DNA of 64,000 bases from a virus (IMGVR_UViG_3300031963_000024:69753-133752); one strand, 5' to 3'. Positions 1-64,000 are shown, numbered from the stretch's first letter. The notes: a model not told the origin generated them from the letters alone. Made by a program: numbers and translations.

Positions 1-1
1 T

Positions 2-1024
2 TTGAATCCTGATTATGATAAATCCAATACACTAATCCAAGTTTTAAATAGCTTAGGTATTATTACCGTGATGGATTTAGATGACTATTGGCTACCCACA
101 AAAGAACATCCAGCATATCATTTAGTTGTACAACACAAAATTCATGAAAAAATTTTAGCGAACATCAAGGTCGCAAAATATGTGACGACAACTACATCTA
201 TTTTTGCAGATGAAATTAAAAAGTATAACAAAAATGTATTTGTTTTACCAAACGCTATTAATCCAAATGAACAACAATTTATGGAACCAACAAAACCATC
301 AGAAAAATTACGATTTGGTTGGTTAGGTGGTTCTTCACACTTGCATGATTTGGGATTAATGAAAGGTTTTACAGATGCTATTGGTCAAGAATTTAGAGAT
401 AAGTCACAAATATTTCTTTGTGGTTTTGATACAAGAGGAACAATGACTGAAATTAACGCACAAACTGGTGAACAAAAACAAAGAGCAATTCTACCACAAG
501 AAACTGTGTGGGCGAGATATGAAGAAATTTTTACAAAAAATTATGAATTCACAACACCTGAATACAAGGATTATTTGATGAAATTTAGACAAGACTCTTG
601 GAATGGTAGTGAACAATTTTATAATCGTGTTTGGACTGAACCAGTGACATCTTACGCGAAAAACTACGCTAAATTTGATGTGTCTTTGGCACCAATTATG
701 AATCACACATTTAATAGAGTTAAATCACAATTGAAGGTAATTGAAGCTGGTTTTTATAAAAAAGCAATTGTGGCATCAAATATTGGTCCTTACACAATTG
801 ATTTGAAACATTCATTGGAAAATGGTAACTTTGTTGATGGAAATGCAATCTTAGTTGAGGAAAAAAGAAATCATTCAGATTGGGCTAAAGCAATGAAAAA
901 ACTAATTCAAAACCCAACATGGGCGGCAGATTTAGGTGAAAGATTATACGAAACAGTAAAAGACAAATACGATTTAAATATTGTTACAGACCATAGAGCA
1001 CAACTTTACAAATCATTAAAATAA
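2..1024 (+). CDS. Glycosyltransferase, GT-B fold (GT1/GT4-like), 5'-partial
   Basis: ORF runs off the window's 5' edge. The C-terminal half carries the GT-B group-1 signature (EAGFYKKAIVASNIGPYT...GNAILVEE), which resembles the E-x7-E region of retaining GT4 enzymes. Confidence 0.5.
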   Translation: MNPDYDKSNTLIQVLNSLGIITVMDLDDYWLPTKEHPAYHLVVQHKIHEKILANIKVAKYVTTTTSIFADEIKKYNKNVFVLPNAINPNEQQFMEPTKPSEKLRFGWLGGSSHLHDLGLMKGFTDAIGQEFRDKSQIFLCGFDTRGTMTEINAQTGEQKQRAILPQETVWARYEEIFTKNYEFTTPEYKDYLMKFRQDSWNGSEQFYNRVWTEPVTSYAKNYAKFDVSLAPIMNHTFNRVKSQLKVIEAGFYKKAIVASNIGPYTIDLKHSLENGNFVDGNAILVEEKRNHSDWAKAMKKLIQNPTWAADLGERLYETVKDKYDLNIVTDHRAQLYKSLK

Positions 1025-1025
1025 A

Positions 1026-1733
1026 ATGTTACCATATCCAAAAACCAAATTATTATTCTTTGACTTGGAAACTGTTGGTGGTTATCCAACACTAAAAGAA
1101 TTTGAAAAAAGTAATCCTGAACTTCATAAAGTTTTTATGAAATATCAAGATTGGTTTATTAAAAAATTTCCTGAGGACAAAGACAAAACACCTGAGGAAA
1201 TTTACGAAACAAGAGCCGCTCTTGTTCCTGAATTTGCCAAAATTGTTGTGGCAAGTTTTGCTTTTATTTCACCTGATGGAAAAATGCAAATGCAAACATT
1301 CGCGTTGGACGATGAAAAACAACTACTTAAAAATACAATTCAACTTTTAAATAAGGTTCACAAACTTAATTTTTTTATGTGTGGACATAACATTAAAGGG
1401 TTTGATATTCCAATGTTGGCAAAACGGATGATGATTAATGGTTTTGTACCACCGGCAATTATCCCAACCGCAGATACCAAGCCATGGGAAATTAAAGCCC
1501 TTGATACAAAAGAATTATGGAATGGTACAAACCCATTCACAATCGCGTCGTTAGAATTGATTTCAGTATCAATGGGTTGTGAATCATCAAAAGGTGGACC
1601 TGTTACTGGTGGTGTTGTTCACCACTCTTATTGGGAAGCAGGAATTCTTGATAAAATTGCGGAATACTGTGAAGACGATGTAAAAGCGTTGGTAGACTTA
1701 ATAGAAAAATTTGATAAATTACAATATGTTTAA
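1026..1733 (+). CDS. DEDDh-type 3'-5' exonuclease (DnaQ/RNase T-like)
   Basis: Exo I motif FFDLETVGG; Exo II motif CGHNIKGFDIPML; Exo III-like H...D (HHSYWEAGILD). Length is typical for this family. Confidence 0.65.
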   Translation: MLPYPKTKLLFFDLETVGGYPTLKEFEKSNPELHKVFMKYQDWFIKKFPEDKDKTPEEIYETRAALVPEFAKIVVASFAFISPDGKMQMQTFALDDEKQLLKNTIQLLNKVHKLNFFMCGHNIKGFDIPMLAKRMMINGFVPPAIIPTADTKPWEIKALDTKELWNGTNPFTIASLELISVSMGCESSKGGPVTGGVVHHSYWEAGILDKIAEYCEDDVKALVDLIEKFDKLQYV

Positions 1734-2322
1734 AAATCTAAAACAAATGAATAGTTTAATTTCTGAAATGAAGAAATTAACAAATGACCCAAATGCTTTG
1801 AAAGACCCACAAGCAATGATGGAATCTATGGGTATTGACCAAGATGAAATTGAAAAACAATTATCGGGTTTATTAACCAAAAAAGCAACTTTAAAATTTA
1901 CCAAAATTCATCCTGATTCGGTTGAACCAAAGTATAACTATGAAAGTGATTCAGGATTTGATTTACACTCAACCGAAGATTTGGAAGTTGGTCCATTTGG
2001 TAGAATTTTGGTACCAACAGGATTAAGATTTGATATTCCAATGGGTCATGAAATACAAGTAAGACCAAAGAGCGGTTTAGCTCTTAAACAAGGTTTAACT
2101 GTATTAAACACACCGGGAACAGTAGATGCTGGATATGACGGTGAAGTAAAAGTTATTGTATATAATACAAATAATCACGTTGTAATAATACCAAAAGGTA
2201 TGAAAATTGCACAAGCAGTTTTATGTCCAGTAATAAATGGTAAATTTGTAACACTACACGAAGTAATCGAATTAGATGAAAAAGAACGAGGCTCAAACGG
2301 ATTTGGTTCAACAGGAATCTAA
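1711..2322 (+). CDS. dut: dUTP diphosphatase (trimeric dUTPase) with ~55-aa N-terminal extension
   Basis: All canonical motifs are present: SDSGFDL, PKSGLALK, GTVDAGYDGEVKV, and the C-terminal RGSNGFGSTG. The true start may be a downstream Met, since the 5' end overlaps the preceding ORF by 23 nt. Confidence 0.9.
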   Translation: MINYNMFKNLKQMNSLISEMKKLTNDPNALKDPQAMMESMGIDQDEIEKQLSGLLTKKATLKFTKIHPDSVEPKYNYESDSGFDLHSTEDLEVGPFGRILVPTGLRFDIPMGHEIQVRPKSGLALKQGLTVLNTPGTVDAGYDGEVKVIVYNTNNHVVIIPKGMKIAQAVLCPVINGKFVTLHEVIELDEKERGSNGFGSTGI

Positions 2323-2698
2323 TACTAGTCCTGTGTTGGCAAATGGTGTTAAGAACTATCTAATTGACATTGATGGTACAGTAACTGAAGATGTGCCAAA
2401 TGAAGAATCTGAACGTATGGCAACTTGTTTACCATATGAAGGTTCGGTAGATATGATTAACACTTGGTATGATGATGGACATATTATAACATTCTTCACA
2501 TCGAGGACTGATGAACATGAAATAGTAACCAAACAATGGTTAGATAAACATGGTTTCAAATACCACAACTTGTTACTTAATAAACCAAGAGGTGGAAACT
2601 ATCATTGGATTGATAATCACATTGTACGAGCGACTCGTTATGATGGTAAATGGGGTGAATTAGTTAAAAAAGAACACACAATAGAAGTATTTGAATAA
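2276..2698 (+). CDS. HAD-superfamily phosphatase (nucleotidase / Pnk-phosphatase-like)
   Basis: HAD motif I LIDIDGTVT (DxDGT); motif II FFTSRT; Lys/Asp motifs (NKPRGG, WIDNH). The 5' end overlaps dut by 47 nt in another frame. A TTG near 2335 could be the real start. Confidence 0.55.
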   Translation: MKKNEAQTDLVQQESNTSPVLANGVKNYLIDIDGTVTEDVPNEESERMATCLPYEGSVDMINTWYDDGHIITFFTSRTDEHEIVTKQWLDKHGFKYHNLLLNKPRGGNYHWIDNHIVRATRYDGKWGELVKKEHTIEVFE

Positions 2699-4338
2699 TG
2701 ATTACAATTGGATATAGTACCCGAAGTTCAAAACCTGAACTACAAGAATATTTTAAAAAAACTTGTGGTGTAAAAAATATACAGGTTATTGAAAAAGTTA
2801 ACCCAAATGGTCAGTCGTTGACTGACGTTTATAACGATATTTTAAATGAATCTGAAAATGACATTGTGGTACTTTGTCACGATGACATTTATTTTGATAA
2901 CAAGAGTTGGGGATTTAAGATTTTGGAACACTTTAAAAAGACCGATTATGGTATCTTAGGGGTTGCAGGTTCAACTAACTTACCTAAGTCAGGTATGTGG
3001 TGGGAAGACCGTCGCAAAATGGTTGGTATTGTAAATCACGAACACGAGGGTAAAAAATGGGAATCAAAATATTCAAATGATTTAGGGAACAAAATTCATC
3101 AGACAGTTTTGATTGATGGATTGTTTATGGTTGTGAATAAAAGTAGAATCCAAGAAAATTTTGATACCAATGTTAAAGGTTTTCATTTGTATGATGTTGA
3201 TTTTTGTTTTAGAAATTACATTAAAGATGTAAAAATTGGTGTAATGTTCAATATTAGAATAACCCATAAATCAATTGGAATGACAAATGAACAATGGGAT
3301 TTAAACAGACAAGAATTTTCAAACAAATACCAAGACCAATTACCTATTAAAATCAAAAAAACAAAAGAAGATAAATTAAAAATTCTTTTATCTTGTTTAA
3401 ATTTTAAAACATTTACAGGTTCAGAAGTTTATGTTTATGAATTAGCCAAAGGATTAGTTAAAATGGGTCACGATGTTACAGTTTTATCTGAAATTGGTGG
3501 TCCGTTAACTGATAAAGCAAAAAAGATTGGTATTAAAGTTAGACCATTTAGTGAACCGCCAGGTTTTAAAATGGGTGATGGTAAATGGTCAGTGTCAACA
3601 CCAAACGGTGTTGAGGTTTCTAAAGAAGGTATGCTGTACAAAATACAAGATATTAACTACGATATTATTCACGTTCAACATGAACCAGTTACTAATATGG
3701 TACTACAATTATACCCAAATATTGAAAAAATTGCCACCATTCATTCAGAAGTTATTGATTTAGAAAAACCTGTGAAACATGAATCAATTAAGAGATATAT
3801 CGCAATTAGACCTGAAATTAAGGAACATATTGTTGAGCAAGATGAAATTACTGAATCACTAGTTGATGTTATTTATAACCCAATTGATGATACAAGGTTT
3901 AATGAAAAAGAAACCACAGAAGAAAATGCCGTGTTGTTTGTTGGAACAATAGATTATCTAAGAGAACAAACAATTAAAGATTTGATTGAATATACTAATG
4001 AAAATCAAATGGAATTGTGGATTGTAGGTGAAAACAAATCAGATTATTTAAATGATATTTTATTAAACAAACACGTCAAAAGATTTACACCAACTTGGAA
4101 TACCGAAACATTTATTAGAAAGGCAAAAGAAACTGCTGGTATTCTTTTAGGTAGAACAACAATTGAAAGTTGGATGTGTGGTAAAAAATCTTGGATATAT
4201 AACGTAGACAAATCAGGTGGCATTTTATCAAAAGAATTGGTTTCTCCACCACAAGATATAAATAAATTTTATGGTTCAACAGTTTGTGAAAAATTGGTGG
4301 ACTCTTACCTTAATATTATCAATGAAACTTTTAATTAA
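2698..4338 (+). CDS. Two-domain glycosyltransferase (N-terminal GT-A-like, C-terminal GT-B/GT4-like)
   Basis: N-terminal part has VVLCHDDIYF...ILGVAGS (DxD-like). C-terminal part starts with a GT4 N-domain signature (FTGSEVYVYELAKGLVKMGHDVTVL) and ends with TAGILLGRTTIESWMCGKK. Confidence 0.5.
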   Translation: MITIGYSTRSSKPELQEYFKKTCGVKNIQVIEKVNPNGQSLTDVYNDILNESENDIVVLCHDDIYFDNKSWGFKILEHFKKTDYGILGVAGSTNLPKSGMWWEDRRKMVGIVNHEHEGKKWESKYSNDLGNKIHQTVLIDGLFMVVNKSRIQENFDTNVKGFHLYDVDFCFRNYIKDVKIGVMFNIRITHKSIGMTNEQWDLNRQEFSNKYQDQLPIKIKKTKEDKLKILLSCLNFKTFTGSEVYVYELAKGLVKMGHDVTVLSEIGGPLTDKAKKIGIKVRPFSEPPGFKMGDGKWSVSTPNGVEVSKEGMLYKIQDINYDIIHVQHEPVTNMVLQLYPNIEKIATIHSEVIDLEKPVKHESIKRYIAIRPEIKEHIVEQDEITESLVDVIYNPIDDTRFNEKETTEENAVLFVGTIDYLREQTIKDLIEYTNENQMELWIVGENKSDYLNDILLNKHVKRFTPTWNTETFIRKAKETAGILLGRTTIESWMCGKKSWIYNVDKSGGILSKELVSPPQDINKFYGSTVCEKLVDSYLNIINETFN

Positions 4339-4984
4339 ATTTCCGACAAGGTCCCGTAGAAAACAATTCTTTGAAACCTTTAACAGGTATCAAGAATACA
4401 TAAGTGAACCCACCACAAGGTTTTTAATTACCATAGATGAGGATGACTCAGACATGAACAATGATGAGGTACTGGCAATACTTGAATCATACGATAATGT
4501 ATCTTTTGTAATTGGTCAAAGTAATTCTAAAATTCACGCAATTAACCGTGATATTGATACATCAGAAGATTGGGATATTATCTTATTGGCATCTGATGAT
4601 ATGATACCACAAGTTAAAGGGTTTGATAAAGTTATTAATACTTTGATGAACGCAAATTACCCTGACACAGATGGAATCCTTTTCTTTAATGATGGATTTA
4701 AAGGTCAAGAATTAAACACATTGTGTATTTTGGGTAAGAAATATTATGAAAGATTTAATTACATTTATTATCCTGAATATAAATCAGTTTGGTGTGATAA
4801 TGAGTTTATGTTAGTCGGAAACTTACTAAGAAAACAAAAGTATTTCCCAATGGTTATTATCAAACATGAACACCCTGATTGGGGATATGGTAAACATGAC
4901 GTAATACACAATAAAAATCATTCAGACTTGTCTTTTGATATGAATTTATTTAAAGATAGACAATCCAAAAATTTCTACATATGA
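4322..4984 (+). CDS. Hypothetical protein, possibly nucleotide-sugar transferase-like
   Basis: Start adjusted to the internal ATG at 4322 (MKLLIKFPTRS), giving only a 17-nt overlap. No recognisable catalytic motif. It lies inside the glycan gene cluster. Confidence 0.35.
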   Translation: MKLLIKFPTRSRRKQFFETFNRYQEYISEPTTRFLITIDEDDSDMNNDEVLAILESYDNVSFVIGQSNSKIHAINRDIDTSEDWDIILLASDDMIPQVKGFDKVINTLMNANYPDTDGILFFNDGFKGQELNTLCILGKKYYERFNYIYYPEYKSVWCDNEFMLVGNLLRKQKYFPMVIIKHEHPDWGYGKHDVIHNKNHSDLSFDMNLFKDRQSKNFYI

Positions 4985-5640
4985 AAAAAATCATATCATT
5001 TTGTTTGTGGGGTGATAATCCAAAATACACAATCGGAGCGATTGAAAACGCCAAATTAGCAAAAACAATATATCCTGATTGGACATGTAGATTTTATGTT
5101 GGTACTTCAACACCCGATGAAATTTGGGATGAATTATACGACATGGACAATACCGAAATGATTAATATGGAAATTGATGGTAATTGGTCAGGAATGTTTT
5201 GGAGATTTTATCCAGCGTCTGAAAATGACGTAGATGTTTTTATTGTCAGAGACACTGATTCAAGATTAAGTCAAAGAGAAAAAGAAGCCGTTGATGAATG
5301 GTTATCATCAGATAAAGGATTACATATTATGAGGGACCATCCTTTTCATAATAGTTTAATTATGGGTGGTATGTGGGGAATGAAAAAAGACACGTTTCCT
5401 AAAATGAAGGAACTGATTGACATCTACAAGGGAGGTGATTTTTGGCAAGTTGACCAAAACTTTTTAAATGAAATGGTTTACCCTTTGTGTAAAAATAATA
5501 CCATTATACATGACGAATTCATGAATTTTGAAAGTTGGAAAAAACCATTTCCAAGTGAAAGAAAAGACAAGGAATTTGTTGGTGATGTTTTTGATGAACA
5601 TAATCAAAGACACCCAGAATATTATACATTTATACCATGA
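4981..5640 (+). CDS. Hypothetical protein (glycan-cluster member)
   Basis: ATGA start/stop coupling with the upstream gene. No motif recognised. Confidence 0.4.
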   Translation: MKKIISFCLWGDNPKYTIGAIENAKLAKTIYPDWTCRFYVGTSTPDEIWDELYDMDNTEMINMEIDGNWSGMFWRFYPASENDVDVFIVRDTDSRLSQREKEAVDEWLSSDKGLHIMRDHPFHNSLIMGGMWGMKKDTFPKMKELIDIYKGGDFWQVDQNFLNEMVYPLCKNNTIIHDEFMNFESWKKPFPSERKDKEFVGDVFDEHNQRHPEYYTFIP

Positions 5641-6497
5641 AAATACTAATAATACAAGAAGCCGGAAGAAATGAACCAAACAAAGAATTTAGAGAGGCCA
5701 AAAATTTTCATAGGGGATTTCAAAAATTAGGGATTGATAGCGTCGTATGGGGGTTAAACCATGAAAATTTCAATATCCCTTACAATGAAATATCTAAAGA
5801 TTGTGATGTTATTTTTTTATTAGAAAATTATGAAACAGGTGGATGGGTACCCGATTTATCAAATGAAAAAAAATTAAAATTGTTTTGGTCTATTGATTCT
5901 CATTGTGTACCCACATCACATTTTAACACCGCAAAAAACCATAATATTGATATTGTACTTTATGCGGTATATAATCACGGAAAATTATTTGGTAGTCGTA
6001 AAACAATTTATTTACCTAATGCATATCCAGATGATTTAATTTACCCCATTAATGAAATTGAAAAAATTAATGATGTTGGGTTTTGTGGTTCTATTTTAAA
6101 TCGACAATCACATTTAAATTTATTATCAAAAAATTTTAATTTTAAAAATGATACTTTTGTTTTGGGACAAAAAATGGTTGAGACTATTAACTCATATAAA
6201 ATTCATTTTAATAGAAATTTATCTGATGATATTAATTTTAGAACGTTTGAGACTTTAGGGTGTAAAACGTTTTTAATAACAAACCCAACACCAGGTATTA
6301 ATGAATTATTTGAGATTGATAAACATTTAGTTGTTTATAAAAATAACGATGAATTAATTGAAAAAATAAAATATTATTTAGATAATGAAAATGAAAGAAA
6401 ATTGATTGAAAATCAAGGTTATGAATTTGTTAGAGAAAACCACACTTATTTTCAAAGAGCTAAACAAATTGTAAAAATAATAGAAGAAAATGTTTGA
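5637..6497 (+). CDS. CgeB-like / DUF3880-type glycosyltransferase
   Basis: C-terminal region FETLGCKTFLITNPTPGINELFE...VVYKNNDELIEKIKYY resembles the spore-maturation CgeB glycosyltransferase family. ATGA coupling to the upstream gene. Confidence 0.45.
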   Translation: MKILIIQEAGRNEPNKEFREAKNFHRGFQKLGIDSVVWGLNHENFNIPYNEISKDCDVIFLLENYETGGWVPDLSNEKKLKLFWSIDSHCVPTSHFNTAKNHNIDIVLYAVYNHGKLFGSRKTIYLPNAYPDDLIYPINEIEKINDVGFCGSILNRQSHLNLLSKNFNFKNDTFVLGQKMVETINSYKIHFNRNLSDDINFRTFETLGCKTFLITNPTPGINELFEIDKHLVVYKNNDELIEKIKYYLDNENERKLIENQGYEFVRENHTYFQRAKQIVKIIEENV

Positions 6498-7269
6498 TAG
6501 AATTGTCACAAGTACTAATGAAAATAGTACTTATTTAGGATTTTGGGAGCTTCAAATTTTATCCCATAAAAAGTTTTTCCCTGAAAAAAAAATAACAATA
6601 GCTTTTTTAACCGATAGAACATATGAAGATGAATTAGTTAAAGAAATGATTAGTTATGATATTGACGTACAGATATATAAACCAATTAATGGTATTCCCG
6701 AAGGAAACCATGCTAAAATATTAAGATACCTATGTGCATCACAATATGATAATGAAATTTGTTGTATTACTGATATGGATACAATACCATTGCAAAAAGA
6801 ATATTTAACCAATCAAACTAATCTTAGAGAACCAAATAAATTATTATGTATTGGTGCCGAGGTTTATAAAAACACACCCCACTATGGTAAATTTCCCGCA
6901 CACCACATGACAGCTGAAGGAAAAATATTTAAACAATTATTTAACCCTAATAATTTAAATTATGAAGACAGTGTTAAAGAAATTTCAAATTTTAAAGTTT
7001 TTGATTCAAAAGAAAGCCTTGTTAATTCAAGGGATGGTTTTTCGGATGAATCATTAATTAGAGTTTTAATAGAAAAAAATAGTGTCCCTGTTCAACATAT
7101 AGTAAGAAATGTTGACATATATAATGATTGGATTGATAGAAGTTGGTGGAATATTGATATTGAAAAATTAAAAAATTTAAAATATATAGAGTCAAATTTA
7201 TTAAGACCTTATGATGAAAATAAACAACAAATTGAACCAATTTTACAATTTTTAAAAGATGAATCATAA
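6490..7269 (+). CDS. Hypothetical protein
   Basis: ORF in operon context. No motif recognised. Confidence 0.4.
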   Translation: MFDRIVTSTNENSTYLGFWELQILSHKKFFPEKKITIAFLTDRTYEDELVKEMISYDIDVQIYKPINGIPEGNHAKILRYLCASQYDNEICCITDMDTIPLQKEYLTNQTNLREPNKLLCIGAEVYKNTPHYGKFPAHHMTAEGKIFKQLFNPNNLNYEDSVKEISNFKVFDSKESLVNSRDGFSDESLIRVLIEKNSVPVQHIVRNVDIYNDWIDRSWWNIDIEKLKNLKYIESNLLRPYDENKQQIEPILQFLKDES

Positions 7270-7849
7270 AAAAGCGGTTTTAGAAGGATTGGAAACTGGT
7301 AAACAGTTACCACATAATGATAGATTAACACAAGTATTTAATAACCTACTTAATATTGAAGATGGTTATTGCGTTGAAATAGGTGCGGGATACGGTGAAA
7401 CTACTGTTAAATTATTAAACTCAGTTAAAAACTATAAAATAATCGTTGTTGACCCATTTGAAGATGGTTGGGGTAGTATGCCTGAGTCCTACGGAAAACC
7501 ATATCCATTTTTTCTTTTTCAAAATGCAATTAAACAATTTTCAGATAAAGTAATATTAATTAAAAAATCATCTGATGATTCATCGGTTATTGATGAATTA
7601 TTAAAATACAAACCAATAATTTTTTCATTTGTTGACGGATTACAATATACCGATAATGTATTGTACGATTTAAATATGATGGATAAATTAAATTGTAAAG
7701 TAATATGTGTTGACGATTATAATAGATTAACTAACATTAGTCAGGTCCCTTTAGCAATTGAGGAATTTATAAAAAATAATAAAAATTATGATGTTGTTTA
7801 TCAAAACGACAATAAAGAAATTTATTTAGTTAGAAATGAAAAAAATTAA
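7259..7849 (+). CDS. Class I SAM-dependent methyltransferase (FkbM/TylF-like)
   Basis: Motif I CVEIGAGYGETTVKLL; acidic post-I residue in KIIVVDPFED. Confidence 0.45.
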   Translation: MNHKKAVLEGLETGKQLPHNDRLTQVFNNLLNIEDGYCVEIGAGYGETTVKLLNSVKNYKIIVVDPFEDGWGSMPESYGKPYPFFLFQNAIKQFSDKVILIKKSSDDSSVIDELLKYKPIIFSFVDGLQYTDNVLYDLNMMDKLNCKVICVDDYNRLTNISQVPLAIEEFIKNNKNYDVVYQNDNKEIYLVRNEKN

Positions 7850-8402
7850 ATATTTTAGATTTGATGATGTTTGTATTAATGCTGATATAGATTTGATAAA
7901 CAAAATGACAACATTTATGTTTGAAAAATTTCCAGACTGTGTTGTATTGTACGGAGTATCACCATTAGTTCACGACATGAGTTATGAAAAGAATGATGTT
8001 GAGAAACAAAGAATTTTTCCAAGAATATTAAACGCGTTATCGGATTATAAAAACTTCTATAAGGTTGACATGGCTGGATTGCCTGAGTTTCACCCAAAAG
8101 CAACATTAGCAGCACATGGATTAATACATGTTGACCATAGATTATTACCAAAGTCAGTACAAGAAATTAGTATATTAATTAGTGCTAGTTTAGTTAAATC
8201 AAAAATATTTATTCCACCATTTAATAAATGGAATAAAGATACTGAAGAAATATGTGATGAACATGGAATTGAATTAGTTAAATTTGAAGACGGTTGGTTG
8301 AGTATGGAACATAACAATTTTTCTGATATTCATAATAAATGGTATCTTCATGCTAGAGAATTTGAGTATGAAGATTTTGTTAAATGGTTTGGAAATGTAT
8401 AA
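7836..8402 (+). CDS. Hypothetical protein
   Basis: ORF in operon context. Confidence 0.4.
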   Translation: MKKIKYFRFDDVCINADIDLINKMTTFMFEKFPDCVVLYGVSPLVHDMSYEKNDVEKQRIFPRILNALSDYKNFYKVDMAGLPEFHPKATLAAHGLIHVDHRLLPKSVQEISILISASLVKSKIFIPPFNKWNKDTEEICDEHGIELVKFEDGWLSMEHNNFSDIHNKWYLHAREFEYEDFVKWFGNV

Positions 8403-9177
8403 AGTAGGTATTGTAGGTATGGGATTTGTGGGGAAAGCTGTGTTTCACGGTTTTTCTTTATTTTGTGAAACTAAAGGGTATGATATTGACCCTAAAAAAA
8501 GTACACATACTCTTGATGATGTTTTAAATTCTGATTTTGTTTTTGTTTGTTTGCCAACGCCAGAATCTTCAAATGGCTCAGCAGATTTAACCTACATACA
8601 TGATTTTTTTAATTCGTTAGAAAATAAAAATCCAATTTTTATTTTAAAATCAACAGTACCAATAGGGACAACATCTAATATTGAATCGTTGTATTCGGTT
8701 AAAATTGTTCATAGTCCAGAATTTTTATCCGCCAGAACCGCAGACATTGATTTTATAACATCTAATCGTGTTATTGTTGGTTCTAACAATTTAGAAATTT
8801 CATTAAAAGTTAACGAATTATTCACACAAAGATTTCCAGGTATTAATACTGTCACAACAACCCCAAATGAATCAGAATTAATTAAGTATTTTTTAAATTG
8901 TTTTTTCTCAACAAAAATAACATTCTTTAATGAAATGAGATTATTATCCGATAAACTTAATTTAAGTTGGGATAGTATTATGAATGGTGTATTAAGTGAT
9001 GGTAGAATTGAAAAAATGCACACGGATGTTCCTGGACATGACGGTAAATTTGGATTTGGTGGTGCTTGTTTTCCTAAAGACACAAAAGCCCTTAGAGACG
9101 TGTTTATTCAAAACCAAATTCAACCAATTGTTTTAGATTCAGTTATTAAACAAAATAGTATTATTAGACATGATTGA
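8392..9177 (+). CDS. UDP-glucose/GDP-mannose dehydrogenase family protein (short form)
   Basis: N-terminal Rossmann motif MYKVGIVGMGFVGKAV. Central motif HSPEFLSARTADIDF...RVIVG. Catalytic Cys motif GFGGACFPKDTKAL. The protein ends about 25 aa after the Cys motif, so the usual C-terminal UDP-binding domain is absent. Confidence 0.7.
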   Translation, partial: EMYKVGIVGMGFVGKAVFHGFSLFCETKGYDIDPKKSTHTLDDVLNSDFVFVCLPTPESSNGSADLTYIHDFFNSLENKNPIFILKSTVPIGTTSNIESLYSVKIVHSPEFLSARTADIDFITSNRVIVGSNNLEISLKVNELFTQRFPGINTVTTTPNESELIKYFLNCFFSTKITFFNEMRLLSDKLNLSWDSIMNGVLSDGRIEKMHTDVPGHDGKFGFGGACFPKDTKALRDVFIQNQIQPIVLDSVIKQNSIIRHD

Positions 9178-9649
9178 ATTAAATGATATAAATTGGGGCG
9201 GTTCAGGAATTGAAAAATGTTTATACGATTTTTTAATTAATAAATTTCCTAAAGGAACTAAAATGTTAGAATTTGGTGGAGGTAAAGTATCAACAAATGT
9301 TTTTTCTAATTACTTTAATTTAACAACAGTTGAAGAAGATTTAGAATGGTTAAACATTTTTAAAAATAGGTACATTTATGCACCAATAAAAAATGATTGG
9401 TATGACAATGAAATATTATCTAAAGAATTAGATAATGATTATCAAGTTATTTTTGTTGATGGTCCATTAGGCGAAGGAAATCGTGTTGGATTATTAAATA
9501 ATTTAAATTTATTTAATGAAAATATTACTTGGGTTTTTCATGATACATACAGAGTATCTGAAAAAAATTTAGCGACTGAATTCTCTGAAAAAACAAACAA
9601 AAAAATAACGTTTTATTCTGAGTGTGATTATTGGGCAATTGTAGAATAA
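9170..9649 (+). CDS. Putative SAM-dependent methyltransferase
   Basis: MLEFGGGKVST (motif I-like), TTVEED (post I), FVDGP (motif IV-like). Confidence 0.35.
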   Translation: MIELNDINWGGSGIEKCLYDFLINKFPKGTKMLEFGGGKVSTNVFSNYFNLTTVEEDLEWLNIFKNRYIYAPIKNDWYDNEILSKELDNDYQVIFVDGPLGEGNRVGLLNNLNLFNENITWVFHDTYRVSEKNLATEFSEKTNKKITFYSECDYWAIVE

Positions 9650-9650
9650 T

Positions 9651-10217
9651 ATGAAAATATCTATACACCAACCTAATTTTATGCCTTGGTTACCATTTTT
9701 CAAAAAAATTGAAATTGTTGATAAATTTGTTATTTTACAAAATTGCCAATTTGAAAAAAACAATTTTCAAAATAGATTTAATATTGAAGACAAGTGGTAT
9801 ACCTTAAGTACCAATAGAGGATTAGAACCAATTATAAATAAAAAATATGTTAATCATGTTAAAGATTGGTTAAAAATTAAAAACAATCTTAAAGACTATA
9901 AAGAAGTTTTAGACATGTTTGATGATTGTATTACTGAAAATTTATCAGAAACAAATTCTAAAATTATAAAAAAAGTTTGTAATATGTTAGATATTAAAAC
10001 TGAAATTGTGTTTGATTACCCGACTGATTTAAAATCAACGGAAAGGTTACTTGATATCTGTGTTAAACATGGCGCAACTGAATATGTTGCGGGAAGTAGT
10101 GGAAAAAAATACATGGACATTAAATTATTTGAAGATAGAAACATTAATGTAATTTTTCAGTCAACAAATAAAGAAGATATGATACCAATAGTTGAGGTAT
10201 TAAAAAAACAACTTTAA
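9651..10217 (+). CDS. WbqC-like family protein (LPS/O-antigen biosynthesis-associated)
   Basis: N-terminus MKISIHQPNFMPWLPFFKKIEIVDKFVILQNCQFEKNNFQNRFNI matches the WbqC family signature (IHQPNYLPWLGYF...FQNRN). Confidence 0.55.
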   Translation: MKISIHQPNFMPWLPFFKKIEIVDKFVILQNCQFEKNNFQNRFNIEDKWYTLSTNRGLEPIINKKYVNHVKDWLKIKNNLKDYKEVLDMFDDCITENLSETNSKIIKKVCNMLDIKTEIVFDYPTDLKSTERLLDICVKHGATEYVAGSSGKKYMDIKLFEDRNINVIFQSTNKEDMIPIVEVLKKQL

Positions 10218-10247
10218 TTTTTAAAAAAAAATAATACTTTATATATA

Positions 10248-10994
10248 ATGGATAAAAAACCTAGAAGAACCCCTACAGTATCTGTAGAAGACTCAAACCA
10301 ACAACACAAATCAAAAAAAGAAATTATCGGTACTTTGATTAAGAAAAAAACAAAAGATAAATTTTTATCAGATAGTCAAAAAGAGTATTATGAAATATTA
10401 CAAAACAATCAGATAACAATTTGTTCAGGTCCTGCAGGTGTAGGTAAATCATATATTGCAATGAAAGCCGCAATTGATTTATTAGCCGACCCCAACAATT
10501 CTTACGAAAAATTAATTATTGTAAGACCCGCAGTTGAAGCCGAGGAAAAACTTGGTTCACTACCTGGGAATGTTGAAGAAAAATTAGACCCGTATATTTT
10601 TCCGTCTTACTATCTTTTAAATAAAATTATTGGAAAAGATGTTAGGGAAAAATTAAAAAATATGGAAATTATTGAAGTTTTCGCCTTGGCTTATATGAGA
10701 GGTATGAACATTGATAACTCAATTCTTATTTTTGAAGAAGCACAAAACTGTACACCAAAACAAATGAAACTTCTTTTAACAAGAATTGGTTTTAACAGTA
10801 AATTTTTTATATCTGGTGATTTAGAACAAACTGACCGATATAAGGACAAAACACATTCAGGACTATGGGACGCTTTAGAAAAGTTTAAAAACATTGATGA
10901 TATAGGAACTTTTACATTTAAAGATTCTGACATTGTTAGAAATGCGATAATTACAAAAATATTAAAAAAATACGAAGATGAAGTTCGCTTTTGA
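10248..10994 (+). CDS. phoH: PhoH-like ATPase
   Basis: Walker A motif CSGPAGVGKSYIA; PhoH signature RPAVEAEEKLGSLPG; Walker B motif ILIFEEAQN. Confidence 0.85.
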   Translation: MDKKPRRTPTVSVEDSNQQHKSKKEIIGTLIKKKTKDKFLSDSQKEYYEILQNNQITICSGPAGVGKSYIAMKAAIDLLADPNNSYEKLIIVRPAVEAEEKLGSLPGNVEEKLDPYIFPSYYLLNKIIGKDVREKLKNMEIIEVFALAYMRGMNIDNSILIFEEAQNCTPKQMKLLLTRIGFNSKFFISGDLEQTDRYKDKTHSGLWDALEKFKNIDDIGTFTFKDSDIVRNAIITKILKKYEDEVRF

Positions 10995-11589
10995 TACCGA
11001 TGAAGTTTTAAGAGACACAATCTCTAAAATGAAAGCTACTTATGAAAAGTTTTTTATTGAGGACTATGTTTCTGAAGAAGGTGAAGAAGAGTTTGAGTAT
11101 AAAATAATTGAACCAATTACTTCACACAAATTTTCAGAACATTTTTTATTCCCATCTGAAAGTGACTATATTAATTTTTTATACTTGGATTTCCCAATGA
11201 ATATTTTTGGTCACTCACCATCAATGTCGGCAAATACATTTAACACTTTTTCTGAAATTCAAAAAAATGTTTTATCTAAAAGAGACAAATTAAGTGTTAT
11301 AGGAATGGGTGTGGCAAAAATAAAACCAGCATCATTATTTTTTTACTCAAAATATGGTATGGAAGTAGACAACATACAATTTTACAATAAAAAAACCATC
11401 AAAAAAATATGGTCTAAATTTGATGTTATAGTTACAGCAAACCCAGATTTACTTGAAATTAAACCAAAAAACAAAACATCAATTAAAATAAACACGGATT
11501 ATAACCAAAACTATGAGTCTGATTATTCAATTGATTCTATTGAAGGTTTTACTTCGGTATATAATCAATTAAAATTAAAACATGCTTAA
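10978..11589 (+). CDS. Hypothetical protein
   Basis: ORF with a 17-nt overlap to phoH. Confidence 0.4.
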   Translation: MKFAFDTDEVLRDTISKMKATYEKFFIEDYVSEEGEEEFEYKIIEPITSHKFSEHFLFPSESDYINFLYLDFPMNIFGHSPSMSANTFNTFSEIQKNVLSKRDKLSVIGMGVAKIKPASLFFYSKYGMEVDNIQFYNKKTIKKIWSKFDVIVTANPDLLEIKPKNKTSIKINTDYNQNYESDYSIDSIEGFTSVYNQLKLKHA

Positions 11590-11848
11590 TATATTTGGAG
11601 AAACATATCACATTGATTTTGATAAAATTGAGAATTTAATTTCTATAAAACAAACAGACACTGGTGATACTAAACAAAATGTTAGTATCGTTAAATTTGA
11701 ACTTATTAAAACAATGTTAGATGTTGTTCTTTCAGAGTCGGGTGAAATTGATGAAAAGATGGGTTTAAAAGGTAGTAATGATTTAACTATTCCCTTTAAA
11801 ATTGCTTTTAATACATTATTAAGATACGAAATATTACAAACATTATGA
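11582..11848 (+). CDS. Hypothetical protein
   Basis: Small ORF coupled to its neighbours. Confidence 0.35.
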   Translation: MLNIFGETYHIDFDKIENLISIKQTDTGDTKQNVSIVKFELIKTMLDVVLSESGEIDEKMGLKGSNDLTIPFKIAFNTLLRYEILQTL

Positions 11849-12900
11849 ACACAGAACTTATAACAAAATTAGAATTATCAATTAGTAATTTGGAAGAAAA
11901 AAAATCAAGAATATATTTTTTAGTTCAAGATACTAAAGGTAACGCCAAAGCTTCTATTAGAGTAATTTATGAAATGGCTTACCATTTATTTGAAAATGGT
12001 TACAACGCAATTATTATGCATGAACAAACTGACTATAAAGGTGTTTCATCTTGGTTAGATGAAAAATACATGTCATTACCACACAAACCAATTGAGGGAC
12101 AAAACTTAGAAATTTCACCTGAAGATTTTATGATAATTCCTGAATTATATGGACACGTAATGGAACAAGTTTCAAAATTTCCATGTGGTAAGATTGTATT
12201 ATGTCAATCATATGATTACATAATGGAAACATTAAGTCCCGGTACATCTTGGTCACAATACGGATTTTTAAAGTGTATCACAACTAGCGAAGAACAAAAA
12301 AAATATTTGGAAAAAATAATGAAAAATGTTTCATTTGATGTTATTGAACCAACAATTTCAAATTCATTCGAAAGAAAACCAATACCGTCAAAACCAATAG
12401 TGTCTGTTCACACAAGAGACCAAAGGGACACTATGAAGTTGATTAAAACTTTTTATTTAAAATACCCACAATTTAGATGGATTACTTTTAGAGATATGAG
12501 AGGTTTGAGTGAATTAGAATTTGCAACAATACTAAAAGACTCTTTTGTGTCTATATGGGTTGATGACATTTCAGGTCTTGGGACATATCCATTAGAATCA
12601 ATGAAAACAGGTACACCTGTGATTGGAAAAATACCTAATTTAAAACCTGATTGGATGAATGAACACAATGGTATTTGGACAAATGATACAATAAACATGG
12701 TTGATATATTAGCGGAATTTACACAAAACTGGCTTGAGGATAACATTTCAGAAAAACTTTACGAATCAGGTTATGAAACAGCTGAAAAATTTACAAATAC
12801 TGATGATTTCAAATCAAAAGTTTTAGAACGTTTTTCATCATATATAAACACGAGATTAAGTAATTTTAATTCTCAATTAGAAAAATTAAAAACAAATTAA
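11845..12900 (+). CDS. Glycosyltransferase, GT-B fold (GT4-like)
   Basis: C-terminal motif SFVSIWVDDISGLGTYPLESMKTGTPVIG matches the GT1-family E-x7-E sugar-donor pocket. Confidence 0.45.
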   Translation: MNTELITKLELSISNLEEKKSRIYFLVQDTKGNAKASIRVIYEMAYHLFENGYNAIIMHEQTDYKGVSSWLDEKYMSLPHKPIEGQNLEISPEDFMIIPELYGHVMEQVSKFPCGKIVLCQSYDYIMETLSPGTSWSQYGFLKCITTSEEQKKYLEKIMKNVSFDVIEPTISNSFERKPIPSKPIVSVHTRDQRDTMKLIKTFYLKYPQFRWITFRDMRGLSELEFATILKDSFVSIWVDDISGLGTYPLESMKTGTPVIGKIPNLKPDWMNEHNGIWTNDTINMVDILAEFTQNWLEDNISEKLYESGYETAEKFTNTDDFKSKVLERFSSYINTRLSNFNSQLEKLKTN

Positions 12901-12902
12901 TT

Positions 12903-13712
12903 ATGGAAAATAAAGTAGATATTTCAGTTATATTACCAATCGCATCATCATTTGGAAAAGATTTTGACATTCTTTTTGAAAAAGCGATTGACTCAATAAA
13001 AAAACAACAAGTTTCAATTAATGAACTTATTATTGTTCATTCGGATGAAGAATCATTATGTACTAAATTAAATTCATTTGATTTTGGTGATTTAAATGTT
13101 GTTAAAGTATTAAACACATCAGAACATACTGATTACGCATCACAAGTTAATCTTGGTGTCAAAAACGCATCATCAACATGGGTTAGTTTCTTTGAACACG
13201 ATGATGAATATTCGTTTATATGGTTTAAAAATGTGAATGATTATATTAAATACCACCCTGAGTGTGATGGATTTTTACCAATCGTTGTTGATGTTGATGA
13301 AACAGATGTATTCGCGGGATACACAAATGAAGCAACATTTGCGGCTTCATTCAACACTGAAATTGGTATTCTAACTAATGAATTGTTAAATCAATATCAA
13401 AATTTCCAAACAAGTGGAATGGTTGTTAAAAAATCAATTTTGGATAATTTTGGTGGTTTTAAAAAATCAATGAAACTAACATTTGTTTATGAATTTTTAT
13501 TAAGATTGACATATAACTCAGCAAGAATAATGACTATTCCAAGATTGGGATACAAACATGCTAACATGAGAGAATCATCAATTTTTTGGGGATATAAAAA
13601 CGGAAAAAATGTTTTGACCGACAACGAGGTTAAGTTTTGGATTGATACAGCAAAAAAAGAATATTTTTTTACAAATGACCGTGACATAAAATACGAAGAA
13701 ACCACTAATTAA
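12903..13712 (+). CDS. Glycosyltransferase family 2 (GT-A fold)
   Basis: ISVILPIASS...ELIIVHSDEE...NLGVKNASSTWVSFFEHDDEY follows the GT2 pattern (ss-ViiP...N.G...a.g.yi.flD.DD). Confidence 0.5.
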   Translation: MENKVDISVILPIASSFGKDFDILFEKAIDSIKKQQVSINELIIVHSDEESLCTKLNSFDFGDLNVVKVLNTSEHTDYASQVNLGVKNASSTWVSFFEHDDEYSFIWFKNVNDYIKYHPECDGFLPIVVDVDETDVFAGYTNEATFAASFNTEIGILTNELLNQYQNFQTSGMVVKKSILDNFGGFKKSMKLTFVYEFLLRLTYNSARIMTIPRLGYKHANMRESSIFWGYKNGKNVLTDNEVKFWIDTAKKEYFFTNDRDIKYEETTN

Positions 13713-14467
13713 TGATAGTTTCCGAAACAATTCCAAGCGGGAACACTGAATCCGCAGACTCAAAACGCAGTAAAAAAATTAAGTCAAATAATTATTTTGA
13801 CGTAAGAGAAGAGACTGCGGTTGTTATGTTTTTGGAAGCTGAAACTATGAAAGAAAGAAACGAAATTTATAATGAGTTTCTTAAAAAACCAATAGAAAAA
13901 ATGGTTTCTTCTATAATTAGAAGATACAAATTATATAGAAAGGACATGTCATTTGATGAAATATTAAATGACACCCATTCTTTTTTAATTACAAAATCAG
14001 ACAAGTTCAAACCAGATAAGAACAAAAAAGCATATTCTTATTTTGGTACGATTTGTAAAAATTATTTGATGGGTCAAATTATAAAAGACCAAAAGGATAC
14101 CAATAGAAAAGTATCTTATGAAGATATTTCATCTAGTTTAGAAGAAAGACCTGATTTGGTGTATTACATTGAAGATGACATAATTGAAACTGATAAAATA
14201 ATAATAGATTATATCGCTCAACTAAAAACGTTCATTGACGTATCATCATTAAACGAAAATGAGGTTAAATTAGGTTATGCTTTGTTAGAATTATTTGAAA
14301 ATTATGATTCAATTTTTGTTGGTAATGATAACAAAAAATTTAACAAAAATTTGGTTTTAATGTCAATTCGTGAAATGACAAACCTTTCAACAAAAGAAAT
14401 TAGATTAAGTATGAAAAAATACAAAAAACTATATTTTGATTTTGTTAAAAGTATTGATAACAGATAA
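13712..14467 (+). CDS. T4 gp55-like late-transcription sigma factor (putative)
   Basis: The segment KFKPDKNKKAYSYFGTICKNYLMGQIIKDQK aligns with T4 gp55 [31 protein letters not shown] (sigma region-2-like). Confidence 0.45.
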   Translation: MIVSETIPSGNTESADSKRSKKIKSNNYFDVREETAVVMFLEAETMKERNEIYNEFLKKPIEKMVSSIIRRYKLYRKDMSFDEILNDTHSFLITKSDKFKPDKNKKAYSYFGTICKNYLMGQIIKDQKDTNRKVSYEDISSSLEERPDLVYYIEDDIIETDKIIIDYIAQLKTFIDVSSLNENEVKLGYALLELFENYDSIFVGNDNKKFNKNLVLMSIREMTNLSTKEIRLSMKKYKKLYFDFVKSIDNR

Positions 14468-14492
14468 AATCCGTTGTTAAATATTTATAAGT

Positions 14493-14870
14493 ATGTCTAG
14501 ACCGAAGAAAAAAGAAATATCATTAAATAAAGAATCTGTATTATCATTAATGCAGGAAATATATAATGAGCTTGTTGAACAAAGAGCAACCGCATTAAGA
14601 ATTCAAAACAAAATGTTGGCTTTAATGAAGGATTCTTCAGACATGGCAATCATTGGACCAATTATTAAAGAACAACAAAAAATAATTAATGATACTGTTG
14701 AGAAAAAATTAACATTATCAAAACTACAGTCGACTGTTTGGGAAAAGTCACAACAAAAAAACAATGAAGAAAATTTCTCAATGTCAGATATTGATGACGC
14801 ATTAATTCAAGACTTACTTAAAAAAGACATATCAGACGAAGGTTCAGGCGGATATAAACTTAATAAATAA
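14493..14870 (+). CDS. Hypothetical protein
   Basis: ORF. Confidence 0.4.
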   Translation: MSRPKKKEISLNKESVLSLMQEIYNELVEQRATALRIQNKMLALMKDSSDMAIIGPIIKEQQKIINDTVEKKLTLSKLQSTVWEKSQQKNNEENFSMSDIDDALIQDLLKKDISDEGSGGYKLNK

Positions 14871-14879
14871 TTTAATATT

Positions 14880-17060
14880 ATGGCTGAAGAAACACCTTCC
14901 GAAGGACACGATAAAGTTAGGAAAAAAATTAATGTTTACAAAACCGCTGTAGATGTCAATAAAAAACAAAAAGCGCTCAAGAAAAAAAAGAAAGCTCTTA
15001 ATACAACTGTTGACAATGCTGAAGGTAAGTTTAAATCTAAGATTGAATCTTATAGTCAAAAAACTAAAGACGCACCAAAACAATTTAAAGAGGCCGCGAG
15101 AAATCAATTATCACAATTAATTGAAACTTTCAAAATGTCGGCATCTGACGGTGAAGACCCAAGTTCTAATTCTGAAACTGAAACAATTGATGTAAATAAA
15201 TTAAAAAAGGAAGAAGCAGAATTAGAGGCAGAGTTAAAAGAAGAACAAGCTAAAACACCAAAACCAGACGCAAGAATAGCTGAAATTAAATCACAACTTA
15301 AAGAGTTAGATAAAGAAATTGGTAAGGCAAATTTTAGTCAACTTAAAATAAATACACCAAAAAACGCGACCGAAGCCTTAAGAAATACCTTTATTCAAAC
15401 GGTCAATAGAACCAAAGAAAGATTACAAGAAGTTTTATCTAAGGAAATGGTATCAGCCTTAGGTTGTTCACAAGAACAAAATTACGAAACTAACAAACCA
15501 CTTTACATTAAAGTTTTGTGTATTGATGTGTTTGGTAAAACATTACAAACAGACCCTAATACCTCACCAGGTCAATACATCTATGAGGTTAATCCCTTTA
15601 ACCCCAAAAAACGACCATACTCATTTAACAGAGAATTATATAATAGATTACAAAATCCTGGTAAGAGTTATAAAGAAGAATACAATGTAAATTTTTTGGG
15701 TGCGACAAACCAAGAATTATTTAATATAACGTATGTTAAAGACCCCACACAAATAGATGGAAAACAATTGTATGGTGACTATTATAAAGTTGAATTGTCA
15801 CCAAGAGTAAGTGGTGAAAAAGTAGTTGATTTTTTAAATGATTATTTAAATTCAATAGACATTTTAAACTTTAATGAACTTTACAGTAACGTATTGAACT
15901 TATTAACAGGGTCAATCAATATTAAATTAAAAACAGGTGAAGATGATTTGAGAAGTCAAACTGAGTTTGAAAAAATATTACAAAGAATACTTGGTTTATG
16001 TTTTGACAATAAACAAGAAATTGATGTAAGTGGTTCAGGGAAACTAGACTCTTTAGACCAAATTGACGATAGTTTTTTTGTTTTAAGTCCTCAAGAAATG
16101 GTGGAAGTTGAAAACAAAGTAAAAAATGTCTTGGAAAGTGTGGTTCAATACAGGGATTGTGGTACACTTTTACTACCTGTTAACGCAGACGCTAATTTAG
16201 GTTTGTTAGACAAATTTTTAAATCCTGATGTAAACGCATCAAATGCTGATAGGATTGCTCAAGATTTATTGGATGAACTTTCCAAAAACCCAGATTGGAA
16301 AATTAGATTTCCTCAGTTGGATGTGCCAGACAAGTTAAGGGACATTATCAATACTGAATTTTTAGAATTGATTCCAATTGCTATATTTAATTCATTATTA
16401 TCACCAAAACACTTATTTCCATTAATGGTTATGGCGAAAGCACTTCAAAATGAATATGTCGATAATATTGAAACCCTACAAGATTTCCTACGTGAATTTA
16501 GGAAATTTATCATTAATTTACAGTCCAAAATATCGGGAATATTTGTTGAGGAGTTAGTCAAACAAATTCGTAAAAATATTAAGGATTTGATGCAAACAAT
16601 TGTACAACAAACAACAAATGAATTATTAAATAAAAAAGCGAAAATTATATTAGCAAGTATTAATTTAGCGTTAACATTAGCAACCGCAATTACTGATTAT
16701 AGAAGATGTAAGAGCATTATTGAAGAGTTACAAAGAATGTTATCTTTAACTTTGCAAATTAGGGGTTTAGCGGGAAATAGTGTTCCCACTTTGATTAACT
16801 ATTTGGCAAATTTAAAACCAGGTATGTCACCGACATCGTTACTTACAAGATTTATCGATAAGTTAGAAGAAGCTGGCGTTCCAACAGGTGATTTGCCAGA
16901 TGGAGGTCCAAATTTGAGTTTAATAATTCAACAATCTTTTAACCAATCGTTAATTGATGAGATTGCTGAAAATGGAAAAACAGATGTTACCATAACTGGT
17001 ATTGAAGTTGCTGATTTGTCAGCAAAAGGATTTACCAAAGTATCAGGAAATTTATTATAA
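14880..17060 (+). CDS. Hypothetical protein, N-terminal coiled-coil/lysine-rich (possible virion protein)
   Basis: 726-aa ORF. The N-terminus has a K/E-rich coiled-coil. The gene sits just upstream of the convergent structural block. Confidence 0.45.
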   Translation: MAEETPSEGHDKVRKKINVYKTAVDVNKKQKALKKKKKALNTTVDNAEGKFKSKIESYSQKTKDAPKQFKEAARNQLSQLIETFKMSASDGEDPSSNSETETIDVNKLKKEEAELEAELKEEQAKTPKPDARIAEIKSQLKELDKEIGKANFSQLKINTPKNATEALRNTFIQTVNRTKERLQEVLSKEMVSALGCSQEQNYETNKPLYIKVLCIDVFGKTLQTDPNTSPGQYIYEVNPFNPKKRPYSFNRELYNRLQNPGKSYKEEYNVNFLGATNQELFNITYVKDPTQIDGKQLYGDYYKVELSPRVSGEKVVDFLNDYLNSIDILNFNELYSNVLNLLTGSINIKLKTGEDDLRSQTEFEKILQRILGLCFDNKQEIDVSGSGKLDSLDQIDDSFFVLSPQEMVEVENKVKNVLESVVQYRDCGTLLLPVNADANLGLLDKFLNPDVNASNADRIAQDLLDELSKNPDWKIRFPQLDVPDKLRDIINTEFLELIPIAIFNSLLSPKHLFPLMVMAKALQNEYVDNIETLQDFLREFRKFIINLQSKISGIFVEELVKQIRKNIKDLMQTIVQQTTNELLNKKAKIILASINLALTLATAITDYRRCKSIIEELQRMLSLTLQIRGLAGNSVPTLINYLANLKPGMSPTSLLTRFIDKLEEAGVPTGDLPDGGPNLSLIIQQSFNQSLIDEIAENGKTDVTITGIEVADLSAKGFTKVSGNLL

Positions 17061-17257
17061 TGGAACCGAGTAAAATTAAAGAAATTATCAGTGAACCAAA
17101 AAATCAATCAAATATTGATTTAATGGAATGTATGGATTTTTTATCTAATGAACATGAACAATTAAAAGACACAATTTTAAAATTAACATATCATTTAGAT
17201 GAAGTTGAATTTTCATACAATAAAATTTTAGAAGAATACAAAAATAGAACCAAATGA
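17060..17257 (+). CDS. Hypothetical small protein
   Basis: ATGA-coupled small ORF. Confidence 0.3.
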   Translation: MEPSKIKEIISEPKNQSNIDLMECMDFLSNEHEQLKDTILKLTYHLDEVEFSYNKILEEYKNRTK

Positions 17258-18813
17258 TGGATGATGTAAAACACCACTCTTCTTTACCCAAAAAGTATAC
17301 ACAGGTTGTTAATTACGGAAAAGTAATTAGTAACAATGACCCTATGAACTTGGGTAGGATTAGGGTTGAACCAGTTTCATGGCAAAATGAAGACCTTTAC
17401 AGTGCATTTAAAAGTCCATTTGGAGCTAGACTTGACACAAAGAATTTTTGGACATCACAAGACCCATTTGTGTACATGCCTTTATTACCCTTGTTTATTT
17501 ATCAAGTTCCAAAAGTAGGTGAATATGTTCACGTAGTATATTACAACACTGAGTTTCAAGACAGAAATAAATTTTATATTCAAGGAAGTTTTTCAAGTCC
17601 AAATAATACCAAATTTGAACCATTCGATTCGGCTTTAGCATTTACTGCAAAAGGTGAAAGAAATTCATTACCAAACAATATTAGAAATAGTAATGGTGAA
17701 TATATTAACGTTGACCAAGTTGGTTTATATCCTGATATTAATACTATTGGTTTATTAGGTAGATATAATTCAGATATTTTATTACCTGAAAATGGTTTTG
17801 TTTTAAGGGCAAACACCATATTAGATGGTTCGGACCAATTAAATCCTACCTTCAACAAGAAACATAGTTTTATTTCATTACAAAAATACGATTCGAAAAC
17901 CATTGATAATGGTCCAACAACTTATTTAGAAAACAATAAGGTGGTACAACCAGTCAAATATTTGATTGAATATAACGTATATGGTGGTCTTGGAACATTA
18001 ACGGGTAATTACTCAGCGTATGCCTATGTATATAAAATTTCTGAATACCAACCTGTTTACACAAATAGTGTTGACAAAGGATTCTATGAATTTCCTGAAA
18101 TATCTAAAATTGGTCCAATTTATAAAGAGGACTATACCTTTAAATCTTACGATGAAATTGTAACAGGAATTAATAATTTAATTCAAAAAGTTAATAGTGG
18201 TAAATTCTTAGTGGGTAATACTCTAATCACAGATATATTCCCATTTGTTTTTCAACCTGAAAAACCTCTTTATGACAAATATAGTTTAAATAATATAACA
18301 AATGCAAATGTGGCCATTAATGCTCAAAGATTTATTTCATCTGTTTATCTAAATGAAACCGACACCAACAGAGGGTTGGGATTAGTTTGTAAACAAGGAG
18401 AATTGGGGCCTTTAACTCAATTAACATCATTCGAAGTCCAAAACATTTCGTCTGACCCAACTCCAATAACCTACGGTATTAACGTTTCAGATATATCCTT
18501 TTTTTTATCACATGATTCACAAATACCAGGTACAAATAAGATTGATTTTGATACCGCTGACTTTTCAGGAACTACCATATCACAAAAATTTATTGAGGAA
18601 TCTATAATACCAAATACCGCATCAATGGTACGAGGTGAACAACTTTTGAACTTAATTGAATTGATTGTCAAATACTTAACATCACATGTTCACCCTTATC
18701 ACCAAATGGGTCCAAATCAAGTTTCGTTGGATGGAACACAATCACAAAAAATACTTGCAGAATTATTTAACGCGACAGAAACCGTATTAAATAAAAACTT
18801 ACGAATTAATTGA
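17254..18813 (+). CDS. Hypothetical protein (possible structural)
   Basis: 519-aa ORF. Confidence 0.4.
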   Translation: MMDDVKHHSSLPKKYTQVVNYGKVISNNDPMNLGRIRVEPVSWQNEDLYSAFKSPFGARLDTKNFWTSQDPFVYMPLLPLFIYQVPKVGEYVHVVYYNTEFQDRNKFYIQGSFSSPNNTKFEPFDSALAFTAKGERNSLPNNIRNSNGEYINVDQVGLYPDINTIGLLGRYNSDILLPENGFVLRANTILDGSDQLNPTFNKKHSFISLQKYDSKTIDNGPTTYLENNKVVQPVKYLIEYNVYGGLGTLTGNYSAYAYVYKISEYQPVYTNSVDKGFYEFPEISKIGPIYKEDYTFKSYDEIVTGINNLIQKVNSGKFLVGNTLITDIFPFVFQPEKPLYDKYSLNNITNANVAINAQRFISSVYLNETDTNRGLGLVCKQGELGPLTQLTSFEVQNISSDPTPITYGINVSDISFFLSHDSQIPGTNKIDFDTADFSGTTISQKFIEESIIPNTASMVRGEQLLNLIELIVKYLTSHVHPYHQMGPNQVSLDGTQSQKILAELFNATETVLNKNLRIN

Positions 18814-18825
18814 TATTTATATATA

Positions 18826-20325
18826 ATGTCAATACACAAATCGTATTTTAGCAAAAACAACACCATTATTTTAAGTGGTAATACAAACACTGGTTTAAAT
18901 CCTGTGACAGAACTATTTTTTGGTAGAACTGATAACGTATTATCCACACCTGGCTTCTCAAGATTTATTTTTGATATTGATTTAAGTCAATTACAACAAA
19001 AAATAAGTGATGGTGTGGTTTATACAGGTAGTCCTATGACCCATAAGTTAAAGATGACAAATACAATCATGTTTAATTATGAGTTATTAAATACCACAAC
19101 ATCTGATAACAGAAGAAGGGCTTCAGCATTTGATTTAAGAGTGTTTAATATTCCCAAATTAAATTACACAGGAAGTTCTCAAACTTGGGATGAAGGTGTC
19201 GGTTATGATTATTATGATAACAATACATTAAATTCATCAAACGCCAGTTTGACATCAAGAAATTACAGAGACAATGATAAGTCATACTCCAATAGACCAT
19301 CAAATTGGTTCAATAGAAACCTAATAAACACTTGGAGTACACCTGGTGTATACTTTAATAATAACAGTGGTTCAGGGACGCAAATTAACTATTCAGGACT
19401 AACACAAGTTGGCCTACAACATTTTCAATTCGGAAATGAAAACTTAGATATTGATATTTCTTCAACAATCAATGATATATTAACGGGAGCTACCACAGGT
19501 TCAACAGGTTATATTATGGCATTTTCACCTGAATTAGAAAATATTACGGGTTTAACAGAAAATTATTCTGTTGGTTTCTTTACTAGACATACTCAAACGT
19601 TTTATGAACCTTATTTGGAAACAACATATGATGACCTAATTTTAGATGATAGAACAGCATTTTTTGAAAATAAAGTTAATAAGTTATATCTTTATTCATA
19701 TATTAATGGGACACCAACTAATTTTGATTTTAATCCAAAAGTTAATATTGCCGATTCTAATGGTGATTTAATTTCATCTTTAACAGGTTTAACAACAGTT
19801 AGACGTACTGAAGGAGTTTATGAGTGTACAATACCCGCACTAACGGGTTACACAACACCATGTCAGTTTAGTGATATTTGGAGTGGTGTAACTATTAACG
19901 GTGTGTCATTAGGAGATATAACAAATGATATAATATTAAGACCGGCAACAGAATATTATCAAGTTGGTCCATTGGCTAAAGACCCTGTTTTATATGGTTT
20001 TGAATTTTCAGGTATAAAACAAGATGAAAAAATATTAAATACTGATGTTCGTAAAGTAATTGTTAAAATAAAACAAGCGTATACATCAAATGTTATTTAT
20101 CCAAATTTCAAAGCTTATTATAGATTATATGTCAAAGAAGGTACAACAGAAGTTATTGTACAAGATTGGACAAGAATAAATCAAACACCAAACGAGTATT
20201 ATTTCATCTTTGATACTAAAGATAAAATACCAAATGAATATTATGTTGATATTAAAGTTTTAACTTCGGGAGAAGTAGATACTTATAAAAGAGAATTAAA
20301 ATTTCAAATAGTTAACCAAAAATGA
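18826..20325 (+). CDS. Hypothetical N/T/S/G/Y-rich protein (possible tail fiber/receptor-binding)
   Basis: 499-aa ORF with fibre-like composition. Assignment by composition only. Confidence 0.35.
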   Translation: MSIHKSYFSKNNTIILSGNTNTGLNPVTELFFGRTDNVLSTPGFSRFIFDIDLSQLQQKISDGVVYTGSPMTHKLKMTNTIMFNYELLNTTTSDNRRRASAFDLRVFNIPKLNYTGSSQTWDEGVGYDYYDNNTLNSSNASLTSRNYRDNDKSYSNRPSNWFNRNLINTWSTPGVYFNNNSGSGTQINYSGLTQVGLQHFQFGNENLDIDISSTINDILTGATTGSTGYIMAFSPELENITGLTENYSVGFFTRHTQTFYEPYLETTYDDLILDDRTAFFENKVNKLYLYSYINGTPTNFDFNPKVNIADSNGDLISSLTGLTTVRRTEGVYECTIPALTGYTTPCQFSDIWSGVTINGVSLGDITNDIILRPATEYYQVGPLAKDPVLYGFEFSGIKQDEKILNTDVRKVIVKIKQAYTSNVIYPNFKAYYRLYVKEGTTEVIVQDWTRINQTPNEYYFIFDTKDKIPNEYYVDIKVLTSGEVDTYKRELKFQIVNQK

Positions 20326-21041
20326 AAAATATAAATGAATTAGATGTCGCAAGTTTTATTAAGAACATTGTTGGCGATACAGGAAGAAACGTATTAACAA
20401 GTATTCCAGGTGTGGGAACCGCTGTAGGTGTAGGTGCGTCAATAAAAAACTTTAGTGAATTAAATGATGATTTAGAAAAATACAAACAACTTAAATCTGA
20501 AATAGTTGATGGAGAAGTTATAAAATCAGAAACGTTTGAAAAACTACTTGATGTTCAAGATGAACTCGAAGTTGATTTTATTGATTTACTACAGTCAATT
20601 GCTGGAATTACAAGTATTCCTGGTCTCGGATTTATTGCAAAAGGTTTAGGACCGTTTTTAGTAAAGTTGAGTATTGAAGAAATACTTGAAAAAATTAGTA
20701 GTGTTGTACCTATAGATAAAGAGGCTGAAGAATCATTCATTCCATATTTAGCGGCAATCAAAGATATCGAGGATTTGAAACAAAAGGCTAAGGAACTCGA
20801 ACCTCTTACCAAAGACGCAGACAAATTTATGGACCAAATGCTCGAAAGAAAAAATTTAGAAGAAGCTAAGAAAAACAGAAAAAAAACGGGAACTAAATTA
20901 TGTGCACGTGGAAAAGCGGCCGCTAAAGCAAAATTTGATGTTTATCCATCTGCATATGCTAACGGATACGCAGTACAGGTCTGTCAAGGTCGTATAAAGG
21001 GATTAGACGGAAAGAAAAGGTCCTCAGGGGCATATTCTTAA
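20322..21041 (+). CDS. Hypothetical protein
   Basis: ATGA-coupled. The C-terminus is KAKFDVYPSAYANGYAVQVCQGRIKG. Confidence 0.4.
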   Translation: MKNINELDVASFIKNIVGDTGRNVLTSIPGVGTAVGVGASIKNFSELNDDLEKYKQLKSEIVDGEVIKSETFEKLLDVQDELEVDFIDLLQSIAGITSIPGLGFIAKGLGPFLVKLSIEEILEKISSVVPIDKEAEESFIPYLAAIKDIEDLKQKAKELEPLTKDADKFMDQMLERKNLEEAKKNRKKTGTKLCARGKAAAKAKFDVYPSAYANGYAVQVCQGRIKGLDGKKRSSGAYS

Positions 21042-21053
21042 CAAAATAAAAAA

Positions 21054-21079
21054 AAGGGGTTTTAAGACCCCTTTTTTAA
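21054..21079. terminator. Bidirectional rho-independent terminator
   Basis: AAAAAAAAGGGGT-TTTAAG-ACCCCTTTTTT. A GC-rich stem is flanked by an A-run and a T-run at a convergent gene junction. Confidence 0.75.
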
Positions 21080-21949
21080 TGAATATAGAATTGTGTTAAC
21101 CCATTGTTTGGTTTTGTCACCTCCGAGTAATAAATAATTTAAATCATTGGTTTCTGACTCATTCAAAACATTTTTGTTTAATGATGCATGAAGTTCTGTG
21201 ACCATTTTTTCGGTAAATGGAACTCTGTTGTATAAATTTTTAATTACGGTCAAATTTTCGTTGATACCTTTTTTTTTCATCTCGTATAAAATTTTACCAG
21301 CCAATTTTGCTAAAGTAATTGGTGGTAAATAATTAACTGATTCCTTTGTTGTTTTGTAAGATGAGTAAACAGGTTTTTGTCCTTTACCTGTTTGTGTATC
21401 TGCTTTCTCAGCCTTTCTTTTTTTAGCACAAGCGGCTCTTTTTTGAAAATCACTCATACGTGCAGCAACACCTTTGGCCCTACATTTAGGATATGACTTT
21501 GGGTCTGCTTCGGCTCTTCCACAAGGTGGATGTCCACCACCTTCTTTTTTTCTACAAATATTGACCCAAGGACCTGCGGGTTGTTTAGAACCCTTAGGTT
21601 TTTTCTTAGTACCAAACCAAACCGCTAAATCCTCATTGACAACAGGAACACTATTGACTTCAGTGTTATGTGTACCACCAACATTTTTTTTTAATTCAAC
21701 AATATTTTTTTTGATTATATTTGTTATTTTTTTTTGTTTTTTTTCTTTATCAGTTTGGTCAGAAGGATTTTCAGTAAACGGACCTAATTCTGAATTATTC
21801 CATTTTTTTTCACCAAATACAAGAACTTTATTATAAACACCAGTACCTACTGAAGTTGACGAACTTTCATCAATTGATAAACTATTTTTAGACAAAGACA
21901 TAAAATATTCATTAAGAATATTTTTGATTAGTGCTTTATTGTTGTTCAT
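21062..21949 (-). CDS. Hypothetical basic, Cys-containing protein
   Basis: 295-aa ORF with a K/R-rich centre containing CRKKEGGGHPPCGR...KCRAKG. It has a locally GC-richer core. Confidence 0.4.
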   Translation of the reverse strand: MNNNKALIKNILNEYFMSLSKNSLSIDESSSTSVGTGVYNKVLVFGEKKWNNSELGPFTENPSDQTDKEKKQKKITNIIKKNIVELKKNVGGTHNTEVNSVPVVNEDLAVWFGTKKKPKGSKQPAGPWVNICRKKEGGGHPPCGRAEADPKSYPKCRAKGVAARMSDFQKRAACAKKRKAEKADTQTGKGQKPVYSSYKTTKESVNYLPPITLAKLAGKILYEMKKKGINENLTVIKNLYNRVPFTEKMVTELHASLNKNVLNESETNDLNYLLLGGDKTKQWVNTILYSLKKGS

Positions 21950-21982
21950 TTTTTTACGATTATTATATATAAATATCTTACT

Positions 21983-22204
21983 ATGATTAATAATAACACA
22001 AAACTATTCGATTTTTTACAATATAACTCAAATGACGAGCTTGAAAAAATAATTAATTCTATTGAAAAGGAGCAATCTTTATTTTATTTAATACAATCAG
22101 TAAAATCTGCGTATAAACGAGGTTGTTTTACATTAGAAGAATCTGAAATTATTTCAAAATCATTACGTGTTTTAAGTACACCCGATAAAAAAGATGAAGC
22201 ATAA
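21983..22204 (+). CDS. Hypothetical small protein
   Basis: 73-aa ORF flanked by two terminators. TATAAATA lies about 8 nt upstream of its ATG. Confidence 0.35.
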   Translation: MINNNTKLFDFLQYNSNDELEKIINSIEKEQSLFYLIQSVKSAYKRGCFTLEESEIISKSLRVLSTPDKKDEA

Positions 22205-22232
22205 AAAAAGGGACAATTTCTTGTCCCTTTTT
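22204..22232. terminator. Bidirectional rho-independent terminator
   Basis: AAAAAAGGGACAA-TTTC-TTGTCCCTTTTTT. Confidence 0.75.
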
Positions 22233-22250
22233 TATTTCATTTAGAAAAGA

Positions 22251-24047
22251 TTATCTCAATTCTCTTAAGTCAAATGTTCTAACACCATCAACTGTGATTT
22301 TACCGTAGAAACGGTTGTTCACCATCTTCTTAGCGTATCTTGTCATGATACCTTTGATAGGTGTGAAGTTGAATGGGTTATACATTGTTGGAGTCAATTG
22401 TAATGGTACGTATGGTGCGTACACATAACCTGTGTCTAACAATGAGTTACCTTTGTGACCCAACAATACTGTGTTTGGTGGGAAATAAGGGTCTCTGTAA
22501 ACTTGGTATCTACCAGCCAAAGTACCAACTCTTTCAATACCCATGTTGTATTGGTCTTGCTCAGGAGCTGCGTTTGATACGTGGAAGTATTCCAAATCAT
22601 CAAAGATTGCACTGATTTCTGAAGAAACAACAATCCAGTTAGCTCCACCTCTCAATGTTGATTTGTGGATTTGAGCTGAAAGTTGGTTGATTGCTGTAAT
22701 CAATGTTTGGTTCCAATCTTTTTGTGTGTATTGTGTTAATGGATTTGAAGCAGTTCCTCTCTTCCAACCGTTGTAATCCCATCTCAAAGTCCATGCTGCA
22801 CCTTTTCTCAAATCTCTCAAGATTTCTCTATCAATTTCTGCCGCAACTTGCTCAGACAATAAAGCTGTTAATTCAGCTTCAGCGTCAATGTTGTGGAATG
22901 CTGCAACGTCTTGTGCTAATTCAGGAGACCATTGTGCTCTCAATTTTCTTTCAGTTACAGAAACTGTTACTGATTCCAAATCAAAAGAAACTTCACCGAT
23001 TTCATCTTCAAATTCTAAGTTTTGATAAACTCTATATGTACATTTGAATGCTTGATTATATGCGGTTGTTACAGATGTTGTAACACCTGAGTAACCATCT
23101 AAAGAATCAGCACCGATTGAACAAGGAACTTGAGTATCCACCTCTAAGTAAATAATACCAAGAGCATCACAGATATTGTCATAAGAACCTCCATTACCTG
23201 TACTTGGGAATGATGTTGTTGCTTGTGAACCATATTGTACAATACCTTTACCGTATTTTTGAGTTACAACTCTAAATAATTGGTTACCAGACAATCCTGA
23301 AAAACCATTTGAAGTAGCATCTGTAATTGGTGTTACAGATAAGCTAGACAAAAACTCTTCAGAATCCATTTCGTTACCGTTAGGACCAATTAATTTACCA
23401 GCACCAGCTGTGTTAAATCCTGATAAAGCAATAATAACTTTTCTGTATTCACCAGCACTGTAACCACTTTGGATTAATTCTGAACCACTCCAAACTTGTG
23501 TAGACGCTGTGTATGTTTCAGCACTAAACTTACCTTTAGAATAGTCAAATAACCCTGGAGGGTCTAATGATGCTTCGTTACCTTCGTAGAATCTGTCATA
23601 CAAATTCTTATCGTTTGCGCCATAACCAGCATTTGTTGATGATGGTCCATTAGGTGCTCCAAAAGGTGCGAAGTGTGTACCACCTTCAGTTGGGTCTTGA
23701 CCCATGTCATAACCCTGAATTTTAGGTACGAAGTAGAACAATTTACCGATAGGTAAGTTCATAGCTTGTACAGATACGATGTCGTTAGCCAACAATTTAG
23801 AGAAAACTCTTCTTACGATTGGAAATACAACCGTTTCGAAAGAACCGTCTGATGCTGTGCTAGCAGCTTCGTTAATTAAGTGAGATGCTTGGTTTTCATA
23901 AAGTTGAGCGATGTTTTCTTTAACATGTCCTCTCAAACCTTCCAAGAATCCTAATTTGTCCCATTTGTTAATAGTATCTTCTTTGATAACTTTAAGGTGC
24001 TTAAGACCGATGTTACCAACAAGACCTGATTCTAATAATGCTCCCAT
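22251..24047 (-). CDS. Major capsid protein, T4 gp23-like
   Basis: N-terminus LLESGLVGN...AQLYENQA...VVFPIVRRVFSKLLANDIVSVQAMNLPIGKLFYF matches the conserved gp23-family block. The gene uses host-like high-expression codons (tac, aac, ttc, atc, cgt). Confidence 0.85.
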   Translation of the reverse strand: MGALLESGLVGNIGLKHLKVIKEDTINKWDKLGFLEGLRGHVKENIAQLYENQASHLINEAASTASDGSFETVVFPIVRRVFSKLLANDIVSVQAMNLPIGKLFYFVPKIQGYDMGQDPTEGGTHFAPFGAPNGPSSTNAGYGANDKNLYDRFYEGNEASLDPPGLFDYSKGKFSAETYTASTQVWSGSELIQSGYSAGEYRKVIIALSGFNTAGAGKLIGPNGNEMDSEEFLSSLSVTPITDATSNGFSGLSGNQLFRVVTQKYGKGIVQYGSQATTSFPSTGNGGSYDNICDALGIIYLEVDTQVPCSIGADSLDGYSGVTTSVTTAYNQAFKCTYRVYQNLEFEDEIGEVSFDLESVTVSVTERKLRAQWSPELAQDVAAFHNIDAEAELTALLSEQVAAEIDREILRDLRKGAAWTLRWDYNGWKRGTASNPLTQYTQKDWNQTLITAINQLSAQIHKSTLRGGANWIVVSSEISAIFDDLEYFHVSNAAPEQDQYNMGIERVGTLAGRYQVYRDPYFPPNTVLLGHKGNSLLDTGYVYAPYVPLQLTPTMYNPFNFTPIKGIMTRYAKKMVNNRFYGKITVDGVRTFDLRELR

Positions 24048-24082
24048 TTTTTAAAATATTTAGTTTGTTTTTAGTTTATTTT

Positions 24083-25366
24083 TTATTTATTCATTTTTGA
24101 CATAAGGTCCTTCATTCTTAAGAACTGTGGATTTTCATATGTCTTACTTTCAACCAAATTAGTTGAACCTTTTGATGGTGTTCTATCAATGTTTTCAACG
24201 ATAGATTCTTTAACCATTGGTTTTTCAACTGAACCCAATTCCTCTTTAATAGTTTGATAAAGATTTTTAGATTCTTTGATTGTTTCGACGTTGTCAAAAC
24301 GTCTCATGATATTTATTTTTTCTGATTTTGTAGTTGTATGTTCAGTAAACAATCTTGTAGCGTAAGCTAAGTTAGAATTGAAAACAGCAACTTCATTTAA
24401 TTTTTCTCTGAAAATATTTAATGCTTTTCTGTACTCTTCATTTTTAGCTCTCAACTTTTCAACTTCTTCTTGTAAAGCGTCATTTGTAATAACTTTCATT
24501 TTTGGAAGACCTTTTCTTTTTGGAAAATTTCTACTTCCATTTCCGTAAGTTCTAGCAGCTTCTTTTGTTTCAGTTTCTTTTTCTTCAACATCATGTTCAC
24601 CTTCCTTAAATTCAAATTTCTTAGGACCTTTAAAGTTTTCTTTGTGTTGTGACATGTTAGATTTGAAACCTTGCATGTTTACTTTACCTGAAGATTTTTC
24701 TGATTTAACTTTTCCCATACCCATACCTTTTGGTTTAACCATCATACTAGATTCCGTTACTGTAGAGTCATCTTCATCAACATTATCATCTTCACCTAAT
24801 TCAATTTCGTAAACAATTTCTTCGTCGTATGATTCATTAGTATCATTAGAGTTGTAATAATCTGACTCTTCTAATGATTCCATCATGTCATCGTCTTGGA
24901 AAGTAATTTTGTCTACATCTAAATCTTCACCAGTTTTCTTAATGATAACTCCGTCATTATCGCCCATACCGTTAAGTACTGCCATAATTTCTTCCATAGA
25001 TGCTCCCGTCATGTCTAACGGTTCTAGTTCATCATCATCATCTTCCAATCCCATGTCATCCATGTCATCCATGTCATCCATTTTCATAGAATCTGAATCA
25101 TCGGACATCATATCATCACCCATCATAGGTGTCTTCATGTCCATAGCCATCAATGAATCTTCTTCTTCATCTTCAGTAACATCTTCGTTACTATAAGACT
25201 CATCTACAGCATAAGTGTCAGCCTCTTCAAGAGACTCTTTTACTAACTCTTCGATTTCTTCCTTCATTGTAGAAGCAAGTATTCCTTTTGCGTTTTCGGT
25301 AACAACTTGTTCCAAATTTTTCATTTGTAACAACGCTTCCTCAACTAATGATTTTTTTTCGCTCAT
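24083..25366 (-). CDS. Prohead scaffold/core protein (gp22-like by position), highly acidic
   Basis: Lies immediately upstream of the capsid gene. Extremely D/E-rich, with DDMDDMDDM repeats and coiled-coil segments. Confidence 0.45.
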   Translation of the reverse strand: MSEKKSLVEEALLQMKNLEQVVTENAKGILASTMKEEIEELVKESLEEADTYAVDESYSNEDVTEDEEEDSLMAMDMKTPMMGDDMMSDDSDSMKMDDMDDMDDMGLEDDDDELEPLDMTGASMEEIMAVLNGMGDNDGVIIKKTGEDLDVDKITFQDDDMMESLEESDYYNSNDTNESYDEEIVYEIELGEDDNVDEDDSTVTESSMMVKPKGMGMGKVKSEKSSGKVNMQGFKSNMSQHKENFKGPKKFEFKEGEHDVEEKETETKEAARTYGNGSRNFPKRKGLPKMKVITNDALQEEVEKLRAKNEEYRKALNIFREKLNEVAVFNSNLAYATRLFTEHTTTKSEKINIMRRFDNVETIKESKNLYQTIKEELGSVEKPMVKESIVENIDRTPSKGSTNLVESKTYENPQFLRMKDLMSKMNK

Positions 25367-25447
25367 TTTTTGTGTAATAAAATAGTTTTTATTTACACTA
25401 TAAATATGCCCCTAATCAAAAAAATCTTAAATGGTGATATAATAAAA

Positions 25448-25474
25448 TAAAAAAAACCCGATTTCTCGGGTTTT
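25448..25474 (-). terminator. Rho-independent terminator (minus strand)
   Basis: AAAAAAAACCCGA-TTTC-TCGGGTTTT. The T-run follows the stem on the minus strand. Confidence 0.6.
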
Positions 25475-25477
25475 AAA

Positions 25478-25687
25478 TTATTCAAAAACTTCATCGATTT
25501 TACTTTCACTGACTGCCGTTATTCGCCAATCATGTTGAAATCCTTTGAATTTTTCGGTTACTTTAGCTTCAACATCTGTTACGCTGTAACCTTTAACTAA
25601 TTTTTCTTCTCTAACTTTTTTGATTTTTCCTGTGTTTTCATCAATCAAGTCGTACTGAATTTTTGCTACAAAATATTTTTCGTCCAT
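25478..25687 (-). CDS. Hypothetical small protein (head-module)
   Basis: 69-aa ORF between the protease and scaffold genes. Confidence 0.4.
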   Translation of the reverse strand: MDEKYFVAKIQYDLIDENTGKIKKVREEKLVKGYSVTDVEAKVTEKFKGFQHDWRITAVSESKIDEVFE

Positions 25688-25697
25688 AATAATAATT

Positions 25698-26420
25698 TTA
25701 TCTATATCCCAAAAAATCGTTCAATTTTCCCATTAAGTCAAGCGATTTACCTAAACCACCATCAATTCTTCCATCTTCTTTTGATTTTTTTTCTTCTTCA
25801 AGATTTTCATCGTATTTGTGACGGTCATCCTTATTAAGGAATAGATAAGCGCCGGGTGTAGATGGATTCATAACCAAGTCAAAACAAATCATTTCATAAT
25901 CATTTTGAACTTCATTGTGTTCTCCCTTTTTAGCTAAAGAACCTACACCACGTGAAGATACCCCCATCGTAACACCTTGTCTCATTAAGTTTGCCGCTAC
26001 ATCACCCTTAGATGATACAATACCTCTTTCATGGAAACCTGGTGTTGTTAATAACCTTAGTTTACCCATAAGAACGTTATCATCCCACCATATATCATCA
26101 ATAATGTGTGATACTCTGTCTAAATCAATCAAAGATGATTCAGGGTGATTAAGTTCTGATGTTGCCAAACCTTTAGATATTGTTTGTTTATATTTTTCAG
26201 CTTCTCTTTTAAGAATATTTTCAGGATATACACGACCATTTCTATTAGGTGTACCATACTTTTGTAGAGTTGCGTAAAATACAAATGGTTTAGAGTGGTC
26301 TAATTGTGATTTTTGTTCATTAACTAAATCAGTATCTACGGCATTTTTCATAGATATATGACCTGCATCATATTCTATCAATATTCCTTTACCTATTTCA
26401 TTCGGTTTAAGTATCTTCAT
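25698..26420 (-). CDS. Prohead core serine protease, T4 gp21-like (peptidase S77)
   Basis: The segments SELNHPES (catalytic His) and GVSSRGVGSL (catalytic Ser) resemble the gp21 family. Its position upstream of scaffold and capsid matches T4 synteny. Confidence 0.6.
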   Translation of the reverse strand: MKILKPNEIGKGILIEYDAGHISMKNAVDTDLVNEQKSQLDHSKPFVFYATLQKYGTPNRNGRVYPENILKREAEKYKQTISKGLATSELNHPESSLIDLDRVSHIIDDIWWDDNVLMGKLRLLTTPGFHERGIVSSKGDVAANLMRQGVTMGVSSRGVGSLAKKGEHNEVQNDYEMICFDLVMNPSTPGAYLFLNKDDRHKYDENLEEEKKSKEDGRIDGGLGKSLDLMGKLNDFLGYR

Positions 26421-26443
26421 ATTAAAATATTTATCAATAAATA

Positions 26444-26902
26444 TTAGAATATCTCAAAGTTTTTGTTTTTCAACTTGTTTTTAGAATATTGAATGGTAAA
26501 ATACTTTGATTTCTTTAAAACATTGTCGTGAACTTCTTTTAATACGTGATTTAATTCTGTTGATATATTTTCAGATTTGAACTCAATATTTTCTTTTGTA
26601 AAGAATGTAATTTCAAGATTTAAAAAACTTGCTTTATCTACTTTTATCCCACTTGTTCTTAAATCTAAATCAACAATAAAATGTTCTTTGAATAATGATT
26701 TATTGTAAACTTCTAAAACTTTATGTTTAATAGTTCGAGATATTGTCCCAACTACTCTTTCCCAATTATCCCTTTCTTGTGTGGGTGTTACCCATGTTTG
26801 TAATACTAAATAAATTGATTTTAATTCTGTCGCATCTACACTACCGTAATAGCACTTAGCATCTTGGAATAAATCCAATTTTGATGTTTTTCCTTTTTTC
26901 AT
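26444..26902 (-). CDS. Hypothetical protein (head-module)
   Basis: 152-aa ORF. Confidence 0.4.
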   Translation of the reverse strand: MKKGKTSKLDLFQDAKCYYGSVDATELKSIYLVLQTWVTPTQERDNWERVVGTISRTIKHKVLEVYNKSLFKEHFIVDLDLRTSGIKVDKASFLNLEITFFTKENIEFKSENISTELNHVLKEVHDNVLKKSKYFTIQYSKNKLKNKNFEIF

Positions 26903-27014
26903 TCTTTTTCATTTGTGAAATGTTTATTTGTTGTAGTGAAAAGATAATAAAAAAAAACTTATTAACAAATTTAATTTTATTTGTATATTTATATCAATAA
27001 CACACATTTTTTAT

Positions 27015-27209
27015 ATGATAAAAATAATTTTAGAAAAAGGTGAAAGTTTGGAAAAAGCTTTAAAACGTTACAAACACAAAGTTATCAAAACAAAACAAAT
27101 TGAACAACTTCGTGCAAAACAAGAGTATGTTAAAAAAACAACTTTGAAAAGGGAACAAATAAAAAAAGCAATATACAAACAACAAATCGCCCAAAGTAAC
27201 TTTGACTAA
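27015..27209 (+). CDS. rpsU: Ribosomal protein S21 homolog
   Basis: 64-aa basic protein. IKIILEKGESLEKALKRYKHKVIKTKQIEQLRAKQEYVKKTTLKREQIKKA follows the bS21 pattern (V.V....esie.ALrRFKr..ek.G.l.e.rrR.fYeKPt..rKr...a). Confidence 0.65.
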   Translation: MIKIILEKGESLEKALKRYKHKVIKTKQIEQLRAKQEYVKKTTLKREQIKKAIYKQQIAQSNFD

Positions 27210-27215
27210 TATTTA

Positions 27216-27476
27216 TTGGTAACAAATACCAAGAATATGAAAAACTTTATTATGAATTTACTAGGAAACGGTTCTGACGTTTCATCAAAAAGATTCGCAT
27301 CTTTATTCACTTTATTAAACGTAATTATCTTAGCTTATGTTGCAACATTTACATCTAAAGATGGTGTAACACCTGAGTATATGTTTGATGCACTTTGTTT
27401 AATTGCTGGTGGTGGATTGGGTCTTACAGTTGTTGAGAAGATTTTCTCAAAAGGTTCAGACAAAAAAGCTGAATAA
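27216..27476 (+). CDS. Hypothetical small membrane protein
   Basis: Two predicted TM helices. Followed by a terminator. Confidence 0.4.
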   Translation: MVTNTKNMKNFIMNLLGNGSDVSSKRFASLFTLLNVIILAYVATFTSKDGVTPEYMFDALCLIAGGGLGLTVVEKIFSKGSDKKAE

Positions 27477-27477
27477 C

Positions 27478-27505
27478 AAAAAACCCCTCTTTTGAGGGGT
27501 TTTTA
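27478..27505. terminator. Rho-independent terminator
   Basis: AAAAACCCCTC-TTTT-GAGGGGTTTTT. Confidence 0.75.
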
Positions 27506-27507
27506 TT

Positions 27508-28233
27508 TTAAAGTCCTTCTGACAACTTTTTAAGTTTGTAATATGATAAGGAATCAATCGGTGTTGATTCTATTCTTACCTTTGTTTCATTTAATTTTTT
27601 GTTGGTATCATCATCACTTTCGTTAATACTTGAAAGTTTTCCAAGAACCTCAGTTTTCAATCTTTCAATACCTTCACTCAATTCTTCTTGTGACATTCTT
27701 AAGATTGATTTTAATTCAAACAATTCAGATTCACTTAATTGTGAATATTCTTTTGCGAATGTGTCAGCTGCCACACCAAACATAGATTCTAATGGAATGT
27801 TAACTGATTCTGTGATTGTTGATTCTTCTTTTGTTTCTGACATTAACTTCCACATTTGTTTTCTTGATTCAACCAATTTAGTAAAATCATCGGCGGTTTT
27901 TGCATAAACCATGTTATCTAATAACTCATATTGATTATCAATACTTTCTCCTAAAGTTTCAACCCAGCTGTCGAACTGTTCAAATTCACGTTTGTTACTG
28001 TTAATTGTATTTTTTATGAAATCAACTGAAAGTCCCAAAAATTCTTTCGCAACTTCTTCGTTCAATCCTTTGGTTTTCATTAAGGAACCGTATTCAACAT
28101 ATAGTTCACCAACGGATTTGTTGTCCTTAATAAAATCTCTAAATTCTTTTATAATTTGTTTAAAATCTTCAGTTTTGTATGTTTTAACTAAAGCATTTTC
28201 AACAATACTTTTTAATAATCCAAAATTTCTCAT
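27508..28233 (-). CDS. Hypothetical protein
   Basis: 241-aa ORF. Confidence 0.4.
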   Translation of the reverse strand: MRNFGLLKSIVENALVKTYKTEDFKQIIKEFRDFIKDNKSVGELYVEYGSLMKTKGLNEEVAKEFLGLSVDFIKNTINSNKREFEQFDSWVETLGESIDNQYELLDNMVYAKTADDFTKLVESRKQMWKLMSETKEESTITESVNIPLESMFGVAADTFAKEYSQLSESELFELKSILRMSQEELSEGIERLKTEVLGKLSSINESDDDTNKKLNETKVRIESTPIDSLSYYKLKKLSEGL

Positions 28234-28246
28234 ATCAATAAATATC

Positions 28247-30088
28247 TTAAGTATTTAATAATTCGTTTAATTTGGTTTCAATTTCATTAATTGATGTTCT
28301 ACCTTTAGATAAATCAATTTCATCTCTACCACTAATTAAATCATCTTCCAAAATTAAATTTAAATCGTTCATTTTACTTTCAGGTGTTACTTCACCTCCA
28401 GCCGGTGGTTCAGGGGATTCAGGAATATCAGGTGCTCCACCCATATCTTCAGGTCCTCCACCTATTCCACCTAAACTACCCATATCACCACTTGGTGGTG
28501 CTCCACCCATATCGTCACCCTCAGCAGGTGGCGTGGCTGTTTCACCGGGTTTCTTACCATACAATCTATCAATATTATCAAAAATACCTGTATGAATAAT
28601 TACCTCAGGAGTTTTTTGTAATTCAGCCCCAACTGCTTTTTCAATTCTTTGTTGTTGGATATCCAATTTAATTTCCTCATCAGAGAATCCAAGAATGTGT
28701 TTTTTTGCCCATGTTGTTGATACCGCTTGGATACCGTTACCTGGGTCAGAAACCGCATCTTTATAAAGAAGTATTTTTTCTTTCCAATTCTCAATCTTTA
28801 ATAAATCAGCTTGAGTTGATGGGTTAGTTAATCCTAATGTGAAGTTTGTTAATTCATCTTCAAAACCAAGAATAAACAAGTGAATAATTGCAATCTTATT
28901 TAATTCCTGAATCATTGATTTTTGAATTCTATTAATTGTTCTCGCAAAACGAATATCTTGTAATGCCAAGTTCTTACCATCACCAACAACTTCTTCAAAA
29001 CCTAAGAACGCTTTTGGTACACGAAGAGCGGTTAATAATTTCTTTTGGATATATTCAATATCGGCAATTTCAGAAAGGTTCTGTGCTCCCGCCAATGTTT
29101 CAATAGGACTTGTTTGTGCTGGGTCACGAACAGGAATGAAATAATCTTGGTCAACCGCCATTTGGTTCATTCTTAAGTCAACGTTACCTGTTTTTGAGTC
29201 AACAACTTGGTCTCTCTTAAACTTATTAGCAATTCTTTGAATGTATGGTTCAACGTCCTTATCATCCATGTTACCAACATAAACTTTGAATACACGTCTT
29301 TCAGGTGCTCTTGATGTTCTATACACCAACATTGCATCTTCTGATAATAACAACTGTTTCCAAGTACGTCTTGCTTTTTCCAACATAGCAGTACCATAAG
29401 GAAGTTTTCTATCATCACCTAACAAACGGAAGTGTGCGACCTCCCAAGTATTCATTTCCATATCTTTTACTTTCCATACGAATTTCAAAGATTTTGCATC
29501 CTCAGTTGTATTATGTGATGGTTTGATTTTCATACCACGTTCCAAACGTTCAATTTCAATGTTTGGAAGTTGTTGACAACCCATAATACCTTTTTCAGAA
29601 TCCAATTTTAAGTAAACAAAGTTATCACCATACTTACAAGTGTTTCTTGTCCACATTGGTAAGTTGGTGTTAATATCCAATCTGTTATTAAATAAATCCG
29701 CTAATATTCCCTTAATTCTATTTGATTCTGAATATATTTGTAGGATATATCCATCTTCATTTGTTGTTGTTGATTCCTCAGCGTAGATATCAAGTGCTGC
29801 GGAAATTTCAGGGGTATACTCCATTGACTCATAATCATAGTATGATGCCAATCTTGTTGGTTCGTAATAAATTGCCTGAGAATATAAATTATTTTCTACT
29901 TTACCCCATTGTTGACCAAGATACATTGTCTGTTGAGCTTGGAGTTTTTCCTTCTCAAATTCTTGCTTATCTGTGGTTTTTAATAATTCCTTCTTATCAA
30001 ATTTATAAACTGGAGGCTGTTGACCCAAAGTTGAGTCGGGACCAAAGACTTTGGTAAGTCGTTGCCATATGGTGAAATTGTCTGCCAT
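28247..30088 (-). CDS. Putative portal protein (gp20-like by synteny) with Gly/Pro-rich C-terminal tail
   Basis: 613-aa ORF immediately downstream of the large terminase and upstream of the head-maturation genes. No motif verified. Confidence 0.45.
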   Translation of the reverse strand: MADNFTIWQRLTKVFGPDSTLGQQPPVYKFDKKELLKTTDKQEFEKEKLQAQQTMYLGQQWGKVENNLYSQAIYYEPTRLASYYDYESMEYTPEISAALDIYAEESTTTNEDGYILQIYSESNRIKGILADLFNNRLDINTNLPMWTRNTCKYGDNFVYLKLDSEKGIMGCQQLPNIEIERLERGMKIKPSHNTTEDAKSLKFVWKVKDMEMNTWEVAHFRLLGDDRKLPYGTAMLEKARRTWKQLLLSEDAMLVYRTSRAPERRVFKVYVGNMDDKDVEPYIQRIANKFKRDQVVDSKTGNVDLRMNQMAVDQDYFIPVRDPAQTSPIETLAGAQNLSEIADIEYIQKKLLTALRVPKAFLGFEEVVGDGKNLALQDIRFARTINRIQKSMIQELNKIAIIHLFILGFEDELTNFTLGLTNPSTQADLLKIENWKEKILLYKDAVSDPGNGIQAVSTTWAKKHILGFSDEEIKLDIQQQRIEKAVGAELQKTPEVIIHTGIFDNIDRLYGKKPGETATPPAEGDDMGGAPPSGDMGSLGGIGGGPEDMGGAPDIPESPEPPAGGEVTPESKMNDLNLILEDDLISGRDEIDLSKGRTSINEIETKLNELLNT

Positions 30089-30125
30089 CCCTCTAAATAT
30101 AGTATCTTTTTTTTATGAATAAACT

Positions 30126-31895
30126 TTATCTTCTACCGAATAACCATAAATACTGTTCATAATCCTTTTTTGTTGGATTTGATGAAAAAGCATCGTTATA
30201 TCCTGTTGGTGATAAAACAGGCATTCCCGGATTAAATTGTGTTATTTCTCTATTTGTACTGTCGTCAGCTACGGTCCAAGAGCTTAACATAGCCTTTGTT
30301 TGTTCATTAACCTTTTCAAGTTGATTATATGCGTTTTGTCCAACATATAAAGCCATTGACATTGACATAATTAAATCATCATGTTGCCCTTTCATGTGGT
30401 CAGGTCGTCCGTTTATATAAACATACGTATTCATCTCACCAAGTAATCTAGCAGAATACAATTTAAATCCATGTCTTAACGCTTCCTCAAACGCCGCAAT
30501 AATTTGAACCCTTTTACCATTAAAGTTTATACCCGGTATTTTTTCATTAGACTTAACAGTTGACTCCCAAATATTACCATAATTAATTCCATCAACATAT
30601 AAGTTTTTATAACCCAATTCTTGTAATTTTCTTGATGTTGAAACTCCCATACCACCCGTAATATCAATAACAATAAACGCATCGTAGTAATTTCCCCACT
30701 TATAAGCAATTTCAGCCGCAACATCAGGAGGAAGTTTTCCAACATACTCGGCAACTTGTTCCCTTTCGTCAAAATCGATAACTTGGAATGATGTAAAATC
30801 CTCAGAGTCACCCCTTGATACGTCCATACCCATAATGTATCTGTGACCAACAACTGGTTCTTTCCAAATCCATAATTGATTTTGAACCATCTTTGATTCA
30901 GGTTGACGAACCATTTCAGTTCTAATCTTATCAGTTAATTGTGCATCGAATACGTTATCTCCCGAACCTAAAAAGTTACATTCCAACTCCTGAGAAATTT
31001 TTCTCTTATCAAATTTTAACTTTTTGGCCATAGTTTCAAACCAACCAGAACTTACTTTGTAACCATCATCCATTAATTTTTTGAAATCACCAAAATTTCT
31101 TTGACTTGTTGGTACACCATCAAAACTAATAATCTCAGGGTTGGGGTATTCATCACGATTTAAAAAATAGTGAATTAAATCTTTGACTTTAATAAAGTAT
31201 AAATCTTTAGTATATCTTGGGTCTCTCCACCAATACATTTCAGTAACTTTAAAACTATTCATTCCTTTAATAGCCTGTTCATAGATACTGTAATAGATTG
31301 CATCATATCCGTTTGGTGTTGAAATTACAATAACTTTACCACCTGTTGATAACGATGCCATACAAGCTGCCCAGAAATCGTCATTAGCTTCGATGTACGC
31401 AGCCTCGTCAAATATCAATACGGTAGGGGTATAACCACGAAGTGCATCAGGTGAAGTTGCAACCGCTTTGACTTCACACCCATTTGATAATTTAAAGTGT
31501 CTTTGTGAATTCTTTTCAGATGAAAATGATACCCCCATCCAATTTGGCCACTGTTCCGTAAACCCTCTAATTTTATTAGCAAATTCTACCGCAGTATCTA
31601 ATTTGTTGGCAATTACAAGAATTTTTTCAGGTTTTTGTTTGTTTGCAAAAACTACTTTTTTAGACGCCCAAGCGGCAGTAACTGTTGATACACCGGCTTG
31701 ACGATATTTTAAGGCAATGTTTTCCTCGTAGTTATCATAATCTTCTACTAAGGTTTCTTGGTCAGGAAATAAATCCAACGGAACGTATTTTGACTGTGTG
31801 TTGTCATACGTTTGTAAATAATTTCTTAAAGCGTATGGAGTGTTTTTGACACACTTAGCATATTCTATAAGGGCTTGTTCTTTTGTGATACTCAT
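30126..31895 (-). CDS. Terminase large subunit, T4 gp17-like
   Basis: Walker A-like YRQAGVSTV; Walker B VLIFDEAAYI; C-terminal RNaseH-like nuclease motif MGMDVSRGDSEDFTSFQVIDFD. Confidence 0.8.
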   Translation of the reverse strand: MSITKEQALIEYAKCVKNTPYALRNYLQTYDNTQSKYVPLDLFPDQETLVEDYDNYEENIALKYRQAGVSTVTAAWASKKVVFANKQKPEKILVIANKLDTAVEFANKIRGFTEQWPNWMGVSFSSEKNSQRHFKLSNGCEVKAVATSPDALRGYTPTVLIFDEAAYIEANDDFWAACMASLSTGGKVIVISTPNGYDAIYYSIYEQAIKGMNSFKVTEMYWWRDPRYTKDLYFIKVKDLIHYFLNRDEYPNPEIISFDGVPTSQRNFGDFKKLMDDGYKVSSGWFETMAKKLKFDKRKISQELECNFLGSGDNVFDAQLTDKIRTEMVRQPESKMVQNQLWIWKEPVVGHRYIMGMDVSRGDSEDFTSFQVIDFDEREQVAEYVGKLPPDVAAEIAYKWGNYYDAFIVIDITGGMGVSTSRKLQELGYKNLYVDGINYGNIWESTVKSNEKIPGINFNGKRVQIIAAFEEALRHGFKLYSARLLGEMNTYVYINGRPDHMKGQHDDLIMSMSMALYVGQNAYNQLEKVNEQTKAMLSSWTVADDSTNREITQFNPGMPVLSPTGYNDAFSSNPTKKDYEQYLWLFGRR

Positions 31896-31912
31896 CCCTT
31901 ATAAATACTCCG

Positions 31913-33244
31913 TTACTTGGTTGGCGGAGTATCAATACCTAAATCACTTAAGAAACTCAAGTCAACATCATCGTCATCATCATCGTCAGATGGATAACCC
32001 ATAGTGTCGTCATCGTCATCATCTTCATAGTTTGAACTACCTAAAATTTCTTCTAAATCTTGTTTGTTTAACTCATCGATGATTTGGTCAGCAATACGTT
32101 CCATTTCAGTATACGCAGTTGCATCACCCTTATTAACTCTTTGGGCTAATGATGTGAATTTGTTTTTTGGTAATTTAGAAAACTCTCTGAAAATTAAACT
32201 TTGAACAATCTTCATGTTGTCTTCTAATACTTTTGCAGGATATGTTTCCAACAATTTTTCCCACAAATATGTACCTGTGATAATATCAAATATTTCGTTT
32301 ACTAATGTGTCAGCAGTTTGTTTAACCATTTGAGCTTGAATTGGGTCAGTTGGTAAAGATGCCGCACCTAAAATATCGTAATAACCTTTAATTAATTCAT
32401 GAACCAAAATTGGGAACATAACCGCCTTTGCTCTAACAACAAAATTACCAGTATATTCACCGTCTTCATCTTGTTCCATTTCTACTTCTTCAGAACCACC
32501 CATATTTTGTCCCGCCGCAGCCATTTGTTGTACCATTTCAGGTGGTAATAACCAATACAAGTAATCATTCATTGCCATCAAAGCACCATACTTGTCAGTA
32601 ATACCAGGTTCCATTTCTTCCAATGAATCTCTGATTAATTCAAACATAAAGTGACCCTTTTTAGCGGCACCTTGAATAATTGCGTTCATAAATCTACGTT
32701 TTGCAACCATGTAATCAAAGTTTTCAAACGCATCTACAAATTCTTCTAAATCTTCACCTGAATCTTCAAATGCTAATTCAATATCTTCAGATGAAAACTC
32801 TTCAGGTTCTGCTTGGAAATTTTCATTCCCCGCTTCACCCATTCCAACCAACTTAGGGTCAAATTGTATAAATTCGGCATATTTTGGGTCAACCAATTCA
32901 TTTGATACTAAATCTTTTGCCAATTGTTCAAGTTCTTGTCTTCTTGAACTTTCAAATTGACTAACCTCACCAAACAATCTCATCATCATCATTTGAAGTC
33001 CACCCATATTGTTAGGAACATTCATTCCCAAATATCTTTCAAGTTTTGTCACAACATCTCTAAATCTTTTAGATGCTGCAATTTCTTCAAATGATTGTCT
33101 ATCATCTTCACCCTTTTTAGGAATAAATGGACTATTAGAAAGTGGTGTTTCACCTCTTTCAATTGCCCTTTTTAAATCAGGGTTTATACTAAAACCTGTT
33201 GGCTCATCAATTGGAGCTTCAAATATTTTTCTTTTGTTTTTCAT
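31913..33244 (-). CDS. Hypothetical protein with poly-Asp C-terminus
   Basis: 443-aa ORF. C-terminus is DDDDDDTMGYPSDDDDDDDVDLSF. Confidence 0.4.
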   Translation of the reverse strand: MKNKRKIFEAPIDEPTGFSINPDLKRAIERGETPLSNSPFIPKKGEDDRQSFEEIAASKRFRDVVTKLERYLGMNVPNNMGGLQMMMMRLFGEVSQFESSRRQELEQLAKDLVSNELVDPKYAEFIQFDPKLVGMGEAGNENFQAEPEEFSSEDIELAFEDSGEDLEEFVDAFENFDYMVAKRRFMNAIIQGAAKKGHFMFELIRDSLEEMEPGITDKYGALMAMNDYLYWLLPPEMVQQMAAAGQNMGGSEEVEMEQDEDGEYTGNFVVRAKAVMFPILVHELIKGYYDILGAASLPTDPIQAQMVKQTADTLVNEIFDIITGTYLWEKLLETYPAKVLEDNMKIVQSLIFREFSKLPKNKFTSLAQRVNKGDATAYTEMERIADQIIDELNKQDLEEILGSSNYEDDDDDDTMGYPSDDDDDDDVDLSFLSDLGIDTPPTK

Positions 33245-34188
33245 TATTTTAACTTGTAACCCATTGAGGTGAATGTATTATAGCTCAACCATTTTGGACC
33301 TTTAGCTTTTGGATTTGGTTTTTGTGCCGGTTCAATCTTGAAAGGATTTTTCTTACCAGGTGCTTTACTTGGTGTTTTTGTTGGTGTCTTAACAGGTGCT
33401 TTTGTTGGAGCTGGTGCTCCAACTCCCGCTTCAGTCATCTCAGCTTTTGGATTTGGTTTTTGCGCAGGTTCAATTTTAAAAGGGTTCTTCTTACCAGGTT
33501 GTTTTACTTTTTCACCTGGTTTTACAGTTGGTACCTTTGCAGGTGCCGGTGCCGATTTAGTTGAACCTTCAAACATTTTCATTAATTGACCTTTAGTGAT
33601 ATGTTCAGGTATATGCTTTTCAATTAACTTAGTCAAGCTTTCCTCCAATTCTTGCATATCTTTCTTCTTTTTTTCAGGTAATTTACTGAAATCAGTATCA
33701 TCTGAAAATTCTTTAGCCCATTTACACCATTTTCTTTTGGCTTTCTCAGTTCTTGAGTTTTCACATTTTGCCCAAAATAATCTTTGTTGTGATTTTGATT
33801 GAAACTTTTCGGTTACTTCAGTTTCACCTACCATTTTTCTATCATTATTTTGTGGTGATGTATCATCATCCATACCATCATCGGCAGATTGGCTCTCACC
33901 GTGAGCACCTAATTGTCCTGTATAATCTTGGTCAGCGTCTAATCCAAAATCATCTTCATCAATATTTTTTTCGGCTAAACCTAATTTTTTCATTTTTAAC
34001 TCAACATCGGTTAATTTTCTATTCAATAAATCCAATCCCTGAATGTTTTTTTCTAAGTTAGGATTTGTTGGTTGTTCAACCAATCTTGTATATAATAACC
34101 CAATCTGAGATTCATTCAAACCTCTTAGGGTGTTGTAAGTAAAACCATTACTTATCAATTTTTCTATTTTTTCACCAATGTTAGACAT
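33244..34188 (-). CDS. Hypothetical lysine/proline-rich protein with internal duplicated 19-aa segment
   Basis: PGKKNPFKIEPAQKPNPKA occurs twice. This is encoded by ~60-nt direct repeats about 138 nt apart. Confidence 0.4.
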   Translation of the reverse strand: MSNIGEKIEKLISNGFTYNTLRGLNESQIGLLYTRLVEQPTNPNLEKNIQGLDLLNRKLTDVELKMKKLGLAEKNIDEDDFGLDADQDYTGQLGAHGESQSADDGMDDDTSPQNNDRKMVGETEVTEKFQSKSQQRLFWAKCENSRTEKAKRKWCKWAKEFSDDTDFSKLPEKKKKDMQELEESLTKLIEKHIPEHITKGQLMKMFEGSTKSAPAPAKVPTVKPGEKVKQPGKKNPFKIEPAQKPNPKAEMTEAGVGAPAPTKAPVKTPTKTPSKAPGKKNPFKIEPAQKPNPKAKGPKWLSYNTFTSMGYKLK

Positions 34189-34585
34189 GTGTTAAATTTT
34201 TTTCAAATGTTAATATAATATCCCTCTCGTATAGTTTTGACATAACATCTTGTTCACTATCACCATAATGAAATACCAATCTTGTATCTTCTTCATTATA
34301 GTATTCATTTTCAATGTCTTCCCACGATAATGCAATCACTTTATCAACTGCGTCGTAGAAAGAAAAAAAGTCAGAGTTCTGAATAACGTTAAGTTTTATT
34401 TTATCGTTTTTTAGAACTCCAACTTTTGTTATGTAGTCTATATGAGGGGGTTGTGGATTTCCACCAGCTGGTGATGATTCCCAATCTTCCCCGCTTACGT
34501 CTTCGTTGTCTGAGAATATAAACTCATAAAGGTTGTCGCCTCTAAAGTTTGGTCCTAACTCATTTACGAAAACTAAACGGTTCAT
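34181..34585 (-). CDS. Hypothetical protein
   Basis: 134-aa ORF. Confidence 0.35.
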   Translation of the reverse strand: MNRLVFVNELGPNFRGDNLYEFIFSDNEDVSGEDWESSPAGGNPQPPHIDYITKVGVLKNDKIKLNVIQNSDFFSFYDAVDKVIALSWEDIENEYYNEEDTRLVFHYGDSEQDVMSKLYERDIILTFEKNLTHV

Positions 34586-35811
34586 AGAATTTCACCTTTT
34601 GGAGAAACCTTAATTTGTTTTCCCTCGTTTTCAAATACTAAGTTTTTCAAGTTAGTTTTACCAATAAATTTAGCACCTTCATTTTCCCTTAAAATAAATT
34701 CAGATGTTAATTCTTGTTCAATTGTTTCTGAAAGATTTTTAACTTCTTCCATAACACTAACTTTGTTTATTTTTTTCTTAATATAAGTTTGTACTTTTTT
34801 TGATTCGTTAAGTTCTTTTTCTTCAGGTGTTTCAACAAAATACTTAGATAATATTTTATCAACTTTAGACTCAGTAAACATACCGTCCATAATTGCATTT
34901 ATCTTAGAATTGTAACTATTACCTTCACCTACTTCAGGTTCAGCAGTAATTTCATCACCCATGTCCAAATCAGAAGTATCAGGTTCAGTTGGTTCCATAC
35001 CGATTTCGTCATAACTAGAACCATCTTCACCACCTTCCTCTCCTTCAAATCTTGATAAGATATCCTCCTTATCAGTTTCGTCCAATAAATTCAAATCAAC
35101 AGCTGATAAGATAGAATTAAGAACATACTTAACATCTTCAGAAGTCATTTCTTGTTCAGATGCGTAAGCTCTTAATTTTTGCCCCAATTTACCGGTTAAC
35201 TTTTGAACTTGTTTCAATGTCACAGGACCTTCATCTCCTTCACCACCCATATCATCTGGCATCATATCATCACTTGGTGGTTCTTCCATACCCATATCAT
35301 CCGGCATCATATCATCACTTGGTGGTTCAGGCATTGCCTCATCTCCCATAGGAGCAGGTGCTGGTTCAGGTGATGGTGCTGCCGGCATTTCAGGTGCGGG
35401 TGCAACGGGTGCAGGTGCGGGAACATCAGATTTTGGTGTTTTTAAAACAAACTTTTTTTGTTCACCAAACAATGCAGTACCTTGTTCATTTTCATTCAAT
35501 CTATTTAATTCACCTGCAATTAAATTTAATTTCTTTAATGCTTGTGAATAAGATGAATGATATTTTCTATTTTTCATTGGGTCAATGTAATCCAAAGTAG
35601 ATTCATCAATACCTTTTTTAACGATATATCCGTTTCTTTCTTTTACAATACCGTACACATTGCCATCGGCAAGTACTCTTGTATAATCGGTTGTTTCATT
35701 TACATTGATTTCTTGTTTAGGTGCTTCACCGTATCTTGCAATTTCCATTATTCTTGCAATCTTCTCGGCTCCTTGAAGTTTTTCACTACCTATTGGTTTT
35801 AAATCTGCCAT
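34582..35811 (-). CDS. Hypothetical protein with Pro/Ala linker and acidic tandem repeats
   Basis: Contains PAPAPVAPAPEMPAAPSPEPAPAP and a duplicated EPPSDDMMPDDMG segment. Confidence 0.4.
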   Translation of the reverse strand: MADLKPIGSEKLQGAEKIARIMEIARYGEAPKQEINVNETTDYTRVLADGNVYGIVKERNGYIVKKGIDESTLDYIDPMKNRKYHSSYSQALKKLNLIAGELNRLNENEQGTALFGEQKKFVLKTPKSDVPAPAPVAPAPEMPAAPSPEPAPAPMGDEAMPEPPSDDMMPDDMGMEEPPSDDMMPDDMGGEGDEGPVTLKQVQKLTGKLGQKLRAYASEQEMTSEDVKYVLNSILSAVDLNLLDETDKEDILSRFEGEEGGEDGSSYDEIGMEPTEPDTSDLDMGDEITAEPEVGEGNSYNSKINAIMDGMFTESKVDKILSKYFVETPEEKELNESKKVQTYIKKKINKVSVMEEVKNLSETIEQELTSEFILRENEGAKFIGKTNLKNLVFENEGKQIKVSPKGEIL

Positions 35812-35837
35812 TTTATATGTTGTTTAATTTTTATCTT

Positions 35838-36029
35838 TTATGAGTTTAGTCCATTAAATCCACCCAATGTTATTGCACTACATTGGATTGCGATTGATGT
35901 ATTATCGGTTTCGGTCCATACAGGGTGTGGTGTGTTGAACGTAACAATTTCACCAACGGTATTTCCTGTACCAGGTACGTAACCTACTACGACTGCGGTA
36001 TTATTAGAAGTACATGCTGTTGTCGCCAT
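35838..36029 (-). CDS. Hypothetical small protein
   Basis: 63-aa ORF. Confidence 0.3.
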   Translation of the reverse strand: MATTACTSNNTAVVVGYVPGTGNTVGEIVTFNTPHPVWTETDNTSIAIQCSAITLGGFNGLNS

Positions 36030-36057
36030 AATTTTTCTTTATAAATATGTTATTACA

Positions 36058-36813
36058 TCAAAATAATTCATCATCTTCCAAAGAAAGACGTTTATCCATC
36101 AAATCATTTTCAAAGTCAAAAAGTTTTTGAAGATATCCATTTCTTCTTAAAACTTTAAAAGTTAAATTTTCATACGAGTATTCACCTTCTTTTTCTAACC
36201 CACTTGTTCTGTATTTTTTTATTTTATCTTTAACTTTTTTAATCATTTCTTTAGCGTCATCCAATTCTTCTTCCTCAGCATTATCAATGACAGTGTCTAT
36301 CATATCTTGTAATTGTCCTACCTTTTGAACTAAAATGTCTTTATCAATATTGACATCTTCTTCTTTCTTTGGGACGGTGTCCCACTCATCGTTCATGATG
36401 GAATATACACCCGATGAAAAGTGTGCTTCGTTTGAATCTTGGATATACAATTCAACTTCAAATCCTTTGATTGTGATATTGTGTGATGAGTTAAATAATG
36501 TTTTCTTTAATTTGAACAATTCAGAATACAATTCTTTTTGTTCCCCAAAATCTTCAAAGTTTACAATGATGTGTAAATCAACATCAGAATATTCAGACCA
36601 GTTGTAATTACACAATGAACCTGTCATGATAATGTCTTGAACAAACATATCAACATTAACGAATTTAATAAACTCTTCAGCGATTTCATTAAGTTGGTCT
36701 CTAATTTCCAACTTCATGTGTGACTTAGACGCATCGTCAGGATTTACCCATATTTCAGGATTTAATTCTTCTTGAACACCAAAACTAGAAATAATTTTTT
36801 GCAAGTCTTTCAC
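36058..36813 (-). CDS. Nucleotidyltransferase-fold protein (minimal NTase/Pol-beta superfamily)
   Basis: TGSLCNYNWSEYSDVDLHII matches the G[SG]-x9-13-DxD NTase signature. Confidence 0.45.
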   Translation of the reverse strand: MKDLQKIISSFGVQEELNPEIWVNPDDASKSHMKLEIRDQLNEIAEEFIKFVNVDMFVQDIIMTGSLCNYNWSEYSDVDLHIIVNFEDFGEQKELYSELFKLKKTLFNSSHNITIKGFEVELYIQDSNEAHFSSGVYSIMNDEWDTVPKKEEDVNIDKDILVQKVGQLQDMIDTVIDNAEEEELDDAKEMIKKVKDKIKKYRTSGLEKEGEYSYENLTFKVLRRNGYLQKLFDFENDLMDKRLSLEDDELF

Positions 36814-36833
36814 AATGATAAATACAAAGAACT

Positions 36834-37076
36834 TTACAATTTTTTGTATTTATAATTTTTACTGATTTCAGTGGTGAAAAACTTACCTTGTGATTCTGAT
36901 AATCTGAACTTAGCGTAAACTTTGTGTGGTACATTTTCATATTCATACTTTGTACCGTTTTTAAATGTAACAACCATATTTTCGGTTGACATATCATACT
37001 GTGATTCTGTGATGTTGGATGATTCAATTACATTATAAATCATCATACCTTTAATTTCTTCTCTTAAAATTGCCAT
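36834..37076 (-). CDS. KTSC domain-containing protein
   Basis: 80-aa protein. VVTFKNGTKYEYENVPHKVYAKFRLSESQGKFF fits the KTSC pattern (Y.Y..VP..v...F..A.S.G..F). Confidence 0.45.
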   Translation of the reverse strand: MAILREEIKGMMIYNVIESSNITESQYDMSTENMVVTFKNGTKYEYENVPHKVYAKFRLSESQGKFFTTEISKNYKYKKL

Positions 37077-37087
37077 ACTAATAAATA

Positions 37088-37118
37088 CAAAAAAACCCCT
37101 ACTTTGTGTAGGGGTTTT
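37088..37118. terminator. Bidirectional rho-independent terminator
   Basis: AAAAAAACCCCTAC-TTTGT-GTAGGGGTTTTT. Confidence 0.75.
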
Positions 37119-37121
37119 TCT

Positions 37122-37577
37122 TTAGGACTTCATTTTATTTATTTTGTCTCGTAATTTAATTGCCGATTCAAAGTCTTGTTTACTTATAACCTCGTCCAAT
37201 TCGGTTTGTAGTTTTTTGACTTCATCTTTGTTCTTTTCAAGTTTTTTGATTTTATCTCTAACTTCGGCAGCCTTTTCAAATTCTTGATTTTCAACATAAT
37301 TTTCAATCTCTTTTTTAAGTAGAGAAATTTCATCAGTTTCTTTAGGAGACTTTTTGTTTGGAGTTCCATAAGTCGTTGTAATCACGTACCTAAACATTCC
37401 ATTTGGTGATGTATACGTTTCTGTTTTCCATTCACCATTTTCATTAGAACCTTCTTTAATTTCAGATTCATCATGTGAGATAGATGAAAATTCTTGGTTT
37501 AATGAACCAATCATCTCATCCAATTCACTCATCATTTCTTTTAAACTTTTTCTGTTTCTTCCAAATAATTCAAACAT
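37122..37577 (-). CDS. UVR-motif protein (two UvrB/UvrC-like motifs)
   Basis: Two UVR-like motifs, EFEKAAEVRDKIKKLEKN and DFESAIKLRDKINKMK. The gene is divergent from the ClpC-like gene. Confidence 0.45.
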   Translation of the reverse strand: MFELFGRNRKSLKEMMSELDEMIGSLNQEFSSISHDESEIKEGSNENGEWKTETYTSPNGMFRYVITTTYGTPNKKSPKETDEISLLKKEIENYVENQEFEKAAEVRDKIKKLEKNKDEVKKLQTELDEVISKQDFESAIKLRDKINKMKS

Positions 37578-37602
37578 ATTTTTTTTCTTAATTTTTTTAG
37601 TT

Positions 37603-37610
37603 TATCTTTG
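37603..37610 (+). promoter_or_regulatory. Bacteroidetes sigma-A-type -7 element (TATCTTTG) upstream of clpC-like gene
   Basis: TTTATCTTTGTAA matches the TAnnTTTG consensus. This is one of 8 copies of a conserved TATCTTTGTAT motif at gene 5' ends. Confidence 0.55.
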
Positions 37611-37721
37611 TAAAACCAATTATACAAAAATATGCCAAACAAGTAAACCTGACAATATGTCATATTTGTATGTCATTTTGACATTATTGATAATTTAGAA
37701 TAAAAACTTATACTTTAACAT

Positions 37722-39806
37722 ATGATTGAATCACAAGACCAAAACGAAAAGATGGGTGGAAACCGAAAAGGTAAAACAGATACAATTAACTCCAAAACAC
37801 CTGTTTTGGACAATTTTTCTCGTGACCTTATTAAACTAGCAAAAGAAGGCAAACTTGACCCTGTAATTGGTAGGGAACATGAGATTGAAAGATTGGCACA
37901 GATTATTTCAAGAAGAAAGAAAAACAACCCTATTTTGATTGGTGAACCAGGTTGTGGTAAAACCGCAATTGTTGAAGGTTTAGCTATGAAAATATTTCAA
38001 GGAGACTGTCCTCAAAACTTAATTGATAAAAGAATTGTTAGTTTAGATATGACATCAATTGTTGCCGGTACAAAATATCGTGGACAGTTTGAAGAACGTA
38101 TTAAAGTAATACTTGATGAGTTGAGTGATAACCATGATGTTGTCATATTCATTGATGAAATTCACACAATCATTGGTGCTGGAAATTCATCAGGTTCGTT
38201 GGACGCTTCTAATATCTTTAAGCCAGCACTTGCTCGTGGTGAACTCCAGTGTATTGGTGCGACAACCTTAGATGAATACCGTGAACATATTGAAAAGGAT
38301 GGTGCGTTAGAGCGTCGTTTCCAAAAAGTACATGTTGATGCAACATCTATTGAGGACACAATTATAATTATGAATCGTGCCAAAGAAAACTACGAAAAAC
38401 ATCACAAGGTTCATTTTAGTAATGAAGTTATTAAAACTTGTGTAATGTTGGCGGACCGATACATCACTGACCGTGAGTTTCCTGATAAAGCAATTGATAT
38501 TATGGATGAGGTAGGTGCAAGATGTCAAATCAACGTAACCGTTCCTGAAATTATTGAAAAACTTAAAGAGGAAGCAAACCAAATTAAGGACCGTAAAGTT
38601 GAAGTTGTTAGAAGTCAAAAGTACGAAGAAGCTGCGGAATTACGAGATATGGAACGTAAAGTTTTAGCTCGTCTTCAAGAAGAAAAAGAGAAGTTTGAAA
38701 AAGACCGACTAACAAATAAAAAAGAAGTTACCGAAGAAATGGTTTATGAAGTTGTTTCCCAAATGACCAAAATCCCAATTTCAAAACTTTCACAATCAGA
38801 ATCAGATTCGTTAATTAATTTAGAAGAAAGTTTAACCAAAGCGGTTATTGGACAAGAAGATGCGGTATCTAAAATTTCAAAAGCAATCCGTAGGAATCGT
38901 GTAGGTATTAAAGACCCGAATAAACCAATTGGTTCATTTATTTTCTTGGGTTCAACAGGTATTGGTAAAACACATTTGGCTAAACAATTAGCCAAAGAAA
39001 TCTTTGGAAGTTCAGATGCTTTGATTCGTGTAGATATGTCTGAGTATCAAGAAAAATTTACAATGACAAGATTGGTTGGTTCGCCTCCAGGTTATGTTGG
39101 TCACCAAGAAGGTGGACAATTAACTGAACAAGTTAAAAACAAACCTTATTGTGTAATCTTGTTTGATGAAATTGAAAAGGCACACAAAGACGTTTATTCA
39201 CTTTTGCTACAAGCGATGGATGAGGGACATTTGACTGACGGTCTTGGTAGAAAAATCAACTTTAAAAATACCTTGATTATTATGACATCTAACATTGGTG
39301 CTAGAAAAGTACAAGACTTTGGTACTGGAGTTGGATTTGGAACTCGTTCTAAAAATGAAAAAGAAACTGAAATCAAACAAATGATGATTGAGGATGAACT
39401 TAAAAAGTTTTTTCCACCTGAATTTTTGAATCGTGTTGATGATGTTGTTTTCTTTAATTCATTAAAAGAAAATGAAATTAAACAAATTGTTACTTTGGAA
39501 ATTTCTAAATTAATTTTACGATTACGTTCTATGAACTATAACATTGTTATTGATGAAAGTTTGGTTAGTAGAATTTGTGAAGTTGGGTTTGATGAAAAAT
39601 TTGGGGCTCGTCCAATCAAAAGAGCTATCCAAAATCAAATTGAGGATTTTATCTCAGATGAGATTCTTAAGAAGAATATTGTTAATGATTCAGTATATAT
39701 ATTGGAGTTTGTTGATGACAAAGTTCGTATAAAAGAAAAAACATCAGAAATTACTGATGTTTCAGAAAAACCAAAAAGGGGTAGAACAAAAAAAGGGGTC
39801 AATTAA
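37722..39806 (+). CDS. ClpC/ClpB-like double-ring AAA+ unfoldase lacking Clp_N domain
   Basis: D1 module: [15 protein letters not shown], Walker [20 protein letters not shown]. Middle UVR motif [14 protein letters not shown] (ClpC-type). D2 module: [28 protein letters not shown], sensor [11 protein letters not shown] candidate VGF loop (GTGVGFGTR) is present. Confidence 0.85.
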
Positions 39807-39822
39807 GACCCCTTTTTTTTAA
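39788..39822. terminator. Bidirectional rho-independent terminator
   Basis: AAAAAAGGGGTC-AATTAA-GACCCCTTTTTTTT at a convergent junction. Confidence 0.75.
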
Positions 39823-40661
39823 TCCCATAACATCCATCGTTCCGTTTTTGGTTTGTGTTCGTGGAATGTGTGACCCAAACTTTCAATCATTTGTTTTACC
39901 ATCTCAATCGCTGTGAACACATCCTCAATAACAACATACTCATTGGCTGTGTGGTAGTTGTAATAACCACAAGATACATTTAAACAAGCAATGTTGAATT
40001 TTGATGCAATTTGTGAAACGTCAGTGTACGGGTGTTTCATCAATTCATGTTTTTCACCAAAATGTTCATTAAGAAGTGGTCCAACCTTTTCAAAGAAAGG
40101 AGAGTTACGGTCAAAAAGTTTTACACCCCAACAATATTCAGTTACCATCCAAGATTCGGGAGCATCAAACTGAATACAGTAACCAACATTAGAGAAAAAC
40201 TCAGGACTTGCTTTTCGTGAACCGTGACAACCTGTTTCTTCAGATACAAAGAAAGCCGCTTTAATAACGGGGAGTTGTTCAAGGACATCTAAACATGAAT
40301 AGACACCACATTTGTCATCACCACCAATTCCAACAGGGTTACCTGTAACTGCGTGATAAGCCTTAAAGGAATCTTTTAGTTCCCCATGTACGTTTGGGAG
40401 TTGTTCTTCCTCTACAACCATTTCAGTGATTGAGTGGACGGTGTCAGTATGTGCAATAACACATGGATAGACATCTGCCTCACCTTTTGTAACATAAACG
40501 TTACCATACTGGTCAATTGTGTGGTCGTATCCTTTTTCAGTAAAATACTTGTCAAGATACTCAATCATAAGAGTTTCTTGGTAAGTTTTAGTCGGAATAG
40601 AAAGGACTTCTTTTAGGTGTTGAATTTTTTCTGGAGTCATTTGACTACAAAGATACAACAA
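39819..40661 (-). CDS. M20/M28/M42-family zinc metallopeptidase-like protein
   Basis: Metal-ligand motifs VIAHTDTVH, GGDDKCGV and SEETGCHG. Confidence 0.45.
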   Translation of the reverse strand: MLYLCSQMTPEKIQHLKEVLSIPTKTYQETLMIEYLDKYFTEKGYDHTIDQYGNVYVTKGEADVYPCVIAHTDTVHSITEMVVEEEQLPNVHGELKDSFKAYHAVTGNPVGIGGDDKCGVYSCLDVLEQLPVIKAAFFVSEETGCHGSRKASPEFFSNVGYCIQFDAPESWMVTEYCWGVKLFDRNSPFFEKVGPLLNEHFGEKHELMKHPYTDVSQIASKFNIACLNVSCGYYNYHTANEYVVIEDVFTAIEMVKQMIESLGHTFHEHKPKTERWMLWD

Positions 40662-40666
40662 ATATT

Positions 40667-42817
40667 TTAAATTTCAAAAAGTTGATAATTTTTTAACAAA
40701 GAAATTAGTTGTTCAAAAGTTAATGTATATTTTTTAACTTTTGCCGAGTATCCAATATTTTTTTGTATTTTCACGGTTATTGTATTATCAGGTTCCACAC
40801 CAACAATTATAATCTGTGTGTCTTTTAAAGTTGGTATGTCTTTTTTAACATTAAAACCAATCTTATCAACAATGTATGATACTATTTTTTGATATTCTTG
40901 GATATCATCAAATGCGCCATCTTCTTCATCAAATAAGTTTTCATATAATTCATCTAACAATTTTTCGGATTCAGAATTAAACCTTGCGTCAAAAGTATCA
41001 TCATCTTTGTATTCATAATAATTATCAAAAATATCACTTACCGAGATTTCTTCATCAATCGCAGCAGTAATAACGGCTCTAATTGATTTTTGTGGTGAAC
41101 CATATTTTTCATAAAGTGACAACATATTGTCAACCGATGTATAATATTTACGAAAACAAACTTTAGATTCAACACCAATTGGTTCTAAAACATTACAATA
41201 TTCATCATTAACCGCAGCTTCAATTCCAACTGTATACGCATCATTAGTAGCATATTCATATTCTTCCGTCATTTTTTCTTTAAACCAATTGTGTGCGTTT
41301 AAAATTTCAGCACATTTAGAATAATAATCACTCCTATAATTTTTCATCAATTCATCTTTTTGTTGAAATAATTGTGGTGAAATGAGAGTGATAATATTAT
41401 CTAATTTTTCTTTATTTTCTTGATTTAAAGATGTTAAAACATAACCTTCCTTCCAATCTTCCTCGGCAGTATATGAATCAACCCATTCAGTTTGTCTACC
41501 ATAACTATTACCCGCAAATGACTCTAACTGTGATATTGTGTATTCGTATAGTTGATGTTTAAATAATTTAAAATAATCTTCAGGGTCAAAAAATAACATA
41601 ACATTTCCATCAACAATTTCAAAAGTTTCTTCACCACTTGTAATATTAAACGATGCGTCAATTTTATCTTTTTTATAGTTAAGTAATGTTTGATAATCAG
41701 TTCCACCAATGTTTAAAATGTTACTTAATATTTCGTCCATTCCTGGCATTGATGCGTATAACACATCAAAATTTGAACGATTGTCTTGTTGGTCCCATAC
41801 TTCAGGTTTTCCACTTTCAGGTATTCTAATGGCAAATTTTGAATTTCTAATGTTGGTTCCTTTTTTATTGATTACATAAACAAATTTTGAATTTCTAGTG
41901 TAATCGTCAAAGTATCTTGAACTATCTCTTGATGAAACACACCATTTTGTTTCCGCACCATAAACACAAGATGCTTGGTAAGTCATTGGTTGAACAATCA
42001 AATATTTTTGGTCTTCGTATAATTTTCTTGACTCATTCTTGGCTTTTTTAATTTCATCTGTTGTATATGTTCTATTTTTGATTTGACGAAAAAACTCTCT
42101 CATCGCATTTATATCTGGATATGCGTTGATGTCTTTTGGTGATTTAACAATTTTATTATACGACGAACCAAAATTTTCTAAATCACCTCTCTTCAATCTA
42201 TTTGCAAATTCTTCGGTGTCTTTTTTGGAAACTCTTCTATCAATAAAAATCATTATGTCACTAACCTGAGACATTGAATTTAACAAATTAATCCAATCAA
42301 GTTTTTTAATTTCTCTTGCCTGTGATATTACCCAAGGCAAATACTTTTTTGTTGAACTTTCATCACGAGCCCAAAGTGAATCAAATATTTCTTTTTTTAA
42401 ATTTTCATTATCAACATCTTTTCCCCAATCAATATCCAAACTTTTAAAGTCATTATATAAATCAGTTTGTTTATCTTCTCTTAATAACCCCTCAAATAAC
42501 GTTCTTAGGTCCTCTGAAGGACCGTTAAGCATCACGTCAATATAATGTGACGTTTCCTCAGGTTTATCTTCAACACTACCAAGATATTCACTTTTACCAT
42601 TATACTCACAATAAATTCCACCTTCAGGTGTTATGGTTAATGTAAATGTTAATCCGTCACCTTCAATAACATATTGTTCAGTTCCAACATCAGTGTTATC
42701 ATCATATGTACAAGTAATTCTTTCTGTTGGGAAATCAAATTTTCCCAAAATCTCTTGTATTTTAGTAATATAAGAAAAATATGAAGCTGGTTGTCCGAAA
42801 TAACTTATTTGTTCCAT
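40667..42817 (-). CDS. Hypothetical large protein
   Basis: 716-aa ORF. Confidence 0.4.
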   Translation of the reverse strand: MEQISYFGQPASYFSYITKIQEILGKFDFPTERITCTYDDNTDVGTEQYVIEGDGLTFTLTITPEGGIYCEYNGKSEYLGSVEDKPEETSHYIDVMLNGPSEDLRTLFEGLLREDKQTDLYNDFKSLDIDWGKDVDNENLKKEIFDSLWARDESSTKKYLPWVISQAREIKKLDWINLLNSMSQVSDIMIFIDRRVSKKDTEEFANRLKRGDLENFGSSYNKIVKSPKDINAYPDINAMREFFRQIKNRTYTTDEIKKAKNESRKLYEDQKYLIVQPMTYQASCVYGAETKWCVSSRDSSRYFDDYTRNSKFVYVINKKGTNIRNSKFAIRIPESGKPEVWDQQDNRSNFDVLYASMPGMDEILSNILNIGGTDYQTLLNYKKDKIDASFNITSGEETFEIVDGNVMLFFDPEDYFKLFKHQLYEYTISQLESFAGNSYGRQTEWVDSYTAEEDWKEGYVLTSLNQENKEKLDNIITLISPQLFQQKDELMKNYRSDYYSKCAEILNAHNWFKEKMTEEYEYATNDAYTVGIEAAVNDEYCNVLEPIGVESKVCFRKYYTSVDNMLSLYEKYGSPQKSIRAVITAAIDEEISVSDIFDNYYEYKDDDTFDARFNSESEKLLDELYENLFDEEDGAFDDIQEYQKIVSYIVDKIGFNVKKDIPTLKDTQIIIVGVEPDNTITVKIQKNIGYSAKVKKYTLTFEQLISLLKNYQLFEI

Positions 42818-42858
42818 TATAAATAAATACTTTGATTTGGCACTTTGAGATAATATTT

Positions 42859-42866
42859 ATATCTTT
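42859..42866 (+). promoter_or_regulatory. Sigma-A-type -7 element (TATCTTTGTAT) driving the ncRNA candidate
   Basis: TTTATATCTTTGTATAAC, a match to the recurrent motif. Confidence 0.55.
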
Positions 42867-42871
42867 GTATA

Positions 42872-43404
42872 ACAAATCACGGGTGACTCCCTTAATAGTT
42901 AAGGCTGACCTTAAGCATCTGACGCAAGTCTATACAGGGGGCGAAAGTGATTTTAATGTTCTTTGAAAATATGGGGGTGAAATAGAATCGATTGGCGTGG
43001 CTAGTCAATGGATGCACGTATGAGCTGAGTTAACTCATTAAAAACTGATTTAAAAAATTAAACGGCAACGTTTTGAACAAAATGGCAGCTATCGGTTTAA
43101 TCCGTGAAGATGCTTCTGTATTAGCTTAATTGTTAATACAACACAGGTCGGGAGACATATAACCTAGGAACAGAAGTCTTGAAAGATGTGGTTTCTATCT
43201 TAAAAGGAACAAACAGGGTGTAGGACATCCTTTAAGTTCTACCACCGTGGCTGAACGGTGTGAAAATTCAGATATTTTGGATTGTTAGAAAACAATAACC
43301 TAAACGTGTAGTATCTTTTGGTTGGGACGAACAAGACCGCAGGGCGGTACTGCGCACTTCCACTAAACAAATTAAAGTGGTCTAATTTGACCACTTTTTT
43401 TTTT
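42872..43404 (+). ncRNA. Large structured ncRNA candidate (~530 nt), unclassified
   Basis: No ORF of 60 aa or more on either strand over ~600 nt in an otherwise tightly packed genome. GC content is visibly higher than the flanks. Multiple local and long-range helices are present (AAATCAC...GTGATTT; CACCG-TGGCTGAA-CGGTG; CGCAG-GGCGGTA-CTGCG). It is bounded by an upstream promoter motif and a strong terminator. Confidence 0.5.
43376..43404 (+). terminator. Rho-independent terminator
   Basis: GTGGTC-TAATTT-GACCAC followed by T10. Confidence 0.75.
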
Positions 43405-43424
43405 GTAAATTAAAAAAATTGTCG

Positions 43425-43432
43425 TATCTTTG
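43425..43432 (+). promoter_or_regulatory. Sigma-A-type -7 element (TATCTTTGTAT), TTTG about 20 nt upstream as a possible -33
   Basis: GTCGTATCTTTGTATTG. A TTTG at ~43402 gives the Bacteroidetes -33/-7 spacing. Confidence 0.55.
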
Positions 43433-43452
43433 TATTGTTAATCACTACCACT

Positions 43453-44193
43453 ATGACAAACACAACCACTAAACTCAACGCCAAAATCAGAAACTACAAC
43501 GGTCAAAATGACTTCGTTCGCAAAATGAAACAAGTAGTATTCCAATACGGAGGACTAACTGAAAAACAAGCCCAAGCAGCTGAAAAAGCATTGGCCGAAC
43601 CAACAAAAGTTGAGACACGTTTCCTACCTGACAATATGAGAAAAATCGCTGACTACTCAGGTGAAAACACCTTCGTGTTGGATGTAAAAGGTAAGTTCCT
43701 TAAATACGGTACTTTGTCAGACGCACAAGTATCTGCAGCAAACAAACAAATCCAAAAAGAAAATGACGACAAAAACCGAATGGACGTGAACATTGACGTA
43801 ATCGGTGAAACAATCGTGGTAGGTCGTAACACAGGTGAGGACTTGAAAAAACAAAAAGGTTTGAACTTCAACCCACTTTTGTTGGACATCACTGAGGTTG
43901 TTACCTTGACTGCAAAAGCGGTAAAATTCAAAGGTAAATTGACAACCAAAAACTGTGGTGTCTGCAAATCATGTGGTCGTACCTTGACCGATGAGTTCTC
44001 TCGTCTAACAGGATACGGTAAGACATGTGCAAAACACTTGAGAGTTGAGTACATCAAAGACAAGTCTGAAGTTGAACGTTTCAACCAAGATGTACTTGCA
44101 AGAATTGAAGAGATTGGTGAAATGGAATTTTGGGTTCCTCGTCGTCAAATCAAAGTGTGGAACGGAGTTTCAGCAATGTTGTTGAAATTCTAA
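43453..44193 (+). CDS. Hypothetical highly-expressed early protein with internal duplication and C-terminal CxxC...CxxC/H zinc ribbon
   Basis: The ORF track starts at 43435, but the -7 element ends at 43432, so the start is more likely the ATG at 43453 (near-leaderless). Codon usage is sharply different from its neighbours (ttc, aac, gac, tac, atc, cgt), like the capsid gene. Duplicated ~27-aa module (FVRKMKQVVFQYGGLTEKQAQAAEKAL / FVLDVKGKFLKYGTLSDAQVSAANKQI). Zinc-ribbon motif CGVCKSCGR...CAKH. Confidence 0.55.
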   Translation: MTNTTTKLNAKIRNYNGQNDFVRKMKQVVFQYGGLTEKQAQAAEKALAEPTKVETRFLPDNMRKIADYSGENTFVLDVKGKFLKYGTLSDAQVSAANKQIQKENDDKNRMDVNIDVIGETIVVGRNTGEDLKKQKGLNFNPLLLDITEVVTLTAKAVKFKGKLTTKNCGVCKSCGRTLTDEFSRLTGYGKTCAKHLRVEYIKDKSEVERFNQDVLARIEEIGEMEFWVPRRQIKVWNGVSAMLLKF

Positions 44194-44205
44194 TAAACAA
44201 AAACC

Positions 44206-44241
44206 GATAAGTGTTTGATACTTCGGTATCAAATACTTATC
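44206..44241 (+). other. Perfect 16-bp stem-loop with UUCG tetraloop (processing/stability element or U-tract-less terminator)
   Basis: GATAAGTGTTTGATAC-TTCG-GTATCAAATACTTATC with one G.U pair. No trailing U-tract. Confidence 0.5.
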
Positions 44242-44255
44242 ATTACACAAAGTAT

Positions 44256-44765
44256 ATGGAAAAAGTATTAGTATTAAACAGCGATTACACACCCTTGAAC
44301 GTAACAACAATGCGTAGAGGATTTGTATTGGTTGATAAAGGTAAAGCTGAGGTATTGAAGAAGGATGAGAATCCCATTATTACCACTATTGGTAACTTTG
44401 TAAGACCTATCATCATTAGATTGCTCAGTTATATCAGAATTAAGAAAAACGCTAAAGATATCAAGATTTCCCGTTCACGAGTTTATCAAAGGGACGATTA
44501 TGCTTGTGTATATTGTGGAGGATTAAAGAAATTAACGATTGACCATGTCATACCAAAATCTCGTGGTGGTGATAACACTTGGGAAAACATGGTCACTTGT
44601 TGTTTTGATTGTAACTCAAGGAAGGGGAGTAAGACACCTGAAGAGGCTGGTCTGAAATTTAGGGTTCGTCCTTATAGACCCTCCGTTTTTTCTGAATTGG
44701 TTGCAGGTCGTGCCGCACATATTTGGGAAGAGTTTCAACAAGACTTCTTTAGTTATCCAAAATAA
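44256..44765 (+). CDS. HNH endonuclease (McrA-like)
   Basis: Start moved to MEKVLVLN (ATG at 44256), downstream of the hairpin. HNH motif YACVYCGG...LTIDHVIPKSRGGDNTWENMVTCCFDCNSRKG. Confidence 0.85.
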   Translation: MEKVLVLNSDYTPLNVTTMRRGFVLVDKGKAEVLKKDENPIITTIGNFVRPIIIRLLSYIRIKKNAKDIKISRSRVYQRDDYACVYCGGLKKLTIDHVIPKSRGGDNTWENMVTCCFDCNSRKGSKTPEEAGLKFRVRPYRPSVFSELVAGRAAHIWEEFQQDFFSYPK

Positions 44766-44770
44766 TTTCT

Positions 44771-44778
44771 TATCTTTG
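44771..44778 (+). promoter_or_regulatory. Sigma-A-type -7 element (TATCTTTGTAT) upstream of tRNA-Leu
   Basis: TTCTTATCTTTGTATAAG. The predicted TSS falls a few nt before the tRNA 5' end. Confidence 0.55.
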
Positions 44779-44792
44779 TATAAGAAATAATT

Positions 44793-44878
44793 GCTTGGGT
44801 GGCGGAATAGGTAGACGCGCTGGACTTAAAATCCAGTGAACAGTAATGTTCGTACGGGTTCGATTCCCGTCTCAAGTA
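44793..44878 (+). tRNA. tRNA-Leu (anticodon UAA), type II with long variable arm
   Basis: Acceptor GCTTGGG/CTCAAGT (two G.U pairs). D-arm GCGG-AATAGGTAGA-CGC. Anticodon arm CTGGA-CTTAAAA-TCCAG. Long variable arm. T-arm ACGGG-TTCGATT-CCCGT. Discriminator A. No encoded CCA. Confidence 0.8.
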
Positions 44879-44887
44879 CTAAAAGAA

Positions 44888-44910
44888 AAAGGTGTCTCAC
44901 GACACCTTTT
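44888..44910 (+). terminator. Rho-independent terminator after tRNA
   Basis: AAGGTGTC-TCAC-GACACCTTTTCTT. Confidence 0.7.
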
Positions 44911-44949
44911 CTTAGATTTAGGACCCCTCCTTTCAATTAAATGTTTATC

Positions 44950-45588
44950 CTATATGGAATTCCGAATCTCTTCGGCTTTAGCATCCATTTTATCGGACAC
45001 CTTTTTGAGTTCTGAACAAATTTCTCCCATCATTTTATCTTGTAAATCTCTGTGGAAATTATCATCACCCATGATTGTTTGAACTGAAGATTTAAATACC
45101 TGACCTGTTTTTGACCCTAATTCGGTATCAATCCCTGTTGCCAAGATATTATCACCAAAACCTTGTATCATTCCTTTAGACACTTTGTCTGTTAAAAATC
45201 TACAATCAGAAAAAAGTTTTGGAACATCTTCATCACTTACATTTTCAATTTCTACTTTTACTGCATTTCTTACCCAACCATCAAATTCCATTTTATCTGA
45301 AATCCAATCGGCCAATCTTGATTTAACTGTTCCAAAAAACTCACTATCAAAATCACCAAACAAACCTTGTAACATATTGAACAAAGATTCGTTAATTAGT
45401 TTATTTGAAAAGTTTTTGTTTTGGAATGTATTAACTTTATGTATGGTAGTCTCAATTAGAGAATCTATATCAGAACAATTTTTTAAAGTTCCAAAATGAC
45501 CATCAAGTATTTTACTCTCAATCACCAAAGAATTTTTGTTCTGTTTTTCTTCTAATAAAGCCCCACGCAATTTATTTCTAAGATTCAT
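44950..45588 (-). CDS. Hypothetical protein
   Basis: 212-aa ORF. Confidence 0.4.
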   Translation of the reverse strand: MNLRNKLRGALLEEKQNKNSLVIESKILDGHFGTLKNCSDIDSLIETTIHKVNTFQNKNFSNKLINESLFNMLQGLFGDFDSEFFGTVKSRLADWISDKMEFDGWVRNAVKVEIENVSDEDVPKLFSDCRFLTDKVSKGMIQGFGDNILATGIDTELGSKTGQVFKSSVQTIMGDDNFHRDLQDKMMGEICSELKKVSDKMDAKAEEIRNSI

Positions 45589-45610
45589 AACTATAAATAT
45601 ATGGTTGTAA

Positions 45611-46915
45611 TTAAATATCCAAATAATATGGACTATCTTTATCTTGTTGGATTCTAAATCTCTGTGAAATTAATGTATCTAACTTAGCTCTGTCTTTTAA
45701 ATCAGAAGATTTCTGACAATATAATATTTTGTCTTTAATTGGTCTTAATTGTGCGTCAGTTATATTTGGCGCTTGGTTTACCTTTTTCAATCTTCTGTAA
45801 TTTAATGCTTGTTCGGAATAATAATCAAACAATGATTTACAAGTTGCGTAAGCAGGTATACCAGTACCAACAGCATTTGCGTAATCATTTAAATACTTTA
45901 ACTCAATTGGTGTTGATGTTGTAGTATTTGTTGGTGGTGCAGTTGTTTTTTGTCCCGAAGATGAGACACACAACTTTTTGTATTGTTCAATACTACATAT
46001 TAATTCTTTACTGATATTACCATTGGTATTATCTAATCCGTTTTTACCTTTATAATCAATTATAAACTTATCAAAATCATCAGTAAAATAAGGTGTACTA
46101 TCTTTTGTATAACCTAAAGCTTTTTTAATTCTGGCAACTGTATCGCTTTTTTCTCCCCTTATTACTTCATCACCACCACCAATTACTGATGTAATTATTT
46201 TACCTGAAGCGTTTTTGTAGTTGTCATCTTCAGTTTGTTTTTTTGGAATGCCATTAACAACATTAACAACAACTATTTTTGATGCTTGTTCTAAAATTTG
46301 TGATAAACCACTACTTCTTTTTAATTGAATTCCCTCATATAATGTTAAGTAGTTTTGTAGACTTGGTAAATGAAGGTCAATTTTACTTTGTATATCTTCA
46401 TCTGTTTTATATTTAGAAATATTTTTACCATATAACGATAAAATTGCTCCAACATATGAAGTTTCTTCATTAAAGTTTTTACTTAAAAAATGTTTAATTT
46501 TATTACTTACTTGTTGATTGTATTCTAAATTGAATTTTTCATTATTAACTGATAAAAAATTTACTGATTCATTAAATTTATCAAATATTTCTTTTGCTTT
46601 GTCTACGGTTTCTGATTGTTGTGCTGCACCACCACCTGACGTTAAAGATTGTTGATACTCATTACCATACTTTTGGTATGCAGTTCTAATTGTATTATTG
46701 TTAAATGGTCCTGTCGCTGATAAATTTATTTGCGTTGCATATGCCGCATCAGTTTGTCTAACCCACGCTCTAAACGCATCACCTTCAGCTTGTGTTTTAA
46801 ACGGTGTTGAAGGTAATTGGGTACCTCCTGAATTCTCACCTGTGTTAGTGTTAGTTTTTTGAGGTTTACCAGTTTTTTTTGGTTTGTCTTCTAATAATAT
46901 TTTTTCTAATCCCAT
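45611..46915 (-). CDS. Hypothetical protein (possible virion component)
   Basis: 434-aa ORF in a block of large minus-strand ORFs. Confidence 0.4.
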   Translation of the reverse strand: MGLEKILLEDKPKKTGKPQKTNTNTGENSGGTQLPSTPFKTQAEGDAFRAWVRQTDAAYATQINLSATGPFNNNTIRTAYQKYGNEYQQSLTSGGGAAQQSETVDKAKEIFDKFNESVNFLSVNNEKFNLEYNQQVSNKIKHFLSKNFNEETSYVGAILSLYGKNISKYKTDEDIQSKIDLHLPSLQNYLTLYEGIQLKRSSGLSQILEQASKIVVVNVVNGIPKKQTEDDNYKNASGKIITSVIGGGDEVIRGEKSDTVARIKKALGYTKDSTPYFTDDFDKFIIDYKGKNGLDNTNGNISKELICSIEQYKKLCVSSSGQKTTAPPTNTTTSTPIELKYLNDYANAVGTGIPAYATCKSLFDYYSEQALNYRRLKKVNQAPNITDAQLRPIKDKILYCQKSSDLKDRAKLDTLISQRFRIQQDKDSPYYLDI

Positions 46916-46920
46916 GATAA

Positions 46921-48243
46921 TTATTGTTCAAGATATTTAAAACTGTTGCCGTCCTCAGTGTATTTATAATCAACACCATTTACATCTGTTACAATATAAA
47001 CATTACCTTCTTTATTGAATTTTTCTTTACCAGTGTAGTCAGCTCCCCAATCTTTTTTAATAAATTCTTTAAAATTAAATAATGGGTCAACCTTCTGTAT
47101 TTGTTTTTTACCTTTATCCCACAATTTATTAGCCGATTCCATTGAAATGTTTTCAGATAGCATATCTTTGGTATCCGATAAGAATGTTGCTGGTAACCAA
47201 AGTGGTGTGTAAAAAAACTTCATACCAATTTTACTTATAAAGTATTCTTGCCATTCAGTTAAAGCAACTTCTTTTTGGGTGTCAGTCATTGTTTCCCATT
47301 CAGGATACTTGGTGTTAACCCATTTTGTAAAAAGTGCATCTTTAATTCTTAAACTCTGAATTATTGAGTATCCGCTAATTACTAACCCGATTGTAAAATA
47401 CCACTGTAGTACTCCTGTCAATTTATTACCTTCAAATTTATAATTTTTCAAAAACTTAGTTATCCATGATGTTTTATAATTTGCTGGTAACTCATCATAA
47501 ATTTTTTGAATATCATTGGTTAAATATGTTAAAACATTTTCATATGTGGGTTCGTTAACATTTTTAACAATTTTATTATATAAACCATCTAAAAACTCTT
47601 GAGCATTTCTTTTTTTAGTTATTGCATTAAATTGGTCTTTTGTATTTGGGTCGGTAAGTAATTCAACTAAAGCATCATCTGCGTTTTTAGTTATTGTATT
47701 TTTACCAACTTTGATTTCTTCGTATACCCAATTAAATATTTTTTTCTGTGTTAGAATAGATGGGTCAGTTAAAAGTGAGTTTGTAATTTTTTTAATATTT
47801 ACTATGTCTTCTATACCTACTTTTTTCAAAAATAATTTAAAGTCATCGTATTCTAGAGCTCCTAAATCTTTAAGTAATGGTTTGTTTATTAATAAATTAT
47901 CAACAAAAGTTTTTTCTAATTTAGTATTGCTATTTATTAATTTTAAAAATTTTGATATTGCGTCTTCTTTAGTTGAAGTAGCTAATTCAGAAACTATTTT
48001 ACTAGCTCTTGCAAATTCATCATCAACATTTGTTATATTTTTACCTAAATTAGGAAACTCAGTCAAAAAATCATCAATTGAATTTGCGAACACATTTTTT
48101 TCGGCTCTTGAAAATGTTTTAATTCCTGATAGTACGTTATCTAATACACTTAAAACTGTTGGGAGTAATCCTTCAGCTTCCGTTATCAACATCAATTCTC
48201 TATATCTTTTGATTTCACTAATAATATTTTGTTTCATAATCAT
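46921..48243 (-). CDS. Hypothetical protein
   Basis: 440-aa ORF. Confidence 0.4.
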   Translation of the reverse strand: MIMKQNIISEIKRYRELMLITEAEGLLPTVLSVLDNVLSGIKTFSRAEKNVFANSIDDFLTEFPNLGKNITNVDDEFARASKIVSELATSTKEDAISKFLKLINSNTKLEKTFVDNLLINKPLLKDLGALEYDDFKLFLKKVGIEDIVNIKKITNSLLTDPSILTQKKIFNWVYEEIKVGKNTITKNADDALVELLTDPNTKDQFNAITKKRNAQEFLDGLYNKIVKNVNEPTYENVLTYLTNDIQKIYDELPANYKTSWITKFLKNYKFEGNKLTGVLQWYFTIGLVISGYSIIQSLRIKDALFTKWVNTKYPEWETMTDTQKEVALTEWQEYFISKIGMKFFYTPLWLPATFLSDTKDMLSENISMESANKLWDKGKKQIQKVDPLFNFKEFIKKDWGADYTGKEKFNKEGNVYIVTDVNGVDYKYTEDGNSFKYLEQ

Positions 48244-48261
48244 ATAAATATATTGTAAAAG

Positions 48262-50199
48262 TTATTTATTTGTTTGTGTAGTATCAGCATTGATAAATAA
48301 ATTCTTTTCATCTGGTTTTAATTCAACATCAAACATACCTGATAAATCAATTTCATTATCCATATTATTAATTGTTGTGTCTAAACCATTTGTAATTTTT
48401 TCTAAGAAAGTATTATATTCATTTTTAGCGGTGTTTTCTTTTATCTTATTAATAATCTTTCTTTTTTCCTTAATATCATCAAGAATTTCTTTAGCGTTAT
48501 TGAATTTTTTTTCGGTAAATAACTTTTCAAAATTTGTTTTTAATTGATTTTGTTCATTTTCTGTTAGGGTCTGGTCCGCAGACAATGAGTTAAAGATTAA
48601 ATCAAACATTTCCAATCTAGTTTTAGATTGTATTTCTGCATCATCCAATGTATCCCAAAGAGAATATAAGGCTAATCCTGTTACACCAAGTTCAGCACCT
48701 ATTTTTTGACCAATTATGTTAGATTTAACAGGACTTGATTTTACAAGTTCTTTAATTTTATTCTGTGCGTTTATATTTTTTACTGAATTTATTACCTTTT
48801 CTAAATTACCTGTTTTTGATAACGCATCCATTATTTTTAACTCTTCGTCAGTCAATGTTTTGAATACATTTGCAACATCACTTTTTGTAGCGTTTGCAAA
48901 CTTTTTGGCCAAGTTTGTGGCCTCCGAAGGACTAACTTTAATACCAAATGATGCAAATGGTGTAAATGCAAGTATGGTACTTAACAAAGCTCCCGCAGAA
49001 TCACCTGAATCTGATTGTATTTTTGCTGCAACTAAATCTAAACCAAGAGATGCTAAATAAGCAATTAAATTACCTTTACCAAGTACGCTAACAATTATGG
49101 AAACCCCATTTAGTATTAAAGGACCATATTCTTCAATAAATGATGCATTACCATATCTTAATTTATCGTAAGGAATTAATTTATCATTTGATTTGAAATA
49201 ATATTTTTTTGATATTTCGTAATTTCCTTCGTTATTTACATATAAATTTTTTTTCCAAACATATTCATCATATGGTGGTGGTAGTATAAAATCTTTTACA
49301 GTATCTTTAATTTTACTAAATATCAATTGATATAAATCACCATTTTTAGGTGCGTTACCTGATTGATAAAGTCCTTTAGGTGAATTTGTAAAACGTCTTA
49401 ATTCATCATCTGTCAATTTGGTTATAAATGATTTTTTAATTGAGTCTACCGAATTAAAATCTTCGTAAGTAAAATAACTAACTTTACTATTTTTTGGTAG
49501 GTCAACATCACCATATTCATTAAAGGATGCAAATTTTGTTTTACCATATTTATCATTCAATTTTTTAACCTCTTGGCAGTACTCGGGATAGTACGCACAG
49601 CTACCCGAATTTTTTTGATATTGTATAATATAATCATCCAATTCTTTTCCTGATAAACCACTCCCATATGGTGAAACCATTTTTTTGGTACCAACACCAA
49701 ATTGTTTTTTTAGTTCGGCTAATTCTCTTTGATATAAAGATTCAATATTTTTAAGTTGTTCTTTTTGTTTTAAAACCGGTGTTAATTTTTCTTGTTGTTT
49801 TGGGTCATACTCAGGAAATTGTTGTTGGAATCTTCCACCTGGTCCTAAGTAGTCTGATTGAGGTATTTGAGGCTTTTCAAATTTTGGAATTTGAGTTGTT
49901 TGTGTTTTTGGCATCTGAGAAACAATTTTATTAATGTTTCTTCCTGCCAATGCTGTTTGAATTTTATTAAAATCAGCGGTTTGTGGGTATTGATTATTTG
50001 TAATGTTTGGGTATATATCTTTTGCTGGTATGTTTGAGTTGTTAGTTCCAGGATACCCAACCAATTTACCTGATGGTGTGTAATAATATCCACCTTGTTC
50101 CAATATTATTTCTCTGTTTTCAGAAAGCGTTTTTGAAGAATCATACCTCATACAAAGTAAAATTTCATTTAATATGTCTTGTGGATTCTGATTACTCAT
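48262..50199 (-). CDS. Hypothetical large protein
   Basis: 645-aa ORF. Confidence 0.4.
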   Translation of the reverse strand: MSNQNPQDILNEILLCMRYDSSKTLSENREIILEQGGYYYTPSGKLVGYPGTNNSNIPAKDIYPNITNNQYPQTADFNKIQTALAGRNINKIVSQMPKTQTTQIPKFEKPQIPQSDYLGPGGRFQQQFPEYDPKQQEKLTPVLKQKEQLKNIESLYQRELAELKKQFGVGTKKMVSPYGSGLSGKELDDYIIQYQKNSGSCAYYPEYCQEVKKLNDKYGKTKFASFNEYGDVDLPKNSKVSYFTYEDFNSVDSIKKSFITKLTDDELRRFTNSPKGLYQSGNAPKNGDLYQLIFSKIKDTVKDFILPPPYDEYVWKKNLYVNNEGNYEISKKYYFKSNDKLIPYDKLRYGNASFIEEYGPLILNGVSIIVSVLGKGNLIAYLASLGLDLVAAKIQSDSGDSAGALLSTILAFTPFASFGIKVSPSEATNLAKKFANATKSDVANVFKTLTDEELKIMDALSKTGNLEKVINSVKNINAQNKIKELVKSSPVKSNIIGQKIGAELGVTGLALYSLWDTLDDAEIQSKTRLEMFDLIFNSLSADQTLTENEQNQLKTNFEKLFTEKKFNNAKEILDDIKEKRKIINKIKENTAKNEYNTFLEKITNGLDTTINNMDNEIDLSGMFDVELKPDEKNLFINADTTQTNK

Positions 50200-50543
50200 T
50201 ATAGTAATGTATTACCTTTACCTCTTTTAGTTCCTGATTCCCATTTGGTAACACCAATTTGATTAGATTTACTTCTTGTTAATCCTGATTCCCATTTAGT
50301 GGTTCCAACAGGATTTGCTTTACCTCTTGACACACCTGATTCCCATTTGGTTACTGATGGGTATCCTTTTCCACCTTCCGCTCCTCCCGATGAACTTGAA
50401 GATGAAGAACTTGACGAAGGTGTTGATGGTTCTGATGGTGTAGAAGCCGCAGCTGGTTCAGCGGCAGGTTCTTCATCCTCTACCATCATCAGTTGTTTAA
50501 TTCTTTTCAATTCCTCGTTAAGCATTACCAATAAATACAACAA
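50199..50543 (-). CDS. Hypothetical protein with poly-Ser linker and three tandem 17-aa TKWESG repeats
   Basis: Three tandem repeats: VTKWESGVSRGKANPVG / TTKWESGLTRSKSNQIG / VTKWESGTKRGKGNTLL. Preceded by an S10 run. Confidence 0.4.
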   Translation of the reverse strand: MLYLLVMLNEELKRIKQLMMVEDEEPAAEPAAASTPSEPSTPSSSSSSSSSSGGAEGGKGYPSVTKWESGVSRGKANPVGTTKWESGLTRSKSNQIGVTKWESGTKRGKGNTLL

Positions 50544-50552
50544 TATTGTATA

Positions 50553-50885
50553 TTATTCGTATTCTGCGGGTGGAATTTTGTCAGGGTAAACAATATAAAA
50601 TTCATTTAGAAATGACATAAGTTCATCTTCATCCAAATATTCAGGGAACTCGTTGTTAATTTCTAATGAATCTTCTTCAAATAACCAGTCAGTAACTGGC
50701 GCTAAGTAATCGTATCCAAACTCTTCAAAGAAGTTGTTTTCAATTACATCTGTCCTAACCATGTCTTCTTCATCATTCATTAATCTAAAGGTGACTTCAG
50801 TAATGTTTTCGGATTGGTGGTAGGAAATAATTTCTACTATTTCCATTTTGTTTTGTTGTAAAAAATATTTATCTTTGCTTATCAA
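50553..50885 (-). CDS. Hypothetical acidic protein
   Basis: 110-aa ORF. Confidence 0.4.
   Translation of the reverse strand: MISKDKYFLQQNKMEIVEIISYHQSENITEVTFRLMNDEEDMVRTDVIENNFFEEFGYDYLAPVTDWLFEEDSLEINNEFPEYLDEDELMSFLNEFYIVYPDKIPPAEYE
50870..50877 (+). promoter_or_regulatory. Sigma-A-type -7 element (TATCTTTG)
   Basis: ATATTTATCTTTGCTTATC, about 50 nt upstream of the + ORF at 50929. Confidence 0.45.
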
Positions 50886-50928
50886 AATATCTTAATAATT
50901 TACAAAAGACACATTAAACCAAAAAAAT

Positions 50929-51141
50929 ATGTTATTTAAAAAAACTAAAACCGAACCAAATTTGATTGAATTTCGTAAAGCTTGTGTTGTTATTAACTCT
51001 TGTAAGACCTATGCTCAATTAAAAATTGCAATTAATTATGCAAATCTTTATTACGTCAAAAATAAAGATTTTACCACCCACCAACATTTAATGAAATTGG
51101 TGTCCAAAAAACTTCAAGAAACGAAATTAGTTAAAGTTTGA
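50929..51141 (+). CDS. Hypothetical small protein
   Basis: 70-aa ORF downstream of the promoter motif. Confidence 0.35.
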   Translation: MLFKKTKTEPNLIEFRKACVVINSCKTYAQLKIAINYANLYYVKNKDFTTHQHLMKLVSKKLQETKLVKV

Positions 51142-51831
51142 GAATCTCTTGAACCAATTCAAAGATTCTTTAATTGAATCTTTAACTTTTTCAGGATTTT
51201 CAACACCCTCAAAAGTATTTGTTGCGCCATAAGGACCTGGTGAATCAAATTCGTATGCTGGTTTTTCTTCAGGGTACATTTCTTTACCATCTTCCATGTC
51301 GCCGTTGAGTTTTACCATTCCTAAAAAATTTCCATCAGAATCATAAGAAGGAAATAATTCCTCACCACCAGCTTGCATGTCTTCATCTTCAAATTGTTCA
51401 GGTCCTTTTGAATCAAAATCATAATTAGAAAAATCAATTTCAGAATAAGGTTCAGTAATATCTTCATTCATGTAACTTTCACCACACACTTCGCAAACAT
51501 CTTCTTGAATAGAACCACCACACGCTTCACACATTTTGTTCTCAACGTAATCAAACGAACCGTAGTGTGGTTCAGCAACATCACTATTCATTGATTCATT
51601 AATACCCACATTGGTATATCGTTTAACTTCACCTTTGTTATTAACAGTGATTCCCGCTTTATCACCAGCAGGGTCATAAGTATGAATTCTATTGTCAGGT
51701 TCAGGGAATCTTAATGTTTGATAACCATCATATGGTCTGCTATGTTGGTTTAATAGGGCTTGTTTTTCTTCATCAGAAATGTTTAACATGTATCTCATAC
51801 ACAATAAATATCTTATTTGTTTAAAATCCAC
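51127..51831 (-). CDS. Hypothetical protein with CxxC...CxxC zinc ribbon
   Basis: Contains CEACGGSIQEDVCEVCG. Confidence 0.4.
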   Translation of the reverse strand: MDFKQIRYLLCMRYMLNISDEEKQALLNQHSRPYDGYQTLRFPEPDNRIHTYDPAGDKAGITVNNKGEVKRYTNVGINESMNSDVAEPHYGSFDYVENKMCEACGGSIQEDVCEVCGESYMNEDITEPYSEIDFSNYDFDSKGPEQFEDEDMQAGGEELFPSYDSDGNFLGMVKLNGDMEDGKEMYPEEKPAYEFDSPGPYGATNTFEGVENPEKVKDSIKESLNWFKRFSNFN

Positions 51832-51963
51832 TTGATTATAATTTTAATCTTTATTACAATTTCACTACAGGGTAAGGAAATGGTGATTTGAGTCTAAAAG
51901 CATCTTGGTAATTTGTAAAAGCCCTAAATTCCATTTCCCCCTTTTTTTGACCGAAAAAAACAA

Positions 51964-52359
51964 ATGAAAAATATATTTCTATCCCTATTATTGTTGTTAT
52001 CAACAAGTCTATTTGGTCAATACACGACCACACAAATCCGAACAAATACGGTATCAACATCAAAAATGATATTCAACTATCAAACTGATAAATGGGATTT
52101 TGTATCAAACAATGATTACACATCATTTGTTAGTGATTGGACTTTCAACATAACTGATGAAAACACAGGAATGATTTCAAATGGTGGTGTCAATTATGAT
52201 ATCTTATCATATTCAAAAGTTGATGATGCCGCTTACGTCAAAGTATTCAACACTAGAGCTCAAAGAGTCATGGAAATAGTTATAAGAAAAACTGAAAATG
52301 GTCTTGGTATTGTTGTATTTGATAAGGAACAAAGAATATCATATTATTTTTTCCCATGA
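51964..52359 (+). CDS. Hypothetical secreted protein
   Basis: N-terminal signal peptide MKNIFLSLLLLLSTSLFGQ. Confidence 0.4.
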   Translation: MKNIFLSLLLLLSTSLFGQYTTTQIRTNTVSTSKMIFNYQTDKWDFVSNNDYTSFVSDWTFNITDENTGMISNGGVNYDILSYSKVDDAAYVKVFNTRAQRVMEIVIRKTENGLGIVVFDKEQRISYYFFP

Positions 52360-52652
52360 GTTTTACAATAGATTTAGATGAATATGCCGAAGGTGCCATT
52401 TTGTTAGATGGACTTGAGGAGGCAATTATTGGAATTGTTGAGGAATTTGGAAATGGTAGACGAATCTTATATTCTAAACCAAAAATACTATCAATATTAT
52501 GTGAAAGAGATTTGATGACAATGGGTGAGGCCGAAGAATTTTACGATTATAACATTTTAGGTTTACATGCTGGTGAACAAAATGCGGTATTCCTTGATGT
52601 TGATGTGTCCGTAAAAAAAACAGGAGAAGGTTACAAGTATTTGGTTAGTTAA
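52356..52652 (+). CDS. Hypothetical protein
   Basis: ATGA-coupled ORF. Confidence 0.35.
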   Translation: MSFTIDLDEYAEGAILLDGLEEAIIGIVEEFGNGRRILYSKPKILSILCERDLMTMGEAEEFYDYNILGLHAGEQNAVFLDVDVSVKKTGEGYKYLVS

Positions 52653-52663
52653 AATTTTAATAC

Positions 52664-52671
52664 TATCTTTG
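52664..52671 (+). promoter_or_regulatory. Sigma-A-type -7 element (TATCTTTG), leaderless configuration
   Basis: ACTATCTTTGTGGTATG. The ATG at 52676 is about 5 nt after the motif. Confidence 0.5.
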
Positions 52672-52675
52672 TGGT

Positions 52676-53326
52676 ATGAAATTGATTTTAGAAAAAGGTC
52701 AGCAGTTATTTTTCACGAGTGATACACATTATTCTCACTCTAATATCTGCCGTGCAACAACTCGTTGGGCTGGTTCTGAAAACTTAACCCGTGATTTCAA
52801 GTCTCTTGACCACATGAATGACACATTGGTAAATAACATCAACGAAATGGTTGGTGAAAATGATGTTTTGATTCACTTAGGTGACTGGTCTTTTGGCGGG
52901 TTTGAACAAATTGAAGAGTTTCGTAACAGAATTTTATGTAAAAATGTTCACTTGGTTTATGGAAACCACGACCATCACATTCGTAGAAACAAAGAGAATG
53001 TTCAAAGTTTGTTCACATCAACTCAAGATTATATCCACTTGGATTTAAGAATCCCAAACGGAAAAGAAATGGACAAACTTTCAATTGTATGTATGCACTA
53101 CCCAATTGCAAGTTGGAACGGAATGAACGATGGTGTAATTCACTTACACGGTCACGTTCACTTACCTCCACACCTTAGAATTAACGATGGTAAGGCAATG
53201 GACGTGGGTGTTGATGGTAACAACTTGTATCCAATTAACATCAAAGAAATTCGTTCAATTATGAAAGACCGACCACACAAAAAATTGACATTACCTAAAG
53301 ACCATCACGAAAAAAGAATTGACTAA
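52676..53326 (+). CDS. Calcineurin-like metallophosphoesterase (candidate RNA 2',3'-cyclic/3'-phosphatase)
   Basis: MPE motifs: TSDTHYSH, LGDWSFGG, GNHDHH, MHYP, GHVH. Confidence 0.65.
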   Translation: MKLILEKGQQLFFTSDTHYSHSNICRATTRWAGSENLTRDFKSLDHMNDTLVNNINEMVGENDVLIHLGDWSFGGFEQIEEFRNRILCKNVHLVYGNHDHHIRRNKENVQSLFTSTQDYIHLDLRIPNGKEMDKLSIVCMHYPIASWNGMNDGVIHLHGHVHLPPHLRINDGKAMDVGVDGNNLYPINIKEIRSIMKDRPHKKLTLPKDHHEKRID

Positions 53327-53759
53327 TATGACAACTTATACATCAGCAGGAAAAAACCTTTATCTATTACGTGGAATACCAGGGGCTGGTAAATCCACCT
53401 TGGCAAAACAACTTGGTTGTACTCATTTTGAGACCGATAAATATTTTACGGATATTCATGGAAACTACAATTTTGATGGATTAAAATTAAAACAAGCACA
53501 TGAGTGGTGTCAATCTCAAGTTGAGATGGCAATGATTCAAAATCATATTACAAGTGGTTTGGATTCATCTGACATTGTTGTTTCCAACACATTTACACAA
53601 GAGTGGGAAATGAAACATTACTATGATTTGGCAAGTCAATATGGGTATAAGGTATTCAGTATAATTGTGGAAAACAGGCATGGTGGTGTTAATGAACACG
53701 GAGTACCTGAGGACAAATTACAGGCAATGAAAGACCGATTTGAAGTTAAATTAGTTTAA
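53319..53759 (+). CDS. P-loop kinase, T4 polynucleotide-kinase-like
   Basis: Walker A motif GIPGAGKSTLAKQL is similar to the T4 Pnk GCPGSGKST. 146 aa. The start overlaps the MPE gene by 8 nt. Confidence 0.55.
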   Translation: MTNMTTYTSAGKNLYLLRGIPGAGKSTLAKQLGCTHFETDKYFTDIHGNYNFDGLKLKQAHEWCQSQVEMAMIQNHITSGLDSSDIVVSNTFTQEWEMKHYYDLASQYGYKVFSIIVENRHGGVNEHGVPEDKLQAMKDRFEVKLV

Positions 53760-53775
53760 TAAAAATAACTATTTA

Positions 53776-53807
53776 AAATCCCCATCAAAAGTGGGGATTT
53801 TTTTTAC
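53776..53807 (+). terminator. Rho-independent terminator
   Basis: AAAATCCCCAT-CAAAAG-TGGGGATTTTTTTT. Confidence 0.7.
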
Positions 53808-53853
53808 ACTCAGAATACCTTTTTGTACATAATATTGTCTATACTTATAAGAT

Positions 53854-56800
53854 ATGAAAAAATTATTACTTTTAATGATGTTCTTGTTCAGTTTTTTAAC
53901 TGTTCAGGCAACCCACATGATGGGTGCAGATGTTTCCTACAAATGTTTAGGAAATGGAAAGTACAAAATAATTGCTAAAGTTTACCGAGATTGTAGAGGT
54001 GTGTCTATGGGTACACCGTCATTTGGCACTTATGCAGGATTAAATGGTGGAAATGGATGTGGTAGTTACACATTAAGTGGACTATCAAGGGTTTCAATTA
54101 AAGACGTAACAACAAGATGTTCAACAAGTAGTAATCCATGTGGTACCGCAAATTCCGCCTTTGCGAATAAAGGTGTTGAAGAACACACATTTGAAGCCAC
54201 GATTGATTTTAATACGTCACCATTAAACAATTTTGTAAATAAATCAACATGTTGTGAGGTTACATTTTATGTGAATGAGTGCTGTAGAAATGGTGGTATT
54301 ACAACAGGACAGTCAAATCAAAACTTTTACGCCACGGCAATGGTTAACATTTGTAACCTTCAAAAAATGAAGAACAAGTGTAACAGTTCACCACAATTAT
54401 CTAACCCACCTATTGCCTTTTTATGTTGTAATCAACCTTGGTATTACAATAATGGTGCGACTGACACAATAGATTATGATTCAATTTCATATAAGTTAGT
54501 AAATGGGCTTCAGGGTATTCCTAACAGTTCAGTTTCATATTCATCACCATTTACTGCTAGAGTGCCTATGACACCGTATTGTGTACCACCAACGACAATT
54601 AACTGTACACCAAACCCAAAAACAAACCCACCAAGAGGTTTTTATTTTGATACAACAAATGGTGATATTATTACAACACCAACCAAATGTGATGAATCTG
54701 CGGTTATATGTGTTGAACAAACTGAATGGAGAAAAGACACGTCTGGTGTATGGCGTGTAATTGGTAGAACAAGACGTGACATGCAGGTATGGGTTAGGGA
54801 TGATTGTGGATATAACAAAGCACCGACTTTGGGTCCCAAGTTTACTTACAAAGTATGTGAGGGTGAAACTTTGAAGTTTAAGGTTGAATCTGATGATGAA
54901 ACTTTTACACCATATCAGACAACTCCTGATACAACAACAATGAAATGGAACAACGGTATTCCTGGCGCGAAGTTTACATTGGCGAATAAGAGTGATTGGC
55001 CAGAAAAAAGAAAGTCTTACGCAAACTTTGAATGGACACCGCCAATTGGTTCGGCTTCTGATATATCATATTCATTTACAGTTACCGTTAGTGACGAACA
55101 CTGTGAACCACCAGCAACATCAATTCGTTCATTTAAGATTAAGGTAAATCCAAAACCTACATCAAAACGTAGATATACCCAATTAAAATGTGGAAGGTTC
55201 GCCATGGAAGCGTATGAGTTATATGCCGCAACAAGTTATTCATGGAGTGTTAGAGATACTTTGGCGAACGAGTTATTTTACTCTTCAAAGAAAACCGATA
55301 CCATGAATTACTATTATGAAGGTAAGTATATTATCATTCATAAATTAACAAGTGCCCAATCATGTGTTACGATTTATAGTGATACCGTTTATTTAACCCA
55401 ACCACCAAAAGTTGTATTGGCAGATGCTGATAGTTTTGCTTGTAAAGAAACTACATTTACATTGAAGGCTAAAGTAATTGCTGGTAAACCTACTTTGAAA
55501 TACAAATGGAATAATGGTGATACCACCGATTTCACAACGATTAAAAACTTCAAATCTGATTCAACGTTGATGTTGGAAGTAACTGATGGTGATGGTTGTA
55601 AGTTCCGTGATACCACATTAACATTTGTTAAACCACTACCTGTTATTACTTTCGGTTCAGATAAGGTTATCTGTACGTATGAAACTAATACATTTGATGG
55701 TCAAAACAATGACACGGTAAAATACTTGTGGAGTACGGGTGATACAACTCGTTACATGACAACAAACCTAAAAGGTAGTTATTGGGTTAGAATTACTGAT
55801 ACGACATATCAGTGTGTGAAGTATGACACGGCAATACTTGTTGTGAATGATACTGTCATATCTAATGCTGGACCTAACCAATCAATATGTGATAAAGATA
55901 CATTCACCTTGACTGCCAATCATAAACCAACATCATTGACTCCTACATATACTTGGGGTGGATTAGGGAATTTATCAACCTATAAGTTAAAATCTGATAT
56001 TACAAAGTTAACTTATATGTTTACATTGAAGACGGTGTTGACTCAAAACGGGCACACTTGTGAAGATATGGATACAATTTTTGTAAGGGTTAAACCATTA
56101 CCAAAAATTGGTTGGGACCCAAAACCATTGAAACCTCAATGTTATTCTTATGGTAGTGTATGGATGGAACCATTCTTGGTTAAACCTCATAACTTTGGAA
56201 CATATGAAATATGGAGCGGAAACAAAAATAAAATAGGAAACATTGTTACGAATCCATCTAACGGAAGGTTCCTATTCAACACAATATCAGTAGATAATAG
56301 TAAATTACAAGGAGGTAATAACTTTACTACAAAAGTTTATGTTAAGTTTAACGATACAAATGGTTGTTCAAACATGGATTCAACAACACAAACAATATAT
56401 GGTACACCCATTATCCAATTAAGAAAGGCGACAGTATGTCAAGATATTGGGTCAATGATGATGGACAATTTGAGAGTAAGACCAGCAACCAAAAATGGTG
56501 TGAACATGTTATGGGAAGTTGTTAGAGCACCTAATGGTGTGGACACATCTAAACTACTTTATAATATTTCTACGAACTCAATTCCAAACATTAGATTTAA
56601 CTTTGGTGCACCTTCACAGGATTATTACAAAGGTTTGTACACTTTCAAACTTACCGTTAAAGATTTAATTACGGGTTGTCAAAGTACCGACACTGTTGAT
56701 GTAAATATCATTACAGAACCTAAAGTTGAATTGACAACCATACCTCTTTATTGTGAAAATTCAGGTGTGAGTATTAATTTATTTGATTACATTTTGGTGG

Positions 56801-58389
56801 ATGGTGTTAAACCTACTCAAGGTACCATCTTTATTCAGGATAGGAATGGTGATAGAAATGACCCTAAAGTATCTACAGATATATCAACAGGTATATTCAA
56901 AACTAGTATAGGTGTAGGTAATTATAACATTAAGTTTGTAAGTAACCTTATAGCTCCTGACCATTCAGTTACTTGTTCAAGAGTGGATAGTTTTGATGTG
57001 ATTATTAGTTATAAACCTGACCTGAAAGTAATAGGTATGGGTTTTTGTTCAACATATCCTTGGCCATATGAATTGAAAAATGTAATAACCGATGGTAGTT
57101 GGGGTGTGACAAAAATCACTTACCCTGATGGGGGACTTTTTACACCAACACCGAAGGCTAAAGGATATATCGGAGGTTTTAATAATCCTTACAAACTTAT
57201 GATGGTTGGTGAAAGTCAATATGGTTGTAAAGATACTGAGATATTAAAACTAACAGTAATGAACCAACCTGAAATTAAGTTTGTTCCACCATTTGTGAGT
57301 TGTGGTAAAGATACTTGGACTCTAAAATTAGACACTGCAAACATTGACTCCGCAGTTAAATTCAGATGGGTAGTTAATACTAATCTTTATGATACTCTAA
57401 CACCTCCTGGTGGTCAAATGATTGGTAACAAAAGAGGTTTTGGTAAAAAACAATACGTACCATCTGATAATGATACTGCAAGAGGATACTTTACGGTTAA
57501 ATTCAAATCTTGGGACGCACCACTTTGTGCTAGAGTAATTGACAGTGTCAAGATTTTAATCACACCTTATCCTGAACCTGACTTCACCACAACAAATGGA
57601 TGTCAACCACATTTTTCAACATTCACACCGACTGAAAAACGCGGAATTAAATCAATTGAGTATTCGTGGGTTGTAAATGATACATTCTTACTAAGAGATA
57701 ATTTTAGTTGGTCAAAAACTTTTAATAACTTTGGTTATTATAGAACATCATTAACAGCGGTTAATAACACGTTCTTTCCTGAAAAGATATGTGGAACATC
57801 TATAACAAAAACATTTGAAGTTTATCCAAAACCAAGTGTTGTGTTTACTACTGACCCATTGTACAAAACAACGGTGGCATTACCTAAGTTTAAAACTATT
57901 AATACATCAAGTGTTAGTCAGAATCCATTTGTGACTAATATGAAGTACAATTGGACTTGGGGTAAATTATTTAAGATTGGTAGTGATACATTTAAGAATT
58001 CAAACATTGTATTTGGTAAAGATACGGGAACTTATTGGATTAAGTTAGTTGTTACAACAGATAAAGGATGTAAAGACTCAACAATTAGTAGAGTACTAAT
58101 TGGGCCTGACATAATTGTGTTTGTTCCTGACGCTTTCACACCTGACAATGCAGGTCCAAATGAAAACAATACATTCAAACCATTCGTTATTAATAATAAA
58201 ACATACGAAATGTTAATCTTTAACCGTTGGGGAGAAAAAATGTTTGAAACAACTGACCTTTCAAAAGGATGGGATGGAAACTATTTGGGTAAACCAGCAC
58301 CCGATGGTGTATATGTGTATAAGATGATTGTAACTTCATTGGAAGATAAGGTTTTCCAATATAATGGAACTTTTACATTATTAAGATAA
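53854..58389 (+). CDS. SprB-repeat adhesin-like protein with signal peptide and T9SS type-B (gliding motility-associated) C-terminal sorting domain
   Basis: Signal peptide MKKLLLLMMFLFSFLTVQA. Cys-rich N-terminal domain. Several degenerate SprB-like repeats (KYKWNNGDTTDFTTIKNFKSDSTLMLEVTDGDGCKF; KYLWSTGDTTRYMTTNLKGSYWVRITDTTYQCVKY; KYNWTWGK...TYWIKLVVTTDKGCKD). C-terminal 90 aa VPDAFTPDNAGPNENNTFKPF...IFNRWGEKMFETTDLSKGWDGNYLGKPAPDGVYVYKMIV matches the TIGR04131/CHU_C T9SS CTD-B consensus. Confidence 0.8.
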   Translation: MKKLLLLMMFLFSFLTVQATHMMGADVSYKCLGNGKYKIIAKVYRDCRGVSMGTPSFGTYAGLNGGNGCGSYTLSGLSRVSIKDVTTRCSTSSNPCGTANSAFANKGVEEHTFEATIDFNTSPLNNFVNKSTCCEVTFYVNECCRNGGITTGQSNQNFYATAMVNICNLQKMKNKCNSSPQLSNPPIAFLCCNQPWYYNNGATDTIDYDSISYKLVNGLQGIPNSSVSYSSPFTARVPMTPYCVPPTTINCTPNPKTNPPRGFYFDTTNGDIITTPTKCDESAVICVEQTEWRKDTSGVWRVIGRTRRDMQVWVRDDCGYNKAPTLGPKFTYKVCEGETLKFKVESDDETFTPYQTTPDTTTMKWNNGIPGAKFTLANKSDWPEKRKSYANFEWTPPIGSASDISYSFTVTVSDEHCEPPATSIRSFKIKVNPKPTSKRRYTQLKCGRFAMEAYELYAATSYSWSVRDTLANELFYSSKKTDTMNYYYEGKYIIIHKLTSAQSCVTIYSDTVYLTQPPKVVLADADSFACKETTFTLKAKVIAGKPTLKYKWNNGDTTDFTTIKNFKSDSTLMLEVTDGDGCKFRDTTLTFVKPLPVITFGSDKVICTYETNTFDGQNNDTVKYLWSTGDTTRYMTTNLKGSYWVRITDTTYQCVKYDTAILVVNDTVISNAGPNQSICDKDTFTLTANHKPTSLTPTYTWGGLGNLSTYKLKSDITKLTYMFTLKTVLTQNGHTCEDMDTIFVRVKPLPKIGWDPKPLKPQCYSYGSVWMEPFLVKPHNFGTYEIWSGNKNKIGNIVTNPSNGRFLFNTISVDNSKLQGGNNFTTKVYVKFNDTNGCSNMDSTTQTIYGTPIIQLRKATVCQDIGSMMMDNLRVRPATKNGVNMLWEVVRAPNGVDTSKLLYNISTNSIPNIRFNFGAPSQDYYKGLYTFKLTVKDLITGCQSTDTVDVNIITEPKVELTTIPLYCENSGVSINLFDYILVDGVKPTQGTIFIQDRNGDRNDPKVSTDISTGIFKTSIGVGNYNIKFVSNLIAPDHSVTCSRVDSFDVIISYKPDLKVIGMGFCSTYPWPYELKNVITDGSWGVTKITYPDGGLFTPTPKAKGYIGGFNNPYKLMMVGESQYGCKDTEILKLTVMNQPEIKFVPPFVSCGKDTWTLKLDTANIDSAVKFRWVVNTNLYDTLTPPGGQMIGNKRGFGKKQYVPSDNDTARGYFTVKFKSWDAPLCARVIDSVKILITPYPEPDFTTTNGCQPHFSTFTPTEKRGIKSIEYSWVVNDTFLLRDNFSWSKTFNNFGYYRTSLTAVNNTFFPEKICGTSITKTFEVYPKPSVVFTTDPLYKTTVALPKFKTINTSSVSQNPFVTNMKYNWTWGKLFKIGSDTFKNSNIVFGKDTGTYWIKLVVTTDKGCKDSTISRVLIGPDIIVFVPDAFTPDNAGPNENNTFKPFVINNKTYEMLIFNRWGEKMFETTDLSKGWDGNYLGKPAPDGVYVYKMIVTSLEDKVFQYNGTFTLLR

Positions 58390-58390
58390 T

Positions 58391-58597
58391 ATGAAGCTAC
58401 ATAAAATAATTTTGGCATGTATTTTATTAGTAGGGTGTGAAAAAGAACCAATACAAATAAACCCACCTAAAATTTTAAATAATTACCAAAATGAAGTTAA
58501 AACAATTTCTAAACCTAATTCAAAAAAGCGTAAATTGGGTAAAAGAACATTCCGTATTCCAAAAATTCTAAAAACAAAAACTAAAAACTATTTATAA
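58391..58597 (+). CDS. Small basic lipoprotein
   Basis: Lipobox ILLVGC followed by EKEPI. 68 aa, K/R-rich. Confidence 0.45.
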   Translation: MKLHKIILACILLVGCEKEPIQINPPKILNNYQNEVKTISKPNSKKRKLGKRTFRIPKILKTKTKNYL

Positions 58598-58607
58598 ATA
58601 AAAAAAC

Positions 58608-59333
58608 ATGAAAAAAATAATATTATCGCTCGTTTTAGTTGGTATGATTGGTTTTATGGGTTGTGAAAAAGAACCTATACCAACACCAAACCCAACAGTT
58701 AATCTTTTGGTAGATGAAGAACCAAACGCTGTAGTAGATTCTATGGGTACCGTTATCTTTGATAACCCAATGACATCTGACATAACACCAACAACTGATG
58801 CAACAATAATGGATTATCCATTATTTTTGGATTACGACCCATTTACAATGGTTACATCAAGAACTGGTAAAATTGATTCTTGTGTAAAAGGTATTGAAGT
58901 TACAAAGGCCGAAAAAGAACTTTTAACTAAGGCTCATTTAAATAAAGTTGAATGTCAAAAACAAAACAAAATAATTGTTGCAAGAATTAATAGAGAAATT
59001 GAAGGTTGGGCTAAAACACAAAAATATAATTATTATGTAAATTGGTATATGGTTGAAAAATCAAAATTAGATTATGATTTAAAAATGGGTGTAATAACTG
59101 AATCCCAATATAAAGAAAAACTTACCACTTTAGAAAAAACATGGAAAAGTAAAATGTCCTATTTAAATAATCAGGTAAAAGAAAAAATCAAAACAAGTTT
59201 GGATAGAGCAACTGCGTGTGGTAAAATAAAAGATTGTGAAAAGGAGTATCTACATAAGGTGTTAGATATACTTGGTAAATCAAGATATAAGAAATGGATG
59301 GAGTGTCACAAACATAACTACAAAAAGAAATAA
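58608..59333 (+). CDS. Lipoprotein, paralogous N-terminus to preceding gene
   Basis: Lipobox GFMGC followed by the same EKEPIP motif. 241 aa. TATAAATA lies about 8 nt upstream. Confidence 0.5.
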   Translation: MKKIILSLVLVGMIGFMGCEKEPIPTPNPTVNLLVDEEPNAVVDSMGTVIFDNPMTSDITPTTDATIMDYPLFLDYDPFTMVTSRTGKIDSCVKGIEVTKAEKELLTKAHLNKVECQKQNKIIVARINREIEGWAKTQKYNYYVNWYMVEKSKLDYDLKMGVITESQYKEKLTTLEKTWKSKMSYLNNQVKEKIKTSLDRATACGKIKDCEKEYLHKVLDILGKSRYKKWMECHKHNYKKK

Positions 59334-59337
59334 AAAT

Positions 59338-59371
59338 AAGACCCAAGATTTGATTATCTTGGGTTTTTTTA
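59338..59371 (+). terminator. Rho-independent terminator
   Basis: AAGACCCAAGAT-TTGATT-ATCTTGGGTTTTTTT. Confidence 0.75.
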
Positions 59372-59384
59372 TTATTATGCGGTT

Positions 59385-60065
59385 ATGAAAAAAAATATAA
59401 TAGGAATTATCCTTTTAATTATTCTAATAATTTTAAGTTTTATAGGTATTAGTTCAACCCTATATTCAAAACCCAATTTACCAAATGATACAATCATTGT
59501 AATACCAAAAGTTCAAGATACCGTTGTTAATATTAACGGAAAATATGGAACTTTTATTGGTGATTCACACACATCAAATCATAATTCAGGATGGCAAGTT
59601 GTTGTTTGTAAAAAAACAGGTCTAAGAATGAATAATCTATCAGTTTCAGGTAAGACAACAGGTTGGATGCTTGAAACCGCAAAAACATCACTACATAAGG
59701 GTATTGATTATTGTTTTGTTTATGGTGGTGCCAACGATATGTTCACAAAATCAATAACACCTAAACGAGCAGTTTCTAATATTCAACAAATTGTTGACTT
59801 ATGTCATACATATAACATTCGTTGTGTGGTTTTAACAGGTTTTGACCCTGTTAAATGTACAAGGACATCAAATCCCGCTTATGGTCCAAGATACGCTCAG
59901 TTTCAAAAAATGTTAATGGATTCAATATCAGGTGCAACTGTTGTTGATACACGTGTAATTGATAGAACAGGATGTTGGGACGAATTATGTCATATGAACC
60001 CTGAAGGTCACAAAAAAATTGGAATGAAAGTAATTCATGACATGAAATTTCATATTATCAGATAA
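59385..60065 (+). CDS. SGNH/GDSL hydrolase (esterase) with N-terminal membrane anchor
   Basis: N-terminal TM helix IIGIILLIILIILSFIGI. Block I GTFIGDSHT (GDSx). Block III YGGANDM (GxND). Block V DELCHMNPEGH (DxxH). Confidence 0.65.
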   Translation: MKKNIIGIILLIILIILSFIGISSTLYSKPNLPNDTIIVIPKVQDTVVNINGKYGTFIGDSHTSNHNSGWQVVVCKKTGLRMNNLSVSGKTTGWMLETAKTSLHKGIDYCFVYGGANDMFTKSITPKRAVSNIQQIVDLCHTYNIRCVVLTGFDPVKCTRTSNPAYGPRYAQFQKMLMDSISGATVVDTRVIDRTGCWDELCHMNPEGHKKIGMKVIHDMKFHIIR

Positions 60066-60071
60066 TTTTAT

Positions 60072-60079
60072 TATCTTTG
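60072..60079 (+). promoter_or_regulatory. Sigma-A-type -7 element (TATCTTTGTAT), leaderless configuration
   Basis: TTTATTATCTTTGTATTGTG. The CDS appears to start at a GTG at 60084. Confidence 0.5.
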
Positions 60080-60083
60080 TATT

Positions 60084-61115
60084 GTGTTACCTAAATTAAA
60101 CAAATATCACAATGATGGACTGTTATATAAACAGACACATCCTACATTACCGTTAACCATATGGAATTATACACCAGCGGTTCAATACGGTGAAAAGTGG
60201 GATGAAGTAACTTTACAGTGCCGTGGTTTAGTGACTGGTACTGAAGGTAATGTAGTTGCAAGACCATTTAAAAAATTCTTCAACATAGAAGAAAACAAAC
60301 ACACACCTACCCAAGATTTTGAGGTATTTGATAAGATGGATGGTTCATTGGGAATCATATTCAAGTACAATGGTGAAATGATATGTGCCACTCGTGGTTC
60401 TTTTACCTCAGACCAATCAAAGTGGATGAGTGAGTTCGCTCAAAAGTACAATTACCAAGACATCATAGTTGAAGGGTTCACTTATTTGTTTGAAATCATC
60501 TACCCTGAAAATAGAATAGTTGTTAATTATGATGGTCAAGAAAGATTGGTATTGTTAGGTATCATCAATACTGAGACAGGTGAAGAACTTCCACACAATG
60601 AGTTGTTTGAAGGGTTTGACGTTGTCAAAAAATACGATGGAGTTCGGGATTATTCCGAATTAAAGGGTAAAGTTGAGCAAAACTCTGAAGGATTTGTTGT
60701 TCGTTTTTCTAACGGAGACCGAATGAAAATTAAAGGTGAGGAATATCTACGACTTCATAAGATAATGACAAATGTATCAACCACTGGTGTTTGGGAATTG
60801 TTATCTAATGGTGGCGACATCAATGAGTTCTTAAAGGACGTACCTGATGAATTTTATAAGAAAGTAAAAGATTATGCGGATTTATTGAAGTATGGGTTTT
60901 ACCGAGTATCTGAAGATTGTGGAAAGGCACACTATTACTTCAGATATGGAAAATATAGTGATAAAGAAATTGAACCAACTAAAAAACAGTTCGCAGAACA
61001 TGTTATGAATCATGGACATCCACCATACAGAGCGGTGATGTTCGCCATGTGGGATGGAAAACCTTATGATAAATTGATATGGAACATAATAAAACCAGAA
61101 TGGAAGAAACTGTAA
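60084..61115 (+). CDS. RNA ligase, T4 Rnl1 family
   Basis: LQCRGLVTGTEGNVVARPFKKFFNIEENKH...VFDKMDGSLGIIFKYNGEMICATRGSF aligns with T4 RnlA [31 protein letters not shown]...[25 protein letters not shown]. This covers motif I (KxDGS) and the KS.GS block. The start is inferred as a GTG. Confidence 0.75.
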   Translation: MLPKLNKYHNDGLLYKQTHPTLPLTIWNYTPAVQYGEKWDEVTLQCRGLVTGTEGNVVARPFKKFFNIEENKHTPTQDFEVFDKMDGSLGIIFKYNGEMICATRGSFTSDQSKWMSEFAQKYNYQDIIVEGFTYLFEIIYPENRIVVNYDGQERLVLLGIINTETGEELPHNELFEGFDVVKKYDGVRDYSELKGKVEQNSEGFVVRFSNGDRMKIKGEEYLRLHKIMTNVSTTGVWELLSNGGDINEFLKDVPDEFYKKVKDYADLLKYGFYRVSEDCGKAHYYFRYGKYSDKEIEPTKKQFAEHVMNHGHPPYRAVMFAMWDGKPYDKLIWNIIKPEWKKL

Positions 61116-61312
61116 CCCGTGAAGAAATGGTTTCATTGGTCAAATCACGTGGATGGTATTCTATGTGGAATGAAAACAATTGGAATAGTCCTGAGACTGA
61201 TAATTTAGATTGGGGTGGGCGGTCTTTGAAAGCCGCCTACCAACAATGTCTTGATGATATTGAAATGGAAGAACGAGTTAAACAAGGAAAAACAATAAAA
61301 ATTAAAATATAA
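61079..61312 (+). CDS. Hypothetical small protein
   Basis: 77-aa ORF overlapping the ligase 3' end by 37 nt. Confidence 0.3.
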   Translation: MEHNKTRMEETVTREEMVSLVKSRGWYSMWNENNWNSPETDNLDWGGRSLKAAYQQCLDDIEMEERVKQGKTIKIKI

Positions 61313-61316
61313 AGTT

Positions 61317-61586
61317 ATGCCAGATTTTAGTACGGAAATCGACATTGATGTTGATGAATTTTGGGATGAATGCTCAAGAAGTGAAAAAAAAGAGTTAATC
61401 GACCTTTTGGTTGAGGAAGGACATGTTACAAGAGTTCCTAACAGTAGTATCAATGATGAAATTCAAAAACCGTCTTTGATAGAAATTGAGTGGAATGATA
61501 TGATTGATAAATTATCTTTATTAAGACAGAGATTGTCAATTGAAGAGGAAGATACCATAAAGGCTCTGGTTGAAAAATACTCATGA
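61317..61586 (+). CDS. Hypothetical small acidic protein
   Basis: 89-aa ORF. Confidence 0.35.
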   Translation: MPDFSTEIDIDVDEFWDECSRSEKKELIDLLVEEGHVTRVPNSSINDEIQKPSLIEIEWNDMIDKLSLLRQRLSIEEEDTIKALVEKYS

Positions 61587-61960
61587 AAAACAAAAAAATC
61601 TACTACTCATCTAAAAATGAAAAACACGAAATTTTAGAAATTTATTGGATAAAAAATAAATTTATTAATAAAGGATATCATGAGCTAACTGTTAACCTTA
61701 ATGGTGCACATCACTCATATGATATAAATGATTTAAATAGATATACAATCAATTCTATTGCAGGTGCTTATATTAAGAATATAACTCTTGGTTTCAAATG
61801 GGTTCGTGATGATGATTTTATGGATAGATTCATTCAAACACTAACACCAATTGTTGAGGAATTTAAAAAAGACGTTGAATATCATCATTCAATTGATGGT
61901 TGGATTGGAAGAGTTTTTATTGAACCTATTGAAAACCTTGTTGATTGGTTAAAAAAATAA
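61583..61960 (+). CDS. Hypothetical protein
   Basis: ATGA-coupled, 125 aa. Confidence 0.35.
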   Translation: MKNKKIYYSSKNEKHEILEIYWIKNKFINKGYHELTVNLNGAHHSYDINDLNRYTINSIAGAYIKNITLGFKWVRDDDFMDRFIQTLTPIVEEFKKDVEYHHSIDGWIGRVFIEPIENLVDWLKK

Positions 61961-61975
61961 AACTATATTTAAAAC

Positions 61976-62233
61976 ATGTTTAACAAATTTTATAAATTAG
62001 ATTTTGGACTACAAATGATTATCACTTGTCTTGTCCTATTTTTTTCAAACCAACTTGTGTCATACACATTGAGTATGGCTAACGTTCCTAGTACAGTATC
62101 ATTTAACGTGGGTGTTGTACTAACATTTATATTGTTTTTACTCCAAACAATATCAATTTATCTTGGAGCAATGGGAATTATTAACTACATAAAACAAACA
62201 AAAACAAAAAATAAAGATGAGCAATCTAACTAA
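61976..62233 (+). CDS. Small two-TM membrane protein with charged C-terminus (holin-like topology)
   Basis: Two hydrophobic helices followed by a KQTKTKNKDEQSN tail. Topology only; no homology claimed. Confidence 0.3.
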   Translation: MFNKFYKLDFGLQMIITCLVLFFSNQLVSYTLSMANVPSTVSFNVGVVLTFILFLLQTISIYLGAMGIINYIKQTKTKNKDEQSN

Positions 62234-63071
62234 ACTTCTAATCGGAGTATCGGTACTGGTACTTTTGATTTTCGGGTTCACGGGATGTGAACGAATTGAC
62301 GCAGGACACGTAGGTGTTAAAGTAAATCTTTACGGTGATGGTAAAGGTGTTGATGATGTAACTGAGGTTACAGGATGGGTATTGTATAACCCGATTTCAA
62401 CCAAAATTGTTGAATTCCCAACTTATGTTCAACATAAAGAATATAAAAAAACTGAAGACGGTGTTGATGAATCTTTTGTGGTAAACTCTAAAGACGGTTC
62501 CGAGTTCCATTGTTCACCAATGGTAAACTACGCAGTAAAACGTGAAAAGGTTCCTTATATATTTGCAAAATATCGTGTTGAGTTGGACCGAATTGAAGAA
62601 GGTTTCTTAAAGACATCTATCTTTGATGCGTTCCGTGTGGTAGCAAATAGTTACACAGCAGACGCTCTTATATCTAATAGACAAGAGTTTGAAATCAAAG
62701 TCCGACAGGTATTGGAAAAACAATTATCACCTGAAGGATTTGTATTACAACAATTTACATCAAACTTAGTTTACCCTGAAACATTTAAGAAAGCGATTGA
62801 GGCTAAGAACAACGCTGTACAATCGGCACTTATGGCGGAAAATCAAGTTAAAACCGCTGAAGCACAAGCAAGAATTAAAATTGCAACCGCTGAAGGTAAT
62901 GCACAGGCTTTGTTGACAAACGCAAGGGCTGAGGCGGAATCTAACAAATTGAGACAACAAACTTTAACACCGTTGTTGCTTCAACAAATGTGGATTGAAA
63001 AATGGGAAGGTAATGTTCCAAGTACTGTTCTCGGAAGTAACCAAAACCTAATGTTTGGATTAAATAAGTAA
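62217..63071 (+). CDS. SPFH/band-7 (prohibitin/HflK-like) lipoprotein
   Basis: N-terminal LLIFGFTGC lipobox-like signal. SPFH core. C-terminal Ala/Glu-rich heptads (AIEAKNNAVQSALMAENQVKTAEAQARIKIATAEGNAQALL). Confidence 0.55.
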   Translation: MSNLTKLLIGVSVLVLLIFGFTGCERIDAGHVGVKVNLYGDGKGVDDVTEVTGWVLYNPISTKIVEFPTYVQHKEYKKTEDGVDESFVVNSKDGSEFHCSPMVNYAVKREKVPYIFAKYRVELDRIEEGFLKTSIFDAFRVVANSYTADALISNRQEFEIKVRQVLEKQLSPEGFVLQQFTSNLVYPETFKKAIEAKNNAVQSALMAENQVKTAEAQARIKIATAEGNAQALLTNARAEAESNKLRQQTLTPLLLQQMWIEKWEGNVPSTVLGSNQNLMFGLNK

Positions 63072-63079
63072 AAAAAAAT

Positions 63080-63110
63080 AACCCGGGATGTAAAAGTCTC
63101 GGGTTTTTTG
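63080..63110 (+). terminator. Rho-independent terminator
   Basis: AAAAAAAATAACCCGGGATG-TAAAAGT-CTCGGGTTTTTTG. Confidence 0.65.
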
Positions 63111-63112
63111 TT

Positions 63113-63120
63113 TATCTTTG
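63113..63120 (+). promoter_or_regulatory. Sigma-A-type -7 element (TATCTTTGTAA)
   Basis: GTTTATCTTTGTAACAT. The ATG is about 10 nt downstream. Confidence 0.5.
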
Positions 63121-63129
63121 TAACATATT

Positions 63130-63306
63130 ATGGAACTACTATATATTGTATTCGGCATGTGGATTGGGGTAATTTTTACTTATTTCCAATGGTACAGACC
63201 AATGGCACAAAAAATTGAAGACCTTGAAGAAGGTATGAAAGATTGTATTAAATCAGGATTAAATGGACCAATAAATTACGGTTCAATAGAAAAAGACATG
63301 GACTAA
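63130..63306 (+). CDS. Small membrane protein (58 aa), not in the supplied ORF track
   Basis: MELLYIVFGMWIGVIFTYFQWYRP... One TM helix. Sits between the promoter motif and the CYTH gene. Confidence 0.35.
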   Translation: MELLYIVFGMWIGVIFTYFQWYRPMAQKIEDLEEGMKDCIKSGLNGPINYGSIEKDMD

Positions 63307-63322
63307 AAAAAAAATAAACGAT

Positions 63323-63784
63323 ATGATAACATTTCAGGAAATTGAACGTAAATTTTTATTGAAGAGATTCCCACGTCTCGCCAAAATCAATACTGTATAC
63401 CAAATTGAACAATGGTATCATGCCGATGGTTTTAGATATAGATATCAAGTTGAAATTCCTACAGGTGAAATCCATATTTTTAAAACCAAAAAAACAAATA
63501 TTTCCAAAGGTATTAATACTGAGGAAGAAACAACTTTAACATCTGAGGAGTTCCAACAACTTGATTTGGCAAATTCACTTCATATTAAAAAAACCCGAAC
63601 TGTTGTAAAACATAAGGGTCATAAATTGGAAATTGACAAATATGAAGGTTTAAATATTGTCATCATGGAGATTGAACTTGGTGATATTAATGAAAAATAT
63701 TCATTACCGAAATATATTGAAAAAGAAGTCCTTTATGAAGTAACGGGTATAAAAGAATTTAGTAATAAAAATTTAGCGGAATGA
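63323..63784 (+). CDS. CYTH-domain protein (triphosphate tunnel metalloenzyme; CyaB/ThTPase-like)
   Basis: N-terminal EIERKFLL (ExExK signature). Length 153 aa. Later acidic motifs (MEIEL). Confidence 0.6.
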   Translation: MITFQEIERKFLLKRFPRLAKINTVYQIEQWYHADGFRYRYQVEIPTGEIHIFKTKKTNISKGINTEEETTLTSEEFQQLDLANSLHIKKTRTVVKHKGHKLEIDKYEGLNIVIMEIELGDINEKYSLPKYIEKEVLYEVTGIKEFSNKNLAE

Positions 63785-63884
63785 GAAAAATAGTGGACAA
63801 AGTTATTATTTTTTTCTTATGTTTAATACCAGGACCGATAATCATGCGGTTTATTAGAAACGACAAAAAAGACAATTGGTTAAT

Positions 63885-64000
63885 ATGACAAACGAAGAAT
63901 GGATTGAGGAATTGTATCACCTATCTCATGAGATTGGTAAGTACAATGAAATGCATGGTAAAGTAAATGAGTGTAGAAAAAAACACCCTGACTTAAATAC
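63885..64000 (+). CDS. Hypothetical protein, 3'-partial
   Basis: ORF begins MTNEEWIEELYHLSHEIGKYNEMHGKVNECRKKHPDLN and runs off the window. ATGA overlap with a 35-aa ORF (63781-63888) that is itself ATGA-coupled to the CYTH gene. Confidence 0.3.
   Translation, partial: MTNEEWIEELYHLSHEIGKYNEMHGKVNECRKKHPDLN

Follow-up and report, generated by a model that had tools for sequence, protein, structure and literature searches.

A predicted type B T9SS surface adhesin encoded by large T4-like phages of freshwater Bacteroidota

Why would a phage encode a large protein bearing the export tags of its host's type IX secretion system (T9SS), and what might such a protein do? We examined this question for a 64-kb stretch of DNA (64,000 nucleotides, hereafter 'the window') that major head protein, portal, and TerL genes identify as phage. 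Megablast with the window returned no match – that is, no near-identical relative – and tblastn recovered only three uncultured records with weak C-terminal matches. The best cultured match to its TerL is from Flavobacterium phage immuto, at 28% identity.

The gene of interest lies on the plus strand amid RNA-repair and nucleotide-metabolism genes, whereas the structural block occupies the minus strand at ~22-50 kb. All ORFs of at least 70 aa in the window with a signal peptide, lipobox, or membrane anchor, plus the smaller lipoprotein lipo68, fall within 51964-63071. The locus is organized as follows:

52676-53326, +, metallophosphoesterase, upstream flank (phrog_547, PF00149)
53319-53759, +, P-loop polynucleotide-kinase-like protein, upstream flank (phrog_2071, phrog_505, PF13671)
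53775-53805, +, intrinsic terminator, AAAAUCCCCA-loop-UGGGGAUUUU then U-run (RNA fold -16.5 kcal/mol, z -2.3)
53806-53853, +, gene-specific leader: GAATAC (53813-53818), ~16 nt, TTGTCTATAC (53835-53844), ATG (conservation in relatives)
53854-58389, +, adhesin ORF, 1511 aa (ORF call)
53854-53910, +, Sec signal peptide, aa 1-19, MKKLLLLMMFLFSFLTVQA, cleavage before T (hydrophobic N-terminus, sequence inspection)
53911-55173, +, Cys-rich all-beta N-terminal 'head', aa 20-~440
55174-58119, +, tandem array of ~11 PKD/Ig-like modules, each 72-104 aa long (PKD_4 32.8 bits, K319L-like PKD, Cys periodicity)
58120-58389, +, T9SS type B C-terminal sorting domain (CTD), aa 1423-1511, plus stop codon (PF13585, TIGR04131)
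58391-58597, +, lipo68, small lipoprotein, lipobox LVGC then EKEPI, basic C-terminus (ORF and lipobox)
58608-59333, +, lipo241, lipoprotein, lipobox FMGC then EKEPI (ORF and lipobox)
59338-59367, +, intrinsic terminator, 12-bp stem plus T-run, closing the adhesin-lipoprotein unit (terminator scan)
59385-60065, +, signal-anchored SGNH/GDSL hydrolase (PF13472 51.3 bits, cutoff 32.9; PF00657 29.1 bits)
60084-61115, +, Rnl1-type RNA ligase, downstream flank (PF09511 72 bits; phrog_562 E 1.4e-73)

An initial annotation of this DNA had placed the adhesin locus between kinase and RNA ligase genes, and the PF13671, PF09511, and PHROG matches bear these flanks out. In the related loci L010/L012, no adhesin gene intervenes and the ligase lies right beside the kinase.

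Domain architecture of the adhesin

The adhesin begins with the Sec signal peptide that had been predicted for it: sequence inspection and a hydrophobicity scan identified the hydrophobic segment, which is conserved across the phage clade and kept in all correctly started phage copies as well as in bacterial homologs. AF2 models it as a helix with low confidence. The head that follows is all-beta and adhesin-like, without an enzyme fold, and is the most conserved part between phage and bacterial copies (55-68%). Each module of the stalk is marked by a conserved Cys pair, often within G-C-x3-5-D-[ST], and the Cys, Asp, and Thr columns are invariant; aa 1001-1300 form the most variable stretch of the adhesin within the phage clade. 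At the C-terminus, PF13585 (CHU_C) scored 39.7 bits (cutoff 27) over aa 1423-1493 and 44.8 bits on the C-terminal segment, and TIGR04131 scored 42.8 bits (cutoff 35) over aa 1424-1511. The gliding-motility/T9SS type B CTD proposed in the initial annotation thus passed both curated cutoffs. No window protein tested matched the type A CTD profile PF18962 (Por_Secre_tail).

The SprB-type repeats ascribed to the same protein did not hold up. With PF13573, the whole adhesin gave no match at E<=0.1; four of its segments and the bacterial homologs P0084 and P0092 were likewise negative at E<=10. A GG..PY.Y.W-type motif is absent from the adhesin. We therefore rejected an SprB-repeat identity. The repeats that can be detected are PKD-like, and the adhesin body consists of PKD-like beta-sandwich modules of the kind that define PKD/Ig-like repeat surface proteins. 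It is about a quarter of the size of SprB.

This architecture bears on an earlier suggestion that the adhesin scaffold has been reused for a fibre or decoration protein of the virion. Phage fibres and capsids often carry Ig-like and PKD domains, tail fibres can contain SGNH domains (the neighboring SGNH gene matches phrog_5240), and in L003 the adhesin gene lies near Mtd_N and Laminin_G/lectin proteins. The adhesin itself, however, has no PHROG match at all, structural or other, and is encoded outside the minus-strand structural block; the other window ORFs include neither an adhesin paralog nor a T9SS component, and the closest relatives of the adhesin are chromosomal bacterial genes. In addition, its Sec signal peptide and T9SS CTD are conserved clade-wide and would remove it from the cytoplasm, where tailed virions assemble. 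We consider a virion role hardly credible.

Chromosomal homologs and the phage clade

We identified 712 adhesin homologs. Chromosomal homologs are full-length and collinear with the phage protein, at ~1490-1580 aa (e.g., P0084 and P0092; loci L005, L006, L014, L049, and L071), and they sit among housekeeping genes in freshwater Bacteroidota MAGs. Their neighbors include CPSase, FTHFS, and PfkB in L005, upstream pepP-like and pcm-like genes in L071, L049, and L063, and downstream ClpX, ClpP, and trigger factor in L006 and L071. Judged by sequence, the phage adhesin is not an SprB relative and is a member of this different family on freshwater Bacteroidota chromosomes.

The phage copies form a single clade, and phage genomic context was seen for copies across all of it. 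The phage|bacteria split has a bootstrap of 100/100, so multiple independent acquisitions are unsupported. Adhesin identity is 51-92% between phage copies and 34-63% between phage and bacterial copies. Over the last 100 aa, phage copies are 62-91% identical to one another, 52-62% identical to most chromosomal homologs, and 43-49% identical to the most distant of these. The MAG loci L049 and L071 were considered as very close bacterial orthologs and set aside: identity reaches 60-63% in the best segment but is 48-55% at full length. Phage copies have ~32% GC, and the gene occupies several positions in related phage genomes.

Both the signal peptide and the CTD are retained across >60 phage sequence clusters, and the phage clade is under strong purifying selection, with a dN/dS of 0.07-0.15 (the neighboring RNA ligase has 0.09). 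These low ratios and the intact signals clade-wide rule out a pseudogene or hitchhiker. Recombination among phage adhesin copies is also evident, giving a mosaic pattern.

The adhesin gene travels with its own terminator and with a leader partly common to the bacterial genes. Six of the eight full upstream regions (the window, L098, L013, L009, L001, and L010) have the terminator hairpin before the adhesin, irrespective of which gene comes first; the hairpin is missing from L003 and L096, and in L011 coding sequence takes its place. The leader is conserved in the same six and in L008 although the upstream genes differ. Since the leader motif TTGTCTATAC occurs once in the window, it is gene-specific; as a promoter class it was rejected for having this one copy. 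The phage leader aligns with a GCAAC-N16-TGTCAATA box pair that in the bacterial orthologs comes after a TAnnTTTG -7 promoter element. An Rfam search of the leader gave no family match. The T4-type late promoter TATAAATA was counted 10 times on one strand and 8 times on the other, about what base composition would give by our estimate (~14 per strand), and is thus uninformative as a timing marker. A sigma-70 promoter scan of the window, using a model unsuited to Bacteroidota, found no enrichment.

From this evidence we lean, with somewhat better than even confidence, toward the adhesin being a host-derived surface protein kept functional in large T4-like – and apparently lytic – phages of freshwater Bacteroidota and displayed on the infected cell. 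A different use, superinfection exclusion or receptor competition, was raised in the initial annotation. The phage copy would compete for the shuttle and for surface sites or mask a receptor, which could be the chromosomal homolog or another T9SS-displayed adhesin, so that the infected cell and its debris cease adsorbing phages; the lipoproteins and the putative SGNH esterase would help to bring this change about. In Flavobacterium, mutations that affect the T9SS or gliding make cells phage-resistant, with SprB and RemA thought to be receptors (PMC9804748), and superinfection or competition roles have been proposed for phage T9SS cargo (Bellas et al., PMC7468147). The adhesin CTD is similar enough to those of host homologs for shuttle competition, the gene is located among envelope-modifying genes, and mosaic recombination fits an arms-race locus. 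However, conservation peaks in the head, whether phage copies are compared with one another or with host copies, and dN/dS is low everywhere; a simple blocker or decoy would need neither. No hypervariable tip was seen in the adhesin, and an extra receptor-like protein would be counter-productive unless its phage-binding site differed. We regard exclusion as unlikely, if far from negligible, and retain display of a functional surface protein as the favored reading.

Lipoproteins and SGNH hydrolase downstream of the adhesin

The adhesin, lipoprotein, and SGNH genes had been described as one cassette bracketed by terminators. Both terminators are present, but the SGNH gene follows the second, and the terminator-bracketed unit comprises the adhesin and two lipoproteins. 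Likewise, these genes are non-random neighbors – lipo241 and SGNH recur near the adhesin in divergent phages, and the gene order of L098 is the same as that of the window – but they do not form one fixed unit, as order and content differ among relatives. In L003 a type A CTD protein (PF18962, 29.3 bits) adjoins the adhesin homolog, and in L010 a second type B CTD protein does so. The adhesin thus sits in a shuffling island of envelope-targeted genes that includes type A and type B cargo, lipoproteins, and SGNH.

The two lipoprotein ORFs and their lipoboxes, LVGC and FMGC, are present as annotated, each followed by the identical C-EKEPI. Lipo68 has no Pfam, NCBIfam, or PHROG match and is weakly constrained (dN/dS 0.50); L013 (61 aa) and L098 (64 aa) have an intact copy, and L009 and L010 retain a fragment lacking the lipobox. 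Lipo241 has a disordered linker and a DYPxFLDYDPFT motif and ends in a four-helix bundle with conserved Cys; its AF2 model has a pLDDT of 79.5, and fold searches were uninformative. All 128 lipo241 homologs are at least 50% identical, none carries a bacterial name, and all seven contexts examined are phage. Only 40 representatives occur among 1.84 billion proteins.

The idea that the pair represents a duplicated export or anchor partner is unsupported, given that lipo241 is unlike PorP/SprF and that lipo68 is both weakly constrained and degenerate in L009 and L010. A sorting or recombination module common to both genes would account for CEKEP just as well. The Bacteroidota LES has the form K-(D/E)2 or Q-A-(D/E)2 at +2 to +5, and 'KE' is a very weak LES in a reporter assay (PMC5080379). 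The post-Cys E-K-E-P matches only this 'KE' form, the lipo241 family consensus being C-[EK]-K-[ED]-P, and an LES seems a doubtful explanation of CEKEP.

The position of lipo241 raises the possibility that it occupies the SprF slot as a phage-specific chaperone, anchor, or adaptor, allowing export or retention of the cargo without a cognate host shuttle. In L009, lipo241 comes immediately after a type B CTD gene; in the window, L098, and L010/L012, nothing but lipo68 or what is left of it separates the two. The cargo gene upstream of lipo241 in L010/L012 encodes a different type B protein, of 629 aa, and the junction sequence is conserved. Lipo241 is confined to this phage group, is under purifying selection (dN/dS 0.21-0.32), has conserved Cys residues, and is predicted to be co-transcribed with the adhesin between the two terminators. 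Against such a pairing, Pfam and NCBIfam revealed no similarity of lipo241 to PorP/SprF, PorE, or any known T9SS component, the adhesin occurs without lipo241 in the stretches covered of L001, L008, and L013, and lipo241 occurs without a type B gene beside it in L097 and L099. We think an accessory role of this kind quite improbable. We give equally little credence to its extension to a phage T9SS 'secretome', in which a whole lineage of large lytic phages would carry the type B adhesin, additional cargo of both types, and lipo241. Adhesin and lipo241 would then work as a cargo/anchor pair that needs no outside partner, and infected cells would adhere to particles or to hosts not yet infected. 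If true, it would mean that a virus manipulates host surface behavior for its own transmission and that a non-SprF route anchors type B cargo.

The membrane-anchored SGNH protein of the initial annotation is well founded. PF13472 scores above its cutoff, the N-terminal hydrophobic anchor spans aa 4-~25 (hydrophobicity 3.9), and the catalytic blocks are GDS at aa 59-61, GAND at 115-118, and DELCH-MNPEGH at 199-209 with H203; in block V the Asp lies four, not three, residues before the His (DELCH vs DxxH). The catalytic domain would lie outside the cytoplasm. SGNH dN/dS is 0.09, and homologs are found near the adhesin in L013 (95%), L098, L011 (48%, upstream), and L094 (44%).

These downstream genes could instead be an envelope-disruption or lysis-accessory set – spanin-like lipoproteins with an SGNH cell-wall or O-acetyl esterase – that shares the island but is unrelated to the adhesin. 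The SGNH gene does lie outside the terminator-bracketed unit, its product has signal-anchor architecture, it accompanies lipo241 without the adhesin in L097, and the window yielded no homolog of a GH19 endolysin. Against this reading, lipo241 lacks a C-terminal TM segment and a partner i-spanin, and neither lipo68 nor lipo241 matches a spanin PHROG. The GH19 endolysin of L094 and that of L003 are each encoded by a gene of their own on the opposite strand. There is little chance, in our estimation, that a lysis function accounts for the set.

Proposed export and role, and comparison with known systems

Returning to display of a functional surface protein, the phage gene encodes a Sec and T9SS type B cargo, and its export should therefore depend on the host T9SS. 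This dependence, already proposed in the initial annotation, is predicted from a CTD that passes curated thresholds and from signals kept under purifying selection. Type B cargo is secreted by way of the T9SS core, GldK/L/M/N and SprA, together with a shuttle. A shuttle gene directly downstream of type B cargo is usual, not universal. No PorP/SprF-like shuttle (PF11751, TIGR) lies directly downstream of the window adhesin, where the genes are lipo68, lipo241, and SGNH, or beside the adhesin in L001, L008, L013, and L094, and the 64-kb window contains no signal-peptide ORF >284 aa other than the adhesin. The chromosomal homologs are also orphans, without an adjacent shuttle gene. Such orphan type B cargo without an adjacent sprF is documented in bacteria (PMC12618676). 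In F. johnsoniae, three orphan CTDs that are >44% identical share one shuttle and a pair that is 68% identical cross-talks (PMC12618676); the phage-host CTD identity of 52-62% (closer homologs) falls between these two cases.

We infer the following course of events. During infection the adhesin gene would be transcribed from its own leader, which moves with the gene, and the host Sec system would export the product via its signal peptide. The type B CTD would then be recognized by the host T9SS, and a PorP/SprF-type shuttle would extract and anchor the adhesin. We invoke a host shuttle because no SprF-like gene accompanies the adhesin in the window; most plausibly it would be that of the chromosomal homolog, given the CTD identity to the closest families. 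Since the address tags fit the host T9SS, infected cells probably display the virus-encoded adhesin, with its Cys-rich beta head on a stalk of ~11 Ig-like modules. The island genes – type A and type B cargo, lipoproteins, and SGNH – may jointly remodel the infected-cell surface. The adhesin's most likely purpose would be to provide or strengthen the function that the host's adhesin already serves, such that the infected cell stays attached to particles or neighbors and progeny would therefore be released beside new hosts. This adhesion or transmission benefit is our conjecture; conservation of the head is compatible with it and with other uses.

The closest known counterpart is the chromosomal 'gliding motility-associated C-terminal domain-containing protein' family of uncultured freshwater Bacteroidota, whose members match the phage protein part by part, from signal peptide and Cys-rich head through the PKD/Ig-like stalk to the type B CTD. 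Bacterial copies keep to conserved loci among housekeeping genes and have a canonical TAnnTTTG promoter, whereas phage copies form a separate, low-GC clade with a mobile position and a shortened leader preceded by a terminator. Envelope-altering phage morons – lambda Lom and Bor, T5 Llp, prophage O-antigen modification, and superinfection-exclusion lipoproteins – resemble the adhesin, as predicted here, in being phage-encoded, host-exported to the envelope, inclusive of lipoproteins, and without a virion role. They differ in being small and mostly from temperate phages or directed at a single receptor, whereas here a 1511-aa, predicted T9SS-routed adhesin has a clear chromosomal homolog.

SprB and the other F. 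johnsoniae type B adhesins (PMC12618676, PMC12635249; Kulkarni et al. 2019, cited in PMC12618676; Gorasia et al. 2022, PMC9143113) share with the phage protein, itself a predicted surface adhesin, a Sec signal, a large repetitive beta-rich body, and a TIGR04131 CTD. The phage adhesin differs from SprB in lacking PF13573 repeats, in its N-terminal head, and in being phage-encoded. Type B T9SS cargo comprises the mobile and static adhesins of Bacteroidota and needs highly specific shuttle proteins for export, and type B adhesins and the T9SS are the main phage-resistance loci in Flavobacterium. The phage copies raise the questions of how orphan type B CTDs find a shuttle, for which phage and host CTDs offer a natural series of 52-62% identity, and of whether phages reprogram the adhesive surface of infected aquatic particle-associated bacteria.

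Phage T9SS cargo as such is already known, since type A phage cargo was reported in 2020: the Cryophage genome encodes T9SS-sorted proteins presumed to use the host T9SS, a case that its authors called 'a unique occurrence' (Bellas et al. 2020, Nat Commun, PMC7468147). As in our phages, Cryophage T9SS cargo lies in flexible, variable regions, and GDSL lipase genes also appear in those phage maps (PMC7468147). Cryophage cargo is highly variable and consists of enzymes or PA14 proteins with type A CTDs (PMC7468147), whereas the adhesin described here has a type B CTD, which implies a specific shuttle, is 1511 aa long, is under strong purifying selection, and spans a broad phage clade. The adhesin adds the type B pathway and a widespread lineage of freshwater phages to the one previous report, which concerned type A cargo of a single phage.

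The adhesin and its surroundings

Our analyses covered 64 kb of phage genome. Strong PHROG matches for the major head protein, portal and large terminase (TerL) mark the window as phage; TerL is distantly T4-like, with Flavobacterium phage immuto as its best cultured match (28%), and relatives of the phage's genes are metagenomic sequences throughout, with samples from lake studies of the Mendota, Baikal, Rimov, Zurich and Tanganyika type. The adhesin, lipoprotein and SGNH ORFs below come from a six-frame listing.

Features around the adhesin gene
52676-53326, + strand: metallophosphoesterase gene, upstream of the adhesin
53319-53759, + strand: P-loop kinase gene, upstream of the adhesin
53775-53805, + strand: predicted terminator, 5' of the adhesin gene
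53854-58389, + strand: adhesin ORF, 1511 aa
58391-58597, + strand: lipo68 ORF (small predicted lipoprotein), 68 aa
58608-59333, + strand: lipo241 ORF (small predicted lipoprotein), 241 aa
59338-59367, + strand: predicted terminator, 3' of lipo241
59385-60065, + strand: SGNH hydrolase ORF, 226 aa
60084-61115, + strand: Rnl1-type RNA ligase gene, downstream of the adhesin unit and SGNH gene

The initial annotation described the adhesin as an SprB-repeat protein with a type B T9SS sorting domain. The predicted N-terminal signal peptide has a typical form, and the C-terminal sorting domain (CTD) scores above the curated type B cutoffs for both PF13585 (39.7 bits; cutoff 27) and TIGR04131 (42.8 bits; cutoff 35). 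The SprB repeats did not hold up: PF13573 gave no match at E≤0.1 across the whole protein or at E≤10 across four segments, and two bacterial homologs likewise lacked an SprB repeat at E≤10. With this search empty and the detectable repeats PKD-like, identity as an SprB homolog was ruled out. What we recognized instead were approximately 11 modules of 72–104 aa, with conserved Cys pairs and G-C-x3-5-D-[ST] motifs as their hallmarks. The adhesin is thus an adhesin-like cell-surface protein whose Cys-rich head is borne by an Ig-like stalk with a terminal type B CTD.

Several additional features of the window were observed. A glycosyltransferase cluster (2-13712, + strand) that could have a role in DNA or surface-glycan modification includes four glycosyltransferase genes (2-1024, 2698-4338, 5637-6497 and 12903-13712), a UDP-glucose/GDP-mannose dehydrogenase (8350-9177) and a possible methyltransferase, with a PolB-like exonuclease, dUTPase and PhoH scattered within it. 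Located within the minus-strand structural region, a + strand gene (37722-39806) encodes a 694-aa ATPase with two AAA+ domains that is probably Clp/Hsp100-like (phrog_4871 'ATP-dependent protease', E 1e-241). The sole tRNA is a tRNA-Leu (anticodon UAA; 44793-44879, + strand). A 114-aa ORF (50199-50543, - strand) has a Pro/Ala/Ser-rich low-complexity stretch with a poly-Ser run and then three copies of a 'TKWESG' repeat unit.

Phage and chromosomal copies of the adhesin

A database search identified 712 adhesin homologs, which form an unbroken collinear series of ~1460–1580 aa proteins with identities from 92% down to ~33%, most of them with PKD_4 and CHU_C annotations. Context look-ups placed homologs at least 54% identical to the window adhesin on phage contigs, and homologs with overall identity of 50% or less amid housekeeping genes on chromosomes of uncultured freshwater Bacteroidota. 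Several of the bacterial homologs share one conserved position, with pepP-like and pcm-like genes upstream (L071, L049, L063) and MFS transporter, ClpX, ClpP and trigger factor genes downstream (L006, L071).

Phage loci carrying the adhesin
L001/L002, L008, L009, L013, L098: phage contigs syntenic with the window
L003/L004: Gp23-type phage, different from the window phage
L010/L012: phage contigs from IMG/VR, one of 295 kb (IMGVR_UViG_3300027621_000003) and one of 233 kb
L094: phage encoding a Peptidase_S74 protein, GH19 endolysin, GDSL gene and metallophosphoesterase

A neighbor-joining tree of 156 full-length sequences groups every phage-context copy in a single clade, and the phage/bacteria bipartition had a bootstrap value of 100/100 in a 56-sequence subset (trees were built on protein distances). 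Identity is 51–92% between phage copies and 34–63% between phage and bacterial copies. This topology points to a single acquisition of the gene from a Bacteroidota host, or at minimum to monophyly of the phage copies, with later diversification within phages. Some Bacteroidota-type copies sit on metagenome-assembled contigs with odd record titles ('uncultured Rhizobium sp.', 'uncultured Bifidobacterium sp.', 'Sphingomonadales bacterium'); these contigs (L017, L020-L022, L029, L049, L054) are probably mis-binned or mislabelled.

Pairwise dN/dS of the adhesin is 0.07–0.15, similar to that of the adjacent RNA ligase (0.09). Conservation is highest in the N-terminal ~450 aa and the CTD and lowest in the stalk (aa 1001–1300), and the head is the part closest to bacterial homologs (55–68% identity vs 44–50% overall). 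Each correctly started member of the phage clade keeps its signal peptide and CTD. Because these export signals are conserved, no PHROG structural match was found for the adhesin and its gene lies outside the structural module, it is unlikely that the protein serves in the virion. Comparison of the window adhesin with the L003, L001 and L010 copies revealed mosaicism: L003 is 90% identical in the head and 69% over the full length, and L010 is 89% identical in the CTD and 65% over the full length. Such discordance among head, stalk and CTD identities indicates recombination of the adhesin among phage lineages.

The position of the gene also varies. As initially annotated, it lies between the kinase and ligase genes in the window, and the same is true of L013 and L098. 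In L001, L009 and L010 it is preceded by an Rnl2-like ligase gene plus four small ORFs, and in L003 it is close to Mtd_N and lectin-like genes. The ligase adjoins the kinase in L010/L012, with no adhesin intervening.

A terminator hairpin belonging to the adhesin gene itself is present in six of eight complete upstream regions, and seven loci (window, L098, L013, L009, L001, L010 and L008) share the leader GAATAC-N16-TTGTCTATAC-ATG, which occurs once in the window (53806-53853). Neither hairpin nor leader was found upstream of the L003 and L096 copies. Bacterial orthologs have a conserved leader of their own ~80 nt upstream (L014:4463-4545, L016, L049, L035, L015, L019, L022, L024, L027, L071 and L079), comprising TAnnTTTG, which is the canonical -7 promoter element of Bacteroidota, then GCAAC and a short hairpin that varies, with TGTCAATA ~35–40 nt before the ATG. 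Since the two boxes of the phage leader align with the bacterial pair at equal spacing, the phage lineage seems to have acquired a portion of the host leader along with the gene. An Rfam search with the phage leader returned no match; the element could be a promoter, an operator or a 5'UTR element.

Envelope-targeted genes beside the adhesin

Every ORF of at least 70 aa with a signal peptide, lipobox or N-terminal anchor in the scanned 64 kb falls within 51964-63071, as does lipo68. Because the predicted exported or anchored ORFs cluster there while gene content varies among relatives, this region is a flexible island of genes predicted to be envelope-targeted. The single cassette proposed at first is not one fixed unit, though the window's exact order is kept in L098. 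Both terminators thought to bracket that cassette are present as predicted elements; between them lie the genes for the adhesin and both lipoproteins, with the SGNH gene immediately beyond the second. The pairing of the lipoproteins was borne out, with both small ORFs having a lipobox followed by an identical EKEPI. Resemblance of their CEKEP to the Bacteroidota lipoprotein export signal is limited to a weak 'KE' form (PMC5080379). The SGNH assignment was likewise supported (PF13472, 51.3 bits; N-terminal hydrophobic anchor; GDS, GAND and His blocks), and homologs of this enzyme are close to the adhesin in L013, L098, L011 (upstream) and L094.

We found that lipo241 is a conserved family of the window's phage group. 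It has 128 homologs, each at least 50% identical, with phage contexts wherever these were examined, and just 40 representatives among 1.84 billion proteins. The predicted model consists of a disordered linker and a four-helix bundle with conserved cysteines; fold searches were uninformative. In L009 a type B CTD gene is directly followed by lipo241, and in the window, L098 and L010/L012 the gap between the two is a short lipo68 ORF or its remnant. The gene upstream of lipo241 in L010/L012 encodes a second type B cargo of 629 aa (L010:16550-18439; CHU_C, 43 bits) that has weak RCC1/WD40-like repeats; in L010 this gene is 2 kb 3' of the adhesin, and the junction sequence is conserved. lipo241 is 1.4 kb 3' of the adhesin in the basal phage L094, is present without an accompanying type B gene in L097 and L099, and was not found in the stretches covered of L001, L008 and L013. 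lipo68 (dN/dS 0.5) is complete in the window, L013 and L098, and is a degenerate remnant lacking a lipobox in L009 (14537-14650) and L010 (18440-18552). In the latter two loci the interval from the stop codon of the type B CTD gene to lipo241 also has a conserved junction, TATTTATAAATAAAAA(A)CATG, which together with the remnant suggests recombination through the common signal-peptide/CEKEP module or the CTD 3' end.

Five phage loci (L001:14481-15629, L008:4598-5422, L013:9069-9896, L003:14693-15541 and L094:7228-8025) have, flanking the adhesin, a member of a signal-peptide family that starts with a conserved 'CDWSKV'; the one in L003 carries a type A T9SS CTD (PF18962, 29.3 bits). No member occurs in the window, in which the order runs straight from kinase to terminator to adhesin. 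L098, a relative of the window phage, has a GIY-YIG/I-TevI-like homing endonuclease gene (13917-14672) between thymidylate synthase and dTDP-sugar isomerase genes.

Export, purpose and known systems

Type B cargo is exported via Sec, the T9SS translocon and a PorP/SprF-type shuttle; cargo-shuttle pairing is specific, and the shuttle gene as a rule lies directly downstream. Profile searches, a neighbourhood scan within the 64-kb window and related phage loci revealed no SprF-like gene beside the phage adhesin, and its chromosomal homologs are also orphans. Orphan type B cargo proteins with no adjacent shuttle gene are known to exist and to have one shuttle in common; cross-talk takes place when CTDs are similar enough, three such orphan CTDs being >44% identical to one another and a 68%-identical pair cross-talking (PMC12618676). 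SprF itself is disulfide-linked to the GldK track (PMC12635249). The phage CTD is 52–62% identical to most CTDs of the chromosomal homologs and 43–49% identical to the most distant. The most economical reading is that the phage adhesin would be exported by the host shuttle serving the chromosomal homolog and then displayed on the infected cell surface.

Once displayed, the adhesin might replace or boost host adhesin function, and infected cells might stay attached near new hosts. The functional head, which of all regions resembles the host protein most closely, leads us to favour this benefit over pure receptor masking. A serious rival is superinfection exclusion or competition for a receptor, since the T9SS and the gliding adhesins are known as loci of phage resistance and are presumed to act as receptors (PMC9804748).

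The phage type B adhesin is genuine, occurs widely within one freshwater phage lineage and is strongly constrained, and its mechanistic interest lies in shuttle specificity. Among 50,697 GenBank phage records, three uncultured ones are weakly similar to the adhesin, in the C-terminal part only. Two 634–642 kb 'uncultured phage' records have ORFs ~31–32% identical to the adhesin's C-terminal part, type B CTD included (LR756502.1, aa 1227–1511; LR745206.1, two pieces within aa 555–1511), and T9SS-type cargo may also be present in unrelated huge phages. Our literature search yielded no account of type B cargo in a phage, nor of a comparable host adhesin family with a phage member, and one description of phage-encoded T9SS cargo: Cryophage, whose three variable type A CTD proteins were termed 'a unique occurrence' by the authors (PMC7468147). 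The Cryophage cargo is type A and variable, whereas the window phage adhesin is type B and strongly constrained.
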